Below are positions 1 through 64,000 of a stretch of DNA of 64,000 nucleotides, piece after piece. Positions within the stretch are counted from its first letter, which is position 1. Every line of letters starts with the position of its first letter. The notes below the pieces were generated by a model. The model was not told where the DNA came from. It ran no database searches and saw nothing but the letters and a program-made list of their open reading frames with translations. Origin of the DNA: Candidatus Saccharimonadota bacterium (GTDB lineage Bacteria; Patescibacteriota; Saccharimonadia; Saccharimonadales; SZUA-47); contig CP065013.1 in assembly GCA_016700315.1 (NCBI GenBank), positions 1,449 to 65,448 on the forward strand. Reading direction: 5' to 3'. The position numbers and the translations under genes are program-made.

Positions 1-137
1 ACGAAAGCCCAGAAAGCATGTTCGATCGTATAGCTGGTGTTTTTGAAGCACCGTTACCTGCGAACGAAGAGTTTGTGATCATAGACGGCCAACATGTTAA
101 CGCCGAGTCAATCCGTGTTATGCTGTCGCATATATGA
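1..137 (+). CDS. 3' end of an unidentified CDS (partial, runs off the window start)
   Basis: Open frame from base 3 to TGA at 135-137 ('...IDGQHVNAESIRVMLSHI*'). The stop overlaps the ATG of the next gene (ATGA). Confidence 0.35.
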   Translation, partial: ESPESMFDRIAGVFEAPLPANEEFVIIDGQHVNAESIRVMLSHI

Positions 138-763
138 GCTCAATTCAAAACTTCGAAGAGACAAAGCGAGTAAACCGTAGGGCGTTTTGGTTATTTTTTG
201 TGCTTTTTGCAATCTTGGGTGGACTAGGCTACTATGCCTGGCGCGTCAATCCGGTCAACTTCAGAGCCATTCATATTACAATCAAAAACCCATTTGCCAA
301 AAAGCCGGTTCCCGTCGGCTACTACCGAGTAATTGAGGTCGTAGACGGTGATACAATCGTAGTAGAAATGAACGGCTCGCAGGAGCGAATCAGAATGATC
401 GGCGTCGACACCCCAGAGACACACCACCCGGAAAAACCGGTTCAGTGTTTCGGTCTGGCTGCCGCCAAATTCACCAAAGACCTAGTTGACGGCAAAGTAG
501 TGAGACTTGAGAGCGACCAACAGAGCAATAACCGCGACCGATATGACCGGTTGCTACGCTATGTCTTTACCGAAGATGGCACATTATTAAATCGCAAACT
601 AATCGAGGATGGCTACGGCTTTGCCTACGTCAGTTTTCCTTTTGACAAACAACAAGAATTTCTAACAGCCGAGCGCGAGGCTCGTCAGAACAACCGCGGC
701 CTCTGGAGCGGCTGCGACGTCAACGAAAACGACTTGAGCCCCAGCACTACTTTCCGCAACTAA
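134..763 (+). CDS. Membrane-anchored thermonuclease (staphylococcal nuclease/SNase family)
   Basis: N-terminal TM helix, then SNase hallmarks 'VVDGDTIVV', 'RIRMIGVDTPE', 'DRYDRLLRYV', 'LIEDGYGFAY'. Confidence 0.85.
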   Translation: MSSIQNFEETKRVNRRAFWLFFVLFAILGGLGYYAWRVNPVNFRAIHITIKNPFAKKPVPVGYYRVIEVVDGDTIVVEMNGSQERIRMIGVDTPETHHPEKPVQCFGLAAAKFTKDLVDGKVVRLESDQQSNNRDRYDRLLRYVFTEDGTLLNRKLIEDGYGFAYVSFPFDKQQEFLTAEREARQNNRGLWSGCDVNENDLSPSTTFRN

Positions 764-800
764 CCCTAGCTCGACATAACAACACCTATAAATATACATT

Positions 801-1596
801 TTAACTAGGCCTATCTTTATCAAAAAGACCAATTAACTTGTACATAATTAGTAGCGGAACATACGACAAATAAACTACGTAAACGCCGACCCAGCCTAGC
901 CAAGCGGTTTTTAATCGGCGATTACTGAGTGTACGAGGCCACATCTTCAGGTATTTCATTTGTTGATCACGACCGCGCCGACTGTCGCTAAGTAGCCTTG
1001 AGTCAATGCCAACCTTTAGTCCGTAATCAAATACAGTCCTTCGACCCAACCTTCCAAATAAGATTGTTAAATCGATATCTTCATGGATGTTGGTGCGAGC
1101 ACTTGTGCGTCCAGCTACTTTTAGCCAGTCAGATCTCAAGAAAGCACAGTTGCTGCCCCACATTATTGGCTGTCCTAGCAAGAGTCGATTAATCGCAAAC
1201 GGTACACGGGCCTGCAACCAGCCACTAAATACACCAAACTTCCCAAGATCGTAAAAGTAACTACTGCCAGAAATGGGGTTTTCGGAGGCCTCAAAATGTC
1301 GTGTAACCCTTAGCGAGCCAATCTGGCGGCAAAATCGTATCCGCATCAATCCTTGCGACTACGTCCCCACTAGCTGCATTAAAGCCGCGATTGCGGGCAA
1401 AAACCACTCCCTGCTTAGGTTCTTTAAGTAGGGTAACGAAGCCATACCCTCCAGCCACTTTCACGGAATCGTCGCTACAATTGTTGTCAACGACGATGAC
1501 CTCATCAGGCGAACTAGACTGCGCGGATATAGAATCTAAACAACACTTAAGATGCTCCGCGTCGTTGTGAACTGGCACGACAATGCTTATGGTCAT
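801..1596 (-). pseudogene. Family 2 glycosyltransferase split by a frameshift (ORFs 1291-1596 and 801-1349)
   Basis: The N-terminal ORF has GT2 motifs ('IVVPVHN', 'VVDNNCSDDS', 'RIDADTILPPDWL'). The sequence continues in another frame ('LRVTRHFEASENP...') with a 59-nt overlap. A single-nucleotide indel near 1300-1310 would rejoin the two. Confidence 0.6.
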
Positions 1597-1644
1597 TACA
1601 ATAAACTATAACATGATTTTTATTTGTCGTATTTTATGTTATAA

Positions 1645-2102
1645 ATGCTATATGAGAACTGTCCCGAACTTCCCAATTGTGGAGATGCAACCCTAATACT
1701 TAGCCCCGATAATCAGTTTTTGATAATGCAAAAATCTTACGGCCATAAACAGTGGGAATTACCACTTGCTATGTTTGAGTGTAGCGATCGAATTGAAGAA
1801 ATACTAGATGTTTTAAAAGAATCGTTGGTATGAGTATTTGCGTTTTATCAGAAGTTGTTGTCGTCAAACCCCGCCATGATATGGATGAAAAAAATCGTGT
1901 CAGGCCAAAAATTATCAAATCATTTATAGCAGTCTCCGACGAACGCGACACTCCGTCCTTTGATAGTAGCATTTATAGTGCTGCGCGGTGGCATAGCTTT
2001 GGCGAGACACTTCCCGATGATTTTAGCCCAACAAGCGCTAGAGCAGTTATAAGAATTCAAAATTTGTCTACAAGAACCATACTGAGCCCAGCATTTGCAT
2101 AA
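1645..2102 (+). CDS. Two short overlapping ORFs (1645-1833 and 1830-2102), hypothetical; possibly a degenerate or split Nudix-like remnant
   Basis: 'KQWELP...FE.SDRIEEILDVLKESL' loosely resembles a Nudix box but lacks the GG/RE/EE residues. The junction is an ATGA overlap. Confidence 0.25.
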
Positions 2103-2185
2103 GCGATTTGAGTTTTTGGTGTTTACGGTTAAGATTACTAAAGACTAACATGTACTGATGCTGCTATTTATAGCTATTAAACCTT

Positions 2186-3295
2186 ATGAAAAAAAGACTA
2201 TCTAAAACAAATATAAAACGGGCTAGCCACCAAGCTAAAATTTTAGGAGTAATTAAGCCCTGGCAAGAACTGTCAAAGCTCAAGCGTGTCCTCGTGTCGT
2301 TGCTGCTAGTAGTTTTTGCATGGTTCGGCGTGATGTACGGCGTTGCTCAGTGGTATATTTGGAAGCATCGTAATGAGCCACTGCGAATTGGCGCTACTTT
2401 TATCCCGGATTATGCTCGCCATTTTGAGCTTGACCCCAAAGAAACGATGGATGCCATGATTAATGATCTTGGCATAAAACAGTTCCGCTTAGTTAGTTAT
2501 TGGAAAAACATCGAGCCCGAAGAAGGCAAGTTCGATTTTAGCGAACTAGACTGGCAATTCGAAAAAGTCGCCAAAGCTGGTGGCAAAGTGTCTTTGGCGA
2601 TCGGGCTCAGACAACCACGCTGGCCGGAATGCCATGCACCGGAGTGGATTGGCGGGGCGGACAAGCCAATTTGGGTACCGAAGCTAAAAACTTTTATAAC
2701 TAAGGTCGTTGAGCGATATCGTAACAACCCGACACTCGAAAGTTACCAGCTAGAAAACGAGTTCTTTATGAATGTTTTTGGCATCTGCCCAGACTTCTCA
2801 CGCGATCGTCTAACAGATGAATTCAACATGATCAAAAGCCTCGATTCAACTCACCCAATAATCGTCAGCCGCAGCAACAACTGGGTCGGCTTACCACTTG
2901 GTGATCCACGCCCAGACCAATTCGGTATTTCGGTTTACAAGCGCGTCTGGGACAAGACAATTACAAAACGCTATTTTGAATACCCATTGCCAGCTTGGTT
3001 TTACGCTAGCCTTGCCGGGGGCGGGGAACTGTTTACTGGAAAAAGCATGGTTTTGCATGAACTTCAAACAGAAAGTTGGCTACCGGAAGGCTTTGACATG
3101 AAAACAGCCACTACCGAGGAACTAGACAAATCGCTAAGCCCTGAGCGCCTGCGCGACCGAATCAAATACGGCGTTGCTACTGGTATGAAAGACATTTACC
3201 TCTGGGGGCCAGAATGGTGGTATTACATGAAAGTTAAGCGTGCCGAACCAAAACTCTGGGACACCGCCAAAGACGAACTAGCAAAGTATAGATAA
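2186..3295 (+). CDS. Membrane-anchored glycoside hydrolase, clan GH-A TIM barrel (GH5/GH42-like)
   Basis: TM helix; 'FRLVSYWKNIEPEEGKFDF', 'YQLENEF' (acid/base NE motif), 'HELQTESW'. Paralog of 3940-4860. Confidence 0.6.
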   Translation: MKKRLSKTNIKRASHQAKILGVIKPWQELSKLKRVLVSLLLVVFAWFGVMYGVAQWYIWKHRNEPLRIGATFIPDYARHFELDPKETMDAMINDLGIKQFRLVSYWKNIEPEEGKFDFSELDWQFEKVAKAGGKVSLAIGLRQPRWPECHAPEWIGGADKPIWVPKLKTFITKVVERYRNNPTLESYQLENEFFMNVFGICPDFSRDRLTDEFNMIKSLDSTHPIIVSRSNNWVGLPLGDPRPDQFGISVYKRVWDKTITKRYFEYPLPAWFYASLAGGGELFTGKSMVLHELQTESWLPEGFDMKTATTEELDKSLSPERLRDRIKYGVATGMKDIYLWGPEWWYYMKVKRAEPKLWDTAKDELAKYR

Positions 3296-3681
3296 GATTC
3301 TGTTTAGGCGCCAGCTTACTGCTGGCTGCCCTAGTTACTTTTCTTATGTCGACAGAAAAGTAACCAAAAGAAACGACCCCAGCTTCGAACTCTTGAAGCT
3401 TTCATTGTTAAAAAGGACAATGCTCTGACAACTTGCCAATGATTACATTGGCTTCAAACACGTCACTCGCTCTAATTGTCTTTTTAACATTCAATTCCTC
3501 ACGAGTTCTCAGAAGGGGGAATGAATTCCTAGCTTCAGTAATATCTTGAAAAAGTGATCTGGTGGGGGAAAATGAGCGGGTATTTATTTCAATAATCCTA
3601 CAATTCAATTGTCTGGTTGCTATGGGTGCTTTTGTCCAGCCGGAGCTTCTTTATATTTTGCTTAGGGAGTATAATTAATTC

Positions 3682-3930
3682 ATGCAAGATGAACAATTCA
3701 CTAAACTTTTCAAATACATTGAGGACTTTAGGCTAGAAGTAAATGCCAAACTTGAAAACACAGCCAACCGTGAAAGTATGGATAAACTAGTCAAGACGAT
3801 AGATGCTTTTGTCAAGAGATTAGATGACAACGAAACAGAGCAGACATTCAAGGACAGGCAGTTTGATAGATTGCTCGAATGGGCTAGAAAGGTTTCAGCT
3901 AAAACCGGGATACCACTTGAACGCCTTTAG
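3682..3930 (+). CDS. Hypothetical small helical protein
   Basis: 82-aa ORF with a TATAAT box 6 nt upstream of the ATG. No recognisable domain. Confidence 0.45.
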   Translation: MQDEQFTKLFKYIEDFRLEVNAKLENTANRESMDKLVKTIDAFVKRLDDNETEQTFKDRQFDRLLEWARKVSAKTGIPLERL

Positions 3931-3939
3931 GCTTAGGTT

Positions 3940-4860
3940 GTGAATAAAAAAAGCGTTGTTAATCCTGATAACTGGGGGGTTAGTTTTTCGATCAAGCAAT
4001 GTCGGAACTTCAATCAAAACCCGAAAGAAACTCTAGCTTGGCTCATAGAAAAGGGCTTCAGGCGATTTCGACTGATGAGCTATTGGGACGAGCTTGAAAA
4101 AGCTCAAGCAGAGCAAGATTTTAGTCAGCTAGACTGGCAAATTGACTTGGTAGAGAAGGCCGGCGGCGTGATTACCCTCTGTCTTGGCGCTAGGCAACCC
4201 CGCTGGCCAGAAAACCATTGGCCAGACTGGGCTTGGGCAGCTAGCTTCCAAGAACGCAGTGACGCACTTGGTGACTTTATCACTCAAGTAGTCCAACGCT
4301 ACAAAAATCGTTCTTGTATAGTTTCTTATCAACTAGAAAACGAGGCGTTGCTTGAATCCTTCGGCTTGCGTAGCGAAGTAAGTCGAAGTCGCCTGAGGGC
4401 AGAGTATGCACTTGTCCACTCGCTAGACCCTGATAGGCCAATTATCATGACTACATCAACATCGTGGGGGATTCCAATCCGGCGCCCTCGCCCGAAAATA
4501 CTTGGTTTCTCTGTTTACAACATAGTCTTTGACAGCTCTAAACAGTCTTACGGAGGGACCGAACAGAGCCCGCTTATCTACCGCCTAAGAGCCTTACTGT
4601 ACAAACTGACAACGTTCGGGCGGCGCAAGAGTTTTATCCACGAACTTCAGTGTGAGCCTTGGGGTCCACGAGCCATATGGGAGATGGATCATAATGAACA
4701 AGACCGCTCAATGAATACAAAACAGATTAGACGCAATATTCATATCGCCAAACTAATGCGATTATACCCAATAGATCTCTGGGGTGGAGAATGGTGGCGT
4801 CAGCGCGAGCTCGAAGGCGACCCCAAAGTAATAGACGATATACTGAAGTTAGTCAATTAG
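3940..4860 (+). CDS. Glycoside hydrolase, clan GH-A TIM barrel (paralog of 2186-3295, no TM anchor)
   Basis: GTG start; 'FRLMSYWDELE', 'RQPRWPENHWPDW', 'YQLENEA', 'HELQCEPW' align with the upstream paralog. Confidence 0.6.
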   Translation: MNKKSVVNPDNWGVSFSIKQCRNFNQNPKETLAWLIEKGFRRFRLMSYWDELEKAQAEQDFSQLDWQIDLVEKAGGVITLCLGARQPRWPENHWPDWAWAASFQERSDALGDFITQVVQRYKNRSCIVSYQLENEALLESFGLRSEVSRSRLRAEYALVHSLDPDRPIIMTTSTSWGIPIRRPRPKILGFSVYNIVFDSSKQSYGGTEQSPLIYRLRALLYKLTTFGRRKSFIHELQCEPWGPRAIWEMDHNEQDRSMNTKQIRRNIHIAKLMRLYPIDLWGGEWWRQRELEGDPKVIDDILKLVN

Positions 4861-5840
4861 GAGCTGAAAAATTCGTTTATAGCTCCAGCTACACGTCTCG
4901 GGTTCCATTGTTCGTCGTTGTGAGTTTGCGGATTATTGTTCTTAACCACTCTAGTATTTCCGTCTTGATCTACTACTTCCAGGAACTGTACGGGTGAGGC
5001 ATAAGATCCATTATTATCCATTAGCTGCTGTGCTGCCCTCTCTAGCTGTTTGTGAGAAAAGAGTTTATCATCGGTATACCCAAACAAACCAATTTCTCCG
5101 ACATAACGACCTAGGCTCCTGGGCTCACCATCGCCCTCAAATCTAATCATCTGTGTTGCCAACTGGCGAGCTTCCGCCCAAGTTCGACCGATGTTTTTGG
5201 TTAAATTCTTTTTTCCAGCTTTATCCATTTGTTTGCTGACATCAGGTAGAGCTTTTTTTGTTTTTTTGCTTAGCTCAAACAGCATCTCTTTGGCGAAGCG
5301 TACGCCGAGTTTACTAAACATAGCCTCATCGGGGTAACTGCCACCTGGAGCCAGAAGAGCTACTTTAGCCTCATCAAAGCAAGTCCAGCCTCGTTCTTTG
5401 GCTATTTTAACCATTTCTGCGAGTATATAACTCCCATAACTGTGCGCAACAGCATTAATAGGCTCATGTGTCAGTCCCTCAGCATCAAGTACGGCTAGAT
5501 AGTTTATGGCCTGGGTCTTTGCGGCTTCCTTTTTATCGGGCTTAGCACTTCTATTTTGGTCGGGGATAATTATATCGTTGCCAAGCTCAAGCATCGCCAT
5601 TCCGAAGGGTGCTTTGGCTGTTATACCTTCAGTAAAACCCGGTATATAGATACTGGGCTTTTGTTGGGCTTTAGCGGATGAGTCCGGCGCAAACCTGACA
5701 TACTCGATCGTTTCCCCTTCGAGACCATTTATTTCGGCCCTTTTTATACCGTTTGCTAATATATCGACTGAAGATGGCAAGAAATCTCCCGGCCCGTTTG
5801 TTAAGGAAGATAGATAAGCAGAGTTGAATTTATTTTTCAT
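4857..5840 (-). CDS. Alpha/beta-hydrolase fold protein (lipase/esterase-like)
   Basis: Nucleophile-elbow-like 'VAHSYGSY' and typical strand/helix spacing. Specificity unknown. Confidence 0.55.
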   Translation of the reverse strand: MKNKFNSAYLSSLTNGPGDFLPSSVDILANGIKRAEINGLEGETIEYVRFAPDSSAKAQQKPSIYIPGFTEGITAKAPFGMAMLELGNDIIIPDQNRSAKPDKKEAAKTQAINYLAVLDAEGLTHEPINAVAHSYGSYILAEMVKIAKERGWTCFDEAKVALLAPGGSYPDEAMFSKLGVRFAKEMLFELSKKTKKALPDVSKQMDKAGKKNLTKNIGRTWAEARQLATQMIRFEGDGEPRSLGRYVGEIGLFGYTDDKLFSHKQLERAAQQLMDNNGSYASPVQFLEVVDQDGNTRVVKNNNPQTHNDEQWNPRRVAGAINEFFSS

Positions 5841-5902
5841 ACTTTTACTTTACCATTGTTTTTGTTATTGTCAATCCTACTACATTATTATACACTAGTA
5901 TT

Positions 5903-6340
5903 ATGAATAAAAAGAGGCCAGCAAGTAGTAAGATTCAAAACCGACGAGCACGGTTTGATTATGAATTGGGCGATAATTTTACTTGTGGTCTAGCTCTCAA
6001 CGGCCGTGAAACAAAAGCATTAAGGCTCGGGCGGGGACAACTGCAGGGTGCTTATGTGACGATTAAAGATGGGGAACTGTGGCTAATCAACGCTCAAATC
6101 CATGGCACCAACGGCATTGCCATTGAGGAGTCAGATAAAACTAGAGCGCGAAAACTTTTAGCCAAAAAGAGGGAAATCGATGCATTAATCGCCGCCAAGC
6201 AACAGGGCAAAACCATCGTTCCTACCGAAATCCTGACTAAAACTCGTTTTATCAAGCTCAGAATCGCGATTGGCCGCGGCAAAAAAGCCTACGACAAGCG
6301 TGAGACCATAAAAAAGCGCGATATTGAGCGTCATTACTAA
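5903..6340 (+). CDS. smpB: SsrA-binding protein SmpB
   Basis: 'NRRARFDYELGDNF..GLAL.G.E.KALR', 'LL.KKREI' and a basic C-terminal tail. Confidence 0.9.
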   Translation: MNKKRPASSKIQNRRARFDYELGDNFTCGLALNGRETKALRLGRGQLQGAYVTIKDGELWLINAQIHGTNGIAIEESDKTRARKLLAKKREIDALIAAKQQGKTIVPTEILTKTRFIKLRIAIGRGKKAYDKRETIKKRDIERHY

Positions 6341-6540
6341 ATTCTTGTAAAGATATTTAACAGCCCAATTGCAATCCGGCCAACCTTTTCTGCAACAGAG
6401 ACACCCGTATACTGTTCTACAATTACCTGGGTCGTCATAAGCGCTCCGCCGGTTGCCAATACAGCCAATATTGCTCGGTCGCGCTTAGCAGCGCTCAGAT
6501 TATTCGGCTTATCATCCGGGGAAGGTCTGAGTTCATTCAT
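6337..6540 (-). CDS. Hypothetical small membrane protein
   Basis: 67-aa ORF with a hydrophobic core. No homology recognised. Confidence 0.3.
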   Translation of the reverse strand: MNELRPSPDDKPNNLSAAKRDRAILAVLATGGALMTTQVIVEQYTGVSVAEKVGRIAIGLLNIFTRI

Positions 6541-6590
6541 GACAATATAATAACATAATGATTTGATATGTCAAAGAAAATGTCTAATTT

Positions 6591-7034
6591 CTATAGATGA
6601 CCACTATAGACTACTCTGCCAGTATCCAGTACTGGATTATAGCCTGTCTTGGTTTCTATTAATTGATTAATGGCAAACAACCCAATTCCTATCGTCGCTC
6701 GGCCTACCGATCTAGCCATACTTGGTGGAATATCAATAAAATCATATGTCGGAACCATAGGATTAATCATGAAGGTCAACCTACCGCATGCTTTGCCTAG
6801 TGTTTCAAATCCCCGTATTACAGATATACCAATGATTTTGCTTATTTCCTTCTTTTTTATACGACCAGTAGACTGCGCGGAACTTCCATCGGATTCTTGA
6901 TCATAGGGTGTTGTGTTTCGAGTAATTTCGTTCTCTCTGATGCAGTCTGAATAAAGCGTGCTATTTGGGGCAGAGTTTTCTTCAAAAATTTTTCGAATTG
7001 TATCATCCACCCAATTTTCATGGCGCTCGCTCAT
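6591..7034 (-). CDS. Hypothetical protein
   Basis: 147-aa ORF whose start overlaps the pyrH stop by 4 nt (operon-like coupling). Confidence 0.5.
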   Translation of the reverse strand: MSERHENWVDDTIRKIFEENSAPNSTLYSDCIRENEITRNTTPYDQESDGSSAQSTGRIKKKEISKIIGISVIRGFETLGKACGRLTFMINPMVPTYDFIDIPPSMARSVGRATIGIGLFAINQLIETKTGYNPVLDTGRVVYSGHL

Positions 7035-7735
7035 TTTATCAGCGTACCAACATTTTCTTGACGAACAACCCTGGCGATATTACCTGGCTTATCAAGCTCA
7101 AAAATAACTATTGGCTTATGCTGCTCCATAGCTAACCCCATTGCAGCCTTGTCCATGACCTTTATTTCCTCGTTCTCGACAGCTTCCTGAAAGCTTAGCT
7201 TGTCGTAGCGCTTGGCGTCTTTAAACTTGGTCGGATCTCGGTCATAAACTCCGTCAACTTTGGTAGATTTGAGCACGGCGTCGCAGTTTAGCTCGAGTGC
7301 CAAAATAACTGCTGCCGTATCTGTAGTTACGTAAGGACGACCCGAACCGCCAGCCACAATTACTACTCTTCCACGTTTAAGGTGCTTCTCAGCCAAGCGA
7401 TGCACGAAAGGCTCGGCTAGTTGCTGAGCGAAGATAGTACTCAAACATCTGGTGCTGATACCGGCATCTTCAAACAGATCAGTAAGAGCTAGGGCATTCA
7501 TCATTGTCGCCAACATACCCATTTGGTCAGCCGTAACGCGCTTGATCCCGTGGCCGGCAATTTGAGCCCCACGCAGATAGTTGCCGCCGCCAACCATAAT
7601 TATTACCTGGCAGTCTTCGTCAAGCACCTTACGAACTTCTTTGGCCAGCCAGTGACCTTTTTTGGGGTCGAGACCACCATCAAACTCACCCGCCAACTGT
7701 TCACCCGACACCTTAAGCAGTACTCTCTTATACAT
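7031..7735 (-). CDS. pyrH: UMP kinase
   Basis: 'YKRVLLKVSGEQLAG', 'VGGGNYLRG', 'VVIVAGGSGRPYVTTDTAA'. Confidence 0.92.
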   Translation of the reverse strand: MYKRVLLKVSGEQLAGEFDGGLDPKKGHWLAKEVRKVLDEDCQVIIMVGGGNYLRGAQIAGHGIKRVTADQMGMLATMMNALALTDLFEDAGISTRCLSTIFAQQLAEPFVHRLAEKHLKRGRVVIVAGGSGRPYVTTDTAAVILALELNCDAVLKSTKVDGVYDRDPTKFKDAKRYDKLSFQEAVENEEIKVMDKAAMGLAMEQHKPIVIFELDKPGNIARVVRQENVGTLIK

Positions 7736-7792
7736 TATCCATATCCTACCACGAAAATTGTCAGAAAATAAATACTCGTATACTATTAACTA

Positions 7793-8506
7793 ATGTTTGG
7801 CAGTGAAGGTATCGAAGCGCTCCGCCAGTTCAGCCAGAAATTTTTAAGCGAACAGCCGGTTGACCCCGAAAAATACAGACTAGATTTGCAGAAACTAGCC
7901 AAGACATTTTTGTCACCCTTGGCGCCAGTAGCATTTTTTGAGCCAGAGCTGTGGCAAGATGGCGGCTTTACGAAACAACAAGATCAGTATTTTTTCGGCT
8001 CGTACGTAGGGGTGGCTGTCGTGACTGAAGTGCTAACTGTCGACGAGCAACATATCGCTAATCACTCTAGGCTCGCTTATCAGATCTCCGACACATTTAA
8101 GGACACCCCAGATTTTATTGCTGCCGATAGTGTAGTGCCTATAGATTTTTGCAGTGAGTTAAAATACAACCCTTACCGTGAGCGCATCGATGATGCGCTC
8201 ATACAAGACATACCCGACTTATTTTCCGTTCGGGACATCTTCGCGAACTACCCCAATAGTACAAGTAGTGATTTCATGAAATTATATATGTACCTTGCCT
8301 GCCTCGCAAAGCCAGTAGATTTTGCCGCACGCATATATTTAGATTTGTATAGAGGTGTGTCGTCTTTCTTACTAGATAATCATTCTTCGTTCACCGTTAG
8401 GGTTGTCGACGGAGCTGAAGCGCTATTTATCCGTCCTATTAACCAGCTACCAGAGTATTTGCTGCCTCTATCAGAAGTTGTTGGTATAGATTTGCCTGAC
8501 CTTTAA
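7793..8506 (+). CDS. Hypothetical protein
   Basis: 237-aa ORF with a -10-like TACTAT 6 nt upstream of the ATG. No domain recognised. Confidence 0.5.
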   Translation: MFGSEGIEALRQFSQKFLSEQPVDPEKYRLDLQKLAKTFLSPLAPVAFFEPELWQDGGFTKQQDQYFFGSYVGVAVVTEVLTVDEQHIANHSRLAYQISDTFKDTPDFIAADSVVPIDFCSELKYNPYRERIDDALIQDIPDLFSVRDIFANYPNSTSSDFMKLYMYLACLAKPVDFAARIYLDLYRGVSSFLLDNHSSFTVRVVDGAEALFIRPINQLPEYLLPLSEVVGIDLPDL

Positions 8507-8526
8507 ACTTAAACTAATATACACTC

Positions 8527-9324
8527 ATGAAGATATACTCTTGGAACGTAAATGGTATCCGTGCAGTCGTACGTAAAGGCGAGTTTCAAAAGTTTATCGA
8601 TGCGCACGATCCAGACATACTTTGTCTACAGGAGACCAAGGCCGAACAAGCCCAGGCCGAAATAGACTTGCCTCAATACCATGAGTTTTGGAATTCTAGC
8701 CGGACCAAAAAGGGCTACAGTGGCACAGCTATCTTCTCCAAAACCGAGCCTACCTCTGTAGTTAATGACATCCCAAGCCAAATTGCTGCCAGTCACAGTC
8801 TAGTCGCCGACAAATACGGCCACAGTAACGATGAGGGCAGGGTAGTTGCTACCGAGTTTCAAGACTTCTGGGTTGTTACTGCCTACACACCTAATTCAAA
8901 GGACGATTTGACTCGAATCCCACTACGGCAACAATGGGACGCAGCCATCGCCGAATACTGTGCAGAGCTACAACTTCAAAAACCAGTTATATATTGTGGT
9001 GATATGAACGTCGCCCACACCGAAGACGATCTAGCAAACCCTAAACCAAACATTGGCAAAAAGGGCTTCACGGCTGAAGAAAGAAGTGGCTTCGACAACT
9101 GGCTTGCTAAGGGTTTTGTCGATACTTTTCGCATTTTTACGAGCGGTAATGGGCACTATACTTGGTGGAGTCACTTCGCTAACTCTCGAGCTCGGAATGT
9201 CGGCTGGAGAATCGACTATTTTCTGGTCAGTCAAGCAATAAAGAGCAAAGTTCATAAAGCCAGCATTCATGCCGATGTAATGGGCAGCGACCATTGTCCG
9301 GTAAGTATTGAAATAGAGCCATGA
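8527..9324 (+). CDS. xth: Exodeoxyribonuclease III (AP endonuclease family)
   Basis: 'MKIYSWNVNGIRA', 'LCLQETK', 'GDMNVAH', 'SDHCPV'. Confidence 0.92.
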   Translation: MKIYSWNVNGIRAVVRKGEFQKFIDAHDPDILCLQETKAEQAQAEIDLPQYHEFWNSSRTKKGYSGTAIFSKTEPTSVVNDIPSQIAASHSLVADKYGHSNDEGRVVATEFQDFWVVTAYTPNSKDDLTRIPLRQQWDAAIAEYCAELQLQKPVIYCGDMNVAHTEDDLANPKPNIGKKGFTAEERSGFDNWLAKGFVDTFRIFTSGNGHYTWWSHFANSRARNVGWRIDYFLVSQAIKSKVHKASIHADVMGSDHCPVSIEIEP

Positions 9325-9371
9325 GTCAAGAGTCAAGAGCCATGAGCCATGAGCCAAGAGTCAAGAGTCAA
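9316..9371. repeat. Heptanucleotide array (8 units, GAGCCAT/GAGTCAA/GAGCCAA words)
   Basis: Period-7 tandem units read directly. The xth stop codon (9322-9324) lies inside the array. Confidence 0.85.
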
Positions 9372-9494
9372 GAAGGTTGGGATTTTGTGGAACTGCCAGG
9401 CCAGCACGACGACTTATGGTCAAACCCAAAACCGTATGTAGATTTGGTAAAAATTACTTTGATTTACAAAATCATTTAAGCGTAGAATAAGTAC

Positions 9495-9794
9495 ATGACT
9501 AATGAAGAAATGATTGAAGACCTTAAGCAATTTATTGCAGCAACTGTTTCGCAGTCTACTAGTGACATTAGAGAGGAAGTCTTTGGACTTGATCAAAAAG
9601 TTACATCATTGGATCAAAAAGTTACATCATTGGACCAAAAAGTTACATCATTGGACCAAAAAGTTACCAGACTTGAAGCAACCACTGAAGAAATCGACAC
9701 CAAGCTTGATACTTTTATGAACGCCGTCGGCGAGAACCAAGAAGAAACCGACAAGCGCCTCACTCACCTCGAAACCAAGGTTTTCGCAAGCTAA
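9495..9794 (+). CDS. Hypothetical coiled-coil protein with 4 x 'LDQKVTS' repeats
   Basis: 99-aa ORF that carries a 21-bp tandem repeat. Confidence 0.5.
   Translation: MTNEEMIEDLKQFIAATVSQSTSDIREEVFGLDQKVTSLDQKVTSLDQKVTSLDQKVTRLEATTEEIDTKLDTFMNAVGENQEETDKRLTHLETKVFAS
9588..9671 (+). repeat. 4 x 21-bp in-frame tandem repeat (TTGGAYCAAAAAGTTACATCA)
   Basis: Four consecutive near-identical 21-mers read directly from the sequence. Confidence 0.9.
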
Positions 9795-9886
9795 TTTTAT
9801 TACTGAAAACCAATGACTGTTTACTGTCTAATCTGTACTGTTTACAATGTACTTATGCTAAAAAATTTGAAAGCGGGTTTTAGTAA

Positions 9887-10618
9887 GTGAGTCGGCCGTT
9901 TGCTGTTTTTGACGTCGACGGAACAATTGCCCGCTCAAGCTTGCTTCAGCTGATCGTTCGTGAGCTTGCTAACAGAGGCCATGTGAGTATAGGTACAGCA
10001 ATCGCAATCGAAAAACTCCTGAATGATTACAGGCAAAGAATTAGCGACGACACATTTGGTGCATTCATGAAAAAAGCCGTCGAGATGATGTTCGCCGACA
10101 TGCCGGCTGGTCTCAGATCGAGCGAATACGACATTGCCGTTCAAACTGTAGTGAGCGAAAGCATACCCAACCGCTACTTGTACACATCAGAGCTCGTTAA
10201 GAGCCTTAAGACCAGAGGCTACTTTGTTATTGCAATCTCTGGCTCAGAGTTTCGGGCCGTCGAAAATTTCGCTCGCGCTTTAGACTTTGATGCTTGGCTC
10301 GGGGCAGTGAAATACAGAGAGCTAGGCGGAATGATTACCAACAATATCGAGGTTGTACCTTACAAAAAAAATGAGATCCTAAGAGGCATGATTCATAAGT
10401 TCGACCTAGACACCGCTAACTCTATCGCTGTTGGGGATACAAGCAGCGATATACCGATGTTTGAAATGGTTAGCCAGCCGATTTGCTTCAATCCCAACCA
10501 AGCCCTTTTCAAAGCAGCACGTGAACGGGGCTGGATGATCGTAATTGAACGAAAAGACATGATCTACGGCCTCACCAAAGACGGCGACCATTACAAAGTG
10601 TCTACAACAAACGTCTAG
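9887..10618 (+). CDS. HAD-superfamily hydrolase, subfamily IB (SerB-like phosphatase)
   Basis: GTG start; motif I 'FDVDGTI', motif IV 'GDTSSDIPMF'. Confidence 0.7.
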   Translation: MSRPFAVFDVDGTIARSSLLQLIVRELANRGHVSIGTAIAIEKLLNDYRQRISDDTFGAFMKKAVEMMFADMPAGLRSSEYDIAVQTVVSESIPNRYLYTSELVKSLKTRGYFVIAISGSEFRAVENFARALDFDAWLGAVKYRELGGMITNNIEVVPYKKNEILRGMIHKFDLDTANSIAVGDTSSDIPMFEMVSQPICFNPNQALFKAARERGWMIVIERKDMIYGLTKDGDHYKVSTTNV

Positions 10619-11571
10619 TAAACGAGATTTTTACATTGAAACGCGTGAAAGAACTCATGATCAGTAAGAGGCAGCCAAACTATGTCAATTTTCTTACCAT
10701 GAATAACAAGATTACCTACAGACACTACTAAGCACAACCCCGTATCTAGGTCATACGTCGAAGTACCTTCTGGACGGTCTACTTCTTTAAAGAGATCAAC
10801 CCTAATTGGCGAAGCACTGTCACAAAATAGGCTTTCTTGTTCGTACTTTGCTTGAAATACCGCATTTTTGCCATTAATCTCCGTGTGCATATACATTCTT
10901 TTTGGTTCAAATATCATGTCAAAATCCTCGAGATGCATGGTGTCATTGATCTGGTTTAATCTTTTTTCAATTATCCCGTCTTGAATTTTCGACGGCAGAT
11001 CTTTAAACTTTTTACTTTTTAGCATCTTATCGAAATCAAAAACGGCTTTTTCTAACAGCTCGGTTAGTTCGTCCTCGTCTAAAGGTTCTCGCATTTGTTC
11101 ATAATCTATATTATGAATCTTTAGAGTTTCGCCGGAAATAGTAGTCCGATAATCTATCTGCGAAGTTTTGACAGCCGGCCCACCAATAGGGTTATCATTC
11201 GTAATATTCGATACACCGTTAAACTCTACAAAAAGTTGCATACCAGGAAGGGGCGTGCGATAGCTTTCGATTTGTTTTTTTAAATTTGGGAATTTTGCCT
11301 TTGCTTCCTCTGGATCTTCTTCGCCAATATCGTTCAAAAAATCCTTGAGGTCGGTGTAGTTAGGCGTCTCCGTTAGCGAATCACCTTCAGCAATAAATAG
11401 CGTATAAAATCTAGCTCTGATTGCTTCGCAATTTTTATATATTGTTGAGCCGTTGCCGGTAAACACATTTACTAATGGTGCGAATCCTTCGCCGTCAAAT
11501 GTGTAGACTAACTCCGGCATCGACGAAAGTGCAATCTCCAAAGTTGCCACTTCTAAATTAATATCCTCCAT
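10615..11571 (-). CDS. Hypothetical protein
   Basis: 318-aa acidic ORF. No domain recognised. Confidence 0.5.
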   Translation of the reverse strand: MEDINLEVATLEIALSSMPELVYTFDGEGFAPLVNVFTGNGSTIYKNCEAIRARFYTLFIAEGDSLTETPNYTDLKDFLNDIGEEDPEEAKAKFPNLKKQIESYRTPLPGMQLFVEFNGVSNITNDNPIGGPAVKTSQIDYRTTISGETLKIHNIDYEQMREPLDEDELTELLEKAVFDFDKMLKSKKFKDLPSKIQDGIIEKRLNQINDTMHLEDFDMIFEPKRMYMHTEINGKNAVFQAKYEQESLFCDSASPIRVDLFKEVDRPEGTSTYDLDTGLCLVVSVGNLVIHGKKIDIVWLPLTDHEFFHAFQCKNLVY

Positions 11572-11770
11572 TGCTTGATCGAGGTCTATTTCGCCGCATG
11601 AAGCTAAAGCTACCTTGCCCTATAGGATCATCAACCGGTCACATAATTCACTAGCTTTAGAGATATATTCTACGGCTGAATTTGCGGGTATATCGATATT
11701 TTTATTTCCCATTGTTTTTTATGTTATAAGATGTGTAAATCTTACACAACAAATATGTAATAATGACTAC

Positions 11771-12565
11771 ATGTGGCTAAAACAAACTGACAAGCCTTTG
11801 TACCCAGAGATTTTGTGGAGCAGACCTGAGAATCGTAACGGCGCCGGCCGTTTGCTGATTATCGGCGGCAACGCTCACGCAATTGCTGCGCCAGCCACTG
11901 CATTCGCCGCGGCCGAAGACGCGGGAGCAGGGGCGGTGAGGGTAATCCTGCCCGATCACGTCCGTAAGACATTTGGCAAGTTTTTGCCCGAAGCTTTTTT
12001 TGCTCCGAGTACGCCGAGCGGTAGTTTTGGTACTAGCGCGTTGACTGAACTGCTAACACAGACGGAATGGGCAGATGCTGTTTTGCTAGCAGGAGATTTT
12101 GGTCGAAACAGTGAAACTGCTAGCATGATTGAAAAATTTGTATTCAAATATGATGGACTACTATGTATTACTCAAGATACTGTTGAGCATTGTTACAATT
12201 TTGCAGACAAATTAGTTGTTCGCCCAAACACTTTGATTGTTGGCAGCTTCGCCCAAATTCAGAAGCTTGCAACATCGTCCAAAGCCCCTAAAAGTTTGCA
12301 GTTTAGCGATGGCTTAGTCCGAAATGTTGGAGCGGTCGGGGCTTGGAGTAAAACAGTTTCAGTCTGTTTTTTGACACGCCTGGGCGACGACCTTATACTC
12401 GCAAAAGACGAGACTGTCGTAACCTCGAGATCAAAAGAACCAAAGAAATGGCGAGTCGAAACTGCTGCTAGAGCAACAGTCTGGTGGCTACAAAACCCAA
12501 AAAAACAGTTAGAAGCTATTAGTACCAGTTGCTACATTTTTAATTCTGACAAAAATGCATTATAG
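11771..12565 (+). CDS. YjeF C-terminal-like (carbohydrate-kinase fold / NAD(P)HX dehydratase-like) protein
   Basis: 'GAGRLLIIGGNAHAIAAPATAFAAAEDAGAGAVRVILP' resembles the YjeF_C N-terminal motif, but the C-terminal motifs are not clear. I prefer the ATG at 11771 over the TTG at 11615. Confidence 0.45.
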   Translation: MWLKQTDKPLYPEILWSRPENRNGAGRLLIIGGNAHAIAAPATAFAAAEDAGAGAVRVILPDHVRKTFGKFLPEAFFAPSTPSGSFGTSALTELLTQTEWADAVLLAGDFGRNSETASMIEKFVFKYDGLLCITQDTVEHCYNFADKLVVRPNTLIVGSFAQIQKLATSSKAPKSLQFSDGLVRNVGAVGAWSKTVSVCFLTRLGDDLILAKDETVVTSRSKEPKKWRVETAARATVWWLQNPKKQLEAISTSCYIFNSDKNAL

Positions 12566-13538
12566 TAGTAATATGTCACAGCTTCGCAATAATCACAGTA
12601 GAGGACGTCTCGATACTCTAGAGCGTAGCCGAAAATATGGCAATAAAACAAGCTTATCTAACAGACTAGAAGCTTTTAAAAAAGCTAGCTCTCTGGAATG
12701 CGCTGTTGAAGCGGCTGAATTTATTGGAGATTTTGGTGGGGCTGAAGCTTCTTTTCTCGGAGCAAGAGCATTACTAGAAACCGCTACATTATGTAAGCCG
12801 GACACCGATTTACAATATCGACTTTTTGGCAGATCAACAGAGTTAGCTAGAGATGCATTAGTTTTAAGCAAGGCTATAAGACTTCTAAACATCGAGTTAC
12901 CGGCAGAAGATTTATTATCACAGCTGCCGGTTTATGTTAAAATTTTCGGCAAACAACAGATGCCAAATGCTGAACATGCTCAAAAAACATATCAAAAAAC
13001 AATCAAAATCCTTAATAGCTTTTTTGGTAGTCCCCAACCTCAATCAAGCTTGGTCAAAAGACAACAAATTGGTTGGTTGAGTGAAGCTGTTGTGAGATGC
13101 ATGCTTAACAGGCACGCTATCAAGGATGTAGGGGCAGAGGATTTTATCGCAACCTCGTCACAGCTCAGAGAAGACCGAGGACTAAGAAGTGTCGGCCAAA
13201 ATAGCAATAGTTCTTGGGACATTACAGCTTTTTGTAATAAATCAACCTCTCCAACACCAGTTTATTTTATTCAAGTAAAATCAACCGCATTAACTCCAGA
13301 GGACAATCGAGCTAAAAAAATACCATATCATGATGGTATATCTATGCTGTACGTTGCTGAAGACTTAGCGCTACCAGGAGAAAAAAGCAAACTAGCCGGA
13401 CAATTAGTCGACAAGACTAATGTTGTCAGAATTGCTAAAGAGTTAGTCGAAGAAAGCCAATGTCAAGAACCTTTCAGCAGCAGCAAATTAAATCAACGCA
13501 CAGAACTTCTGCTCGATAAGATAGACCCTCCAAGTTGA
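12555..13538 (+). CDS. Hypothetical protein; C-terminal part possibly PD-(D/E)xK nuclease-like
   Basis: 'SWDITAF...VYFIQVKST' resembles a D...(E/Q)xK restriction-endonuclease-fold core (DUF4365-like). The match is weak. Confidence 0.4.
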   Translation: MHYSSNMSQLRNNHSRGRLDTLERSRKYGNKTSLSNRLEAFKKASSLECAVEAAEFIGDFGGAEASFLGARALLETATLCKPDTDLQYRLFGRSTELARDALVLSKAIRLLNIELPAEDLLSQLPVYVKIFGKQQMPNAEHAQKTYQKTIKILNSFFGSPQPQSSLVKRQQIGWLSEAVVRCMLNRHAIKDVGAEDFIATSSQLREDRGLRSVGQNSNSSWDITAFCNKSTSPTPVYFIQVKSTALTPEDNRAKKIPYHDGISMLYVAEDLALPGEKSKLAGQLVDKTNVVRIAKELVEESQCQEPFSSSKLNQRTELLLDKIDPPS

Positions 13539-13561
13539 GTTTGTAGTAATATATTTTAGGT

Positions 13562-13843
13562 ATGCCGAACATCAAAGACAACACGCCACGTAATAATGCT
13601 TTTTTTGACAAGTGGAGCATAGTTCATCTTTTTAGTGCCGCCGCTTTGACACTGATATTTGGAGCCAGCTGGGCCTTTGTAATAACAGTGTTGTGGGAAC
13701 CTTTGGAGCTTTTTATTTTATCGCCTATTTTAGCGAAGCTGGGCATACTCTTTGGCCACGAAACTATACGCAATTCTTTAAGCGACATAGTATTCGACGC
13801 AATTGGAGTCGGTATCGGGATTATCGTACTGCAATTATTTTAA
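13562..13843 (+). CDS. Hypothetical small membrane protein
   Basis: 93 aa with 3 predicted hydrophobic helices. Confidence 0.45.
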   Translation: MPNIKDNTPRNNAFFDKWSIVHLFSAAALTLIFGASWAFVITVLWEPLELFILSPILAKLGILFGHETIRNSLSDIVFDAIGVGIGIIVLQLF

Positions 13844-13851
13844 ACATTTTA

Positions 13852-13860
13852 TGCTATAAT
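13852..13860 (+). promoter_or_regulatory. Extended -10 promoter TGCTATAAT upstream of the tRNA cluster
   Basis: An exact TGCTATAAT lies 20 nt upstream of the first tRNA-like sequence. The same 9-mer recurs before tRNA-Glu and the vWA gene. Confidence 0.5.
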
Positions 13861-13879
13861 TCATCTGTTATCGAATCAA

Positions 13880-14116
13880 GCCGCGATGGTGGAATGGTAG
13901 CTATTTTATGCACCGCATAAAATCATAGACACAGACGGGCGAGTGGCGGAATTGGTATACGCGCACGACTCAAAATCGTGTTCCGTAAGGATTGAGGGTT
14001 CGATTCCCTCCTCGCCCACCAGTGTCTATGCGCCAGGGCGCCTCTACGCGGCCGCAAACGTCAAAATCTTGTGAGCTTTACGTCCAACGCCGGTTCAAGT
14101 CCGGCCCGCGGTACCA
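13880..14116 (+). pseudogene. Decayed tRNA-Leu(CAA)-like gene, split in its D-loop by a ~145-bp insert that contains the intact tRNA-Leu
   Basis: The 5' piece 'GCCGCGATGGTGGAATGGTAG' (13880-13900) is a type-II tRNA acceptor/D 5' half. The 3' piece (14046-14116) has D-stem 3' 'CGC', a degenerate anticodon arm 'CAAAC GTCAAAA TCTTG', T-arm 'GCCGG TTCAAGT CCGGC', and acceptor 'CCGCGGT' + ACCA. That acceptor pairs 6/7 with the 5' piece. Confidence 0.4.
13937..14021 (+). tRNA. tRNA-Leu (anticodon CAA), CCA encoded
   Basis: Cloverleaf by hand: acceptor GGGCGAG/CTCGCCC, D-arm GCG-GAATTGGTATA-CGC, anticodon arm CACGA-CTCAAAA-TCGTG, long variable arm, T-arm GAGGG-TTCGATT-CCCTC, ACCA. Confidence 0.9.
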
Positions 14117-14196
14117 AATTATTTTGCTTTAGTTTTTTAGTTTTCATATAAAGCACTAACTTTATAGTTTAGAGTTTGTACTTTATACTTATACTA

Positions 14197-15504
14197 ATGA
14201 AAACTATACAGCCTTGGTCTGATGATGCCGTAACCCATGCCCAACAGGCTAGACAAGCTATCGCCGACATCGATGAAGAACAACTAGATGAATTAGTGTC
14301 TAAGACAGAGGCTCTACTTGGTCATCAAACAAAAATTATTGAGCCTGAGTCTAAATCTACCGATCAAGCCGATGCCAAAAACGCCGCTCAGTTCGTTAGA
14401 ACAAAGATAAACGCATTGTACGAACATGAGCCAAAGGCCCAAGAAGAACTAGCCGAAGCCACTGCGCCTCACCATCGCGGCTCCAAACACCAACAGTATA
14501 TTGCTTCTTTACAAAAATCCGGCAAATCCGTTGCAGAGATTCAAACGGAGTGGCATAGATACTATCAGTCGTTATCTGATCGCGAGAAGCATCAGGTTTG
14601 GCAAGAGTTTTACGAAGAACAGGCATTGACGAATGCCAAAGATGCTTCAGCCTCCAATTCCTCAAATAGCACTCCGAGAGTAGCCGACCTAAAATTAGCC
14701 AAGCACCACGACCATAAGCAGCTCAAAAGGCCAATTACCGATACCCGGACCGTCAGCGAGCTAAAAGATCGGATAGCTTACCGTGTCTCATCAGGGGGCA
14801 GGCTAAAAGCTCGCCACCATCTTAAGTCCTTAGCTTTTGGCCTAGGCTTTGGCGCACTAACGCTGACAATACTACTGTTCAGTTTTTTCAATGAAAGATT
14901 CATTGCCCCCTTTATTAGCCCAAGTAAGAGCGTTAGCGCCACACCCATCATTGGGACTGGCGAAGCCATTGGGACTGACCCAAAAATTATTATTCCAAAA
15001 ATCAATCTCGAAGTACCGGTAGTTTATAACCTCGGTACCAACCAAGAAAAAGCCATTCAGAATGCCCTTGAAGAGGGAGTCGTCTACTACACAGGCACAG
15101 CCCTCCCAGGACAAAATGGTAACGTCGCGATTGTTGGCCACTCTAGCAATAACATTCTCAATAAAGGCAAGTACAAGTTCGCTTTTGTGCTTTTGAATCG
15201 GCTAGCCGTCGACGATATTTTTTATCTACAAAAAGACGGTGTTCGCTACACTTACAAGATTTACGAGAACAGGGTTGTCGAGGCTAACGATGTCAGCGTT
15301 TTGCAGGCTCAGAGTAAACCCAACACAGCAACCCTGATTACCTGCGATCCACCTGGAACAAGCCTGCGCAGGCGCGTAGTCGTCGGTGAGCAGATTAGTC
15401 CTGACCCAGCTAACAACAAGCAGGCTACGCAGGCCCCCGTTGAAGAACCAAAAGTGCTTCCAAGCAATGCACCAAGCTTGTGGAGCCGGCTATTCGGCAA
15501 CTAA
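14197..15504 (+). CDS. Sortase-family transpeptidase with a long N-terminal extension
   Basis: TM helix 'LAFGLGFGALTLTILLF', catalytic 'VAIVGHS' and 'TLITCDPPG' (TLxTC), and a downstream Arg. I prefer the ATG at 14197 over the TTG at 14176. Confidence 0.8.
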   Translation: MKTIQPWSDDAVTHAQQARQAIADIDEEQLDELVSKTEALLGHQTKIIEPESKSTDQADAKNAAQFVRTKINALYEHEPKAQEELAEATAPHHRGSKHQQYIASLQKSGKSVAEIQTEWHRYYQSLSDREKHQVWQEFYEEQALTNAKDASASNSSNSTPRVADLKLAKHHDHKQLKRPITDTRTVSELKDRIAYRVSSGGRLKARHHLKSLAFGLGFGALTLTILLFSFFNERFIAPFISPSKSVSATPIIGTGEAIGTDPKIIIPKINLEVPVVYNLGTNQEKAIQNALEEGVVYYTGTALPGQNGNVAIVGHSSNNILNKGKYKFAFVLLNRLAVDDIFYLQKDGVRYTYKIYENRVVEANDVSVLQAQSKPNTATLITCDPPGTSLRRRVVVGEQISPDPANNKQATQAPVEEPKVLPSNAPSLWSRLFGN

Positions 15505-15544
15505 TACTGTTTAGTAAAAAAGTTGATGATTGATAGAAGAGCCA

Positions 15545-15968
15545 GGATTAGGTTAGAGGTTATAGGTTAGAGGTTATAGGTTAGAGTGATTAGGGCTACG
15601 GACTAGTAGTTGGTAGTTAGTAGTTGGTAGTTGGTAGTTAGTAGTTGGTAGTTAGTAGTTAGTGCCCCGTACTACGTACCCTGTACTGCGTACTGTTCAA
15701 GTAGAGCCAAGAGCCAAGAGTCATGAGCCAAGAACTAGGGTTCAGGGTCCAGGGACTAGGGACTAGGAGCTAAGGTCTAGCGGATACTACCCCGTACTGC
15801 GTACTGTTCAAGCAGAGCCTAGAGTCAAGAGTCAAGAACTAGGGACTAGTAGCCAGTGTCTAGGGTCTAATTCATACTTTATACATGATACGTGATACTT
15901 GATACTATCTACTGCTTAGAATTTAGAGCCCCCCCATTCGTCGTTCCTCGTCACCGTTCCTCGTCCGC
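15545..15968. repeat. Mosaic heptanucleotide-repeat array (word families GGTTAGA, AGTTGGT, ACTGCGT, GCCAAGA, ACTAGGG, ATACNTG, TTAGAAT, CGTTCCT)
   Basis: Read directly. About 32 consecutive units keep one 7-nt register from 15545 to ~15768. Module order is internally duplicated (15667-15705 vs 15791-15830). Confidence 0.85.
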
Positions 15969-16015
15969 CATTTATTATTTCTCAACTTCAACAAAGCTTT
16001 TCCTGCTATATTAAT

Positions 16016-17497
16016 ATGGTGGACTATCTTGATCCAAAAAAGAAAAAGGCTCATGTTAGACGCCTTTACATTGGCTACGTTTTAATTGCTATTGCAATTG
16101 GTTTAGCAGCCTGGATATTACTTTATATTGGTAACGGTTTTTATTTGAACAAAAACGGTGAAGTTATCCAAAATGGCCTAGTCTATGTCGAGTCTTCACC
16201 ATCAGGCGCAAAGATTTCATTGAACGGTAAGCAACAAAACGACACTACCGATGCCAGACTAGTCATACCCGAATCAACTTACGAACTTATCCTAAGCGCC
16301 GACAAATACCGGCCTTGGCGCCGAACTTTTGATTTGACGGGTGGCAGCGTACGCCGAATAACATACCCCAGAATGTATCCTGTGTCTCTAAAAACCGACG
16401 TAACACAAACTTTTGGCGAAGTACCTGACATGGTGGAGAGTAGCGTCAATAGACGATTAATCATGCTACACATGGCAAGTTCTCCCTTACAAATGCAGAT
16501 TTTTTCAACCGATGAGCCGCTCAATGCGCCAATTATTTTGACGCTAAATAGTGATTTAATTACTAACCCGCAGGCCAAAGCAACGTATCGCGTTTCTGAG
16601 TGGACCGAAAATGCCGAGTTCGTGCTAGTCGAGCGAACTACCTCCGAGATGAGTGAATACTTGCTACTCAAAACCTCGCAGATAAACGAGCAGCGCAATA
16701 TTACACGCGAGTTAAATATCCCTTCGGGTGCTACAGTAACTATGCGCGACCGCAAGGAAAACCAATACGTAGTCTATCTTCCAGCAGACAAAAGCATAAG
16801 GTTCGCTGACCTAAATAATAAAACCCTGATCGACCAGCCGGTGGCTCAAAACGTTCTAGCCTTTAAAGCTTTCGAGTCTGACAAAATACTCTATGCTACC
16901 CCAAGTGAAACAGACAAAACAAAGACAAAAATCAGGCTATTCCAGTCGGGTAAGGTCTATGAAATACGTGAAGTCCTTAGTTCAGAAAAGTACTTTTTAG
17001 ACATGGCAAAACTCGGACGAACACTTGTTATGTTGGCCGGAAGCCAGGCAGAAAAAAAGATCATGGTCTATCGAAACCCGGTCGAGTACCTACAGAGCAA
17101 TCAGAATGTATCTCATCCTGTTGCTACAACTGCCTTAAGAGTCACAAACCCACAGTTCGCCAGTTTTTCTGCCAGTGCCAGCATCGTAATGCTATACGGC
17201 GAGGGCGAGTTCGCGGCCCATGAGTTCGAGGCCGACAGAAGTTACAATTATAAGCTAGACCTAATCTACGACCAGACCAAACCACTTAGATGGATGGACG
17301 GTGCACGACTAAACATAGTCAGTGGAGACTACCTTTATAGCGTCGACTTTGATGGAAGCAACCTTGAAAAACTTATTCCGGGTCGAGCTGCATACGGTGC
17401 GTATTTCGACCGGGACTACACAAGGCTTTATTCCTTCTTAACAAGCAAAGACGGTAGCCTATTTCAGATGACAACCACCCGACTCATCGCAGACTAA
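16016..17497 (+). CDS. PEGA-domain membrane protein
   Basis: N-terminal TM; 'VYVESSPSGAKISLNG...YELILSADKYRPWRRTFDL' is a PEGA-type motif. The remainder is unknown. Confidence 0.55.
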   Translation: MVDYLDPKKKKAHVRRLYIGYVLIAIAIGLAAWILLYIGNGFYLNKNGEVIQNGLVYVESSPSGAKISLNGKQQNDTTDARLVIPESTYELILSADKYRPWRRTFDLTGGSVRRITYPRMYPVSLKTDVTQTFGEVPDMVESSVNRRLIMLHMASSPLQMQIFSTDEPLNAPIILTLNSDLITNPQAKATYRVSEWTENAEFVLVERTTSEMSEYLLLKTSQINEQRNITRELNIPSGATVTMRDRKENQYVVYLPADKSIRFADLNNKTLIDQPVAQNVLAFKAFESDKILYATPSETDKTKTKIRLFQSGKVYEIREVLSSEKYFLDMAKLGRTLVMLAGSQAEKKIMVYRNPVEYLQSNQNVSHPVATTALRVTNPQFASFSASASIVMLYGEGEFAAHEFEADRSYNYKLDLIYDQTKPLRWMDGARLNIVSGDYLYSVDFDGSNLEKLIPGRAAYGAYFDRDYTRLYSFLTSKDGSLFQMTTTRLIAD

Positions 17498-17696
17498 CAT
17501 AAGCTTACTGTCACTTATTTTTGCCATTCTTTTTATCGCGTAGGCATGTCAACATGTTTGCCACGATCGTGGTTTTTATGTCGTACAGTAAAAAGTTGGA
17601 TGTTGGGGCTGGGTAGATTAGTAGGGGGGTTGCAACGGTGGTATAATCGGTGTAAAGTATAAGCATTAACATCAACAGAGGCAGATCGATATAAAA

Positions 17697-18638
17697 ATGA
17701 AAAACTTCATAGAAGTTAATGGTAAGAGATACGACTCCCAAACTGGTAAACTTATCAACCAACCTTCGCGCGTATCTGGGTTTAGTGTTGATGGGATGGC
17801 GCCAAAAAAGCATAACAACCTAGTGAAACCTACAGCGGTTCACAAAAAGCGACCGATCGAAAAATCTCACACCCTTCTACGGCAAGCCGTCAAAAAACCA
17901 ATAACAGCTAAACGAGCAAACGCCGAAAAAACAACTAAAAGCCCTAGAAGCCCTTTGATATCGAAATATGGTAGCGTTTTTACTAAAATTGAGAAGCGCG
18001 TTGAGCCACTAATGTATGTTCAGCCCAAGACTGAAGCTAATATTACCTCGACAGTAAACCACGATAGTCTACCTAGTACCAGCCAAAGCTTAATTGACAA
18101 AGCCTTATCAATATCAACTAGTCACCAAATGAGCGCTCACAAGCCCTTAAAACGGCACAAGATAGCCGGCAAGCTAGGCATCAAACCTAGAACGCTTAGA
18201 GCTGGTAGCCTAATGCTAGCCTTTTTAGTTCTCGGGGTGTTTTTTGCTTATCAAAACGTGCCAAACTTCGCCATGCGTGTAGCAAGCACGCGAGCTGGCT
18301 TTGCCGCACAGATGCCCGGTTATCAACCAAGCGGATTTGCAGTGCTTGGACCGGTTCAGTACAAAAGCGGAGAAGTAACAGTTAGTTTTGGCAGCAAAAC
18401 TGGTGATGGCAGGGAATTCGAGCTAACCCAAAAAACAAGCGACTGGAACAACGACGCACTACTTGCAAACATTGTAGCTAGCAAGCCAAACTACCAAACT
18501 CTACAAGACGGAAATCAAACAATCTACCTCTACGACGGTAGCAATGCCACCTGGGTAAAAAACGGCGTTTGGTATCAGATTGAGGGTGACTCTCGCCTGA
18601 CAAGTGATCAAATATCCCGCCTCGCCAGCAGTTTTTAG
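17697..18638 (+). CDS. Hypothetical single-pass membrane protein
   Basis: 313 aa: basic N-terminal region, TM 'LMLAFLVLGVFFAY', then a C-terminal globular domain. Confidence 0.5.
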   Translation: MKNFIEVNGKRYDSQTGKLINQPSRVSGFSVDGMAPKKHNNLVKPTAVHKKRPIEKSHTLLRQAVKKPITAKRANAEKTTKSPRSPLISKYGSVFTKIEKRVEPLMYVQPKTEANITSTVNHDSLPSTSQSLIDKALSISTSHQMSAHKPLKRHKIAGKLGIKPRTLRAGSLMLAFLVLGVFFAYQNVPNFAMRVASTRAGFAAQMPGYQPSGFAVLGPVQYKSGEVTVSFGSKTGDGREFELTQKTSDWNNDALLANIVASKPNYQTLQDGNQTIYLYDGSNATWVKNGVWYQIEGDSRLTSDQISRLASSF

Positions 18639-20305
18639 GCTATTCTTCTACCTATAGTGTCTTGCGGCATAACTCGCATTACCGAGTGCATGTCGGGGGT
18701 GCGGTTTTTGCCGGTTAGTTTAACCCTAATGATACGAGCAAAGTCTGCCAAATTGCCTTTGAAGTTTTCTGGATTAGCCTTGTAAGCTTTATTGTCTAGC
18801 GCGAAGCCGCTGGTCTCGGCTGCTATCTTTAGCTTTTCGAACCAAGTCGGCTGATCATCGGCTTTAGAGTAACTGGACAGAAAGTTAGCGCAAGCAGAAG
18901 ATACAGTTTGAGTGTCAAAATCCTGCAAAAGTTCGTCTATTCGGCCAGCGAATATTTTGTCATAAACACTGTCTATGAAGTAGCCATATTCCTCAATTAC
19001 ATCGCTCCATTTGGCCACGTCTTTGCGCACCTTTTCGCCGCTACGCTCAATTGCTAGCGCCGGTTTTAGCTCTTCGAAATGATTCAATAGTAAAGTAGGG
19101 ACTTCGGGGTCTAGATTATTGTTTCTGCAGTACTCAACTCCGTATTCACTCAACCACTGCTGTATCTTCTGGTTGAATGTTTCCTGCGGCAGAACACCTA
19201 TCATGTCTCTCGAATAAAAATCCAGTTTTGACTCATCAAACAGCGGGGCACGCGACTTAGCTAGTTTATCCATTGTTACCAACTGGCCGTAGTTGGATAT
19301 CGGCTCTTCTGCATGCTCCTTAAACCAAACGTCGAGATCTGAATTGGCAAGCCCAAAAAGGTAGAGCTTCAGCGCATCAATCGGGTAGCCCAACTCGTAA
19401 AAGAACGCCACATTCGCTTGCGGGTCTTTACGCTTACTAAGCTTGCGTTTATTATTGGTCGCTTTGTCGAGGATAGTGATTGGCGCAATATGCGCATATC
19501 TAAAAGGGGTTATGCCAAGAGCTTGAGCTAGCTCGATATGGAGCGGTAACGAAGGCAGCCACTCATCACCACGGATTACTAAAGTCGTGCCCATCAAAAA
19601 ATCGTCTACAACATGAGCCAAATGATAGGTAGGCAAACGAGAACCATCGGCCTTTATTAGTGGTATATCTAGGTCGTTTTCTGGAAGCTCTAACTGACCT
19701 TTAAGCTCATCAGAAAAAGCAACTCTTTTATCGTGAGAGCCGCTTGATCGAAAACGTAAAACAAAGGGTTTACCCGCATCAAGTGCGGCCTCAATTTCTG
19801 CATCGGACTTATCGCGCCATAGAGCCCACTGACCGTAATAGCCAGGCCGAACTTTGGCGGCCTGCTGAGCTTTGAAGTTCTGCTCGAGCTCTTCAAGCGT
19901 AGCGAAACAAGGATAAGCTCGACCGCTCTTTAGCAAGTCAACCGCGTATGCCAGATATATTTCGACTCGTTCGCTTTGTTTGTAGACCTCCGCCGGAGTT
20001 AGTCCAAAATTATCGAGAGCTGCTCGGATTACTTGGTCACCGTTTTCAATCTCACGTTTTTTATCAGTATCTTCGATTCTAAGATAGAAAACGCCACCGG
20101 TTTGCTTCGCTAATTCATCGCAGAGCAGGGCAGTATAAATAGTGCCGATATGCACAAAGCCAGTTGGGCTTGGTGCTACCCTTGTAACTTCGGCTCCTTC
20201 CGGCAAATGACGCAAAGGTTTTGCGGCTTCGACTTCTGCGCGCGCGGGCACCGTCAAACCCTCGGTAAGCTTGGCCGTAATTTTTTCCACTAACTCCGTT
20301 TTCAT
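18635..20305 (-). CDS. gltX: Glutamate--tRNA ligase
   Basis: Class I signatures 'PSPTGFVHIGT' (HIGH) and 'KLSKRK' (KMSKS); GluRS-like catalytic core. Confidence 0.9.
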   Translation of the reverse strand: MKTELVEKITAKLTEGLTVPARAEVEAAKPLRHLPEGAEVTRVAPSPTGFVHIGTIYTALLCDELAKQTGGVFYLRIEDTDKKREIENGDQVIRAALDNFGLTPAEVYKQSERVEIYLAYAVDLLKSGRAYPCFATLEELEQNFKAQQAAKVRPGYYGQWALWRDKSDAEIEAALDAGKPFVLRFRSSGSHDKRVAFSDELKGQLELPENDLDIPLIKADGSRLPTYHLAHVVDDFLMGTTLVIRGDEWLPSLPLHIELAQALGITPFRYAHIAPITILDKATNNKRKLSKRKDPQANVAFFYELGYPIDALKLYLFGLANSDLDVWFKEHAEEPISNYGQLVTMDKLAKSRAPLFDESKLDFYSRDMIGVLPQETFNQKIQQWLSEYGVEYCRNNNLDPEVPTLLLNHFEELKPALAIERSGEKVRKDVAKWSDVIEEYGYFIDSVYDKIFAGRIDELLQDFDTQTVSSACANFLSSYSKADDQPTWFEKLKIAAETSGFALDNKAYKANPENFKGNLADFARIIRVKLTGKNRTPDMHSVMRVMPQDTIGRRIA

Positions 20306-20317
20306 TAAGCATATTGT

Positions 20318-20702
20318 ACAGGGTAATAAGAGATGCGTACAGGGCGCAGGGGGGATAGTAGTAAGTAGGTAGTAGGTAGTAGTTAGTAGTTGGTAGTTGA
20401 TAGTAAGTGTAAAATTCTAAATCCTAAAATCTAAATTCTAAACAAAGATAGTATCAAGTATTACGTATCATGTATAAAGTATGAATTAGACCCTAGACAC
20501 TGGCTACTAGTCCCTAGCTCTTGGCTCATGGCTCATGACCCTTGACTCTAGGCTCTGCTTGAACAGTACGCAGTACGCGGTACAGGGTACGGGGTGATAC
20601 TTGCTAGTCTAGTCCCTAGTCCCTGGTCCCTAGTCCCTAGCTCTTGGCTCATGGCTCACTGCTCATGCCTCGCGACTCTTGTCTCTTGACTCTCGACTCT
20701 TT
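20318..20702. repeat. Mosaic heptanucleotide-repeat array, largely the reverse complement of the 15.5-kb array
   Basis: 20446-20597 is near-identical to the reverse complement of 15790-15910 (runs of 31 and 55 identical nt checked by eye). The AGTTGGT module keeps the same orientation as at 15.6 kb. Confidence 0.85.
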
Positions 20703-20708
20703 ATACTT

Positions 20709-21926
20709 ATGCTTATGGATAGAAAAGAAAAATTCGAAGAGCCAGCATTTATTGAGCCGGAAAAAATGGCTGAAGCCGAAGATCGCTACAACCAACGTGA
20801 GCCAATCGTGAAAGCCAGCAAACAATCTAAAAACCCCTTTAAAAAGCTCACTAAAATCTGGCGCGGCGCCAGCCGACTGCAAAAAGTCGCTATGATTTTT
20901 GTTTTAGTAGTCATACTTGGCGGTGCGGGTTATGGAGCTTACGCTTTGTTTATAAAAAACGAACCAGCTCAAGAAACAGATCAATCTAACAAACAAGAGG
21001 CAGAACCCGTTGTTGTTGAGCCACCAAAACCTACGACTGAAGCCTCAAGGCTTACTGGGGTACAAATCACCCCCGAGCTAAACAAAAGAGGCATCACAGC
21101 CGTAATGATCGAAAACAGCCCTGATGCGCGTCCTCAGTCTGGACTTAAAGATGCTGGGGTGGTTTTCGAAGCAATAGCCGAGGGTGGAATCACTAGATTC
21201 TTGGCACTTTTTCAAGAAGCTCAGCCAGATTACATCGGGCCAGTTCGTAGCGCCCGTCCTTATTACATTGATTGGTTAAGCGCTTTTGACCCGACTTACG
21301 CCCACGCTGGCGGTAGCCCAGAAGCAATTTCACTAATAGCTCAACTAGGACTAAAAGACATACCTGACGATGGGCTAAACCAGACTTTTTGGCGAATAAA
21401 TAGTCGCTACGCTCCTCATAACCTCTACACATCTAGCGCTAACCTAGACGCCGCTCGCAGCCGAAAAGGCTATGGTGGCAGCAGTTTTACCTCATTAAAA
21501 AGAGGCGAGGAAAAAGCGGTTTCTCCGGTTACTGCAGCAGCAATTGATATAAACCCCTCTAGCCAACTTTACGGAGTTCATTACGATTATGACGCTACAA
21601 CAAATTCATATAAGCGCTTTTTAGCTGGTCAGCCACATGTCGATGAAAAAAGTGGTGCCCAAATCATGCCAAAAGTCGTCATTGCGTGGGTAGTGCCTTA
21701 CTCTATTCACCCCGACCGTGTTCACAGCGTCTACGGCACGATCGGTTCAGGCAAGGCTATAGTATTCCAAAATGGCGTAGCTGCCGAGGTTACTTGGCAT
21801 AAAGCCAGCAGGACTGAGCAGGTTACTTTTACCGACGCTGCTGGCAGCGCTGTTGCCCTCAACCCAGGCCAAACCTGGTTCACGGCCGTCGGAAGCTCAG
21901 ATTTAATCGGCTTTAGAGGGCCTTAG
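20709..21926 (+). CDS. DUF3048-family protein (YerB-like, membrane-anchored)
   Basis: 'ITAVMIENSPDARPQSGLKDAGVVFEAIAEGGITRFLALF' matches the DUF3048 core. The TTG start at 20679 sits in the repeat array, so I prefer ATG 20709 or 20715. Confidence 0.65.
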   Translation: MLMDRKEKFEEPAFIEPEKMAEAEDRYNQREPIVKASKQSKNPFKKLTKIWRGASRLQKVAMIFVLVVILGGAGYGAYALFIKNEPAQETDQSNKQEAEPVVVEPPKPTTEASRLTGVQITPELNKRGITAVMIENSPDARPQSGLKDAGVVFEAIAEGGITRFLALFQEAQPDYIGPVRSARPYYIDWLSAFDPTYAHAGGSPEAISLIAQLGLKDIPDDGLNQTFWRINSRYAPHNLYTSSANLDAARSRKGYGGSSFTSLKRGEEKAVSPVTAAAIDINPSSQLYGVHYDYDATTNSYKRFLAGQPHVDEKSGAQIMPKVVIAWVVPYSIHPDRVHSVYGTIGSGKAIVFQNGVAAEVTWHKASRTEQVTFTDAAGSAVALNPGQTWFTAVGSSDLIGFRGP

Positions 21927-21938
21927 GTAGAAATAGCG

Positions 21939-23474
21939 GTGGATAACTACAAAAAATATGTCGACCAGTTGAGTTTTAAGATTTTTGGCTACTTGATAAT
22001 CTATTTTGTAATTTTAGGTACTGCTACATTTGTTTGCTACCGTATATGGCCGTTATACAGCCCGTTCTTTTTCATGACAATGGCTAGCGTCGCCATTACC
22101 GGCGGTTTTCTCATTACTCTGGCTTTAGCTAAAAGTGCTGCTGCACCAGTTAGGACTTTGCAAGATATTTTCTCTTACAAATTCCGTCCAACTTTTGACG
22201 CACGCGAGCCAGACACATCCAAGATAACTACCGGCCGTGAATTGGTTGAAGCACTAAGAGATCTACTGAAATCAGTCGATGTTGGCAAGACATCTGCCGT
22301 TGAGACTATAAATACTGCCCAGACTACTGGCAATTTGGTCGGTACCATAGCCAGTAATCTACCGATGCCTGTCATAGCAATTAAAAGCGATAACCGAATC
22401 GCTTACGCGAACAAGACTGCTGCGGCCTACTTTGAATTAAAGGGAGAGGTATTTAATAGTAACTTTACCGAAATTGCGAACTTGTCTTTTCCTAGCGAAG
22501 ACACTTTCGACAACTGGCTAGCAGATTGCCGAAATAATAAGGTCACCGACACAAAAAGCTGGACACGCGTAAGATTGACACTAGACGATCAATCTTCTCC
22601 TAAGCAGTTTGATATGATCGCATACTTTAGTAAAGGCGATTCTACCGGAGCGGAAACCTTGTTGGCGGTTTTTGATCAGAGCGATCGTTACAATCACGAC
22701 GACCAAGACGTCAGTTTTTTGGCACTTGCTGTTCACGAATTGCGTACGCCTTTGACGATAATGCGCGGCTTGATTGAAGTATTTGAGGAGGAAGTAACTC
22801 CGACGCTTAACGAAGAGATGAGAGGCTTTATGGGTAAGTTACATGCCTCTGCCCAGCAGCTTACGGCATTTGTTAGCAACATATTGAACATGGCGCGTGT
22901 CGAACAAAATCAACTAACTTTGTCTCTTAGAGAGGAAGAGTGGACACCCATTTTAACGAACGCAATAAACGATTTGAATCTGAGAGCTCAGGTTCATGGA
23001 AAACAGATCCAGCTGACTATTGACCCAGGGCTACCGAAGGTGGCTGTTGATCGAATGGGTGTACAGGAAGTTGTTAATAATCTAGTCGAAAACGCGATTA
23101 AATATAGCGGCGGCGCAAACCAGATTCTTGTTAGAGCCGGCCTGAATAAACAAGGTTTGGTCGTTACTAGTATCCAAGATTTTGGCGTCGGAATACCACA
23201 ATCGATTTTGCCACATCTTTTTGAAAAGTACTATCGTAGCCATCGAACCAAGGGTACAGCTAGCGGCACTGGGTTGGGGTTATACCTTTGCCAAGCCATA
23301 GTTAAGGCCCATGGGGGTACAATCGCTGCCGAATCCCATGAAGGTAAGGGGAGCACTTTCAGCTTCACTCTCCTGCCGTATGGCATGGTTAAATCTGAAG
23401 CAGACCAAGGACAAGATGGTATTATTAGAGGTGCACACGGTTGGATCAAAAATCATAACATATATAAGGGCTAG
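21939..23474 (+). CDS. Sensor histidine kinase (membrane-bound)
   Basis: Two TM helices, H-box 'LAVHELRTPLT', N-box 'NLVENAIKYS', G-boxes 'DFGVGI' and 'GTGLGL'. Confidence 0.88.
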   Translation: MDNYKKYVDQLSFKIFGYLIIYFVILGTATFVCYRIWPLYSPFFFMTMASVAITGGFLITLALAKSAAAPVRTLQDIFSYKFRPTFDAREPDTSKITTGRELVEALRDLLKSVDVGKTSAVETINTAQTTGNLVGTIASNLPMPVIAIKSDNRIAYANKTAAAYFELKGEVFNSNFTEIANLSFPSEDTFDNWLADCRNNKVTDTKSWTRVRLTLDDQSSPKQFDMIAYFSKGDSTGAETLLAVFDQSDRYNHDDQDVSFLALAVHELRTPLTIMRGLIEVFEEEVTPTLNEEMRGFMGKLHASAQQLTAFVSNILNMARVEQNQLTLSLREEEWTPILTNAINDLNLRAQVHGKQIQLTIDPGLPKVAVDRMGVQEVVNNLVENAIKYSGGANQILVRAGLNKQGLVVTSIQDFGVGIPQSILPHLFEKYYRSHRTKGTASGTGLGLYLCQAIVKAHGGTIAAESHEGKGSTFSFTLLPYGMVKSEADQGQDGIIRGAHGWIKNHNIYKG

Positions 23475-23477
23475 GGT

Positions 23478-23855
23478 ATGCAACCACAAAAAAGAGTATT
23501 AATAGTCGAAGACGAACATTTTATAAGCGAGCTGTATACCCGCGCACTGACAAAAGCTGGCTATAACGTCACAACTGCTACCGATGGCATGAATGGCTTC
23601 CAGATGATCATGACAGACCAATACGATATTGTGCTGCTAGACATAATGCTACCCAACCTAAATGGCATTGATGCGCTTAAGAATATCCGCGAGCGTACTA
23701 AAGATAAGCCGCTTAAGACAAAAATAATTATCGCAACCAATCTGGACCAGGAAGATCAAAAACGTGAGGCTATCGAAAGTATTGCCGATGGTTATCTAGT
23801 GAAGGCCGAAATCACCCCCAAGCAGTTGGTTGAATTTTTGCAACGTCTTGACTAG
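23478..23855 (+). CDS. Single-domain response regulator (receiver only)
   Basis: 'VLIVEDE', 'DIVLLDIMLP', 'K' in 'GYLVKA'. No output domain. Confidence 0.88.
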   Translation: MQPQKRVLIVEDEHFISELYTRALTKAGYNVTTATDGMNGFQMIMTDQYDIVLLDIMLPNLNGIDALKNIRERTKDKPLKTKIIIATNLDQEDQKREAIESIADGYLVKAEITPKQLVEFLQRLD

Positions 23856-23878
23856 ACATTGTTTATCTACCTCTGTTA

Positions 23879-23887
23879 TGCTATAAT
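23879..23887 (+). promoter_or_regulatory. Extended -10 promoter TGCTATAAT upstream of tRNA-Glu
   Basis: An exact TGCTATAAT lies 43 nt upstream of the mature tRNA 5' end. Confidence 0.5.
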
Positions 23888-23929
23888 TTTGTTTGTCTTA
23901 ATTTGGCAAATACTGCTTAGTTAATATTT

Positions 23930-24004
23930 GGTCTCATCGTCTAACGGTTAGGACACCAGGTTCTCATCCTGGCAATCCGGGTTCGATTCCCGGTGAGATC
24001 ACCA
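23930..24004 (+). tRNA. tRNA-Glu (anticodon CTC), CCA encoded
   Basis: Acceptor GGTCTCA/TGAGATC (one G-U), D-arm GTCT-AACGGTTA-GGAC, anticodon arm CCAGG-TTCTCAT-CCTGG, T-arm CCGGG-TTCGATT-CCCGG, ACCA. Confidence 0.9.
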
Positions 24005-24006
24005 AA

Positions 24007-24046
24007 GAAAATAGTCCAACCCATTAGCGGTTGGACTATTTTCTTG
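24007..24046 (+). terminator. Rho-independent terminator after tRNA-Glu
   Basis: Perfect 15-bp stem GAAAATAGTCCAACC / GGTTGGACTATTTTC with a 7-nt loop, followed by TTGT. Confidence 0.7.
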
Positions 24047-24195
24047 TGCAAGCCTTGCTCGACGGAACCGAATCCGATACGGTTATACAGTGCTCGCATG
24101 CCTTAAACTATCTCACTCCAAGTGAATACTGTGATACACTCGGATTAACCATTCGCAGGCTGCAAGTATCCAAGATGTAGTGAGTAAGTGCAATC

Positions 24196-24450
24196 TTGTA
24201 TACACATTTATTAAGAGGACTTATAATGAAATATATGGACAAGATTTTTGCTCTAACTTTTATATTAGTTTTACAACCGGCATTCGCATACTTAACATAT
24301 TTTGCAATTGGTAAGGCTCTTGCTTTAATTAATGTCAATAACAGGATTGTTGTTTTGGCTGTGAGCATTGTCTGGTATATCGTTTTTGCATTCCTCTTTG
24401 CTCGTGGTTTTCTTTCAAGTGACGAGGCAAAAAGGCTAGGATTTAAATAG
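24196..24450 (+). CDS. Hypothetical small membrane protein
   Basis: 84-aa ORF with two hydrophobic helices. Coding status is uncertain because it overlaps an antisense ORF. Confidence 0.3.
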   Translation: MYTHLLRGLIMKYMDKIFALTFILVLQPAFAYLTYFAIGKALALINVNNRIVVLAVSIVWYIVFAFLFARGFLSSDEAKRLGFK

Positions 24451-24563
24451 GGTATTTCGCAGAGACAATTTCAGGATCATTTGATTTCTGCTTGAATTCT
24501 TCTAGACCCGCTAAAACGTATATTTATCGGTGTTATTTTGTCGAGCTAGGAGTTGGTTAGTGC

Positions 24564-25343
24564 TTAATAAATGTAATTATAACGATAGCCTGACGTATAG
24601 CCACGGGACAATAGCTCTTTTAGGGGTAGCACTGTGTAACCATTAGCCTTTGCCCATGCTAACATGCAGGGTACAGCATTGACTGTCTGAGAGTGAGAAC
24701 CACCGTCGTGAAGCAAAATTATTGAACCTGGTCGCACTTTAGACTTAAAACGGGCACACAAGGTCGATGAACTGACTCGTGGGCTACGCCAATCCCCCAG
24801 ATCGGAGTCTGTCCAGATGTTACAAAGACCATTTCTAAATGCAACCTCACGAGGGGAGCTGTAGCTGCTACCGAAGTTGCCTCCCGGCGCCCTGAAATAA
24901 GTTGGTGCCACGCCGGTATAAGATTTGACGACGTTATTCGTTGTAACAACTTCTTTTGCGATTGCTGATTGTGTCGTTGGGTGCGTCATTGAATGATTTC
25001 CAACTTCGTGACCGCGGCTAGCAACGGATTTGGCAATAGCTGGATTAGCCTTTATGTTCCGACCCACCATGAAAAAGGTTGCCTTCCATCCATACTTTTC
25101 GAAAGAATTCATCACAGCATTGGTATTGGTTGGCCATGGGCCATCGTCAAATGTGAATGAAATTACTTTTTCACTAGTGACTATTCCATTTATTCGTCGA
25201 CTAGATTTACAGAGTCCTGTTGAGGCGCCAGTGCGCGAAGCTTCCTGTGCAAAAGTAGGCTGAATATTAAAATTACTAATTAGAGTTGCGTTTAATAGCG
25301 CGACTATTAAAATAATATACTTTACGGACTTAGACTTCTTCAT
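24564..25343 (-). CDS. Polysaccharide deacetylase (CE4/NodB family), secreted
   Basis: Signal peptide; 'ISFTFDDGP', 'ATFFMVG', 'GHEVGNHSMTH', 'IILLHDG'. Confidence 0.88.
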   Translation of the reverse strand: MKKSKSVKYIILIVALLNATLISNFNIQPTFAQEASRTGASTGLCKSSRRINGIVTSEKVISFTFDDGPWPTNTNAVMNSFEKYGWKATFFMVGRNIKANPAIAKSVASRGHEVGNHSMTHPTTQSAIAKEVVTTNNVVKSYTGVAPTYFRAPGGNFGSSYSSPREVAFRNGLCNIWTDSDLGDWRSPRVSSSTLCARFKSKVRPGSIILLHDGGSHSQTVNAVPCMLAWAKANGYTVLPLKELLSRGYTSGYRYNYIY

Positions 25344-25454
25344 AATGCATTAATAATACTACAATTTGTACAAATTGCAATAAGATTAAAAAGAATATAT
25401 TGTGCTTAAGCTTGTTTTGTCAGATAATGATACTAAGTAAATCGAAGGGCACCG

Positions 25455-26711
25455 GTGGGTTTATTCAATAGAAAAAAGACAGACAATAATGATTCCGCAT
25501 TAATAAGCCAGCTTAAAAGCGAGCAGGCTAAAACTAGCATAATCATAAACGCTATCATAGATGGCGTATTTTTGATCGACGAAAAAGGAGTAATCCATAT
25601 ATTTAACCCTGCCGCAGCACGTATCAGTGGCTGGCTAAGTGAAGAAGCTATCGGCCTAGATTATAGATCGGTTATAAAAATTGTAGACGAAAAAGGTGAA
25701 GCACTACAGCCAGGTATGCACCCAATAAATAAAGTTTTTAAGAGCGGGGAGCCGCAGACCGGTGTCAGAGCTTCACTCTTAACCAAAACGGGCACTACCA
25801 TACTACTTGAGTTTAGTGTCTCGCCGTTGATGGACGGCAGCAAAGTTGGAGGCGTTATAGCAGTTTTTCGTGATGTCAGCGAAAAACACACGGAAGAGCA
25901 GCGAAGAGCAGATTTTATTTCGACAGCTAGCCACGAAATGCGCACGCCTGTTGCCGCAATTGAAGGTTACTTAGCGCTAGCCTTAAATGAAAACGTCAGT
26001 AAAATCGACCCCAAAGCCCGTAGCTTCCTCGAGAAGGCCCACTCCAGCACACAACACCTTGGGCAACTTTTTCAAGACCTTCTAACAAGCGCCAAAGCCG
26101 AAGACGGCCGCCTAACAAACCACCCTCAAGTAGTTGAGCTGGGAGAATTAACAGAGAAACTGGCCGATAGCCTCAAGTTCGCCGCCACAAAAAAAGGTCT
26201 CAAAATGGAATATGTAGTTGGTTCACAATCTGCAATTATAGATGCCACCGTCACACAGGCCGGCATGAAAACTCTTAGACCACTTTACTATGTCTACGCT
26301 GATCCGGATCGTTTACAAGAAGTAATTACCAACCTCTTCGATAACGCCGTTAAGTATACTGAATCTGGGGCTGTACGCCTAGGCATAACTGGTAACGACC
26401 ATAATGTCCAAGTTCATGTTGCAGACACAGGACCAGGCATACCGGTAGAAGACATACCTCACCTTTTCCAAAAGTTCTACCGCGTCGATAATTCAGCCAC
26501 TCGTACTATCGGCGGCACGGGCCTTGGCTTATTCATTTGCAAAAAAATAATCGAGCTTTATCAAGGTAAGTTATGGGTAGAAAGCGTAGTCGGAAAAGGT
26601 AGTACTTTCTACATCAATCTACCTCGTCTAAACAACGACAGGGCAGAGGCCCTAAAAGCTACTACGATCACATCACCTTTGGATGTTAGTGCAAATGGAG
26701 CTAAATTATGA
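25455..26711 (+). CDS. PAS-domain sensor histidine kinase (cytoplasmic)
   Basis: GTG start; PAS-like N-terminus, H-box 'STASHEMRTPV', 'NLFDNAVKYT', 'DTGPGI', 'GTGLGLFICK'. Confidence 0.88.
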   Translation: MGLFNRKKTDNNDSALISQLKSEQAKTSIIINAIIDGVFLIDEKGVIHIFNPAAARISGWLSEEAIGLDYRSVIKIVDEKGEALQPGMHPINKVFKSGEPQTGVRASLLTKTGTTILLEFSVSPLMDGSKVGGVIAVFRDVSEKHTEEQRRADFISTASHEMRTPVAAIEGYLALALNENVSKIDPKARSFLEKAHSSTQHLGQLFQDLLTSAKAEDGRLTNHPQVVELGELTEKLADSLKFAATKKGLKMEYVVGSQSAIIDATVTQAGMKTLRPLYYVYADPDRLQEVITNLFDNAVKYTESGAVRLGITGNDHNVQVHVADTGPGIPVEDIPHLFQKFYRVDNSATRTIGGTGLGLFICKKIIELYQGKLWVESVVGKGSTFYINLPRLNNDRAEALKATTITSPLDVSANGAKL

Positions 26712-26765
26712 AAAAATCAAAAAATGATATACTAAACGTAAGTAGAATGAAGGGGTAATTAAGTA

Positions 26766-28106
26766 ATGGCAAAAATACTTTTGGTCGAAGATGATAATAA
26801 CTTGCGGGAGATTTATGAAGCCCGCTTGAGCGCAGAAGGTTACGATATTATCGCGGCCAGAGACGGCGAAGAAGCGTTGGCAGTAGCCGTCAAAGAGAAA
26901 CCAGACCTTATCATCAGCGATGTAATGATGCCCAAAATAAGCGGCTTTGATATGCTTGACATCTTGCGAGGTACCCCTGAGACCAAGAATTGCAAGGTGA
27001 TTATGATGACTGCTCTCAGCCAAGCCGAAGACAAAGCAAGAGCCGACAAGCTCGGTGCCGATCGCTATTTAGTTAAATCACAAGTTACACTTGAAGATGT
27101 TGCCAAAGTCGCAAAGGAGGTACTTGAAGGTGACTCCATGCCAGCAACTCCAGACAGTAGTACCCAGCCCACTAGCTCCTCGCCAGCAAGTGCAGCCAGT
27201 GAACCAGCCGCAGATAATCCTGTTGTTGCAGCTTCGACCATACCACAGCCTACAACCGCTTCGGACTCACCGCCTGTAGCTGATAGCAGTGACGCTACTG
27301 GCGTACCTTTGCCAACTGTAAACACTACTGTTGACACAACTGTCCCAACTTCAAACGATGATTCTTCGGCTAGTGCTACGCCAATTGCCGACACATCCGC
27401 CCAAACAAGTACCAGCACAAACATAACCCCTGCCCAGACGGCCGCTCCTGCCATTGACTCCAGTACCGATACTAAACCTGCTGGTGAAGCCCCTGGCTTC
27501 TTAGTTGATGGGCCAACCCCAGTTCCAGCCAGCACAACACCAATACCTCCCGCCGAAGCTGATGAGTCATCTAAAATTGCTCAATCCATTGAGTCGTTCC
27601 TGTCCACCAAGGAAACAGCTGTGAGCACCCCAAATCTCGCACCGTCAGTTGCCGTCCAAACTGAGGCTACAGCCACCCCAGCCCCTGTAGCCGAATCTGG
27701 TCTCGAGACAATGAAATTTGTTGACACAGCCACTAGCTCTTCAGCAGAACCAACACCACACAAACTGGTCTTGGAAGATCAAACCGCTCCATCATCACCA
27801 AGCTCAGCTACAGTCGAAAACGTTCCAGGTGCTCCACCCGCAAGTAGCATGAGTATGCCCGGCCACAAGGTAATTCAGCCTCTTAACGATTTATCGAAAC
27901 CACCTGTTGATTTACAAGCCTTAGCACAAAAAGAAGAAGATGAGTCTACTGCGGCCAGCATCCTAAACCCCGTGACTACCGAATCTTCACAGCCCACACC
28001 GGATGCTCCTATCCAGCCGCTAGATACTGAAGTTGCACACACTACTCCAGCAACAGAAACACCCAAACCAAACGACACTATTGACCCCAACTCATTAGCG
28101 TTGTAG
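26766..28106 (+). CDS. Response regulator receiver domain fused to a ~320-aa Pro/Thr/Ser/Ala-rich low-complexity tail
   Basis: 'ILLVEDDNNLREIY', 'DLIISDVMMPK', 'YLVKS'. After residue ~120 there is only low-complexity sequence and no HTH. Confidence 0.8.
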   Translation: MAKILLVEDDNNLREIYEARLSAEGYDIIAARDGEEALAVAVKEKPDLIISDVMMPKISGFDMLDILRGTPETKNCKVIMMTALSQAEDKARADKLGADRYLVKSQVTLEDVAKVAKEVLEGDSMPATPDSSTQPTSSSPASAASEPAADNPVVAASTIPQPTTASDSPPVADSSDATGVPLPTVNTTVDTTVPTSNDDSSASATPIADTSAQTSTSTNITPAQTAAPAIDSSTDTKPAGEAPGFLVDGPTPVPASTTPIPPAEADESSKIAQSIESFLSTKETAVSTPNLAPSVAVQTEATATPAPVAESGLETMKFVDTATSSSAEPTPHKLVLEDQTAPSSPSSATVENVPGAPPASSMSMPGHKVIQPLNDLSKPPVDLQALAQKEEDESTAASILNPVTTESSQPTPDAPIQPLDTEVAHTTPATETPKPNDTIDPNSLAL

Positions 28107-28116
28107 GGCAAATACA

Positions 28117-28151
28117 GATTAGTGATTGAAGATTAAGGATTAGTGAAGGAA
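28117..28151. repeat. Heptanucleotide array (GATTAGT/GATTGAA/GATTAAG words, 5 units)
   Basis: Read directly. Same word family as the array after topA. Confidence 0.75.
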
Positions 28152-28209
28152 TGCTGGCTTCTGTTTCCGATTTTAGTATTTATTATTTTTGATTTAGAAT
28201 TTTATCAGT

Positions 28210-28893
28210 ATGCGAATTAATAGATGGCTCTCTCAACACACTTCATTGTCGCGCCGAAAGGCAGACGAAGCGTTGCAACAAGGCCGAGTTACAATTAATA
28301 ACAAGAAAGCCAAACTGGGTGACACTGTCGAATATAACGATACTGTTTGCCTTGACGGCGCAGAAGTAGCTAGCCAGCCCATAAAGCGCGAGCTATATAT
28401 GCTAAACAAGCCTGTGGGGTATGTTTGCAGTCGAAGTGGGCAGGGAAGCAAAACAATTTATGATTTACTGCCTAAGCCCCTACACCACCTCAATCCAATT
28501 GGCCGGCTCGACAAAGACAGCTCTGGGCTTTTACTTTTGACTAATGACGGAGAATTACTAAACAAACTGGCTCACCCTAGTAATAATCATGAAAAAGTTT
28601 ACGAAGTTACGCTCCAAGAAATACTGACCCCTGGTCAATTAAACCAGCTTCAAACAGGGGTTAATATAGACGACGCTAGACCTAGCCTACTCAAAGTAAA
28701 GCCTATTCATAACAAGAGTTATGTAGTGATAATTACCGAGGGTAGAAACCGCCAAATTCGTCGCTCTTTTGAAGCAATCGGACATAAAGTAGTTAGGCTG
28801 CATCGAACAAGGCAGGGGCCTTATGAGCTAGCCAACTTACCTTTATCTACCGTCAAACAACTCGGCATTAGCAAGATCAATCTTAGTAGCTAA
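28210..28893 (+). CDS. Pseudouridine synthase, RsuA/RluB family
   Basis: N-terminal S4 domain ('RINRWLSQ...SRRKADE'), catalytic 'GRLDKDSSGLLLLTNDG', 'EGRNRQIRR'. Confidence 0.88.
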   Translation: MRINRWLSQHTSLSRRKADEALQQGRVTINNKKAKLGDTVEYNDTVCLDGAEVASQPIKRELYMLNKPVGYVCSRSGQGSKTIYDLLPKPLHHLNPIGRLDKDSSGLLLLTNDGELLNKLAHPSNNHEKVYEVTLQEILTPGQLNQLQTGVNIDDARPSLLKVKPIHNKSYVVIITEGRNRQIRRSFEAIGHKVVRLHRTRQGPYELANLPLSTVKQLGISKINLSS

Positions 28894-28987
28894 CCACCAA
28901 AATCCGCTATCTAATTAACGCTACGAGCGCCTAGTCTAAGACAGACCATACAAAGCAGAGCCTACATAAGAACTGGGAGGAGTTATC

Positions 28988-29302
28988 CTAATTCGTTGGG
29001 GGGAATTTTGCCAACGTTACTTGGACGAACTGATCTAAGCCATTTTTCGATCTAAGCATATCAGATATTTCACGTCTCTTAGAACCTACCATTACATCCA
29101 TCCCCGATACATCTCCGCCTGCTTTGCCAAATTGGTTCACAACTGCAGAAACAGCACAGACCTCTTTTACAGCGCAGCTCGCGCAAACCGATAATGATCT
29201 CCAAGAAGACGGCTTGAAGTCTTTTGCCTTAATACACTCGCCATGACTAAATAAGACTTCCATCAGATCGTAATTTTTGTAGCTACTCTTATTGGGGTTC
29301 AT
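28988..29302 (-). CDS. WhiB-like (Wbl) Fe-S protein, divergent paralog
   Basis: Cys pattern C-x16-C-x2-C-x5-C ('GECIK...VCASCAVKEVC') and a basic C-terminal segment. The G[VI]WGG turn is degenerate. Confidence 0.45.
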   Translation of the reverse strand: MNPNKSSYKNYDLMEVLFSHGECIKAKDFKPSSWRSLSVCASCAVKEVCAVSAVVNQFGKAGGDVSGMDVMVGSKRREISDMLRSKNGLDQFVQVTLAKFPPTN

Positions 29303-29305
29303 CTA

Positions 29306-29584
29306 TTATTTTCTTAAGATGTTGGTCTTTCTTGCACCGAACATTACACCACCATATATATCGCCAGCAACTTGTGAATTTGGGAACCTATTGCCAAGTT
29401 CTAGGCAAGCTGGTCGAACCGTACAGATACCACAGTAAGGTGCGGCTAGTAAAATTCTTTCCGCCTTAGTCAGATCAGATTCAAGTTCCTTAGCTATAAC
29501 GCCTTTAGGAGCATCTTTACATGCCATTCTTGCGGCTACGAATATCCCTAGTTCGACATTATCCATTTCTGCAATTTTCTTCAT
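29306..29584 (-). CDS. WhiB-like (Wbl) Fe-S protein
   Basis: C-x38-C-x2-C-x5-C ('MACKD...YCGICTVRPAC'), followed by 'GDIYGG' (compare G[VI]WGG) and a basic tail 'GARKTNILRK'. Confidence 0.6.
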   Translation of the reverse strand: MKKIAEMDNVELGIFVAARMACKDAPKGVIAKELESDLTKAERILLAAPYCGICTVRPACLELGNRFPNSQVAGDIYGGVMFGARKTNILRK

Positions 29585-29762
29585 ACTCTCTCCTAATTTG
29601 TGCGTATAATACTCATTATATAATAAAAAGTCAAGTGTTTTGTAACAATTATTACTATTTTACAAATTCTTTCACCTCTGTTATACTTGCAGTAATGAGT
29701 ACCAGTAAAAGTTACGCCGTGTTCCTGCCTTTTAGGGCTAGGAAACTGTTCGGTAAGTCGCT

Positions 29763-31148
29763 ATGAGTAGAGTCCCGATTGTTGCAATTGTTGGGCGCGC
29801 TAATGTTGGCAAGTCTAGTCTTTTTAATGCGATGCTTGGGCGCCGCGAGGCGATCGTCGCCGACGAAGAGGGCACAACCAGAGATGCTATTTATGGCAAA
29901 GTCAGCCTCGATGATCAGCATGATTTTTGGCTTGTCGACACGGCCGGGCTCAAAAGCGCCCAGGACGATTTTGAACTTTCGATCCAAGAACAGATATCGC
30001 AGGCAGCTACTGACGCCGACATAATTCTTGTAGTCGTTGAGGCCGCAGGGCAAATCACCGAAGAAGATCGCCGCGTCGCCAAGCTCGCTTTACGGAGTAA
30101 GAAGCCAGTGATCTTACTGATAAACAAGTCCGACCGTAAGGTAAGAGGTGCTGACGCCCCGTACGAACGACTTGGTATCAAAACCACTATTCGTACCAGC
30201 GCCATTCACAAAATTGGCTTTGACAAGCTCGAAAACGAACTGGAGCAGCTTCTGCCAACAGCAACGATCCGCGAAGACGACAATCGCATTCACCTAGCAC
30301 TGCTGGGTCGTCCAAATGTTGGCAAGTCTAGTCTTTTTAACAACCTTGCTCGCAAACAGCAGGCAATCGTTGCCGATCGTGCTGGCACTACGCGCGACAT
30401 CAACCGGGCCATAGTAAAGTACCACGAACGCGAAATAGAACTCCTCGACACAGCCGGCATACGTCGAAGTGGCAAGATTGAACGCGGAGTCGAGCATTTT
30501 TCTGTTCTGCGGGCGCTGAGCGCCATAGAACAAGCCGACATCTGTCTGCTGCTAATTGACGCCAACGAACCTAGAGTAGCGCTAGATCAAAAAATCGCCG
30601 GCATGGTCAAAGAAGCCGGCAAAGGTCTGGTGATTGTCGTAAGCAAGTGGGATGCAGTAGAGGATAAAACAGCCTACACCCGCGACAGCATGGCGCCGCT
30701 CATTGCCACCGACTTCGACTTTGTGCCTTGGGCGCCACTAATATTCACGAGCAGCGTCACTGGTCAGAATACTGTCAAAATTTTTGATCTAACCTTACAG
30801 ATCATGAAGAGGCGCTCGCGCAAAATCGCTACTACCGAGCTAAACCGCTGGCTACGTCACCAGGTTGACCGTCACCCACCGGCTGGCCTCAAAAATCGAC
30901 AACCAAAACTACGTTACATGGTCCAAGAGCAGGACAACCCCATCCCCGCATTCAAGATTTTTGGCAAAGACACCCGCTTCGTGCACTGGAGTTACCGCCG
31001 ATTCTTAGAAAGCGCAATGCGCGAAACCTTCGACTACATCGGCTCACCGATTCAACTTTGGTTTATCGAAAATGGCGCCAAAGATCCCGACGACCCAGAC
31101 TACAAAACCAAAAAGCAGCCTCACCTAAGTAACCCATACGGCAAGTAG
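29763..31148 (+). CDS. der: Ribosome-associated GTPase Der (EngA)
   Basis: Two G domains ('GRANVGKSSLFN' with 'DTAG'; 'GRPNVGKSSLFN' with 'DTAGIR', 'SKWD') plus a KH-like C-terminus. Confidence 0.92.
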   Translation: MSRVPIVAIVGRANVGKSSLFNAMLGRREAIVADEEGTTRDAIYGKVSLDDQHDFWLVDTAGLKSAQDDFELSIQEQISQAATDADIILVVVEAAGQITEEDRRVAKLALRSKKPVILLINKSDRKVRGADAPYERLGIKTTIRTSAIHKIGFDKLENELEQLLPTATIREDDNRIHLALLGRPNVGKSSLFNNLARKQQAIVADRAGTTRDINRAIVKYHEREIELLDTAGIRRSGKIERGVEHFSVLRALSAIEQADICLLLIDANEPRVALDQKIAGMVKEAGKGLVIVVSKWDAVEDKTAYTRDSMAPLIATDFDFVPWAPLIFTSSVTGQNTVKIFDLTLQIMKRRSRKIATTELNRWLRHQVDRHPPAGLKNRQPKLRYMVQEQDNPIPAFKIFGKDTRFVHWSYRRFLESAMRETFDYIGSPIQLWFIENGAKDPDDPDYKTKKQPHLSNPYGK

Positions 31149-31149
31149 C

Positions 31150-31656
31150 ATGAGACTTCCTGAGTACGTTGACACTAACGAAGGATTCCGTCACTTCTAC
31201 GACCCAGAGCAAGTTCGCACCGACTTCAAAACTGCCAGGCAGTACATACCATTTATACCTTTACTTTGGAACTCAGAAGATACTACTTACATACCCCTAG
31301 GAGATCATGAAACACCTCGCAACACACATCTTGGCTTACTAGTCTCCGAAAGCTTAAATCAAACGGGACTAACTGTAATCGAGTTCCTGCCAACTCCGGC
31401 TGAGGCGCCGCTCCCAACCAACATCGCCCTGAAGCAAGATTTCCCGCCAATTTACGGCTTCGTTTTCGAGTATTACAAGAGCCCTGTCGAATTTCACTTC
31501 GGCGGCCCCGTTAGCATTTTGCGCGAGGGGGGGCAAACTAATCCTTTGGGCCGAAGGTTTTGTGCCAGCATCCACCGCCGCCTGGCTGAAGCTTATGACA
31601 TGGCAAAAAGAAAAAATGAGCTCAGGCTAAGCCAAAAAGTCAGCGCCAATTATTGA
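31150..31656 (+). CDS. Hypothetical protein
   Basis: 168-aa ORF that starts 1 nt after the der stop. No domain recognised. Confidence 0.5.
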   Translation: MRLPEYVDTNEGFRHFYDPEQVRTDFKTARQYIPFIPLLWNSEDTTYIPLGDHETPRNTHLGLLVSESLNQTGLTVIEFLPTPAEAPLPTNIALKQDFPPIYGFVFEYYKSPVEFHFGGPVSILREGGQTNPLGRRFCASIHRRLAEAYDMAKRKNELRLSQKVSANY

Positions 31657-31666
31657 CCCTTGAATT

Positions 31667-31880
31667 GGACGAGGGACGAGTTTAAGTTAGTAGTTGGTAG
31701 TTAGTAGTTGGTAGTTGGTAAGTATTACCCCGTGCCGACTAGGGACTAGGGTCCAGGGACTAGGGACTAGGGACTATTTTAGAGCTTAGAGTTTAGAATT
31801 TTCCCCTCGTTCCTCGTTCATCGTTCTAGGCCCGCCTTCGGCGGACTTGCTACTTTCTACTTGCTACTAGATACTATTTA
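31667..31880. repeat. Mosaic heptanucleotide-repeat array kept in one continuous 7-nt register
   Basis: Counted by hand: GGACGAG x2, TAGTAGT/TGGTAGT x5, GACTAGG/GTCCAGG x5, TTAGAGC/TTAGAGT/TTAGAAT, TCGTTCC/TCGTTCA/TCGTTCT, GCTACTT/TCTACTT. All units are in phase from 31667 to at least 31827. The terminal words GGACGAG and TCGTTCC are reverse complements. Confidence 0.88.
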
Positions 31881-31882
31881 TT

Positions 31883-32509
31883 ATGGGTTTATTTGTAAAA
31901 CGCAGTGAAATTGGTAATAATCTACCGCTATACCGAATTGGGGCAGAGAAGACCTTGCTTGTGGCTGGTCTGGGCAATCCAGGAGCAGAGTATAGTCAAA
32001 CACGCCATAATATAGGCTTTGCCGTCGCCGACAAGCTTGTTGAGGCCGAAAAGGGCTCGTGGCATGAGAAAAAGACCCTAAAATGCCATATTGCCGAGCT
32101 CAAGCTGGGCGACAAGCGCGTAATTGTTATCAAACCAACAACTTTTATGAACAATAGCGGCGAGAGCCTCATTGCCGTACAGCAATATTATAAAATTCCT
32201 AGCTCCGATACCTTAGTGCTACACGATGAGTTAGATATCGCCTTTGGGTCAATTCGTTCCAGCTTCGGCGGCTCTAGCGCCGGGCACAACGGACTAAAGT
32301 CGATAATTACACTAATAGGGCTTGACTTCCAAAGGTTACGCATTGGGATTGGGCCAAAGAGCCCAGCAGAAATCGACAGCGCCGACTTCGTGCTAGCAAA
32401 GTTTTCGAAGGAAGAACAGTCAAAGCTAAAGCCCATCATCAACGAATCGCTAACTATGATCAATGACTTTGTTTTCGGATCGCTAAAGCCCGAAACCCGA
32501 AAAATATAA
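31883..32509 (+). CDS. pth: Peptidyl-tRNA hydrolase
   Basis: 'LLVAGLGNPGAEYSQTRHNIGF', 'KPTTFMNNSG', 'HDELD', 'GHNGLKS'. Confidence 0.92.
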   Translation: MGLFVKRSEIGNNLPLYRIGAEKTLLVAGLGNPGAEYSQTRHNIGFAVADKLVEAEKGSWHEKKTLKCHIAELKLGDKRVIVIKPTTFMNNSGESLIAVQQYYKIPSSDTLVLHDELDIAFGSIRSSFGGSSAGHNGLKSIITLIGLDFQRLRIGIGPKSPAEIDSADFVLAKFSKEEQSKLKPIINESLTMINDFVFGSLKPETRKI

Positions 32510-32560
32510 ATCCTCCGCCAGGACCAACCAAAACGGAGGAAATATTGTTTTTACTTTTGT

Positions 32561-33853
32561 TTAGTTCTCTTGTTTTTTGGCAACTGCTAACGCGCCGCCT
32601 GCAACCACCACGCCAGCTATTAAGCTAGGTAGGGCAGCAGTAGAGCCAGTGTTTTGAAGAACTGGGGTTTTGCTAACAGTAGTAGACGATCCAAGCACCT
32701 GTGGTGGCGTGGCTACGGCTAGTTTTGGAGCCCATTCCATCTGTGGAAATGTTGAGTCAAAACCTAAATAGCTATGCATAGCGTTGATTGCGCGCAGGCC
32801 ACTCAAACGTGCTCCATTCGTACTAAAAGTTGCAAGTTGAGGCATAACCATCTCGTCATCAGTAACTTTTTTAAAATTTCGGTAGTCGTCCTGTACTCCT
32901 GCGAAGCGGTTACCCTTTGGAGAAAAGAACGCCAGTCGATCGCTGTCATCTGTAGCGACGTAGGTAATATTTCCAGTAGCAGTGTCTACCTTGTAATAGC
33001 CTTCGACAATACTAGAAGATCTCTCCCAGTCAGCAAAACAGTATACAAGTAGTGTCGAGGAGTCTGGTGCGGCGTCTAGGTAGACTTCGTCATATTCGTC
33101 CGTAAAAGTTACCTGCTCTCGATCTGCGTAGGTCTTGCCGGACGTAATTTTGAAAATATCTGAGCCATAATCAGGAAATTCTCCTCCACTTAATGGGTGC
33201 CACTGTGAAAAATAAATTGTGCCGTCTGCCGCATAACCACCGTTTAGAAACGTTGGGTTATAAGTATTATCAGTAATGATATTGGTCACAGCACCTGTAG
33301 CGGTGTCTACCTTGTCTAGTTGTGTCCAACTGCCTTCACCCTCAAAGTAGCTGGTCGCTAGAACGTTACTAGAATCAGGAGAGTAAGATAAATCTTCCGA
33401 CTCCGCGTATTCTACATAGCCATTTTGTGAAGGTATTGTCGCTAAATCTGTTACAGAAGTTGTTGGATTACCTTCTGCGTCTATGGTTACTTTTTTTAGA
33501 TCGATCTCATACCGTGCATCTTCGTTGTCTGTGTAGTTAACCTGTCCAAAAACAACGTCGTTGGTCTGATTTGCAACGCTTGTACCGCTAGGAGCAGAGA
33601 CGGTTACGGATTCTATAGCAGCATTTTCGCTATCGACAGTCGCCACTGTGGTAGTGGTGCCCGTATCTGGATTTGTTGCAACAATTTGAGTGACACTACC
33701 TGCAGAGTCGGCTGGCACTTCAACACTCACTATAACCCCGTCTTCGCCAGGCAAAGCCGCATAGACCTTATTGGTTTTTGACATCAAAATGACGACAAAA
33801 ACAAAAAGCGGCAAGGCCGCCACTATTAAACTTCTTATTGCTGATCTTTTCAT
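32561..33853 (-). CDS. Cell-surface beta-propeller-like protein with a sortase sorting signal (LQNTG)
   Basis: Signal/TM at 'MKRSAIRSLIVAALPLFVF' (I prefer ATG 33853). The C-terminus is 'LQNTG', then a hydrophobic stretch, then 'KKQEN'. Confidence 0.6.
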   Translation of the reverse strand: MKRSAIRSLIVAALPLFVFVVILMSKTNKVYAALPGEDGVIVSVEVPADSAGSVTQIVATNPDTGTTTTVATVDSENAAIESVTVSAPSGTSVANQTNDVVFGQVNYTDNEDARYEIDLKKVTIDAEGNPTTSVTDLATIPSQNGYVEYAESEDLSYSPDSSNVLATSYFEGEGSWTQLDKVDTATGAVTNIITDNTYNPTFLNGGYAADGTIYFSQWHPLSGGEFPDYGSDIFKITSGKTYADREQVTFTDEYDEVYLDAAPDSSTLLVYCFADWERSSSIVEGYYKVDTATGNITYVATDDSDRLAFFSPKGNRFAGVQDDYRNFKKVTDDEMVMPQLATFSTNGARLSGLRAINAMHSYLGFDSTFPQMEWAPKLAVATPPQVLGSSTTVSKTPVLQNTGSTAALPSLIAGVVVAGGALAVAKKQEN

Positions 33854-34047
33854 GCACGTACTCCTGTAAATTCTTAGATTACTATTTATAGACACTACCA
33901 CCCGCATCTAAGTAGTTTTATATTCTTCTTTAAGCAACTTGTCAATAAGGAAAAAACGACATAAAGTTCGGGCTAGCCAGAGCCTAGTTAGTCACCGCTA
34001 ACATTTAAAAATATAAATTAGGTAACTAGCGTACAATGATTGTATCT

Positions 34048-35577
34048 TTAATATGCTCCACCCTGCCTTAGCTCACCCAAAAGCGGCCCTAACAGGGCTT
34101 CAAATTCTACCAGCTGCTCGCTAGTAGCAAAAGTAATGATACCCCCCAAATCGTACGCGGCTATGGTTGGCTCATTAACACCATCATTAGTTAACAAAAA
34201 CTTAGGATATGCTACTACTACATCACCATACTTGTCCTGGTCAAGACCACTATAAATTGTAAGGCTTAATGAAGCCAAGCCAGTTTTATCTAATGCCTCA
34301 TTAAAACAAAGTCGCAAGCATGCAGACTTCGGCCTGTCATTCTCTTTCACAACAACAGTTGTTTTATACTTCGCTATAACATTGAGATCAGTTTTTTTGC
34401 TGTTATCTGGGTCAGTACGTACACTCTCTTTCACCGCCATACCTTCTATCGACTGCAAAAGCTGACTGACATTCATATCCCTACCCATTAATCTACTTGT
34501 GAGGGCCACGGCTTCCCTATAGGCCATATCACCCACAACGCTGTCACTTAACATTATCAGTAGTGTATTTAGGCTAGTAATGCTTGGCCGATCGATAAGG
34601 TCGCTCACAAGCGCTAGTAAGTCGGGCTTATTAAAGTTTTCACTCGCAAATTCTTCGTCATCAGGCCTCACAACATTACAGCCAGTGCTCGTTTTGATAC
34701 TAGAAAGAAGCGGTATCACCCCATAGACCGTTGAAATTCCTACTGTGAGCGGCAATTCAGACAACACAGAAGGATCATCAACATTTACTTTACGTTTCAG
34801 CCATCTCGTTTTTTCAACAGGCATATCATACCAGAAGCACAAGTACATATCATCTTTTAAGCTAGAAATTGGCTCAACTATTCTGCGTCTCTCACCTGTA
34901 TAATTCACAACTGTAAATCTTCCTTCTCTATAAACAAGTTCATTGAATTCGGAACTATCGTTAGGATAGTAGCGATTTTCAACCTGAGCCAAAGCTGGAT
35001 CCTGTTTTTTGAGTAAGGAACGCCGTATTGCCACTGCATCTAGATTACAAGTTTCAGCCGTATCAAGGTCTATCATGGCACCAAAAGTTCCGCCATCAAG
35101 TTTATCCAGAATAGTTTTCTTAGCTTTGTCCAATTTAGTATGTGCATCTGCCGTCCTAGCTCGCAAACTCTCTGGCACGGCTTTCTCATACTCCGATAGT
35201 CGTTTTTCTGCTTCCTGTCTAGCAGCTAAAGATCTGTCGATAATTTTGCCAGGAACTTTCAGCTTATACAATCTTGCATCGCTTGGGGCTATTTGACTAT
35301 TATTTATACTGCTGATTGATTGATCTGTTTCGCCATGTTCTGCAGCCTGCAACTCACGACAAGCAGTGATTACCGCGAGCTTGCCTACCTCCTCAATAAA
35401 ACTAGCAAGATTTACATACGAGCTCACTTCAGGTTGCGTAATACCTGCTGCTAGTCTATTTGCGATCTTCCAATCACTATAATCAAAGCTTGCTTCTTCC
35501 TCTAGGCGTGGTCGCATGATTTTCTCTAACTCCGTTACAACATTTTTCTTATATCCGATTATAGCATAATTTAGCAT
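34048..35577 (-). CDS. Hypothetical protein (509 aa)
   Basis: Long uninterrupted ORF with no domain recognised. A consensus TGCTATAAT lies inside codons 4-7 (35558-35566), so the real start may be Met21 (35517). Confidence 0.55.
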   Translation of the reverse strand: MLNYAIIGYKKNVVTELEKIMRPRLEEEASFDYSDWKIANRLAAGITQPEVSSYVNLASFIEEVGKLAVITACRELQAAEHGETDQSISSINNSQIAPSDARLYKLKVPGKIIDRSLAARQEAEKRLSEYEKAVPESLRARTADAHTKLDKAKKTILDKLDGGTFGAMIDLDTAETCNLDAVAIRRSLLKKQDPALAQVENRYYPNDSSEFNELVYREGRFTVVNYTGERRRIVEPISSLKDDMYLCFWYDMPVEKTRWLKRKVNVDDPSVLSELPLTVGISTVYGVIPLLSSIKTSTGCNVVRPDDEEFASENFNKPDLLALVSDLIDRPSITSLNTLLIMLSDSVVGDMAYREAVALTSRLMGRDMNVSQLLQSIEGMAVKESVRTDPDNSKKTDLNVIAKYKTTVVVKENDRPKSACLRLCFNEALDKTGLASLSLTIYSGLDQDKYGDVVVAYPKFLLTNDGVNEPTIAAYDLGGIITFATSEQLVEFEALLGPLLGELRQGGAY

Positions 35578-36288
35578 AATGGTCTACATTATAATTATTT
35601 CAAAACACCATGGCTGGCGGCACCACGATTTTTGCTTTCTTCTTAGTGATATAAAAAGCCTACTGAGGGTGAGCCAGTCTGGTGGACTGGCGCAAGAGAA
35701 CCTTTCAGATTATAAGCTTGCTTATAGTTTGAAAGTTCTGAGGCCACAGAATGTGGCTGGGCACAAACTAAATAGAGCTTCTAGAGGGGGTGGGCACCGC
35801 TAGAAGCTCAATTTAGGGCTCAAATAGATTTTGAGCCTTAATTACACCCTTCAACCCACCTTGAAGGCCTCCGATTTAGTCGTCTCTCAACTGACTAAAA
35901 CGGCCCACTCATAGGTTTTGACGTTCTCCGTTAAACTCACACTCAAACAAAACGAGGGAGGGGAACTGGTTAAAGGGAATAGGATGATTTAGAACGCATA
36001 TTTTCCCAAAGAATAAACAAGGGAGACGGCTCGTAGAAAGTGGAGGGTAACAACTGTCTACAGCACGCTCTAAATCAATCTATTACACTTCATCTCTACT
36101 GATTGAAGCCGAAGCTTTGTCTCAGAAAAGATAAGTGTTTATTGCTGATTGTTTGCGAAAAAACAATTTTGTTCGTACAATCAGCGGTATAAGGTGCATA
36201 ACTTCCTCACAGGAGGTTACGAATTGCTATTTTAGCAAATAAGTTTCATTGTGTCAATACTTTTTAATGGATTTGTGAATTTATCAAC

Positions 36289-37143
36289 ATGAAGTCTCAA
36301 GAACTAAACATAAGTGGTCAGCTAGGGATAAAGGTGAGTAGGCTGTTCGACCAGCCAACTCATCTGTATTACCGCGGCCACCTGGATATAGAGGCACTAC
36401 TCAGCCGCCCATGCGTCGGAGTAGTTGGCACCCGTACACCTACGGCTTACGGGAAAAGCATTGTTGATAAATTAGTCAGCGAGCTGACTCGCCACAATAT
36501 CGTGATCATCAGCGGTCTAGCCTTGGGTATAGACTGCTTGGCACATCAGGCCTGTTTAAAAACAAACGGCCAAACCATTGCTGTGCTGCCGAGTGGCATA
36601 GATCGGCTTTATCCATCGACCAATGCAAGCGTAGGCAGACAAATCGAGGATAGCGGCCTACTGATTAGCGAATACAGCGGCGATGGATCACCACGACATG
36701 ACCAGTTTATCGCTCGAAACCGTATTATCGCCGCGCTAAGCGATGTTTTGGTTATCCCGGAAGCAGCCGATCGATCCGGCAGTCTCCACACAGCCAGATT
36801 TGCACTCGAGATGGGTATTCCGGTAATGGCCGTACCTGGCCCCATAACTAGCCGGCTAAGCGAGGGCTGTAATCGATTGATCGCACAAGGAGCGACGCCG
36901 ATTTTAAGCGCACAAGACATATTGCGCGAGCTAGAGATCGACAATCCAATTTCAACAGATTACGCGCCAGATACAGAAGCAGAAAGCAAAATTCTGGAAG
37001 CGCTTAATCAAGGCGCTACTGACGGCGCTGCAATCCGCCTCGCCAGCGGCCTCACCCCTGAGCTTTATCTCCAAACCCTAACAATGCTTGAGATAAAGGG
37101 AATTATTAAGGCTCTAGGAGGGGATCAGTGGGGGAGACTATAA
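36289..37143 (+). CDS. dprA: DNA processing protein DprA
   Basis: 'VGVVGTRTPTAYG', 'IISGLALGIDCLAHQA', 'SEY..G..P....F..RNRIIAALS'. Confidence 0.88.
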   Translation: MKSQELNISGQLGIKVSRLFDQPTHLYYRGHLDIEALLSRPCVGVVGTRTPTAYGKSIVDKLVSELTRHNIVIISGLALGIDCLAHQACLKTNGQTIAVLPSGIDRLYPSTNASVGRQIEDSGLLISEYSGDGSPRHDQFIARNRIIAALSDVLVIPEAADRSGSLHTARFALEMGIPVMAVPGPITSRLSEGCNRLIAQGATPILSAQDILRELEIDNPISTDYAPDTEAESKILEALNQGATDGAAIRLASGLTPELYLQTLTMLEIKGIIKALGGDQWGRL

Positions 37144-37574
37144 AGCGCTTTGAGCACATTGTGGGCGAAGCTATAGATCGAACTAGGATAAAGACTTTAG
37201 CTACTTGTATTGGTGTTAGCGGCTTCATAGCTGATATGAATCGGCAGAAAAGCTCGAAGTTTTTGGACTTCGCTGAACCCTTTAAATTTCCGGCTCATTC
37301 TAAGCACTTACTTGGAGGCATGGCTTTGGGTTACGTATTGCGACTTAGCAGCGAGGGGCTCAAAGAATTAAGCTCTGCCACTCGCAACCTCATTTCGTTT
37401 GGTGCCACGATGGCAGTCAGCGCCGCCATGGAAACTTCAATTGGAGATTTTGTTTTGAATAGACCATCTACGCATGACCCTCTGGATATCGCCTGGACAA
37501 CTACCGCTGGATTGGCAGGATTACTATGTGTCAAACCCAAAGTCGACGAAAATCCCTCTAAAATTGCGGAATAA
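37128..37574 (+). CDS. Hypothetical protein
   Basis: 148-aa ORF with a GTG start that overlaps the dprA 3' end. No domain recognised. Confidence 0.4.
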   Translation: MGETIKRFEHIVGEAIDRTRIKTLATCIGVSGFIADMNRQKSSKFLDFAEPFKFPAHSKHLLGGMALGYVLRLSSEGLKELSSATRNLISFGATMAVSAAMETSIGDFVLNRPSTHDPLDIAWTTTAGLAGLLCVKPKVDENPSKIAE

Positions 37575-37689
37575 GACCGCCTAAAAGATCTTTTGCGTTT
37601 GATTTATCCACCATAATTCTGTTAGGGTATGCATTGATAAAGATTTAGCTAAATGCATAAGCAGTTTGTTACAATCTTATTAATTATAT

Positions 37690-39984
37690 ATGCCTAAAAA
37701 TCTAGTTATCGTCGAAAGCCCGGCCAAAGCCAAAACAATCGAGAAATATCTCGGTAGTGACTATGTCGTTAAAAGCAGTATCGGCCATATCCGCAGCCTG
37801 CCCAGCAAAAACGGCTCTATTGACGTGGCCAACAACTTTAAGCCGACTTTTCAGATCGATCCAGACAAAAAGAAGATCATTGCAGAGCTCAAAAAAGCCG
37901 TAGCGAGCGCCAAAAGCGTACTGCTGGCAAGTGATGAAGACCGCGAAGGAGAAGCAATAGCTTGGCATTTAAGTGAGGTGCTAAAACTTGATCCAGCCAC
38001 TACAAAACGCATAGTCTTTCATGAGATAACCAAGGACGCACTAGACGGCGCCATCTCTAACCCTAGAACTATAGATATGCCACTAGTTGAGGCACAGCAG
38101 GCTAGACAAGCCCTAGACTATCTAGTCGGCTTCGAACTAAGTCCAGTTTTGTGGCGCAAAGTCGCACCCAAGCTTAGCGCCGGCCGAGTTCAGTCGGTTG
38201 CAGTCAGACTGATTGTTGATCGAGAAAGAGAAATCGAGTCTCACTTGCCGGAAAGCTCATTCAAGATTAGCGCCAACTTTGAATCTGTTAATGGCGACGA
38301 GCTGAAGGCCGAAGCAAGTGGTAAACTAGCAACTGCCGAAGAAGTGAAACAGCTATTTAACATCTATAAAGACAGCAAATTTAGCGTCGTGGACGTCGCT
38401 AAAAAGCCCGGCAGCCGTAATCCGAGCGCCCCATTTATCACAAGCTCATTGCAGCAAGAAGCGGCGGCTAGACTTGGTTATAGCCCGCGTACCACCATGC
38501 AACTTGCACAGAGACTGTACGAGGCCGGCCATATCACTTACATGCGCACCGATTCTCTAAATCTTAGCAAGCAGTTTTTGGGTGCTGCGACTAGCTATAT
38601 CAAAAAAGAATTCGGCGATAATTATCATCAATTCCGCACTTTCAAAACGAAGAGTTCGGGTGCCCAAGAAGCCCACGAAGCCATAAGACCAACAGACCCA
38701 AGCCGCAAAACTGCCGGTGCCGATGAGCAGCAAAACAAACTGTACAATCTGATTTGGCGTCGAACTTTGGCCTCACAAATGGCGCCCGCTGTCGTTGAAA
38801 AAACAGAGGTAGTTGTCGAATCATCGGGTTCAAAGCCAGTAAGACTAGTAGCCAAGGGTGAGGTACTAACATTTGATGGTTTTATTAGGGTCTATGGAAG
38901 ATCTGGTGACGACACGCTGCTGCCAAACCTAAAAACTGGCGACAAATTAATACTAAACTCTGCCGAAAGTATCGAGGCTCTAAGTCGCGGGCCAGCTCGT
39001 TATACCGAAGCTACCCTCGTTAAAGCTCTGGAAGAGCGGGGGATTGGTCGTCCTAGCACCTACGCCAGCATTATTAGCACCATTCAAAGTCGAGAATATG
39101 TCGAGCGCACTGATGTTGAGGGCGTACAACGTGAAATACGTCATATCACCTTAGCTCAAGGCACGATCAGCGACCGATCAGAGACGTTTGAATATGGTAA
39201 AGATAGCAACAAATTAGTCCCAACAGACAGGGGCCAGGTCGTAACCGATTTTCTGGTAAAACATTTTGGCGAAGTAGTAGACTACGATTTTACCAAAAGC
39301 ATTGAACAGGAACTAGATGACGTTGCTGACAGCACAAAAACACGCCTAGAGGTACTAAACGACTTCTATGGGCCGTTTAGCCGATTAGTAAAGGCAAGTG
39401 ACGACATTAGCCGTTCTGAAGCCGCTCAAGCCCGCCTAGTCGGTCAAGATCCGAAGAGCAAGAAGCCGATTTACGCCCGATTCGGTCGGTTTGGCCCAAT
39501 GCTTCAACTAGGCGAACAAGGCGATGAGTCTGATAAGCCGCAGTTTGCCTCCCTGCCACGTGGTGAAAAAATCGAGACTATTTCACTAGAAAAGGCACTT
39601 AAAGCATTTGAACTACCTAGACTAGTGGGGCACACCGCTTCAGGTGAAGAAATAAAGGCCAACATCGGCCGTTTTGGCCCCTACATACAGATAGGCAAGC
39701 TATTCGTAAGCATCAAGCCTCATGATCCGCACGACATTACACTAGAAGAATCTTTGGAGCTATACAAAGCCAAGCTTAAGGCAGAGAAAGAGAAGTTTAT
39801 TGCAAAGTTTGGCGATATCCAGGTGCTAAAAGGTCGTTACGGCCCATATGTAACAGACGGCAAGAAGAATGCAACCATTCCAAAAACACAGGATCCAACA
39901 AAATTAACAGAGGCGGAGGCTCGTAAAATTCTTGACGAAGCACCCGCCAAAAAAGGGCGCTTTACTCGCCGCAAGAAGAAATAG
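37690..39984 (+). CDS. topA: DNA topoisomerase I
   Basis: Toprim 'LVIVESPAKAKTIEKYLG', 'ASDEDREGEAIAWH', active-site region 'ITYMRTDS', basic C-terminal tail. Confidence 0.95.
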   Translation: MPKNLVIVESPAKAKTIEKYLGSDYVVKSSIGHIRSLPSKNGSIDVANNFKPTFQIDPDKKKIIAELKKAVASAKSVLLASDEDREGEAIAWHLSEVLKLDPATTKRIVFHEITKDALDGAISNPRTIDMPLVEAQQARQALDYLVGFELSPVLWRKVAPKLSAGRVQSVAVRLIVDREREIESHLPESSFKISANFESVNGDELKAEASGKLATAEEVKQLFNIYKDSKFSVVDVAKKPGSRNPSAPFITSSLQQEAAARLGYSPRTTMQLAQRLYEAGHITYMRTDSLNLSKQFLGAATSYIKKEFGDNYHQFRTFKTKSSGAQEAHEAIRPTDPSRKTAGADEQQNKLYNLIWRRTLASQMAPAVVEKTEVVVESSGSKPVRLVAKGEVLTFDGFIRVYGRSGDDTLLPNLKTGDKLILNSAESIEALSRGPARYTEATLVKALEERGIGRPSTYASIISTIQSREYVERTDVEGVQREIRHITLAQGTISDRSETFEYGKDSNKLVPTDRGQVVTDFLVKHFGEVVDYDFTKSIEQELDDVADSTKTRLEVLNDFYGPFSRLVKASDDISRSEAAQARLVGQDPKSKKPIYARFGRFGPMLQLGEQGDESDKPQFASLPRGEKIETISLEKALKAFELPRLVGHTASGEEIKANIGRFGPYIQIGKLFVSIKPHDPHDITLEESLELYKAKLKAEKEKFIAKFGDIQVLKGRYGPYVTDGKKNATIPKTQDPTKLTEAEARKILDEAPAKKGRFTRRKKK

Positions 39985-39992
39985 CGAAAAAC

Positions 39993-40077
39993 GATTAAAG
40001 ATTAAGGATTAAAGAAGATAATTCACGAAGTTCCTTGATCCCATTCCTTAATCATTAATCCTTAATCACTAATCTTC
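39993..40077 (+). terminator. Long imperfect palindrome built from GATTAAG-family heptads; probable topA terminator
   Basis: The left arm GATTAAAGATTAAGGATTAAAGAAG (39993-40017) pairs at about 80% with the right arm CCTTAATCATTAATCCTTAATCACTAATC (40046-40074). It begins 9 nt after the topA stop. Confidence 0.5.
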
Positions 40078-40245
40078 ATTAACTTGTTGCCAATTTGTCG
40101 CTTTTTATACATCATAAGCTATGAACAGAAATTTGTGCATTTACAGCCAAAGCATGGTACAATGAGTTATACCAAACAATTTGTTTGACATATATATTTT
40201 ATTGTTTTACAATGAATACAAACTAAATGAAAGTAGAGTAGGGAA

Positions 40246-41277
40246 ATGGTCAAAGAAACTGACTCGACATTTAACCTAGAGCAAATAATCGCCGATATTT
40301 TGGCAACGATTGACAAAGAACGTGAGCGAGAAATCGTAGCACGTCGCTACGGTCTTTACGAACGCCGAGAAACCCTTGAGCAGATTGGGGAGCTACTTGG
40401 TATCACTCGCGAGCGAGTAAGGCAGCTAGAGAAGGCTACTGTAACTAAGATGAAACAGTCGGCCGATGAGTTACCAAACATAGAGCTCGTTGAGGCTGTT
40501 TTTAGGAGTGAGCTTGCTAAGACCGGCAACACCGCCCGCATTCTTAAACTAGCAAAGATGATCGCCGCTAGTGAAGACAAAATCACCCAGGCTCGCCTCT
40601 GTTTTTTGGCCGAAATGACACCTGGAGTCGTGTTTATCGATGAAAACGACCACTACTTTACAGCCGCAAGCGTTGCACCAAAGCAAACAGAGAAATCACT
40701 CAAAAAATATCTAGAAGAGATAATTTCAACTATCAAAAAAATCGGCAAGCCTATCACCACCGCAGAGTTGGCCGGTGCGCTTGGCAACGAAGATGTCAAG
40801 GCTGTTGAAAGCCTAGCAACTGTTAGTAAGGCACTTGCTCAGCTAAATGGCCGTGTCGGCTTAGTTCGCTGGCCAATGGTCAATCCTAAGAACATTCGAG
40901 ACAAGATCTATGTGATCCTCTACGAAAACGGCAAACACATGCACTTTGGCGAGATCGCCAAATCTATCAAAGACAGTGACTTTAAGCGCAAGAACGTTAC
41001 CACTCAAGCTATCCATAACGAGCTTATCAAAGACAGCCGCTTCATACTTGTCGGACGCGGTATCTATGCCCTTAAAGAATGGGGCTTCAAGCAGGGAACA
41101 GTCGCCGATGTTATTACAGATATCCTCAAGGATGCCAAAGAGCCACTACACCGCGATGAAATCGTTAAAAGAGTGCTCAAAAAGCGCTTTGTCAAAGAAA
41201 CGACAATCCTACTGAACCTACAAGGCAAAAAGCAGTTCAAGCGCGTCGCCAAAGCCACTTACGCACTAGCAGAGTAA
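40246..41277 (+). CDS. Sigma-70 region-4-like HTH protein with C-terminal HARE-HTH-like domain(s)
   Basis: 'IVARRYGL....TLEQIGELLGITRERVRQLEKATVTKMK' is region 4. 'IYVILYENGKHMHFGEIAKSI...DSRFILVGRGIYALKEWG' resembles the HARE-HTH of RpoE/delta. Confidence 0.5.
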   Translation: MVKETDSTFNLEQIIADILATIDKEREREIVARRYGLYERRETLEQIGELLGITRERVRQLEKATVTKMKQSADELPNIELVEAVFRSELAKTGNTARILKLAKMIAASEDKITQARLCFLAEMTPGVVFIDENDHYFTAASVAPKQTEKSLKKYLEEIISTIKKIGKPITTAELAGALGNEDVKAVESLATVSKALAQLNGRVGLVRWPMVNPKNIRDKIYVILYENGKHMHFGEIAKSIKDSDFKRKNVTTQAIHNELIKDSRFILVGRGIYALKEWGFKQGTVADVITDILKDAKEPLHRDEIVKRVLKKRFVKETTILLNLQGKKQFKRVAKATYALAE

Positions 41278-41300
41278 ACAAAAGGAGAGGGGAAAATGAG

Positions 41301-41765
41301 ATGATAACTATAAGACCAACCTCTTTAACAACACCCTACGGCTTTAAAACTAGTCGTGAATTCCTAGAAACTGAAGAATGGGTCAAAATGATTCGGAATA
41401 CTGCGAGAGATTTCCCTCTATCAGGAAGCAAAGAGACCCCGCTAAGAGTTGCGGGTATCAATAGTAAAAGAGAAAATTTCTATGCCAAGCAACAGATACG
41501 AAATGCAGGCAGTGCCGCCGCAGAGAGAGCTTCCACTATTTCTGCAGAGCTGGGCATGGCTATGGACCCACTTTCTCTAGGTGTTATAGTGGGTTCGGTA
41601 ATTGAGTCTCATTCGTCCGATTCTATCTCTAATAATATAGTTGATGGACTCCGCCTTAATCCGTCTTTAAACAGGATCAACCAGGTGGCGAGAGGGCTTG
41701 GCCCAGTATTAGTATTCAAGGTTGCCGAGGCTTGCTATTTGGCGGCTTGCGACCAATTGGCATAA
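41301..41765 (+). CDS. Hypothetical protein
   Basis: 154-aa ORF preceded by a Shine-Dalgarno-like AAGGAGAGG. Confidence 0.45.
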   Translation: MITIRPTSLTTPYGFKTSREFLETEEWVKMIRNTARDFPLSGSKETPLRVAGINSKRENFYAKQQIRNAGSAAAERASTISAELGMAMDPLSLGVIVGSVIESHSSDSISNNIVDGLRLNPSLNRINQVARGLGPVLVFKVAEACYLAACDQLA

Positions 41766-42550
41766 TTAGTGATATCTGCTCATTCATCAAAAAAAGTTTA
41801 TGTGCTATATTAAGAACATTTTACGAACAAGCAATATATACTTCAATGGATTGATTAAATAATACTTAAGAACATATGGGCTTTGGCACAGGGAAATAGA
41901 ATAGGGAAAATAAAAAATTATTTAAGCAAAGCAAAAAATAAAAAACGAAGTACCGGAAGACACATACAAACACCCAAAAGGGAGTATAGACAGAATGTCG
42001 CACAATGTATATTTTACGACTCTACTATTCCACATATAGTTGATTGGCTATACCTTTGCTAGGCGGGGGATATTTGCGATTAACTCCTATGGCTCTTTGG
42101 ATTGTGCCCTAGCGGTGCAGAAGTACTACATAAACACACTCAAATTAATCATTTCACGCGCCTGCAGGAGATTTTAGGCGCAGAAAAGGTTTAACCGCCC
42201 ATATAAACTAAATACCGCGAAATATCAGTTTTTGACATTGTACAGTTTCTGCAGCATTGTATAGTTTTATGATGAAACGAAAAGCACTTATCCCCAGCCG
42301 AACAAATTACGAACGAAGTAGGGCGAACAATCTACGAACAAGCACTATTTGTTTTTTTGTTGTTTTTATTTATTTATATAGTTTTTTTGCTTTCCTCATC
42401 TGTAACTGTTAACCAATATTTGTAAACTGGTAATTACTAATTGAAAATACTCATCATTCCCCTGCTCCCCCGCTCCATTAGTACAGCAAAATAGTTTTTT
42501 AACAGAGGTAGGCCCCTGTTAAGCAGTGCGCTTTCACTACTGTAGTGTGA

Positions 42551-43417
42551 CTATTTTATAAATATTCTTTCACCTAGCCGTACATCTATATACTCAACCG
42601 GGTTTTTATTTTCGTTTTTGATTTGTAGTTTTGTAGCCCAAAGCGCACCTAATTGCTGTCGAACATCAAAACCAAAGTTTAACTTTACGGTATAACTATC
42701 ACCCGAAAGTTTAATTATTACATCTTGAGGCGATGTGCCTATGATTATCTCTTGAACAGTAAGGCCCTGGGATTTAACCTCTTTTACTAGATCTAAGATA
42801 AATCTGACTTCATCTTCAAGTAGCAGCCATTGCCCGGGTTTGTAGTCTAAACCACTGTCATCTGATAGCTTAGGCAGAAGATCGGTGACACCCTCAGCTT
42901 CAGCTAAAACACGACCATCTTCTCCGAGAAGTAACATTTTTTGATTTGTCTGAACAGCTAGTACAGGCTTATTAAAAACTATACCTATAATTGGCCGCGT
43001 GCCAACTAGCGGCAGTGAAACTGTGGCCGCTGATATCTCTGGAAATTTTTGGATTATTTTGTTTTCGAGATCACGCGTCGACAAAGTTATTTTTGTACGG
43101 TAGAGCGGACTCCTGCTCAATATCTCGTTTATAGACTTTGTGTAATAGCTTTCTGCCGGCAACACACCACTGTGAGCAGCATACTTGTAGTTGGCTGCTG
43201 TATCGACCAACCCGTTGAACACCACAGCGACAAAAACTATCATCAAGGCAATAATGCTTGGTAGATTCCTAAGCCTAATGAGCTTAGGTTTAGTAAGCGA
43301 CAATTTTTGGTTTGTGTGTTTCTGCCGCCTATTCAACTCAGGCTTATGTGTCGCTTTATAATAACGGAAGGTCGGAGCTTTCGTTACTGTTTTTAGTTGT
43401 CTTCGTTCTTCTGTCAT
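42551..43417 (-). CDS. ftsQ: Cell division protein FtsQ/DivIB-like
   Basis: Basic N-terminus, a single TM and a POTRA-sized ectodomain. It is located immediately after murG in the dcw cluster. Confidence 0.6.
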   Translation of the reverse strand: MTEERRQLKTVTKAPTFRYYKATHKPELNRRQKHTNQKLSLTKPKLIRLRNLPSIIALMIVFVAVVFNGLVDTAANYKYAAHSGVLPAESYYTKSINEILSRSPLYRTKITLSTRDLENKIIQKFPEISAATVSLPLVGTRPIIGIVFNKPVLAVQTNQKMLLLGEDGRVLAEAEGVTDLLPKLSDDSGLDYKPGQWLLLEDEVRFILDLVKEVKSQGLTVQEIIIGTSPQDVIIKLSGDSYTVKLNFGFDVRQQLGALWATKLQIKNENKNPVEYIDVRLGERIFIK

Positions 43418-44583
43418 TATTTTTTATGATGTAATTTTATCAGTATATCAACCACATTTTCTGCAGCATCTTTCTTGACTAGCTGTTCAGCACTTTCACC
43501 CAGTCTCCCCCGCTCTGCTGGATTGTTAAGTAATTCGTTGACAGTTTTATACAAGACTTCTTGGGTGTTTTCGTCCTCATCAACCAAAACTGCTGCCGAG
43601 TTTTCCTGATAAACTCGGGCATTTTGCAGTTGGTGCCCCCCCGTTAGCTGGTTGTTGGGAACAATTATCATGGCTTGTTTTTGAATAGAGAATTCTGTTA
43701 AGGCCGTCGCCCCTGCTCTAGTTATAACGACATCACTAGCCTCGCTCAAAAGTCTAAGTTCATTAGTAAAGCCGTAAACCAACGACCGACTAGTGTTTCG
43801 ATATAGATGTTCGACTTCTTCCTGAAGCTTTTTGCCAGCAATATGGATAATAAATAGTCTCGGTCTTGACTTTAGGAGTCTTAATAGAACCGCAGCTGCG
43901 GTCCTATTAAGACTCCGTGCGCCTAGCCCACCGCCCGTCACAAGTACTACCTCGGCGTCATGAGGCAATTTGAGCTCTTGTCTGGCAGTTTCTCTAAGAT
44001 CGCTGTTTATTACTGTGTAGGCTTTGTTAACGGGTATACCGACATGGTGCGTGCGCGACTGATTGTAGCGGTAGTTTTCTTTCGGTAAGCCAACAGCGTG
44101 AGCCGAAGCGCCTCTGGCTATTAATCTGTTCGCCAGGCTGGCAACCGCGTCAGAATCATGCGTTAAGTAGGGCCTATGAAGAAGTCTTGCAGCAAAGCCT
44201 AAAGGCACACCTACATAGCCGCCTCGCATGAAGAGAGCCTTTGGCTTATAACGTAAAACTAGATATAACGACTGCATGAAACCTACTATGACATAGAATA
44301 CATCGCGTAAATTTTTTAGCATTTCTTTGATATCGAGTAGCTGCTTAAGCCCCTCACCATGATAACGCCTTAGTTTACCAGCGAATATCTCATGTACTTC
44401 ATCTATAGCACCTGAGTCCTTAACTACCCTGTTAACACCGCCACTATCACCTCTGTGAACCACGGCATGAACTCGAGCCTGCGGACATCTTTTTTTTAGT
44501 TCTTCAGCTACAGCTACTAGAGGAGTGACGTGACCGCCGGAGCCACCACCACTAAAAAAATATAGCTCGTCTTCTTGGCTCAT
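43417..44583 (-). CDS. murG: UDP-N-acetylglucosamine--N-acetylmuramyl-(pentapeptide) pyrophosphoryl-undecaprenol GlcNAc transferase
   Basis: 'GGGSGGHVTPLVAVAEEL', 'LVTGGGLGA', 'VITRAGATALTE'. Confidence 0.9.
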   Translation of the reverse strand: MSQEDELYFFSGGGSGGHVTPLVAVAEELKKRCPQARVHAVVHRGDSGGVNRVVKDSGAIDEVHEIFAGKLRRYHGEGLKQLLDIKEMLKNLRDVFYVIVGFMQSLYLVLRYKPKALFMRGGYVGVPLGFAARLLHRPYLTHDSDAVASLANRLIARGASAHAVGLPKENYRYNQSRTHHVGIPVNKAYTVINSDLRETARQELKLPHDAEVVLVTGGGLGARSLNRTAAAVLLRLLKSRPRLFIIHIAGKKLQEEVEHLYRNTSRSLVYGFTNELRLLSEASDVVITRAGATALTEFSIQKQAMIIVPNNQLTGGHQLQNARVYQENSAAVLVDEDENTQEVLYKTVNELLNNPAERGRLGESAEQLVKKDAAENVVDILIKLHHKK

Positions 44584-45845
44584 ACATTTCTCCTCAAGAT
44601 AGTTGGTCTGGGCCTAGATGGTGCCTCTGGATTGTTAGTCTCAACTACTTCGCTATCAATCGGTCGGAACGCGGTATAGCGCGAAATTTGAAAAACAATG
44701 CCGAGCGCACAACATACAAAGAATAAACTGGTCCCGCCAGTACTGATAAACGGCAAGGTTATACCTTTTAGTGGCAATAAACCCATCATCGCGCCAATAT
44801 TGACGATAGTCTGAAAACTAAACCACACTAATACACCGATGACCAAAAGCCTGTCATAGCTATCCGCTGTTAGTTCGGCGATACGTTTTATTCGCTGAAA
44901 AAGTAACCCAAAAACCCCTAGAAGCGTAGCGCAGCCGACAAATCCAAACTTTTCAGCTACAATCGCAAAAATTGAATCATTAGAAGCCTCGGGCAGGTAA
45001 CCATATGCTTGAACGCTACGCCCCAAACCCTTGCCAAACATACCGCCAGAACCAATTGCTTTTAGCGACTCACATATCTGATATCCTTTGGCACGACAGT
45101 CTTTCTCAGGATTTAAAAAAGTCTCAACGCGCGAACGCCGATAAGGGCTAGATACAATTGCCAAAATTAACAGCAGACATATAGCCGCTCCAACAATTAC
45201 AAGACGCCGCATCGGCATACCGGCCGTATATGCTATACCTGCCACCATGGCCACCATAACGCCAGCAGAGCCTAGATCGCTCTCTAGCCCTGCTATAACT
45301 AGCCCAATGGCGCCTAGGGCATAGATCAGGGGTTTTAAGCTCTTGTCTCGATTTGATAGTTCACCGCGATTTAACCTAGCTACGATAAAGCCTACTACCC
45401 ATATTAACAAAGTTAGTTTTACTAACTCGGCCGCTTGAAAAGACAGACCACCGATCTGTATCCACCTTTGAGCACCATTGACCGTCTCGCCAAACAACTT
45501 AACAACAATCACGGTAATAATCGAAGCAATGATTAGCGGTTTTTCGGCCTTTTTCCACCAGGTAGTTGGCACGTGTGAAACTGCAAAGAAAGCCACAAGG
45601 CCTAAACCGGCCGACAAGAACTGCTTCAACACAATACTTGATTCACTAGTCTGCTTAGAAATCGCAATACCTGGGCTGATTGCATATACTACTACCAGAC
45701 CAGTTACCACCAAAAACAACGCCAGTAGAGCCAAAATATAATCTGGCTTATGTTTACGTTTTAGTTCAGTTTTTTCTGGAGTATTCCAGCCAGCTAACGC
45801 GTCTCGCTGTCTAGCAAAACTGCCACGCTGTGAGTAGCCAACCAT
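44580..45845 (-). CDS. ftsW: SEDS-family peptidoglycan polymerase FtsW/RodA
   Basis: About 10 TM helices; 'QPAELVKL'-like 'QAAELVKLTL', 'SDLGSA', 'LPLKGITLPFISTGGTS'. Confidence 0.85.
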   Translation of the reverse strand: MVGYSQRGSFARQRDALAGWNTPEKTELKRKHKPDYILALLALFLVVTGLVVVYAISPGIAISKQTSESSIVLKQFLSAGLGLVAFFAVSHVPTTWWKKAEKPLIIASIITVIVVKLFGETVNGAQRWIQIGGLSFQAAELVKLTLLIWVVGFIVARLNRGELSNRDKSLKPLIYALGAIGLVIAGLESDLGSAGVMVAMVAGIAYTAGMPMRRLVIVGAAICLLLILAIVSSPYRRSRVETFLNPEKDCRAKGYQICESLKAIGSGGMFGKGLGRSVQAYGYLPEASNDSIFAIVAEKFGFVGCATLLGVFGLLFQRIKRIAELTADSYDRLLVIGVLVWFSFQTIVNIGAMMGLLPLKGITLPFISTGGTSLFFVCCALGIVFQISRYTAFRPIDSEVVETNNPEAPSRPRPTILRRNV

Positions 45846-45856
45846 ACGCCCCTACC

Positions 45857-46897
45857 TCACCTGCCTAGGCCGATAAAATATACGATCAAACCAAGAACCG
45901 CTAAGACTTGGCTAAGAATCCAAAAGCGCATTGTTACCTTTGTTTCGGGCCAACCGCTAGCCTCAAAATGATGATGTATCGGAGCAATCTTAAAAATTTT
46001 GCGGCCGCCGCGAAGTTTTTTGGAGGTAATCTGAAGTAGTGAAGACCCAGCCTCAACAACAAACATGCCGCCAATAATCGGTAAAATGAACACGGTGTTG
46101 GTAATCAAAGCTACCACCGCTAAAGCAGTACCAAGAGCAAAGGAACCTATGTCGCCCATAAAAAACCTGGCCGGGTAGATATTAAACCATGTATAACTGA
46201 GCAGCGCCCCAACTACTGTAAAACAAAATCCAGCCAGACCTAGGCGCCCTTGAGTCAAACATATTAAACCGTAAGCAGCAAAAGCGTTCACACTTAAGCC
46301 GCCAGCCAAGCCGTCCAAGCCGTCACTGATATTAACAGCGTTAGCGGTTGCATAAACCACAAAAATAAACAGGGGTATTATCAGCCAGCCGACCGACAAT
46401 AACCCAAACAGTGGAATATCAATAGTGTGAACCCCGAGTTTCGCGTAAAACCACCAACCCCCTATTGCCGCAACCATCAGCAGCAGTAATGACTTAATTC
46501 TCGCACGCATACCAGCTACTCCTCGACCACCGCTACCGATATTTATCAAATCGTCGACGAAACCAACCACTGCTGCGCCTACCATAGCACCAAGCGGCAG
46601 CCAGGTTTCGCTACGACTTAAGTTGGTCGCAACTGTAATCAGAAATGTTGCAGCCACAAAAATAATGCCAGCCATGGTTGGAATTTGTCGATAATGCTTT
46701 TGAGCATGTAATTTGGTATAGATCTTTGCCTTCTCGCCTGTTACCGCATCTTTGCGAGGTTTCTTCCACCACTGTTTTTGGTATGCCAAGGTAGTATAAA
46801 GTGGCGTCAACCCCATGGCCATCAAGAACCCAAAGAATCCATAAAGCAATATCTGAATGAGTTCATTTGCCTGAAAGTTTATGAGTAGTTCTGTCAT
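45857..46897 (-). CDS. mraY: Phospho-N-acetylmuramoyl-pentapeptide transferase
   Basis: 'TMAGIIF', 'VGFVDD', 'NAVNISDGLDGLA', 'FMGDIGSFALG', 'APIHHHFE'. Confidence 0.92.
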   Translation of the reverse strand: MTELLINFQANELIQILLYGFFGFLMAMGLTPLYTTLAYQKQWWKKPRKDAVTGEKAKIYTKLHAQKHYRQIPTMAGIIFVAATFLITVATNLSRSETWLPLGAMVGAAVVGFVDDLINIGSGGRGVAGMRARIKSLLLLMVAAIGGWWFYAKLGVHTIDIPLFGLLSVGWLIIPLFIFVVYATANAVNISDGLDGLAGGLSVNAFAAYGLICLTQGRLGLAGFCFTVVGALLSYTWFNIYPARFFMGDIGSFALGTALAVVALITNTVFILPIIGGMFVVEAGSSLLQITSKKLRGGRKIFKIAPIHHHFEASGWPETKVTMRFWILSQVLAVLGLIVYFIGLGR

Positions 46898-46933
46898 GTT
46901 TTTATCTTTTCTCGCTTCGTTATGATTATAGCA

Positions 46934-48685
46934 TTATTTGGCCGTTTTGGGCTGTATATTAAAGTTATTTAGCAGCATTTGTGCAGCAGTAACAAAGATA
47001 GGTCCAGCAGCCTTAAGGCCGGCATAGCCCTGCACTTTCGGGTCATCGACTCGAACATAAACAACGTACTCAATTTTGTCACCGCCAATAAACCCTACAA
47101 ATGAGCCGTTGAAACGATCGGCATAGTAACCGCCATTGGGATCGGCGATTTGTGCCGTGCCAGTTTTACCGCCAACACGATAGCCCGGTCGAGCAGCAGC
47201 AGAGTAAAACCTCTCTACTAAAGTCTGCATGTAGCCCGTCACCTGCTGACTGTCGCTTGAAGATAAAACATCTCTCGCCAGAACTGTTGGCTGATGAGGC
47301 TTTAGACTGCCATCGGCCTGCTTTATAGAGTGAACCAAAGTTGGTTGATAATATGTACCACCGTTTACAAGCGCACTGAACGCAGCTGCCATCTGAATTG
47401 GTGTTTGGCTGGTACCTTGACCAAAAGTCGTGTTAGCATAACGTATATTGAGGCCAAAACCTTCGTTTGGATCTGGCACAATTCCGCCCTCTTCGTAGCC
47501 CTGCTCTATACCAGTTTTCTGTCCAAATCGATAATGATTGACTAAGTAATCATGCCACTTCTCTCGCCCTGCCTTAGTGAAATCCCCGCCCCCCATGTAT
47601 TTAAGCATCTGACTAGCACCCGTGTTGAGCGACATCGTAATAATCAGTTCCAAAGTTCTGGTGCCAGCTCCACCGTCTTCCTCAACGTTGGTTATCGTTT
47701 TTCCATCTGCTATCACATACCCTGGATCATAAAAGGTTGTGTTTGCATTGACAACGCCGCTATTAAGCGCAGCAGCTACGGTCAAAGGTTTCATGACTGA
47801 CCCAACCTCATAAGGCGAGGCGACATTAGAGTTTATGAAGACACTAGGATCTTTTTGCTCTTCAATTTTTGCTGGATCATAAGTTGGGTAAGAAGCCATA
47901 GCTACTACTTCACCGTTATCGGGCCGCATGACTATCAGGCCACCAGACTTGCTGTTGGCGTTAGCTAAGCCGTTTTTGAGGATTTCTTCAACTTGTTGCT
48001 GCATGCCAACATCTATAGAAAGCACAACCTCTTCACCGTCGACTGACGGAGTTTCTATATTATCACCGTTTGCGAGTAGCGGTACGCCGTTGTGATCGGT
48101 AATAGCTTTTACCTTACCCGGCGTACCTTTTAGCCGATCGTTAAGCGCCTGTTCTACACCGTACTTACCCTCTGCTTCATCATTTACAAAACCAAGCAGT
48201 GATGCCGCCAGACTGCCCTGCGGGTAAATCCGTTGGGAAGTTTCTTCCAAGAAAACTCCAGCCAATTCTAATTTTCTGATTTCGCTTGCTTGTACCTCGG
48301 TCAGTTTTTTGGCCAGTACCGTATACCTCAAATCTTTATTTTCGAGCTGCTTTTTGATCTCACTATAGTCGCCGTAACTCTTTAATGCGTCGGCGGTCTG
48401 TTCAATTTTCTTAATTAATGTCGGATCAGCAACCAAACGATATCGCTTTTCGTTTAGAACTAGAGGCACTGTCCTATCGCCGTCACGGGCATACAACGTG
48501 CCCCGCTCTGGCGCAATCTCATACTGTTTTTGCTGATTAGCAATCGCTAATTTTGAATAGTATGAACCGCGTAAAATTTGTAAATAGAATAACCTAAATG
48601 TAAAAATCAAAAATATTAAAAAAAGTACTACTTCAATTACCCTTACACGGGCTAAAATCCCGAAATGTTTTTTTGAGCTGGTCAT
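46934..48685 (-). CDS. ftsI: Penicillin-binding protein 2/3 class transpeptidase (FtsI-like)
   Basis: N-terminal TM, PBP dimerisation domain, 'GSVMKP' (SxxK), 'SLN', 'KTGTA'. Confidence 0.88.
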   Translation of the reverse strand: MTSSKKHFGILARVRVIEVVLFLIFLIFTFRLFYLQILRGSYYSKLAIANQQKQYEIAPERGTLYARDGDRTVPLVLNEKRYRLVADPTLIKKIEQTADALKSYGDYSEIKKQLENKDLRYTVLAKKLTEVQASEIRKLELAGVFLEETSQRIYPQGSLAASLLGFVNDEAEGKYGVEQALNDRLKGTPGKVKAITDHNGVPLLANGDNIETPSVDGEEVVLSIDVGMQQQVEEILKNGLANANSKSGGLIVMRPDNGEVVAMASYPTYDPAKIEEQKDPSVFINSNVASPYEVGSVMKPLTVAAALNSGVVNANTTFYDPGYVIADGKTITNVEEDGGAGTRTLELIITMSLNTGASQMLKYMGGGDFTKAGREKWHDYLVNHYRFGQKTGIEQGYEEGGIVPDPNEGFGLNIRYANTTFGQGTSQTPIQMAAAFSALVNGGTYYQPTLVHSIKQADGSLKPHQPTVLARDVLSSSDSQQVTGYMQTLVERFYSAAARPGYRVGGKTGTAQIADPNGGYYADRFNGSFVGFIGGDKIEYVVYVRVDDPKVQGYAGLKAAGPIFVTAAQMLLNNFNIQPKTAK

Positions 48686-48753
48686 ATAAATATTTTAGCT
48701 TAAATCACAAGCACTAACACCAATGTTTATGCCAATTATTAAGCAAAAACAGA

Positions 48754-49146
48754 TTAAGGTGCTACGGCCACAGGAGTTGCGGATACGAGCTTTGATGCGG
48801 CTTGACTTGATTTGATAGACTCAATTGACTGCAAACGAGCGGAGCTTAGCTCCAGGTTTTGTTTCTCGTCCTTAAGATCGGCTTGCTTCTTTTGAAGCGA
48901 ATTTATCTTATAGCTAAGTGAGTTTGTGTGCGTTACCTGAGTAAGATACAGCATGCCAAGTAAACAAACAAGCACAACCAAAACTATGCTGTTTGTGACT
49001 GGGCCCATACGCCGATCTTCGCGCACAAAAGTAACTGTGTTCTGTCCCTTATGCGAAAACCGTGCCCTACTCATGGTAACTGATGCTGAATACGTCATAT
49101 TAGTCGTTAGTATTGCCAACTGTTTTTTAGACAGCAGCTCTACCAA
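48754..49146 (-). CDS. FtsL-like small division protein
   Basis: A TM helix followed by the coiled coil 'LQKKQADLKDEKQNLELSSARLQS'. It sits between rsmH and ftsI. Confidence 0.5.
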   Translation of the reverse strand: MVELLSKKQLAILTTNMTYSASVTMSRARFSHKGQNTVTFVREDRRMGPVTNSIVLVVLVCLLGMLYLTQVTHTNSLSYKINSLQKKQADLKDEKQNLELSSARLQSIESIKSSQAASKLVSATPVAVAP

Positions 49147-49282
49147 CTTAATTCCTTTTTATTTTTGTTTTTTGGAAGGATGCTCTCTATTTTGGAGAGC
49201 ATCCTTTTTGCGCAAAAGTCAGGCTACCCGAACTTTTACTTTATAACTGCGGGAGTCGCTTTTTACCTTGATTGGCATAAGT

Positions 49283-50152
49283 TTATTCCCTTTCTTTTGT
49301 TTTTATTTTCACTACGGCTCGCAGTTTTGCACTACGGGCACGCGGGTTTGAAACTAATTCATTTTTGTCGGCCACAATCGGATGCTTAGTCAAATCAATA
49401 AATTCCGATTCGTAGCCAGGCTCGCACACACTTTTGAACGCGTTTTTCACTATTCTGTCTTCCAGACTGTGAAAAGTGATTACAGCCAAACGACCGCCAG
49501 GACTTAATAGCTTCAGCCAAAGTGGCAAAGCTTCGCTCAAAAGCCCCAACTCGTTGTTTACGACAATTCGAAGAGCCTGAAAAGTCTTGGTTGCCGGATG
49601 GCGCTTTGACCAGCCGCGGTACGCTGAAGCTACAACTTCCGCAAGATTAGCCGTATCGTCTATAGGCCTAGCCTCAACTATTTTTCTAGCAATCAATCTA
49701 GACTTAGGCTCCTCACCATATTCATAGATAATATCTGCCAGCTCGGTTTCATCGTATTCATTAACGATTTTTGCGGCGGTCAGCTCAGCCCTTTGGTCCA
49801 TGCGCATATCAAGCGGTGCTGGACTTTTGAAGCTGAAACCACGTTCTTTGTTGTCAAGGTGCGGGCTCGAAACTCCGAGATCAGCCAAAATCACATCAAA
49901 CTTCTTGCCCTCGTCTACTAAATTTTTTGAAGCTTCCAAAAAATCAGTATGGAGGAGCTTGCACCCTTGCGCGCTGAACAAACCGCTCAACACGACTTGA
50001 GCGTTTTTGTCGCGGTCAACAAGATACGCTTCTTCGTAGTTCCCTGTGGCAGTAAGCACCATTGCCGCATGTCCGCCGTAACCGGCAGTCATATCAACAT
50101 ATGATTCCCCTGCTTTAGGAGCTAGAATCCGCATAACCTCTGCCGCAAGCAC
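49283..50152 (-). CDS. rsmH: 16S rRNA (cytosine1402-N4)-methyltransferase
   Basis: 'YVDMTAGYGGHA', 'DLGVSSPHLD', 'ITFHSLEDRIVK'. The in-frame 'HIPVL' just upstream of the GTG start suggests the true start may be a few codons earlier. Confidence 0.9.
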   Translation of the reverse strand: MLAAEVMRILAPKAGESYVDMTAGYGGHAAMVLTATGNYEEAYLVDRDKNAQVVLSGLFSAQGCKLLHTDFLEASKNLVDEGKKFDVILADLGVSSPHLDNKERGFSFKSPAPLDMRMDQRAELTAAKIVNEYDETELADIIYEYGEEPKSRLIARKIVEARPIDDTANLAEVVASAYRGWSKRHPATKTFQALRIVVNNELGLLSEALPLWLKLLSPGGRLAVITFHSLEDRIVKNAFKSVCEPGYESEFIDLTKHPIVADKNELVSNPRARSAKLRAVVKIKTKERE

Positions 50153-50598
50153 AGGTATGTGATTTTGTTGGCTCGTATCGAACCTTTTTTGCCTCAGCTA
50201 CTGAGGCTTATTGCCTACTCACGAAAGTAGACAAATTATTTGTTTTTGTTTTGGTGTTTGTTTTATGACAAGGTCACCGAATTAGCAATCAACTTTTTAT
50301 TTTTGGTTCGTTTTTGTTTTTGTTTGTTTCAAGTAAGAATTTATTGAAGCTTTTTTGTTTAGATTTAAAAAATCTTAGTAATGCTTCTTTCCTGCTTAAA
50401 ACATTGAGAGACTTATGTGAGGTGGAGTTTTGGGAGGTGTTTTTTTAAGAAATGTGCGAAGGGTTTAGCGTGTTTACCTTAAAAACCACGTGTTGATTGC
50501 CAATTCGGTACTCTCATCGCATGTCGCTTGAGTTTTCCTAAATTGGCTAGTCGCGGAGAGTAGTTTTATCAACTACTATCTACCAAATTTTTAAAGTG

Positions 50599-50967
50599 CT
50601 ACTTAGCCATTATTCGCCAATATCGGTTCTTGTTACCGATAGCGATAGCTTTTATATCCTTGTCAATTCCAGCATAAGCCAAGTGGTGCTGTTCCAGCGT
50701 GACACGGCCCTGCTTGTCATCCAAAACGGCTTCGACCTTTCCCGTCCTAAATTGGACGTTTAGATCAGCAATCCGCTCATCAAGGATATCTCCGTCAAGG
50801 GTTGGCTCAACTAGTTTATCCCACACACCTTTTGGGTAAAGGTGCAGGTACTGGCCGAAGCCTCGGGTAACAACAACTCCACCGGCCAACTCCTCGCGGA
50901 GATCTGCCGGAATCGTCAAACGACGTTTGTCGTCTAACTTACGTTCGAAGTAATCTACCCTGCCCAT
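50599..50967 (-). CDS. mraZ: Transcriptional regulator MraZ (short form)
   Basis: 'LDDKRRLTIPADLREEL' and a second 'DKQGRVTLEQHH' half-repeat (SpoVT/AbrB-like). Confidence 0.8.
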   Translation of the reverse strand: MGRVDYFERKLDDKRRLTIPADLREELAGGVVVTRGFGQYLHLYPKGVWDKLVEPTLDGDILDERIADLNVQFRTGKVEAVLDDKQGRVTLEQHHLAYAGIDKDIKAIAIGNKNRYWRIMAK

Positions 50968-51028
50968 ATGTTTTTTAATCAGTGGTTTTTATTTTTGGTA
51001 GGTCAGCTATTTTGGCTACCTACATTTA

Positions 51029-51064
51029 CCCACTAACATGAGTCTACAACCCACACACACCCAC
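51029..51064 (-). promoter_or_regulatory. Candidate MraZ operator: three GTGGG boxes upstream of mraZ
   Basis: On the minus strand, GTGGG occurs at 51064-51060, 51054-51050 and 51033-51029, spaced 10 and 21 nt apart, 60-100 nt upstream of the mraZ ATG. MraZ in model bacteria binds phased GTGGG/TGGGN direct repeats. Confidence 0.45.
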
Positions 51065-51083
51065 AATCAAGTACTTTTTAAGT

Positions 51084-51108
51084 AAAAACCGCTCCTTTAT
51101 GAGCGGTT
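51084..51108 (-). terminator. Rho-independent terminator after the LysM-like gene
   Basis: The minus strand reads AACCGCTC-ATAAAG-GAGCGGTT followed by TTTAC. Confidence 0.5.
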
Positions 51109-51175
51109 ATCCACAGTACTAATTTTTTTATGTTACTTATACACAACATGTAGCGTAGTTTGTTCTTACCGGACA

Positions 51176-51601
51176 CTACGAGTTTTGTGTAGGATTTTTT
51201 GGGCCATCGATAAGTTTTATCGGCTGACCTGGATAAATTTCGCTACCGCCATTCATCTTCACCACATCGTAAACTGTTTCGCCAAGAGTTTTTCCAGCTG
51301 GGCTACCTTCTTTTGACTGGAGTTCCCACAGACTATCACCTTCTTCAGCAATTACCACTGTAGTAGCTGGCGGTGCTTCAGGCGAAGATGAATCACTTAC
51401 AAGGCTTTTTATTCCAGCTCCTGCGAGCATCAATGCAGAAAATCCTACTAAGGCAGATGTCACCCTACGCCTATTGTAGTTAGGTACGCTAAGTTTATCT
51501 TTTGAACGAGGTATTGGAGTTTCGCCCACCTTTCGCATACTGCCATCAGGATGGGTGGTAAAAGGATTTCGTTTGTTGTTATTGCGTGAATGCTTGGACA
51601 T
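51176..51601 (-). CDS. Small membrane-anchored protein with a C-terminal LysM-like domain
   Basis: TM 'ALVGFSALMLAGAGI', then 'VVIAEEGDSLWEL...VVKMNG.SEIYPGQPIKL' (LysM-like pattern). Confidence 0.5.
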   Translation of the reverse strand: MSKHSRNNNKRNPFTTHPDGSMRKVGETPIPRSKDKLSVPNYNRRRVTSALVGFSALMLAGAGIKSLVSDSSSPEAPPATTVVIAEEGDSLWELQSKEGSPAGKTLGETVYDVVKMNGGSEIYPGQPIKLIDGPKNPTQNS

Positions 51602-51658
51602 ATATTTAACTATAGCAAAAGCTTATGCTTTTGTCAATAAGCTTAAATAGTTTGCTAA

Positions 51659-52921
51659 TCACTTCTCTCTTGAGGCGGCTATTTCTTTAGCCCACCACAG
51701 GGCGCTTGGTCTAATCGTACGTTTCATGGTCTTGCGATCAACATGCACCAAGCCAAATTCTGGCCACCAACCATACTTCCATTCAAAGTTATCAAGTAGA
51801 CTCCAGTGGAAGTAACCGGCTACATCTATTCCTTCGCTGAGGGCGCGGTTTAGCGCAATCATCGTTTCTTGTAACCACCACTGCCTGTACTCATCCCGCG
51901 AATCAGCTACTCCGTTTTCAGTAATATAGATTGGTTTCTTGAAGTGAGCCCAAGCCCGTAATACGAGAGGATAAAGCCCTTCAGGCTCCATGTACCACCC
52001 CAGATCGTTCAGTGGTGTTTTGGGGTTAGCTCGCCAGAAACCTTTGTAATAATCACTAAAATAGTAATTTATGCCTACGAAGTCTTGACTGCGGCGTATT
52101 CTGCGCAAAAACCACCAGTTCCATGAATACCTCATCCATTTAGTAGTGACAACGTCAATCAGGTTATGGGGGCGTTTCGACTGTATGTTGGCCATCTGAT
52201 GAGCGATACCAATTTTTATATTCGGATACTTGTCTTTGATGATCCGATACGCTCGGCGATGCGCACGAACTAAGTTGTAGTAGACTTTAACCAACTCAAG
52301 CGGATTTTTGTGCTGTGGTACCCACTCACCAGTCATATAGCTAAAACTAGCGTAGACGTTTGGCTCGTTAATTGTCAGAATATGTCGGACGTGTTCTAGA
52401 TCCAGCTCTTCGCAGATTTTAGCAACGTAGCGGTCCCAATATTTCAGGTTGGACCTTTTAGTAAAACCACCTTTTTCGGCAAACCAAACAGGCACAGTCC
52501 AGTGCCAGATGTTCAAGAATGGCTCAAGACCTGATCTGCGCATTTCCGCCACATAGGCTTTGTAGTGATCCCAAGCCTTTTTGTTCCAAACGCCTTCTTC
52601 TGGTTCTACCCTGCTCCATTCAATACCAAAACGAAAAGCGTTTAAGTTGAGCTCACGAGCCAAGCTAAAATCTTCAGAATACCGCTTGATATGCTCAATT
52701 CCACGGCCGCAAATATAGTTCGCCGGGCTTTCTGCCTTGTGTTTTACATGGTCCCAAGCTGGTACCCAGCCAAGTCGCTTCTCTGCGGTTTTAGCTAGCT
52801 CAGAAGCGTGCTCTAGCTCCCAAACCGACCACTGATTGACATTACCGCCTTCTACTTGATAGCTACAGGTACTGCCACCCCAGTAAAAGTTTTTAGGAAA
52901 GTAATTTTTGTGTTGATCCAT
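51659..52921 (-). CDS. GH1 beta-glucosidase
   Basis: 'FYWGGSTCSYQVEGG', 'AFRFGIEWSRVEP', 'TINEPN' (acid/base), 'YITENG' (nucleophile), 'HWSLLDNFEW'. Confidence 0.92.
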   Translation of the reverse strand: MDQHKNYFPKNFYWGGSTCSYQVEGGNVNQWSVWELEHASELAKTAEKRLGWVPAWDHVKHKAESPANYICGRGIEHIKRYSEDFSLARELNLNAFRFGIEWSRVEPEEGVWNKKAWDHYKAYVAEMRRSGLEPFLNIWHWTVPVWFAEKGGFTKRSNLKYWDRYVAKICEELDLEHVRHILTINEPNVYASFSYMTGEWVPQHKNPLELVKVYYNLVRAHRRAYRIIKDKYPNIKIGIAHQMANIQSKRPHNLIDVVTTKWMRYSWNWWFLRRIRRSQDFVGINYYFSDYYKGFWRANPKTPLNDLGWYMEPEGLYPLVLRAWAHFKKPIYITENGVADSRDEYRQWWLQETMIALNRALSEGIDVAGYFHWSLLDNFEWKYGWWPEFGLVHVDRKTMKRTIRPSALWWAKEIAASREK

Positions 52922-52959
52922 ACCTTAAGCTAATTTTAGCATAAGCTAAAATAAAAACT

Positions 52960-52987
52960 CTAAGTCCTAAATTTTAAATCCTAAAAA
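52960..52987. repeat. Short heptanucleotide array (CTAAGTC/CTAAATT/TTAAATC/CTAAAAA)
   Basis: Four in-phase units. Same word family as 20411-20442. Confidence 0.6.
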
Positions 52988-53030
52988 AAATCAAAATTAA
53001 TGCTAAGCTTTTCTGTTCTTCTTACGCAAA

Positions 53031-54112
53031 CATCAGACCAAACCGACAGTTACGACGATCACCGAAGCTCTAACCTCTCACCTCGGGACGCACGCCCAGG
53101 TCGCCACCACGAAGGCCGACACCGCTGCGGCTCAAGTACACCCGACCGCGGCCAGGATCCCAGTCGACGGCGAGCCCGTCCGCACCATTGTTTATGGTAC
53201 CTTCAGCCCATGACCAGTTGTAGGTGATGCCTATCTTGCCATCAATAGGATCTTGTTTGTTGAATTGTCTCATAGCATGGATAGTAAGTAGCGTTTCAGC
53301 CTTAGGGTTGGTGATTGTATATATGTCTGGGTCAGTGTTGCTATTGTCTGGACCAGTTGGCAATTTGTCTAGAATGTCACGAAGGTTTTCAGGGATAGAT
53401 CTGTCAGCTGCGGTGCCATTGTGGGCAACATTGGGGACTGGGACTTTACTACTGACTGGTACAACACTGACTTGCCACTGTGGGGCATTAGGATTAGTGT
53501 CTATGACACTAATCCATTGTGTAGCAACTTCATTGTTTATCCATAATCCATCACCATCTGCTAGGTTATGGAGCTTGTGCGCAGAGTCGGGATGATTGGT
53601 GTCTTGCCAAGCCCTTAGTCCTGAGAATAAGGCTCGCCAGCTTCCTGGTGTGTAGTTACCATCTGCGAGCTTCTCCCCAAGTGGCCGATTGATGGGAGTA
53701 AACACCAATTGTGAAGGTATATTCAGTTCTTCATAGGCTTTAGTAGCCTCAAGAAGTCGTTGCCAGTTGGTGTTAGCAAACTCTGGGCTGTCTAGATTAG
53801 GTATATCACTGAAGACGTGGCCTGTTTCTTCTATCATCCTACCCATTTGATGATGGGTTTGTTTTACTAATTCTGCAAAAGCTCTACCTTCAGGAGATGA
53901 TGACAGCGAGTCAAGACTGCCGTTGTTAGTAGAGTCAGAACCCATACGCTCAACAGGAGCAAGTGAAGGAAGTCCAAGATTACCAAGAGCAATTAGTGTT
54001 GCCTGAGTAGCTTCTACTCCTTGACCTACAGAGCCTCGAGCTTCTGGGCTTGCCATAGCACCAAGATTAACTAGTGCTTCGACTTGTTCAGGGGTGAGGG
54101 GTTTAGGCATGA
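53031..54112. repeat. Left arm of the ~1.08-kb inverted repeat (partner 57629-58710)
   Basis: The encoded proteins are identical for 294 aa. The arms share the last 2 codons plus stop of the upstream gene (GCC TAA) and about 40 nt beyond the stop codon. Confidence 0.9.
53070..54110 (-). CDS. Unknown-function protein, copy A, with a DGR-type variable C-terminus
   Basis: The start ATG overlaps the vWA gene stop (ATGCCTAA). The GC-rich C-terminus is 'WSWAEGT..NGADGLAV.W.P..GRV.L....VGLRG..LGVRPEVRG'. I prefer the start at 54110 (MPKPL). Confidence 0.75.
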   Translation of the reverse strand: MPKPLTPEQVEALVNLGAMASPEARGSVGQGVEATQATLIALGNLGLPSLAPVERMGSDSTNNGSLDSLSSSPEGRAFAELVKQTHHQMGRMIEETGHVFSDIPNLDSPEFANTNWQRLLEATKAYEELNIPSQLVFTPINRPLGEKLADGNYTPGSWRALFSGLRAWQDTNHPDSAHKLHNLADGDGLWINNEVATQWISVIDTNPNAPQWQVSVVPVSSKVPVPNVAHNGTAADRSIPENLRDILDKLPTGPDNSNTDPDIYTITNPKAETLLTIHAMRQFNKQDPIDGKIGITYNWSWAEGTINNGADGLAVDWDPGRGRVYLSRSGVGLRGGDLGVRPEVRG

Positions 54113-56061
54113 GAGCTACTCCTAAGCACATCAATTAGTTCTGGCATAATTCCGAGCAGAAAGTTAGGAAGATCTTTGGCATTAGCAATATTAATACGCT
54201 TACTATTTTCAGATAAAGATCCGACTTCGGCATTGCCGAAAACACACTGTAGTATCGTCGCACCTTCTTGCTCAAGACGTGTGGCCTGCTTTTGGGCGGC
54301 ACTTAAATCATGGAACTGCCCATCGCTCAGGATAACTACTAGTGTCAAACGCCTTCCAGCAGGTTCAACTTTTTCAAGTGCCCCCGAAACAATAGTACTG
54401 TTAGAGTTTGGGTGAGCAAGAGATTTATACATTTTTCCTAGACTAGCGTTATCCGGCATATCGTTGAGCGGACAAAGTATCTCGTCGCCTGCGCCAAAAG
54501 CCTGAATTTGTATTCGAATCGGCGGCTCATCGGCATAGACTTCGAGCCCAGCAAGCTGTACACCTTGCGAAAGAGTAACCGCACTGGCCGTTGCTTGAAT
54601 AGCTTTATCGCCGGCCATGCTTCTGCTAACATCGCACATAAATATAAAATCTGCACCATCAAACTCATGCTCAATATTCTCTTTTTTCTCAGAAGACTTC
54701 CAAACATCCGGATATGGGTTGTTCGAGCCGCCTGCTAGGTAGCCCAGGAGTTTTCCGATATGCACCCGATGTCCACGAGCAGCCACTTCTCGACTTGGTG
54801 CAAGGAACTCGTTTTGCCTATCACGTCTCAGCATCCTGATCATATCTGCTATGGCGTTTATTTCTGCGGAGTAGAGCGTTGATAGTCTCATAAATCCGTC
54901 AAAATCATTATCAGACAGACCGAGCTCCTTTTTGAGCTGAGCTATTTGTTCTGGACTTAACTGGCTTTGCTGCTTCTGGTCTTGCTTAGCGTTTTTGGCA
55001 TCGTTGATTGAAGAAATAATCTCACCACCTATTTTTTTGGCAACCTCTTTTATTGCTTCACCAATGTCACCTGGGGATCCGGGCTGATTGTTTTTTGTAC
55101 CAGATTCTTCACCTAACTTTTCTTCACTGCTATGCTCGCCGTGCTTACAGCCACCGGATTTTGAATAGTCAAATGGATTCTCAATTTGATCGCCCTCTGC
55201 TTGCTTATTCTGTTGAGGTCCTGCTTGTCCGCCACCTTCTCCTTGGCCATTTTGTGGAGTCTGTTGTTTGTGATCGCGCAAATCTTCCTCAAATAACTCA
55301 TCATACAAAGCTTTAATATATGCATATACTCTGTTGTAATCAGAGTATTCTGCGCCATACTCACGAAGTTGCCCCAGAAGATTATAATTCTTACCCGACT
55401 GCCCGAAATGAACAATTTTCGCTAGAGCACTTAAAACAGCATCGTTCAAACCCACTAAGCCCGCTTCTTCAATATATTCGCCAATTTCTATTGGGTCTCT
55501 CAGGCTATGTATACCAGTTGTCATAGCAAGAACGAGCATACTGTCCATAAATTGTTGGTGCCGTGGTAGCTGGGCTATACCGGCACGCTTGTCCAGTGGA
55601 TATAGGTAGTCATCGTACGACAGTTTTGTAATATTAGTTATATAACGAGTTTTTCGAGCATTGTCATAATTGATAGCTGTGTCTTCGGTAATATTACTAA
55701 AGTATGCTTCTTCTTTCGGCATTACCTTAGTAGGTCTCTGATGTTTAAATCGTTTTGCATGCCCGACTTCATGTAAAACATTGAACCCTAAAAAAGCTAG
55801 CCTATTCTCCTCAGATGCAAGCAGTACGAGCGGTAAGCTGATCTGAATGTCTATTTTTCCAGAAACAGTATTATAGGTTGTAACAGATGTATCGATGCCG
55901 TCTACTACCCGGACATCAGCTGTTACGTTTTCTGCAGCCAAAGTTGCATCAACAGCATCAGAAAAGTCCCTGGTAAAGTCGGCCACATCGTCCCCTATAG
56001 CAAGCTCACCTGTATAAGTCGGTGTAGTGGCTACTTCTCTTCTCTCAAACACAGCCGTCAT
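54103..56061 (-). CDS. vWA-domain protein with an N-terminal HExxH metallopeptidase-like domain
   Basis: 'NVLHEVGHAKRF' (HExxH), an acidic/Gln-rich linker, and a C-terminal vWA with MIDAS 'DVSRSM' and 'VVILSDGQ'. I prefer Met at 56061 because a TGCTATAAT promoter lies inside the longer ORF. Confidence 0.75.
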   Translation of the reverse strand: MTAVFERREVATTPTYTGELAIGDDVADFTRDFSDAVDATLAAENVTADVRVVDGIDTSVTTYNTVSGKIDIQISLPLVLLASEENRLAFLGFNVLHEVGHAKRFKHQRPTKVMPKEEAYFSNITEDTAINYDNARKTRYITNITKLSYDDYLYPLDKRAGIAQLPRHQQFMDSMLVLAMTTGIHSLRDPIEIGEYIEEAGLVGLNDAVLSALAKIVHFGQSGKNYNLLGQLREYGAEYSDYNRVYAYIKALYDELFEEDLRDHKQQTPQNGQGEGGGQAGPQQNKQAEGDQIENPFDYSKSGGCKHGEHSSEEKLGEESGTKNNQPGSPGDIGEAIKEVAKKIGGEIISSINDAKNAKQDQKQQSQLSPEQIAQLKKELGLSDNDFDGFMRLSTLYSAEINAIADMIRMLRRDRQNEFLAPSREVAARGHRVHIGKLLGYLAGGSNNPYPDVWKSSEKKENIEHEFDGADFIFMCDVSRSMAGDKAIQATASAVTLSQGVQLAGLEVYADEPPIRIQIQAFGAGDEILCPLNDMPDNASLGKMYKSLAHPNSNSTIVSGALEKVEPAGRRLTLVVILSDGQFHDLSAAQKQATRLEQEGATILQCVFGNAEVGSLSENSKRINIANAKDLPNFLLGIMPELIDVLRSSSHA

Positions 56062-56067
56062 GATTGT

Positions 56068-56076
56068 ATTATAGCA
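56068..56076 (-). promoter_or_regulatory. Extended -10 (TGCTATAAT) 6 nt upstream of the vWA ATG; implies a leaderless mRNA
   Basis: The minus strand reads TGCTATAAT ACAATC ATG. Confidence 0.45.
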
Positions 56077-56104
56077 TGAAAATATAGACATTTCAAACTT
56101 ATTG

Positions 56105-56113
56105 TGTTATACT
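56105..56113 (+). promoter_or_regulatory. Extended -10 (TGTTATACT) 7 nt upstream of the AAA+ ATG; implies a leaderless mRNA
   Basis: The plus strand reads TGTTATACT TAGTGCT ATG. Confidence 0.4.
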
Positions 56114-56120
56114 TAGTGCT

Positions 56121-57638
56121 ATGAGTGAAGTTGAACGGAGCTTTGAGTCATTAGTTGTCCCAACTGGTAATTCTCCTTTGGTTGCCTGTATGGGTGCGAA
56201 TGCCTGTCGTCGTGTTTGCCAGTTTGTAGATAGTGGCAGAACAATAGCAACAGCGGACCCATCGTGGGGTCTACCAGGTGAAAGGTCTTGTGAAATATTA
56301 GACAATATAGAGAACCAAGATCCTACTATCGCAGAAGAGCTACTTGACGCGACGACACTACCTGTTATTGACGGTTTTACGCCCAGCCAAGCAGTTGAAA
56401 AGGCTGGTGGATACCTAAAGCATTTGAGCGACGACAAAGGAGCATTTGAGGATTATATTAAAACCATTCTTAAAGCGGATAAGCTTCCCAGGTCGATAGT
56501 CGCTCTAGCTAAAAAAAAGTATGATTCAGCTAAATCTCACCCAACTAACGAGACCGAACAACATACCGATGAAGTTAGAGCTACCATAGCCGGTTTTGAA
56601 TCAGTCCTTAGAGGATTCTTTGACCGTACAGTCCTTGATGAGCACGGAGTGGTATTGGATGCCAACATAAAAGAAGTTATTGTTGAAGCGGCACGTCAGT
56701 TTGCTGTAGGCCACCATATCAGGTTGGTCGGGGAGCCAGGAGTCGCAAAGACCAGTGTGGCCAAGTTTATTGGACGCATAAATGCACGCGCTAATCATCC
56801 TGACCTAGAAGAAACAGATCTAGAGCCCATTTTGATATCATTCTCTTCAACATCAGAGGCCGAAGCTCAATTAGTACAGCAAACCTTTGAAGACGGCACT
56901 CTCGGAGAGGCACCCGCCAAACTTGCTGAAGCCGCAAGAAAAGGTATAGCTGTAATCTTTGACGAAGATAATGCACTGACAGCTGATCAGAAAATATTCT
57001 TCAACGACCTACTACTGAAGAAACCCGGACAAACCATAACGGTTGCTGGTGAAGTTATTACTATCCAACCTGGATTCAGTGTCATAGCCACGCGTAATGC
57101 AATGACCGATACGCAGGGAAATCGTCGTCAGGGACGCCAACAACAAGATAGCGCTGGTGACGCACGACTAAGTCGTATTGATGTGCCGCTTCCTTACCAG
57201 AGTTCAACTGGTTCAGATGCGTATGAAACTACTAGACGAGGTGATGAGACAATCGGAAGATTATTTTTTGCTCGATACGTAGATAATTTCGGCTGGAAAC
57301 TACCAAGTGCTGACATCATGAACTTATTTACTGATGTAAAGCAGCTCGTAGCTAAGCTTGTCGTTAAAGCTACTGAGCCTCCTGTTAATGTCGTCGGTAG
57401 TGGCGTATCGGCACAAGCCCGACCAGAACTTGCAGGCTGTCTATCGCCAAGGGAGCTAGATAGGATACTAGAAGTAACCTTTACGCATAGCAACTCCGAC
57501 CAAGTCGCGAAAAACACTCGTATAGCGATTCGAAATGCTGTGCAGCAGATAGTTAATTCTGACAACGGACACTACGTTAGCCCCGCAGCTAAAAAAGCTG
57601 TTGATAAGTTACTAAAAGATGGACATTTCAATGCCTAA
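56121..57638 (+). CDS. AAA+ ATPase, MoxR/AAA_5 class (CbbQ/NorQ-like), with a ~190-aa N-terminal extension
   Basis: Walker A 'GEPGVAKTS', Walker B 'AVIFDEDN', and 'FSVIATRN' sensor-1 region. It is divergently paired with a vWA protein, as in CbbQ/CbbO and NorQ/NorD. Confidence 0.75.
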   Translation: MSEVERSFESLVVPTGNSPLVACMGANACRRVCQFVDSGRTIATADPSWGLPGERSCEILDNIENQDPTIAEELLDATTLPVIDGFTPSQAVEKAGGYLKHLSDDKGAFEDYIKTILKADKLPRSIVALAKKKYDSAKSHPTNETEQHTDEVRATIAGFESVLRGFFDRTVLDEHGVVLDANIKEVIVEAARQFAVGHHIRLVGEPGVAKTSVAKFIGRINARANHPDLEETDLEPILISFSSTSEAEAQLVQQTFEDGTLGEAPAKLAEAARKGIAVIFDEDNALTADQKIFFNDLLLKKPGQTITVAGEVITIQPGFSVIATRNAMTDTQGNRRQGRQQQDSAGDARLSRIDVPLPYQSSTGSDAYETTRRGDETIGRLFFARYVDNFGWKLPSADIMNLFTDVKQLVAKLVVKATEPPVNVVGSGVSAQARPELAGCLSPRELDRILEVTFTHSNSDQVAKNTRIAIRNAVQQIVNSDNGHYVSPAAKKAVDKLLKDGHFNA

Positions 57639-58710
57639 ACCCCTCACCCCAGAACAAGTCGAAGCACTAGTTAATCTTGGTGCTATGGCAAGCCCAGAAG
57701 CTCGAGGCTCTGTAGGTCAAGGAGTAGAAGCTACTCAGGCAACACTAATTGCTCTTGGTAATCTTGGACTTCCTTCACTTGCTCCTGTTGAGCGTATGGG
57801 TTCTGACTCTACTAACAACGGCAGTCTTGACTCGCTGTCATCATCTCCTGAAGGTAGAGCTTTTGCAGAATTAGTAAAACAAACCCATCATCAAATGGGT
57901 AGGATGATAGAAGAAACAGGCCACGTCTTCAGTGATATACCTAATCTAGACAGCCCAGAGTTTGCTAACACCAACTGGCAACGACTTCTTGAGGCTACTA
58001 AAGCCTATGAAGAACTGAATATACCTTCACAATTGGTGTTTACTCCCATCAATCGGCCACTTGGGGAGAAGCTCGCAGATGGTAACTACACACCAGGAAG
58101 CTGGCGAGCCTTATTCTCAGGACTAAGGGCTTGGCAAGACACCAATCATCCCGACTCTGCGCACAAGCTCCATAACCTAGCAGATGGTGATGGATTATGG
58201 ATAAACAATGAAGTTGCTACACAATGGATTAGTGTCATAGACACTAATCCTAATGCCCCACAGTGGCAAGTCAGTGTTGTACCAGTCAGTAGTAAAGTCC
58301 CAGTCCCCAATGTTGCCCACAATGGCACCGCAGCTGACAGATCTATCCCTGAAAACCTTCGTGACATTCTAGACAAATTGCCAACTGGTCCAGACAATAG
58401 CAACACTGACCCAGACATATATACAATCACCAACCCTAAGGCTGAAACGCTACTTACTATCCATGCTATGAGACAATTCAACAAACAAGATCCTATTGAT
58501 GGCAAGATAGGCGGCATCTGGTCATGGGCTGAAGGTACCATAGACAATGGTGCGGACGGGCTCGCCGTCCGCTGGTATCCTGACTACGGTCGGGTGGTCT
58601 TGGACCACGGCGATGTCGGCCTTCGTGGTGACAGCCTGGGCGTGCGTCCCGAGGTGAGAGGTTAGAGCTTCGGTGATCGTCGTAACTGTCGGTTTGGTCT
58701 GATGCTGGCG
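57629..58710. repeat. Right arm of the ~1.08-kb inverted repeat (partner 53031-54112)
   Basis: See the left arm. One synonymous difference was noticed at 57651. Confidence 0.9.
57631..58665 (+). CDS. Unknown-function protein, copy B, with a DGR-type variable C-terminus
   Basis: The start ATG overlaps the AAA+ gene stop (ATGCCTAA). The first 294 aa are identical to copy A, and the C-terminus differs only at NNC/NNT codons. Confidence 0.75.
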   Translation: MPKPLTPEQVEALVNLGAMASPEARGSVGQGVEATQATLIALGNLGLPSLAPVERMGSDSTNNGSLDSLSSSPEGRAFAELVKQTHHQMGRMIEETGHVFSDIPNLDSPEFANTNWQRLLEATKAYEELNIPSQLVFTPINRPLGEKLADGNYTPGSWRALFSGLRAWQDTNHPDSAHKLHNLADGDGLWINNEVATQWISVIDTNPNAPQWQVSVVPVSSKVPVPNVAHNGTAADRSIPENLRDILDKLPTGPDNSNTDPDIYTITNPKAETLLTIHAMRQFNKQDPIDGKIGGIWSWAEGTIDNGADGLAVRWYPDYGRVVLDHGDVGLRGDSLGVRPEVRG

Positions 58711-59261
58711 TAGAATACATCACGTTTGAAGGAGTCTACTCTGACTATGTACTGCTCAAAGGGTTTTAGCAGACTAGACCACCGCATGTTGGGTGCAAGC
58801 ACGTGCAGCAGCTTCCCCTTCTGGCTCAGGTACTCAACTAAGCTGTAGAAATCTCCGTCACCTGAAACTATTACAGCCTTATGATAATTATTGATTTCCT
58901 TCATCGCGTATAAAACTAAATCTGTATCAACATTACCTTTGGTGGCAGGCTTATCTTCTTTTGCGCCTTTTTCTTGACTCTTGACTCTTGGCTCTTGACT
59001 CTCCTCGATATACATATCAAGCGTTGGACGTAATACCACCAAGTAACCTGCTTCTTGCATTTGACGATACAGATCCTCATTTTCCGGCATATAGCCAATG
59101 AACATGAAGGCTTTCTCGACATTGAAACGGGTGCGCAGGACTTCTCGGAACTTTTTCCAATCTAGCTTCCAGCCGTATTTCTGAACACCAAGATTAAGGT
59201 TTTGGCTGTCAATAAAGGCATAGTTTGCGAGCTGTTTTTGTGTTTTCTTGCGTCTAAACAT
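58662..59261 (-). CDS. NYN-domain (LabA/PIN-like) putative RNase
   Basis: 'AFIDSQNL', 'KAFMFIGY', 'KGNVDTDLVL', 'AVIVSGDGDFYSLVEYL'. The last ~12 codons are antisense to the repeat-arm 3' flank. Confidence 0.75.
   Translation of the reverse strand: MFRRKKTQKQLANYAFIDSQNLNLGVQKYGWKLDWKKFREVLRTRFNVEKAFMFIGYMPENEDLYRQMQEAGYLVVLRPTLDMYIEESQEPRVKSQEKGAKEDKPATKGNVDTDLVLYAMKEINNYHKAVIVSGDGDFYSLVEYLSQKGKLLHVLAPNMRWSSLLKPFEQYIVRVDSFKRDVFYASIRPNRQLRRSPKL
58973..59000. repeat. Heptanucleotide array (CTTGACT x3, CTTGGCT) embedded in the NYN coding sequence
   Basis: Four in-phase units. On the coding strand they spell GAGAGTCAAGAGCCAAGAGTCAAGAGTCAAG, encoding 'ESQEPRVKSQE'. Confidence 0.8.
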
Positions 59262-59333
59262 CTATATCAACTATAGACACAACTTCTAAAATTTCCAAAT
59301 ATCATAAATACCCTTTGTTAGAGAACGACATTA

Positions 59334-60290
59334 TTAAAGTTTTACGGCTTCTACGATTGTTCGCTCTTGGTACTCGTCGTTAGTTTTGTCATACTTGCCA
59401 GAGCAGCTCATTACAAAAATAGTGGCTGTCTTCCGTTCTGTCGTTAAGTATTTTGCCATATCAACCTTTTCGAGCGGAACTTTTTCAACAGATTTAATCT
59501 GAAAACTAGACTCTACCCCAGAACCGTAGGTAATTTTTATCGTCTCGCCTTGCTCAAGAGTACCAAGATCTGCAAACACGCCTCGGGCTGTCCATCCTTG
59601 ATTATGCCCAACTAATAGAGATGATCCCTCCTGTCCCGGCACAACGGAGTTTTCGTACCAACCAACATCATTAATATTGCGTGGTGACCCAACGGCACCT
59701 TCCTTTGTCGTTCCTACCCGCATTACCCTAGACTTCACCCTTAAACCTTCTATCGTGATGTAGCGTGGCATATTTGCGGCGACAGAGTATGATGCTAACT
59801 TATCATTACCAATGGGCGACTCATCGGGTTTGGCATCGCTGGTTAAGCCTTCGGTCGAGTCACCGAGAACTGCACTATTAGTAACTTTGGCTATCTCCGC
59901 CTTTAGCTCATTGCTTTGCCTGTAAGACAATCCTACAATTAATAGCCCAGCTATCATTACACCAGCAGATAAAACCTTTGTGGCTTTTTTTGAGGACAAT
60001 TTCCTTGTCTTTAATCCGCTTTCTGCAGCAAGTTTTGTCGGCGGTTCGCATGACGCGTTAGTTTTTCTCAATATAGCCGGCTGCGCTTGTGTTACACCGA
60101 CTATCCGCTGTGCTGATTCAGCCATGCTTATTGTCACATTACTATCAGGGTTCGGGCGCTTTACTTCTGGTTTTAAAGTTAAACCATAATCGGATCTAGC
60201 ATTGCCATTGGTAAAAACACGACGCTTAAGACCAGGGCTATCTAGGTATACCCTTTTACGGCCTAACTGAACGCTACTTTTTATATCCAT
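59334..60290 (-). CDS. Sortase-family transpeptidase
   Basis: TM 'VLSAGVMIAGLLIVGL', 'LLVGHNQGW' (His), 'IFVMSCSG' (Cys). It is adjacent to a predicted substrate. Confidence 0.75.
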   Translation of the reverse strand: MDIKSSVQLGRKRVYLDSPGLKRRVFTNGNARSDYGLTLKPEVKRPNPDSNVTISMAESAQRIVGVTQAQPAILRKTNASCEPPTKLAAESGLKTRKLSSKKATKVLSAGVMIAGLLIVGLSYRQSNELKAEIAKVTNSAVLGDSTEGLTSDAKPDESPIGNDKLASYSVAANMPRYITIEGLRVKSRVMRVGTTKEGAVGSPRNINDVGWYENSVVPGQEGSSLLVGHNQGWTARGVFADLGTLEQGETIKITYGSGVESSFQIKSVEKVPLEKVDMAKYLTTERKTATIFVMSCSGKYDKTNDEYQERTIVEAVKL

Positions 60291-60321
60291 TAATTTTATT
60301 TGTTTTTAATTCTTTTGTTTT

Positions 60322-63111
60322 TTACTGACGTTTGAACGAGTGATTGTAAGCGGCGTATCCCGCTACAATTAGCAGTAAACCCAGTGGTATGAAAGTGTTA
60401 GTATCTTTAATAATGTTCTTAAAGCCAGTATTTGCTACAGACTCAACTGAAAGGCTAAGCACAGCTTCGCTATCATTATTTGTCGAGGTAGAGGCGGTAT
60501 TCACTGTAGCAAAAGTTGGTACTTGAAGTAGGTTTGTCTCTGTTTTCTCACCAGTGGCCGGCGATATGTAACCAAGATTGTGCAAACTCGTATCGATTGC
60601 TGCATTGTCGTCAATCTTAACGGTAAGGTACAGTTTTCGCTCTGCACCAACTCCTAAGCTTGAACTACTTGTACAAGTCAGCGACGATCCGCCAGCAACA
60701 CTCGAAGGCGGAGAGCACGTAAAGCCAGCGTCTGAATCACCGTGAGGCTGTGTAGCACTAAAACTCAAACCAGTTGGCAGCAAGTCAGTCATTGACCATC
60801 CAGCCACTGCCCCGCTAGGACCATTATTTTTACCAACCAGTTCGTACTGCAAAGTTTGGCCACGTTTGTATGGCCCTGCTGTGACCAATCTTTTGGTAAT
60901 GGTCAGATCGATTTCACCGACCACCAATCCAGCATCAATTGTGGGGTTAATTTGCTGAGCTAGTGTTACCCCGTCTCCAGGTACGACAGCTCGCATATTT
61001 GTTTCATTCTCGCCAATTACAAATGTATTTGTTAGCCCAGTTGCTGCATCAGCATTAGAATCGTTTGCTTCTGTCCCACTGCTCACTTCCTGAGCCGTAA
61101 ATGAATAGTTAGCGGGTAGATTACTAAATTTGACCGAATAAGTCCCTGCATAGACTTCATCAAAAACATAGTGTCCGCTAGCATTAGTTGCAGTAGTTGC
61201 AATCACGTTCTCAGCAGTGTCTAAAAGCTCAACAGTTACATTATTAACTGGTAATTCTCCAACGTCTTGAATACCGTTATGATTATCGTCATACCAGACA
61301 TAATCACCAACCCCAAAAATCATTGAAACTATTAGATCTTCTTCGGAGTCATTGTTGGTTGTAGAAGTCGTCGTGTTTGTGGCAAATGTTGGCACTACTA
61401 GCGGATTAGTCTCGGCAATATCACCCGGAGCTGGAGAGACATAAGTAACGTTTTTAAGAGCAGAATTAAGTGGAGCGTTTGCATTTATTGTCACATCTAG
61501 AGCCAGTTTTCTTTGAGCTCCTGGAGCAAGGCTAGCGTTGTTGGTGCAAGTTATCGAATTTCCACCAGTTATACTGCTCGGTGCGCCGCAGGTAAAACCT
61601 GCGTCAGATGCGATATTTGGTTGAGTGACTGCAAAAGTTAATCCTGTAGGTAATAAATCAGTTATTGACCAGTTTGCAGCAGCCGCGTTAGGGCCATTGT
61701 TTGTTACAACTAGGTCGTACCGAACACTATCCCCTCTAATGTACGGACCCGCATTGAATAAAGATTTAGTAATTTTTAGATCCATCTCTGGACTATTTTC
61801 GTATATGCCAGCGTCTATTGTTGGGTCTATCAGTCCAGCATCTATTACGCCATCAGCCGGTATTGGAGCGCGCATATTTGGTTGACTATCATCGAGAGTA
61901 AAATTAGCTGTAATACCAGTGCCTGCTGGATTCGAGTCGTCTGAAACAGTGCTTCCAGGAGCATTTTGTGTAGTAAAGACATATCCAGCCGGCATATCTG
62001 AAAACTTAATTTTGTAAGTACCAGCTGAGAGTCCGTCAAAAACGTAGTGCCCATTTGCGTCGGTTACGGTACTGTCAAGCACGACGTCTGAGGTACTAAG
62101 TAACTCAACTGTTGCACTGACTACAGCGGCTTCGCCTACGTCTTGAATTCCATCTTGGTCAGTATCATACCAAACGTAGTCACCTACTGCGTATAAAGGC
62201 TCAGCAGTTCTATTAGCTGACAGCGCCCGATTACCGCCAGAACTACCGACATATTGGTCAGCCCCACCTGGTGGGTTGATAATCTTATAAGTGGCAGGTG
62301 AGCTAGCGACGTTAGCAGTAATCGTGACTGGTCCGCCACTTGAGGTAAAACTAAAATTTAGGATACCGCTAGCGTTTGTAGTGCCGCTAGATGGCGTGAC
62401 TGTTCCGCCGCTCGCCGATAAAGTAACTGTTGCGCCAGCGATTGCTGCGTTAGTTGCCGATTTTAACATCACATTACCTGGAGTACTGCTACCGGACCAG
62501 CCTGGAGGTGTTGGAGCGTTTACAGTTAATTTCCAAGCGCCATACTGAGTTGCGGCTTCGGCGTCCATACTTTGCGCTAGAGAATTTACTGTAGAACTTG
62601 AACTTGCATTCAGATTCGGCACGATAATATGACCGCTGTCAGTGCGATCTTTGGCGTAGTAATGCCCCAGCATCCACACGGCTGCAGCCCTGTTGTTATC
62701 ACTGGTATCACCCCATTTCCACAGAATGTATGAATACTTTGGCGTAAGCGCTACCGTATTGCCATTCTTGTCTATGAGATTTGACATGATCGTGCCGTTG
62801 CTTGTAGCAATCGGGTGACCTAGATCATCTCGCAAACAATAAGTCAACCACCATGACGTAGCAGTTGTTCGCACAGAGTATTGACCCATCCATCTAGACT
62901 GATTCCAGCCTGCACTGTCTTTTACTGTCAACCTTCGACCAGCGCAATAGGTTGAGCTAGCGTTCGGCGACCCAGGAGTACACCACGCCGGTTGAGAACT
63001 AAAAGGGCCTGCGTCTCCCCTGCTATGTTGTTTTTGTAATATAAAAATGCTCGCAGCAGAAAAAACTGCCACGAACAAGGCGCTATAACGTAAAACTTTT
63101 TTCATTCTCAT
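60322..63111 (-). CDS. Large surface adhesin-like protein: 2 x (SdrD-B/Cna-B-like + DUF11-like) modules and a C-terminal VANTG sorting signal
   Basis: Signal peptide at 'MRMKKVLRYSALFVAVFSAA'. 'GDYVWYD.D.DGIQD.GE' occurs twice, and 'L.ITK....GPY.RG......L...NNGP......W...DLLPTGL.F' occurs twice. The C-terminus is 'VANTG', then TM, then 'KRQ'. Confidence 0.75.
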   Translation of the reverse strand: MRMKKVLRYSALFVAVFSAASIFILQKQHSRGDAGPFSSQPAWCTPGSPNASSTYCAGRRLTVKDSAGWNQSRWMGQYSVRTTATSWWLTYCLRDDLGHPIATSNGTIMSNLIDKNGNTVALTPKYSYILWKWGDTSDNNRAAAVWMLGHYYAKDRTDSGHIIVPNLNASSSSTVNSLAQSMDAEAATQYGAWKLTVNAPTPPGWSGSSTPGNVMLKSATNAAIAGATVTLSASGGTVTPSSGTTNASGILNFSFTSSGGPVTITANVASSPATYKIINPPGGADQYVGSSGGNRALSANRTAEPLYAVGDYVWYDTDQDGIQDVGEAAVVSATVELLSTSDVVLDSTVTDANGHYVFDGLSAGTYKIKFSDMPAGYVFTTQNAPGSTVSDDSNPAGTGITANFTLDDSQPNMRAPIPADGVIDAGLIDPTIDAGIYENSPEMDLKITKSLFNAGPYIRGDSVRYDLVVTNNGPNAAAANWSITDLLPTGLTFAVTQPNIASDAGFTCGAPSSITGGNSITCTNNASLAPGAQRKLALDVTINANAPLNSALKNVTYVSPAPGDIAETNPLVVPTFATNTTTSTTNNDSEEDLIVSMIFGVGDYVWYDDNHNGIQDVGELPVNNVTVELLDTAENVIATTATNASGHYVFDEVYAGTYSVKFSNLPANYSFTAQEVSSGTEANDSNADAATGLTNTFVIGENETNMRAVVPGDGVTLAQQINPTIDAGLVVGEIDLTITKRLVTAGPYKRGQTLQYELVGKNNGPSGAVAGWSMTDLLPTGLSFSATQPHGDSDAGFTCSPPSSVAGGSSLTCTSSSSLGVGAERKLYLTVKIDDNAAIDTSLHNLGYISPATGEKTETNLLQVPTFATVNTASTSTNNDSEAVLSLSVESVANTGFKNIIKDTNTFIPLGLLLIVAGYAAYNHSFKRQ

Positions 63112-63765
63112 TTTTAAGCCTTTTTGATTTTTACTGTTTCTCAGTATTATTATAATCACTAATTATCGATGGTCAAACTTTATCCACAGGAAAGATTGCT
63201 TTTTTCAAAGGTTTTTATAACAGATTATTAAAGTCTAATATCATAAGCTCAGGCGAGCAGCTTAACATCTTAATAACCAGCAATGGCAGTATGTCCGATC
63301 GACCTTGGCCCAATTGGGAATATAATTATCTCTGCTGACTTTCCGACCTCCCAGGCATTTTTTACTTCCCTTACATCTCTTTGGGATCAGTCTGGTACAA
63401 TACCCTGCTCATGACAAAAGTTTAACCACTCGTGTGCGCCCATAGAGACACTAGTTATCATACTCCTAGGTGCTTGCCTGTCGTAAAGTTTCATTTTTTA
63501 TCCTTTATTTTAGTAGTTATGCTTATGTAATACTCCAAATAATTATAGATATCAAGTTGAAACTAATAAAAAACAATTCCACGTAAAAAAATCTACAAAA
63601 ACTTTAGAATATTTTAGTATTAGCCACAGTTTTTGCCTACTATAGCGTTGGGTTTTCTTTATCCATTATGACGCGTTTAGTCGCGTCGACTTACGTTGGA
63701 GCATACAACACACATAAACAGATATAGGCTTAGCCCTATAGCGTTACCTTAACTGGCTATCCTAA

Positions 63766-64000
63766 TTAAGTTAAGTCTTCGGGCCTAACTCTTTGCTGCT
63801 CTGTAGAATCACGATCACGAACAGTGACACTGCCATCTTCAAGGCTTTGAAAATCAACCACTACGCAAGCAGGTGTGCCTATTTCATCCTGACGACGATA
63901 GCGCTTCCCAATGTTACCGTTGTCGTCCCACTCACATATGTATTTTTCGCTTAAAAGCTCGTACAGCTCGCGGGCCTTAGCTACAAGTTCTGGCTTGTTC
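63766..64000 (-). CDS. glyQS: Glycine--tRNA ligase, C-terminal anticodon-binding part (partial, runs off the window end)
   Basis: The translated minus strand reads '...GKRYRRQDEIGTPACVVVDFQSLEDGSVTVRDRDSTEQQRVRPEDLT*', typical of the class II GlyRS C-terminus. Confidence 0.75.
   Translation of the reverse strand, partial: NKPELVAKARELYELLSEKYICEWDDNGNIGKRYRRQDEIGTPACVVVDFQSLEDGSVTVRDRDSTEQQRVRPEDLT

Follow-up and report, generated by a model that had tools for sequence, protein, structure and literature searches.

Hierarchical mosaics of tandem heptanucleotides in the gene-upstream spacers of a Saccharimonadales genome, a probable lineage-specific expansion

What are the blocks of different 7-nt words that fill the spacer upstream of pth in this genome, and do they reflect a common register, a selected structure, or the manner in which such repeats grow and spread? 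We address this question within the window, that is, the whole 64,000-nt stretch of DNA that was analysed. The heptamer blocks of this spacer had been transcribed in an initial annotation, with which the sequence at 31667-31876 agrees exactly; the pth start codon (31883) lies 6 nt beyond the end of the array. Its parts are as follows.

31667-31876, + strand: pth-upstream mosaic array, from a hypothetical gene (31150-31656) to pth (31883-32509)
31667-31680, + strand: block A, GGACGAG, two units
31688-31722, + strand: block B, TAGTAGT/TGGTAGT, five units
31720-31736, + strand: linker AAGTATTACCCCGTGCC, between blocks B and C
31737-31778, + strand: block C, GACTAGG/GTCCAGG, six units, G-quadruplex-capable at 31742-31765
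31779-31799, + strand: block D, TTAGAGC/TTAGAAT, three units
31807-31827, + strand: block E, TCGTTCC, three units
31832-31844: small hairpin CCGCC-TTC-GGCGG with a 5-bp stem, between E and F
31849-31876, + strand: block F, GCTACTT/GATACTA, four GCTACTT-like units

First, the heptamer periodicity is real and specific to 7. The proposed scan for period-7 arrays was run over the window in two forms. A sliding lag scan gave a signal at 7 alone among lags 5 to 11 (at a threshold of 17 or more matches out of 21, lag 7 gave 211 segments and each of lags 5, 6, 8, 9, 10 and 11 gave zero), and TRF returned 60 rows in total, 26 of them of period 7 and another 12 of period 14 or 21 on the same arrays. By both methods head-to-tail 7-nt units occur far above chance, as in tandem heptanucleotide SSRs and STRR-type repeats. 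Array sequence amounts to 861 nt (1.35% of the window) and is dispersed over mostly intergenic loci, namely eight array-bearing spacers in 64 kb plus one block within an ORF. Among spacers of at least 60 nt, those that bear arrays comprise seven tandem spacers (between co-directional genes), one divergent spacer and none of the four convergent ones. Around them lie der, the hypothetical gene, pth, gltX, topA, xth and sortase-family genes, and the longest spacers of the window are the array spacers. The other sites that had been named alongside the pth spacer are all period-7 arrays as well, and the arrays outside that spacer are listed here.

9315-9375, + strand: single-family array of AGAGCCA/AGAGTCA/TGAGCCA, about 8 units, beginning at the stop codon of xth (8527-9324)
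9815-9850, + strand: decayed period-7 stretch, ACTGTTT-like, in the spacer 9795-9886
15545-15968, + strand: array 1, the largest, from a sortase-family gene (14176-15504) to a PEGA-domain gene (16016-17497)
20318-20702, - strand: array 2, paralogous to array 1 but inverted, in the spacer from which gltX (18635-20305, - strand) and a DUF3048 gene (about 20716-21926, + strand) diverge
28117-28151, + strand: short array of GATTAGT/GATTGAA/GATTAAG, upstream of a pseudouridine synthase gene (28210-28893)
39993-40074: hairpin of two complementary heptamer arrays, 8 nt past the topA stop codon (39982-39984), with arms of GATTAAA/GATTAAG (three units) and TTAATCA/TTAATCC (four units)
52957-52990, - strand: short array of degenerate CTAAATC-like units (a D-type word in reverse complement), flanked by two - strand genes
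58968-59004, - strand: AGAGTCA/AGAGCCA block, read on the - strand, within the coding sequence of an NYN-domain protein (58662-59261, - strand)

The further proposal that the same word families recur at these sites was right for some of them. It holds at 15545-15968, which carries B, C, D and F together with the reverse complement of A on the + strand, and at 20318-20702, where H, D, G and C stand mostly as reverse complements and B stays on the + strand. At 9316-9371 and 58973-59000, the word is instead AGAGCCA/AGAGTCA, which does not occur in the pth array of the window, and at 28117-28151 and 39993-40077 there is a further family, GATTAAG/GATTAGT. AGAGCCA/AGAGTCA co-occurs with other families in the two big arrays. 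The array at 28117-28151 is followed by the common motifs ATTTATTAT and TTTAGAATTT, and the block at 58968-59004 is coding, inside a genuine NYN-domain ORF, rather than part of a spacer. The PEGA-domain protein downstream of array 1 is likely surface-located.

Second, the arrays are hierarchical, in that heptamer blocks and fixed linkers make up super-units that have been copied, in either orientation, both inside a locus and from one locus to another. The mosaics draw on about nine word families, several of them related. E (TCGTTCC) is identical at 6 of 7 positions to the rotated reverse complement of A (GGACGAG), whose exact reverse complement, CTCGTCC, is present in array 1; F (GCTACTA) matches the reverse complement of B (TAGTAGT) equally well (6/7); and I (AGGTTAG, or TTAGAGG when rotated), D (TTAGAGC) and G (AGAGCCA) lie 1-2 positions apart after rotation. 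The super-units, 80-110 nt long, follow the syntax B-AAGTATTA-H(CCCCGTA/CTGCGTA)-CTGTTCAAG-G(AGAGCCA)-AGAAC-C(GGGACTA). Array 1 opens with I (AGGTTAG) and B, proceeds through two super-units (each H CCCCGTA/CTGCGTA, CTGTTCAAG, G AGAGCCA/AGAGTCA, AGAAC and C GGGACTA), and closes with F-like ATACTTG, D, a C-run and E/CTCGTCC. An 82-nt super-unit is present there in two copies, spaced 111 nt apart, and similar copies occur in the alleles L212 and L085, with 80-98% identity among copies. In array 2, reverse-complemented words predominate, and block B runs opposite to the others; an inverted repeat of 89 nt, 94% complementary, links the two arrays (15822-15910 and 20446-20534). Composite segments recur at several loci in both orientations and are up to 94% identical. 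A D block followed by a C-run forms the gene-proximal end common to the three large arrays; F-like units precede the D block in arrays 1 and 2, and in the pth array F follows E, beside the start codon. The motif ATTTATTAT closes three arrays directly before a start codon.

Third, does the word change within one unbroken 7-nt register, as had been proposed for the pth array? It does not: three tests, on block limits, on phases over arrays and alleles, and on super-unit spacings, rule out a global register. Since any two tandem blocks can be phased by rotation, the proposal needs a rotation-free test, and the common phase seen in the pth array arises because the rotation of each word was freely chosen. 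Delimited by lag-7 identity alone, the blocks of the pth array measure 14, 31, 40, 19, 22 and 27 nt, a series that is not one of whole units, and are separated by gaps of 9, 16, 2, 7 and 23 nt. With the rotations of the initial annotation held fixed, several families change phase within a single array: G (2, 1) and H (6, 5) in array 1, G (5, 2) and H (3, 1) in array 2, and B (5, 0) and C (1, 4, 0) in allele L085. Super-unit spacings of 111, 189, 334, 157, 170 and 80 nt leave 6, 0, 5, 3, 2 and 3 modulo 7, so that one copy in six is in frame, which is the chance expectation and gives no register. Offsets are constant only at conserved linkers (H to G, +3; G to C, +2), and this constancy is homology, not register.

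How do the arrays fare in other assemblies? In the assembly collection, 40 indexed blocks contain the exact Pth protein, and we compared the spacer among the ten matches listed. With one SNP, the 226-nt pth spacer recurs in four full-span contigs (L081, L083, L087 and L089), each from a different run, and contig L090 matches it over the 224 nt covered; an array of identical length is present in at least five independent metagenome assemblies (Logan, ENA), and related alleles come from ENA, JGI and NCBI assemblies. Absence from independent assemblies, which would have marked the arrays as an artefact, was looked for and not found. L081 and the window are 99.8% identical over 12.9 kb and show no indel in the pth array or in the hairpin at 39993. 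The arrays are real, and they are stable over very short evolutionary distances.

At 1-3% flank divergence, by comparison, the arrays differ in length. The pth spacer measures 254 nt in L088, where block B is longer by a single step of 28 nt; in L085 it reaches 410 nt through additional H, G, C and B modules, which the direct repeat AAGTATTACCCCGT flanks, and the PEGA-upstream spacer has alleles of 246, 422, 511 and 638 nt between flanks that are 98-99% identical, although repeat collapse or chimeric joins could distort the lengths of the long alleles (L085, L088, L211, L212 and L213), mostly known from one short-read contig each. The 313-aa protein beside the PEGA-upstream spacer is identical in sequence across those spacer alleles. 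Spacer ends next to genes are conserved, and middle super-units are present or absent by strain. The comparison of related genomes for length polymorphism thus yields alleles that vary both in units and in modules, and it divides the earlier suggestion of a process that adds or copies 7-nt quanta: in-block indels of 7, 14, 28 and 42 nt, all multiples of 7, support such a process and amount to copy-number change in whole units among strains, whereas module-level indels of 34, 43, 73, 104, 138 and 263 nt ignore the 7-nt frame. In L212, other genes stand on both flanks and the break points fall inside arrays; this apparent synteny break may reflect a true rearrangement, or else a chimera produced by the same collapse or joining. 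Many short-read contigs start or end within arrays, as expected if modules are dispersed genome-wide.

The arrays appear confined to a narrow lineage. All relatives of the Pth protein are Candidatus Saccharibacteria, Saccharimonadales or Patescibacteria and reach at most 55-62% identity, which indicates an uncultured Saccharimonadales lineage without a close sequenced sister. Saccharimonadales (Patescibacteria) have ultrasmall, reduced and streamlined genomes, and their cultivated members are epibionts. Of the Pth relatives, the closest two (60% identity) lack period-7 arrays and carry pth-upstream spacers of 50 nt, and in 31 loci of other Saccharibacteria, 495 kb together, such arrays occupy 100 nt, or 0.02% as against 1.35% here. 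At the other fetched loci, a search for the composite arrangement, with linkers and the words of B, H, G, D and E, met single-word coincidences only. Individual words are more widespread: GGGACTA occurs in at least three tandem copies in at least 120 metagenome contigs, AGGTTAG arrays are present in Ruminococcus loci, and TGGTAGT arrays in another Saccharimonadales MAG. Among the matches listed, 80 GGGACTA loci span 38-74% GC, and mixed GGGNNNN blocks are common in them. Exact-protein look-ups for the same species beyond the window returned no record for two proteins and, for the others, short contigs in the range of the window. Our literature search for heptamer repeats together with Saccharibacteria or CPR found no paper linking them.

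Taken together, we consider it probable, at roughly 70%, that these are lineage-specific, hierarchical mosaics of heptanucleotide SSRs, of the STRR or "tandem heptamer" class, expanded in the gene-upstream spacers of one species. Between strains, blocks gain and lose whole 7-nt units (7, 14, 28 or 42 nt), as expected of replication slippage, and super-units undergo duplication, loss and copying, whether inside one array or from locus to locus in either orientation, without regard to the 7-nt frame. Such module changes probably stem from unequal or ectopic homologous recombination, and from microhomology-mediated deletion between common blocks and linkers, and the word order common to the loci would then reflect the descent of copied segments, with no global register. 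Any consequence for the cell is most likely minor and incidental, arising from the length of spacers, hairpins at some sites and, in each large array, a single block capable of forming a G-quadruplex, and the arrays are most likely tolerated rather than designed. Some observations run counter to this slippage and recombination account: a streamlined genome would be expected to purge useless DNA, the unit length of 7 is not accounted for, and the strand statistics given below hint at a further constraint. The conserved gene-proximal ends, and the standing of the arrays as the longest spacers, may leave room for function.

Could the arrays instead be contingency or rheostat elements, in which the copy number and module content of a leader set how much the gene behind it is transcribed or translated? 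Word orientation tracks gene direction in all five unambiguous arrays (5/5), a statistic that is only suggestive, resting as it does on 5-6 arrays with p about 0.06, and G exceeds C on the sense strand in six of eight arrays; orientation and G excess hint at a strand-specific constraint beyond pure slippage. Their position, their agreement in direction with neighbouring genes, their absence from convergent spacers and the G excess suggest that the arrays are probably part of transcripts, either in 5' leaders or in intercistronic RNA. A rheostat would accord with arrays that lie upstream of gene starts in the same direction (0/4 convergent spacers), with alleles that vary in unit and module number, and with the position of the most variable array between the sortase gene and the PEGA-domain protein gene. 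The reverse complement of the G word, moreover, offers the -35-like hexamer TTGACT once per 7 bp, and a promoter scan matched TTGACT-16 nt-TATGCT at 20686-20713. Precedent is said to exist in the 7-bp repeats upstream of hmw1A in Haemophilus influenzae, and a comparable role has been suggested for Nostoc heptamer repeats; literature on the rheostat reading includes 10.1101/2022.06.06.494920. Yet arrays also precede housekeeping genes (pth, gltX and the pseudouridine synthase gene), two arrays show no indel at 0.2% divergence, so that switching is not fast at that scale, and scans for promoter and terminator consensus gave nothing consistent, with no consistent promoter-like sites in the pth array or array 1. 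For the related class of Rehm (2015), moreover, a regulatory role was not found (PMC4692102). We regard tuning of this kind as unlikely.

A somewhat less likely explanation is selection for nucleic-acid structure, with RNA stems between complementary blocks acting in stability or termination, or G-quadruplexes in the GGGACTA block. Long-range stems between complementary words had been anticipated from the pth array, and part of that expectation is borne out: TCGTTCC with GGACGAG, and GCTACTA with TAGTAGT, are complementary at 6 of 7 positions, and the complementary heptamer arms at 39993-40074 form a predicted hairpin (z = -3.55 and -3.60), 8 nt past the topA stop codon. The sense RNA of the pth spacer is predicted to fold at -79.8 kcal/mol (z = -2.65 relative to shuffles, against -0.05 for the antisense), mainly by B-F pairing through G-U pairs. 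The A-E stem, however, is absent from the minimum-free-energy fold, array 1 has an E-type block without an A block, and neither strand of the two largest arrays is predicted to fold more stably than shuffled sequence (z = +1.24, +2.43, +1.28 and +0.85), so that long-range stems are no general property and RNA structure is ruled out as a general feature of the arrays. In the window there are three (G3N1-7)x4 motifs in all, at 15738-15761 (+), 31742-31765 (+) and 20614-20637 (-), as against 0.42 in shuffles; each sits in the C block of a large array and on the strand with the canonical word orientation, and both STRR hairpins and heptamer G-quadruplexes are documented elsewhere (PMC2670836, PMC4692102). 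ViennaRNA with its G-quadruplex option predicts a quadruplex for the isolated block only, and the array 1 alleles L211 and L213 have fewer than four consecutive G-tracts, so the candidate quadruplex is not conserved. At the gathering threshold, Rfam families matched two tRNAs alone in the window, and the arrays matched none.

More speculative, and to our minds about as improbable as selected structure, is a modular system of cis-elements in which the words would be read at 7-nt spacing by proteins that bind single-stranded or duplex nucleic acid, such as cold-shock or OB-fold proteins with a footprint of ~7 nt, and in which recombining modules would rapidly rewire leaders and gene order. Were this so, the 7-nt period would be a protein footprint and not a bias of polymerase slippage.

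Might the arrays descend from a small non-autonomous mobile element, MITE- or SDR-like, that inserted into spacers and then decayed into repeats? Such an origin could explain why the same composite segments, up to 94% identical, stand at several loci in both orientations, and why presence or absence is polymorphic with short direct repeats (TAGGG and AAGTATTACCCCGT) at the junctions. Those direct repeats, however, are motifs of the arrays themselves, as expected under recombination; the arrays lack terminal inverted repeats, constant ends and constant length; and no transposase is found among the proteins of 18 scanned ORFs of the window or in the precomputed Pfam listings for genes of the fetched contigs. 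A MITE-like element is rejected specifically, as the array ends are not inverted copies and allele junctions vary, falling at differing points inside blocks, and we hold a mobile origin to be very improbable. An assembly or chimera artefact has next to no chance of being correct, for although contigs often break in arrays and L212 has different genes on both sides of such breaks, the identical 226-nt pth array stands in the window and in four full-span contigs from different sequencing runs, and alleles from ENA, JGI and NCBI exclude an artefact for the existence of the arrays, albeit not for individual long alleles.

The locus offers a compact and well-delimited heptamer case in a group of reduced genomes, with array-free nearest relatives among those compared, natural allele series at single loci (246, 422, 511 and 638 nt), and a two-level dynamic of unit slippage in blocks and module recombination between blocks. 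It may thus serve as a natural experiment on how heptamer repeats invade a genome and whether they are tolerated or used. In practical terms, the arrays break short-read assemblies of such genomes and may create chimeric joins.

Finally, how do the arrays compare with known systems? As the initial annotation had judged, they are neither CRISPR nor REP/BIME nor a single microsatellite, but 7-nt abutting, non-palindromic units of several words. CRISPR arrays have repeats of ~23-50 nt with unique spacers, as against directly abutting units of 7 nt here, and REP/BIME elements are imperfect palindromes of ~20-40 nt, whereas these units are not palindromes and hairpins occur only at 39993-40074 and in the stem at 31832-44. 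Closer kin are the short tandemly repeated repetitive (STRR) sequences of cyanobacteria, tandem heptamers reportedly described by Mazel and colleagues in 1990. With these, the present arrays share tandem 7-nt units, dispersed intergenic loci, several heptamers side by side, hairpins from inverted arrays, variability among strains and an unexplained role; they differ in their words, in their linker-joined, higher-order super-units, and in a host that is a member of the Saccharimonadales, not a heterocystous cyanobacterium. The cyanobacterial repeats and their strain variability are described in PMC2670836. Membership in the strict cyanobacterial STRR1-3 is excluded, as CCCCAGT, TTGGTCA and CAACAGT are absent from the TRF units and the Pth relatives are Saccharimonadales and Patescibacteria. 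In Haemophilus influenzae, 7-bp repeats of a single word upstream of hmw1A are said to be phase-variable, with a graded effect on expression and rapid switching within the host. The arrays resemble this case in carrying 7-nt tandem repeats of varying copy number in a leader region; unlike it, they are multi-word mosaics, and two of them show no indel at 0.2% divergence.

Intergenic tandem heptamers as an already described family, a match that the initial annotation had set as grounds for refutation, do correspond to these arrays (PMC4692102, PMC4679880, PMC6344855). Rehm (2015) described G-quadruplex-forming GGGNATC repeats in Xanthomonas and GGGGA(C/T)T repeats in Nostoc, located between aligned ORFs and widely variable in length (PMC4692102). 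Block C (GGGACTA), with at least four units and one G3 tract per 7 nt, resembles these repeats, as do the intergenic position, mostly between aligned ORFs, and the variation in length and sequence among close relatives; the word here is GGGACTA/GGGTCCA rather than GGGNATC or GGGGAYT, C is one of about nine families, and four G-tracts are not kept in all alleles. From Beggiatoaceae, Microcystis and Bacteroidetes, MacGregor (2015) reported direct repeats of TAACTGA and assemblages of mixed heptamers (PMC4679880), which likewise place assorted heptamers in spacers, have close relatives without repeats and cause contigs to end inside them, whereas the present arrays lack TAACTGA, are longer (200-640 nt) and show a recurring block order. 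According to PMC4679880, Mrazek (2007) found heptamers to be the dominant long SSR in many genomes and offered slippage over the polymerase footprint as a hypothesis, and Mori (2018) found tandem heptamers to be the most abundant intergenic periodic repeat in prokaryotes, with the period of 7 unexplained (PMC6344855). The general phenomenon is the same here, and so is the question of why 7; those surveys score single-period repeats, not hierarchical mosaics and not this phylum. The arrays match the described class, that is, STRR and heptameric SSRs including G-quadruplex-capable GGGNNNN, with Saccharibacteria as a new host, and two features deserve to be retained: their hierarchical build and, within a group of streamlined genomes, the contrast to relatives that lack arrays.

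A block of AGAGTCA/AGAGCCA words (minus-strand reading) lies at 58968-59004, inside the coding sequence of the minus-strand ORF 58662-59261. This ORF encodes a NYN-domain protein (PF01936, E = 2.7e-14) in which the product of the heptamer block is a charged loop, ESQEPRVKSQE, and an independent contig, L225, spans the block at 99.98% identity. The block is a case of in-frame invasion of a gene by the AGAGTCA/AGAGCCA repeat family. Elsewhere in coding sequence, 3.5 copies of a 21-nt unit, CAAAAAGTTACATCATTGGAC, occur at 9594-9667 with 98% identity, in a small coiled-coil-like ORF at 9495-9794; as the unit measures three times 7 nt, it specifies a 7-residue heptad repeat in the encoded protein.

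The two inverted heptamer arrays of the window, at 15545-15968 and 20318-20702, bound a segment carrying the PEGA gene, the gene for a 313-aa protein and gltX. When window positions 15505-20715 were compared with the metagenome contig L212 (Ga0490022_004698, JGI 3300045395), the same segment was found there with neighbours unlike those of the window on either side, namely tig-clpP on the upstream side and, on the downstream side, a terminator-like sequence that is unrelated. The break points between the two arrangements fall within the two bounding arrays, and the L212 arrangement either arose by rearrangement through the arrays or is a chimera made when short reads were joined.

An inverted repeat, perfect over 889 nt, has its arms at 53222-54110 and 57631-58519 of the window, and continues for 198 nt at 90% complementarity (53023-53220 and 58515-58712). 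Each arm is held by one of two paralogous ORFs, neither of which has a Pfam match:

53070-54134, minus strand, paralogous ORF holding one arm
57619-58665, plus strand, paralogous ORF holding the other arm

Between the arms lies a 3.5-kb segment with two divergent genes. Possible explanations of the 889-nt repeat are an invertible segment, a duplication that took place very recently in inverted orientation, and an error of assembly.

Five copies of the short motif ATTTATTAT are present in the window, compared with an expectation of 1.1. In this lineage the motif may represent a promoter element or a leader element. Its occurrences include:

15970-15978, ATTTATTAT motif
28178-28186, ATTTATTAT motif
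31876-31884, ATTTATTAT motif

Beyond this genome, metagenome loci L091-L170 carry tandem GGGACTA and related GGGNNNN heptamers, frequently as mixed blocks and inverted pairs, for example:

L120, 626-699, array
L154, array
L165, 1930-2049, array
L146, 1581-1721, array

Among the matches listed, the carrier contigs range from 38 to 74% GC and include, by record name, human-gut metagenome contigs; these short words recur across unrelated taxa. A Berkelbacteria MAG (L033) has heptamer arrays of its own, at 9117-9190, 9563-9595 and 9960-9994, as do two further Patescibacteria loci (L032 and L035), and the words in these three are GTGAAAG, with inverted arms, and AATTTCC. Period-7 arrays therefore appear sporadically across the radiation, with words that are lineage-specific.

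Follow-up and report, generated by a model that had tools for sequence, protein, structure and literature searches.

Positions 35770 to 36223 on the minus strand of the 64,000-nt stretch of Saccharibacteria DNA that we analyzed (the window) are highly likely to be a stand-alone gene with its own near-consensus sigma-70 promoter and intrinsic terminator, encoding a member of a structured noncoding RNA family that occurs across Saccharibacteria. The boundaries of the gene, its conservation, its strand, the core of its secondary structure, and its noncoding nature were all demonstrated by the comparisons described below. Its transcription was inferred solely from the conservation of promoter and terminator, without expression data. 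Judged by Rfam 15 and the literature that could be searched, this family is new.

A conserved unit beside dprA

The spacer that contains the gene, at 35580-36288, had been singled out in an earlier note as an ORF-free region and a candidate large structured RNA. The existence of such an RNA was borne out by homologues, a conserved promoter and terminator, and covariation, but its extent was smaller than proposed, since it occupies about 454 nt (35770-36223), or approximately two thirds of the spacer, and not the whole 709 bp. When compared to dinucleotide shuffles, the spacer folded far better than expected on both strands, with minimum free energy (MFE) z scores of -9.7 for the minus strand and -11.4 for the plus strand, and the z score of the RNA gene alone was -7.8. 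The region is not literally free of ORFs, for a mechanical ORF of 74 aa lies at 35579-35803 on the plus strand, but the absence of a coding signal was upheld, and this ORF had no match in NCBIfam (the only library used for it, with Pfam left out). The features of the region, listed by window position, are as follows.

36252..36257, minus strand: -35 hexamer TTGACA, perfect (promoter scan)
36229..36237, minus strand: extended -10 element TGcTAAAAT (promoter scan; the form TGnTAnnnT is kept in homologues)
35770..36223, minus strand: structured noncoding RNA gene, about 454 nt (homology, MFE z score, covariation)
36197..36221, minus strand: P1, the 5'-terminal hairpin (MFE folds; 8/8 pairs changed on both sides in homologues)
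36186..36197, minus strand: block a, linker GCACCUUAUACC, consensus GCACCUUAUACCCCC (alignments)
36085..36185, minus strand: two lineage-specific hairpins, GCUGAUUGU/ACAAUCAGC at 36144-36185 and a UUCG-capped hairpin at 36085-36138
36066..36084, minus strand: 5' strand of P3 and its extension, AAUAG-AU-UGAUUUAGAGCG, pairing with 35978-35996 (inverted repeat, MFE)
36037..36050, minus strand: block c, UUACCCUCCACUUU, a hairpin with the C-rich loop CUACCCUCC (alignment)
35978..35996, minus strand: 3' strand of P3 and its extension, CGUUCUAAAUCAUCCUAUU (inverted repeat, MFE, covariation)
35968..35977, minus strand: block d, CCCUUUAACC, 5' strand of the long-range helix, pairing with 35847-35860
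35861..35967, minus strand: variable domain within the d-e helix, including the UUUAGUC/GACUAAA hairpin
35847..35860, minus strand: block e, GGUGGGUUGAAGGG, 3' strand of the long-range helix, carrying GGUGGG (alignments)
35817..35837, minus strand: optional extra hairpin GGCUCAAA/UUUGAGCC, found in only part of the family (e.g., L043)
35770..35809, minus strand: intrinsic terminator with stem GAGCUUCUAG/CUAGAAGCUC, loop CGGUGCCCACCCCCU, and a U-rich tail
35650..35762, minus strand: three hairpins with GCC/GGC closure and a U5 run after them, downstream of the terminator and outside the conserved RNA
35558..35586, minus strand: promoter of the uncharacterized downstream gene, TAGACC-17-TGcTATAAT (promoter scan)

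All of the stems, loops, and promoter elements described in the earlier note were found where it had placed them. These included the GCCAGTC/GACTGGC stem (35673-35679/35685-35691), the long hairpin at 35697-35738, the stems GGCTCAAA/TTTGAGCC and TTTAGTC/GACTAAA, the stem GCTGATTGT/ACAATCAGC (confirmed by repeat search), the minus-strand C(UUCG)G loop (36105-36116), and the extended -10 element TGCTAAAAT (36229-36237). The 10-bp stem GAGCTTCTAG/CTAGAAGCTC was also confirmed and is the terminator hairpin of the RNA. The seven consecutive stem-loops it reported are likewise all present, but three of them (35673-35760) lie beyond the terminator and are not conserved.

The closest DprA loci in GTDB genomes belong to Saccharibacteria MAGs and encode proteins that are 42-47% identical to that of the window. 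An nhmmer search with the spacer detected homologous DNA beside dprA in three of these MAG loci (L002, L004, and L005). Alignment of the minus strands revealed that the window and these three loci share the promoter TTGACA-17-TGCTAATAT, the blocks GCACCUUAUACC, UACCCUCCACUUU, CUAAYCCCUUUAACC, and GGUGGGUUGAAGGG, and a hairpin that has (G/A)UGCCCACCC as its loop and a run of U after it. These shared elements indicate that the conserved unit extends from promoter to terminator, which in the window is from 36223 to 35770 (454 nt), with the 5' end inferred from the -10 element and the 3' end from the terminator U-tract. The promoter and the terminator precisely frame the conserved block. The promoter has a 17-bp spacer between TTGACA and the -10 element, a TG extension, and a score of 11/12, and the proposal that the region is transcribed from this minus-strand promoter is supported by the homologues, by conservation of both ends, and by covariation.

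Distribution of the RNA family

Metagenome contigs were scanned with an exact pattern consisting of TACCCTCCACTTT, a gap of 25-55 nt, and then CCCTTTAA, and at least 120 loci matched. At least 126 contigs of Saccharibacteria carry a homologue of the RNA, nearly always between a divergent dprA and a convergent pth. The promoter occurs together with the TGCCCACC terminator loop in at least 113 copies (110 of the metagenome loci, of which at least 120 matched, and also the window, L002, L004, and L005), in which the length of the RNA ranges from 242 to 454 nt, the window copy being the longest of these full-length homologues. Clustering at 92% identity gave 67 nonredundant representatives among the matches listed. 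The 17-bp promoter spacer was present in every one of the 67, and TTGACA was present in 57.

Two covariance models were built instead of a single full-length one, with R1 covering the 3' domain and R2 the 5' domain. R1 matched the window with an E value of 8e-6; with R2, the window did not reach E<=0.001. R1 also found the RNA beside dprA in L001 and L003 (Candidatus Nanogingivalis) and in L007, none of which had been chosen by the metagenome pattern, and in L006 the copy is truncated. The RNA was not found by R1 in the dprA loci of Parcubacteria, Moranbacteria, Azambacteria, Peribacteria, or Firmicutes, nor in three loci labeled Saccharibacteria, whose TopA proteins are only 40-43% identical, as distant as those of other CPR bacteria. 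The equivalent spacers in other CPR bacteria contain a protein gene (L011) or a promoter followed only by a terminator (L018). No viral contig matched the exact pattern (0 matches), and there is thus no phage link for the RNA.

Because the metagenome pattern required both block c and block d, their invariance is in part an ascertainment artifact. Block c is, however, identical in the dprA-anchored loci L002, L004, and L005, all of which were detected ahead of the pattern search, and its core, CCUC(C), persists in the divergent copies L001, L003, and L007. Blocks a and c are degenerate in the first two of these divergent copies. The terminator loop core, GCCCACCC (35786-35798), is invariant, and the loop is unchanged in L001, L003, and L007, copies that are independent of the search pattern. 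The window copy carries every block of the family (the promoter, P1, block a, P3 with the CUACCCUCC loop, the d-e helix, and the terminator with the GCCCACCC loop) and has the extra hairpin before the terminator. It deviates from the family in that the CUAAC element is missing and two hairpins are inserted; these hairpins (36085..36185) stand in place of the short CUAAC-loop-GUUAG element of other copies.

Covariation supports the fold and the strand

The alignments derived from the two covariance models were examined for compensatory changes. In the alignment of the 3' domain (A4, 65 rows), 97.3% of the cells were paired, and 30 of 33 pairs had changed on both sides; the covariation score was 0.418, versus 0.03-0.10 for slid partners. 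The values for the 5' domain (A6, 67 rows) were 90.5% of cells paired, 25 of 32 pairs changed on both sides, including 8/8 in P1 and 9/9 in P3, and a covariation score of 0.629 versus 0.04-0.11 for slid partners. In neither alignment did any of 500 shuffles reach the observed score (0/500 for each). Both alignments were fitted to the model structures and are biased toward them, and some cells of helix 1 in A4 are partial, misassigned matches. The long-range helix therefore rests on independent copies, in which CCCUUUAAC/GUUGAAGGG is replaced by CCCUUUGAC/GUCGAAGGG in L001 and L003 and by CCCUUUCAUC/GAUGAAAGGG in L007, all found without the pattern. The MFE fold of the window reproduces the helices that are supported by covariation.

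The strand of the RNA is also apparent from these pairs. G-U and A-U pairs alternate in the long-range helix (38 versus 20 sequences), and G-U pairs are frequent; for example, one pair is U-G in 38 rows, and a second is G-U in 34. Such pairs would be A-C on the opposite strand, demonstrating that the sense of the RNA is that of the window minus strand.

Within P3 and its extension, the window has AAUAG/CUAUU in place of the consensus GUUAG/CUAAY, a private double compensatory change that favors the pairing of GUUAG with the downstream CUAAY. A local CUAAC/GUUAG hairpin ("P2") was rejected as a core helix since CUAAC is missing from both the window and L043. The long-range helix, CCCUUUAACC/GGUUGAAGGG, encloses a domain that varies from 58 to 166 nt among homologues. 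The stems of this domain covary within the subgroup of the window, as judged by reading the sequences, and P4 covaries in the model alignment. The CCTTCAA/TTGAAGG hairpin of the earlier note (CUUCA/UGAAG in the RNA) was rejected as a conserved pairing: it competes with the better-supported CCCUUUAACC/GGUUGAAGGG, and although it seems to covary in L040 and L047, the sequences of L041, L044, L126, and L128 speak against it. In the terminator, strong covariation of the stem stands against an invariant loop. No conserved pairing partner was found for block a, and its pairing with sequence 3' of block e, predicted by the MFE fold of the window, is not conserved in the other subfamily. Recurrent UGYGAG loops were seen among the copies of the RNA.

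Neighboring genes and a strain-variable island

The region is flanked by the genes for DprA, TopA, and Pth. Among the matches listed, 94 loci have a divergent dprA directly upstream of the RNA promoter, followed further out by topA, and 68 loci have a convergent pth downstream of the RNA. In the window, the RNA is followed instead by genes for proteins of 509 and 448 aa, neither of which had a homologue in any locus compared, which indicates that they were inserted between the RNA gene and pth. No Pfam match was obtained for the 509-, 448-, and 148-aa proteins in their longest-ORF forms, and the neighboring unknown proteins had no match in NCBIfam or PADLOC. The suggestion that the RNA is not simply the 5' UTR of the downstream gene held, as that gene has its own promoter, TAGACC-17-TGcTATAAT (35586..35558). 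Its -10 element, TGcTATAAT (35558-35566), lies inside the longest form of the 509-aa ORF, and the ORF therefore probably begins at the ATG at 35517.

Contigs L160 (= GCA_029781765.1) and L163 encode a DprA identical to that of the window. Each differs from the window by one base inside the RNA, and both differences fall within the lineage-specific hairpins (36085..36185). Over the 86 nt of 35579-35664, by comparison, there are approximately 20 substitutions, with many more in the 509-aa gene, and both contigs have an insertion of approximately 172 nt at 35721. Near identity of the RNA next to such divergence indicates that a strain-variable island starts immediately downstream of the terminator. 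Its boundary includes the three hairpins at 35673-35760, which lie outside the RNA; these hairpins had no homologue in the 123 RNA-bearing loci searched, and their z score was only -2.7.

Known RNA families and alternative explanations

The RNA families named in the earlier note (RNase P, tmRNA, 6S, SRP, ROOL, GOLLD, OLE, HEARO, and raiA) were compared to the RNA, and none matched. A scan of the whole window with Rfam 15 at the gathering thresholds detected only two tRNAs, both outside the RNA region, and ARAGORN found only two tRNAs and no tmRNA in the window. Three members (the window, L047, and L049; inputs of 331-951 nt) had no match to any Rfam 15 family at E<=10, a threshold at which scans of inputs this short list scores of about 14 bits; among the families without a match in these members were OLE, GOLLD, ROOL, HEARO, and the raiA motif. 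A gathering scan of 139 kb of related contigs gave no match and was uninformative as to the presence of another rnpB. The RNA is undescribed in the searchable literature, including the main papers on bacterial noncoding RNA discovery, where lysM-TM7, a small cis-acting motif, is the only one from TM7; a description that is unpublished or uses another name is not excluded.

It is nevertheless conceivable that the RNA is a highly diverged housekeeping RNA that Rfam misses, mainly RNase P RNA or else SRP RNA, tmRNA, or 6S RNA. The size range, the strong promoter, and the constant core with a variable periphery resemble those of housekeeping RNAs. There is also a weak local likeness between GGGUUGAAGGGUG and GGGUGAAAGGGUG, and between CCCUCCAC and ACUCCACCC, the second of each pair being what we take to be sequence of the Escherichia coli M1 RNA. 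Moreover, CPR RNase P RNAs are known to be divergent and to escape standard models, with Lui et al. (2021; PMC8172020) reporting 10 of 35 circular CPR genomes without a detectable RNase P RNA at standard thresholds. In view of this divergence, signatures were checked directly. The RNase P P4 signatures were missing or sporadic among the 67 copies, with GGAAAGUCC (DNA GGAAAGTCC) in 0/67, ACAGAA in 1/67, and GGCUUA in 2/67, and there was no match to RF00010 or RF00011 at the gathering score or at E<=10. The SRP domain IV motif (a GNAR loop with GGAAG.AGC) occurred in 0/67 copies and no SRP model in Rfam matched, the tmRNA GGTTCRA T-loop occurred in 2/67 and the 3' ACCA end in 0/67, and neither 6S model (RF00013 or RF01685) matched the three members at E<=10. 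The pairing of the two ends that is required by RNase P (P1) and by 6S (the closing stem) was present in the MFE fold of 1/67 copies and missing in 66/67; each end instead folds into a local hairpin of its own (P1 or the terminator), unlike the closing stem of 6S. The RNA resembles class A RNase P RNA in its size range, strong promoter, and variable peripheral helices, but it lacks the P4 and CR-I/CR-V signatures and the P1 end pairing, and it differs in ending with an intrinsic terminator that has a conserved loop. Finally, Lui et al. recovered CPR RNase P RNAs with RF00010 at lowered thresholds (PMC8172020), and the Saccharibacteria RNA gave no match. Taken together, these results make a hidden housekeeping RNA of these classes very improbable.

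Two further explanations place the function in the DNA or in the adjacent genes. The RNA could be a cis element, either the 5' leader or riboswitch of the downstream gene or a regulator of dprA by promoter occlusion or antisense. The RNA promoter is back-to-back with the dprA start, with the -35 element 31 nt from the ATG of a dprA that has no Shine-Dalgarno sequence, the adjacency to dprA is maintained in the 94 loci counted above among the matches listed, the RNA gene contains a weak promoter-like sequence on the plus strand (TTGCGA-17-TACAAT, 36153-36181), and dprA in other CPR bacteria likewise has a strong divergent promoter next to it. A leader would have to be the 5' UTR of a conserved, co-oriented gene, however, and the downstream gene is usually the convergent pth, leaving nothing to lead into; in the window, the downstream gene is a lineage-specific insertion that carries a promoter of its own, and copies of the RNA always have the terminator. 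As for dprA, the RNA lies approximately 2.7 kb from it in L004 and L108, and promoter occlusion would work without invariant loops and without a fold that is conserved and covaries over 240-450 nt. Regulation in cis at the dprA promoter remains possible and would leave the fold unexplained; as the explanation of this RNA, we consider cis action unlikely. Conservation could alternatively act on the DNA itself, as a protein-binding or replication/recombination site, or on a hidden small protein gene, with the hairpins incidental. The synteny around the RNA is conserved, every copy contains mechanical ORFs of 26-89 aa, and the region includes the 74-aa ORF at 35579-35803. Yet the compensatory changes keep the bases paired, and some of these pairs are G-U, which would read as A-C on the opposite strand; the conserved block is exactly delimited by promoter and terminator. 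Indels between the invariant blocks spread their distances evenly over all three reading-frame phases, as expected of noncoding sequence, ORF positions are not conserved, and the 74-aa ORF, without an NCBIfam match, lies mostly in the nonconserved part. We regard this last explanation as scarcely credible.

Among known systems, the RNA resembles OLE, the raiA motif, ROOL, GOLLD, and HEARO, each a stand-alone gene of several hundred nucleotides with a covarying multihelix fold, conserved unpaired nucleotides, and a constant core with a variable periphery, restricted to one clade and set in a context that reveals no function. It differs from them in its host clade (CPR), in its set of conserved motifs, and in the absence of phage or IS association or of an IscB/TnpB-like neighbor. 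The raiA motif RNAs likewise tend to adjoin a competence gene, comFC.

Discussion

Saccharibacteria (TM7) are ultrasmall epibionts with reduced genomes (under approximately 1 Mb) and hardly any noncoding DNA. The RNA described here is structurally constrained, under strong purifying selection, and retained in these very compact genomes. With a length of 240-450 nt, a consensus promoter, one syntenic site, and near invariance between strains, it very likely does something important.

Its most conserved bases are pyrimidine and C rich, and several are predicted to be unpaired. The latter lie in the linker UACCCCC, the hairpin loop CUACCCUCC of block c, which resembles an anti-Shine-Dalgarno sequence, and the terminator loop GCCCACCC. 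We suggest that the RNA may act in trans and that these invariant C-rich loops would be its functional surface, binding a G-rich partner that might be a Shine-Dalgarno-like GGAGG, another G-rich RNA, or a protein. An internal kissing interaction of the CCCUCC loop with a GGAG loop was considered and rejected, as 22/67 copies contain no GGAG at all, which leaves the CCCUCC loop without a conserved partner inside the RNA. Alternatively or in addition, the terminator loop may pair as a pseudoknot with GGUGGG, a nearly universal motif that is complementary to CCCACC. Either GGUGGG or GGGUGG is present in 64/67 copies, just 5' of block e or in helix P4, and L125 is a copy without GGUGGG. Since the bases involved are invariant, neither the pseudoknot nor the pairing of the loops with targets can be tested by covariation. 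A search of the 64-kb window for complements to the loops found no extended match except the gene's own antisense strand.

Two readings of such a trans-acting RNA, which are not mutually exclusive, are about equally likely, and each is a tentative inference. The RNA may be the scaffold of a housekeeping-type ribonucleoprotein (RNP), a reading that fits its constant core and expandable periphery, its class-wide conservation, and the UGYGAG loops. By analogy, it may instead be a regulator in the style of RNAIII and RsaE that pairs with Shine-Dalgarno-like G-rich sites. Staphylococcus aureus RNAIII is a multihairpin RNA of approximately 500 nt that encodes hld, and the C-rich loops of RNAIII and RsaE/RoxS pair with Shine-Dalgarno regions. 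Like these RNAs, the Saccharibacteria RNA has its own promoter and terminator and conserved, unpaired C-rich (UCCC-like) loops, including the terminator loop, a likeness of function for which no homology is claimed. It has no homology to RNAIII and encodes no peptide, and it differs from RNAIII and RsaE in its class-level conservation, long-range helices, and near-invariant core, features that are expected more of RNP or housekeeping RNAs than of small RNAs acting by base pairing. Our working proposal, which we hold at somewhat less than even confidence, is that this class-wide RNA is, specifically in these epibiotic CPR bacteria, either a housekeeping-grade RNP component or a global regulator whose anti-Shine-Dalgarno-like loops would act on translation initiation or another core process.

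To our knowledge, almost nothing is known of the RNA biology of Saccharibacteria beyond rRNA, tRNA, and a few cis motifs. Large bacterial noncoding RNAs of unknown function are few, and the RNA described here would be a CPR-specific addition to them. Saccharibacteria are genetically tractable, by natural transformation and Tn-seq (PMC10633639), and this makes the RNA directly testable, with its invariant loops as the obvious targets for mutagenesis.

Promoter organization beside dprA

The dprA ATG lies at position 36289 and is not preceded by a Shine-Dalgarno sequence (window 36258-36291), and only 31 nt separate this ATG from the -35 hexamer of the structured RNA gene. From these sequence features we infer that the dprA promoter must either overlap the RNA promoter or sit inside the RNA gene, or else that the dprA mRNA is leaderless. 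Near-identical consensus promoters, TTGACAAA...TTTTTTGCTATAAT, were also found divergent from and adjoining dprA in two loci of other CPR phyla that lack the RNA, one from Parcubacteria (L018) and one from Moranbacteria (L011), with the following arrangements.

Divergent promoters at dprA loci without the RNA
L018 3630-3700, minus strand: promoter followed about 20 nt on by a terminator hairpin, a predicted mini-transcript
L011 3520-3715, minus strand: promoter reading into a 172-aa ORF

An insertion and other genes in the window

Two neighboring genes of 448 and 509 aa (window 32561-35577, minus strand) form an insertion that separates the RNA gene from pth, its neighbor in many other genomes. 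Neither protein had a match in Pfam, NCBIfam, or PADLOC, and homologues of the two genes were absent from all 123 RNA-bearing loci searched. The length of the second protein is more likely 489 aa, with a start at 35517; this gene has diverged in strains with identical DprA, where it encodes 516 to 517 aa.

Three GCC/GGC-closed hairpins followed by U5 lie downstream of the RNA terminator (window 35650-35762). Two contigs encoding a DprA identical to that of the window (L160 and L163) carry an extra segment of approximately 172 nt at the apex of the long palindromic hairpin (insertion point about 35721). A small mobile element would account for this segment, as would a deletion in the window strain.

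Rfam and ARAGORN searches of the 64-kb window returned nothing beyond the two tRNAs listed below. The 148-aa ORF matched no family, but each of the four contigs from this species with identical DprA (L160 to L163) has it annotated as a gene.

Other genes in the window
13937-14021, plus strand: tRNA-Leu(CAA), Rfam/ARAGORN
23930-24004, plus strand: tRNA-Glu(CTC), Rfam/ARAGORN
37128-37574, plus strand: 148-aa ORF overlapping the dprA end by 16 nt, upstream of topA

Subfamilies and a recurring loop of the RNA

The terminator loop divides the RNA family into two subfamilies, which differ in variable-domain architecture: among the matches listed, CGGUGCCCACCCCCU is carried by 30 representatives, including the window copy, and GAUGCCCACCCUU by 34. 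A UG(C/U/A)GAG loop motif was found twice in the RNA at many loci.

Copies of the loop motif
36205-36212, minus strand: loop of the 5'-terminal hairpin P1, CUGCGAG (window form CUGUGAG)
35884-35892, minus strand: hairpin loop in the variable domain, UUGCGAGA or UUACGAGA (window form UUGAGAGA)

This repeated loop could be a site of protein binding or of tertiary contact.
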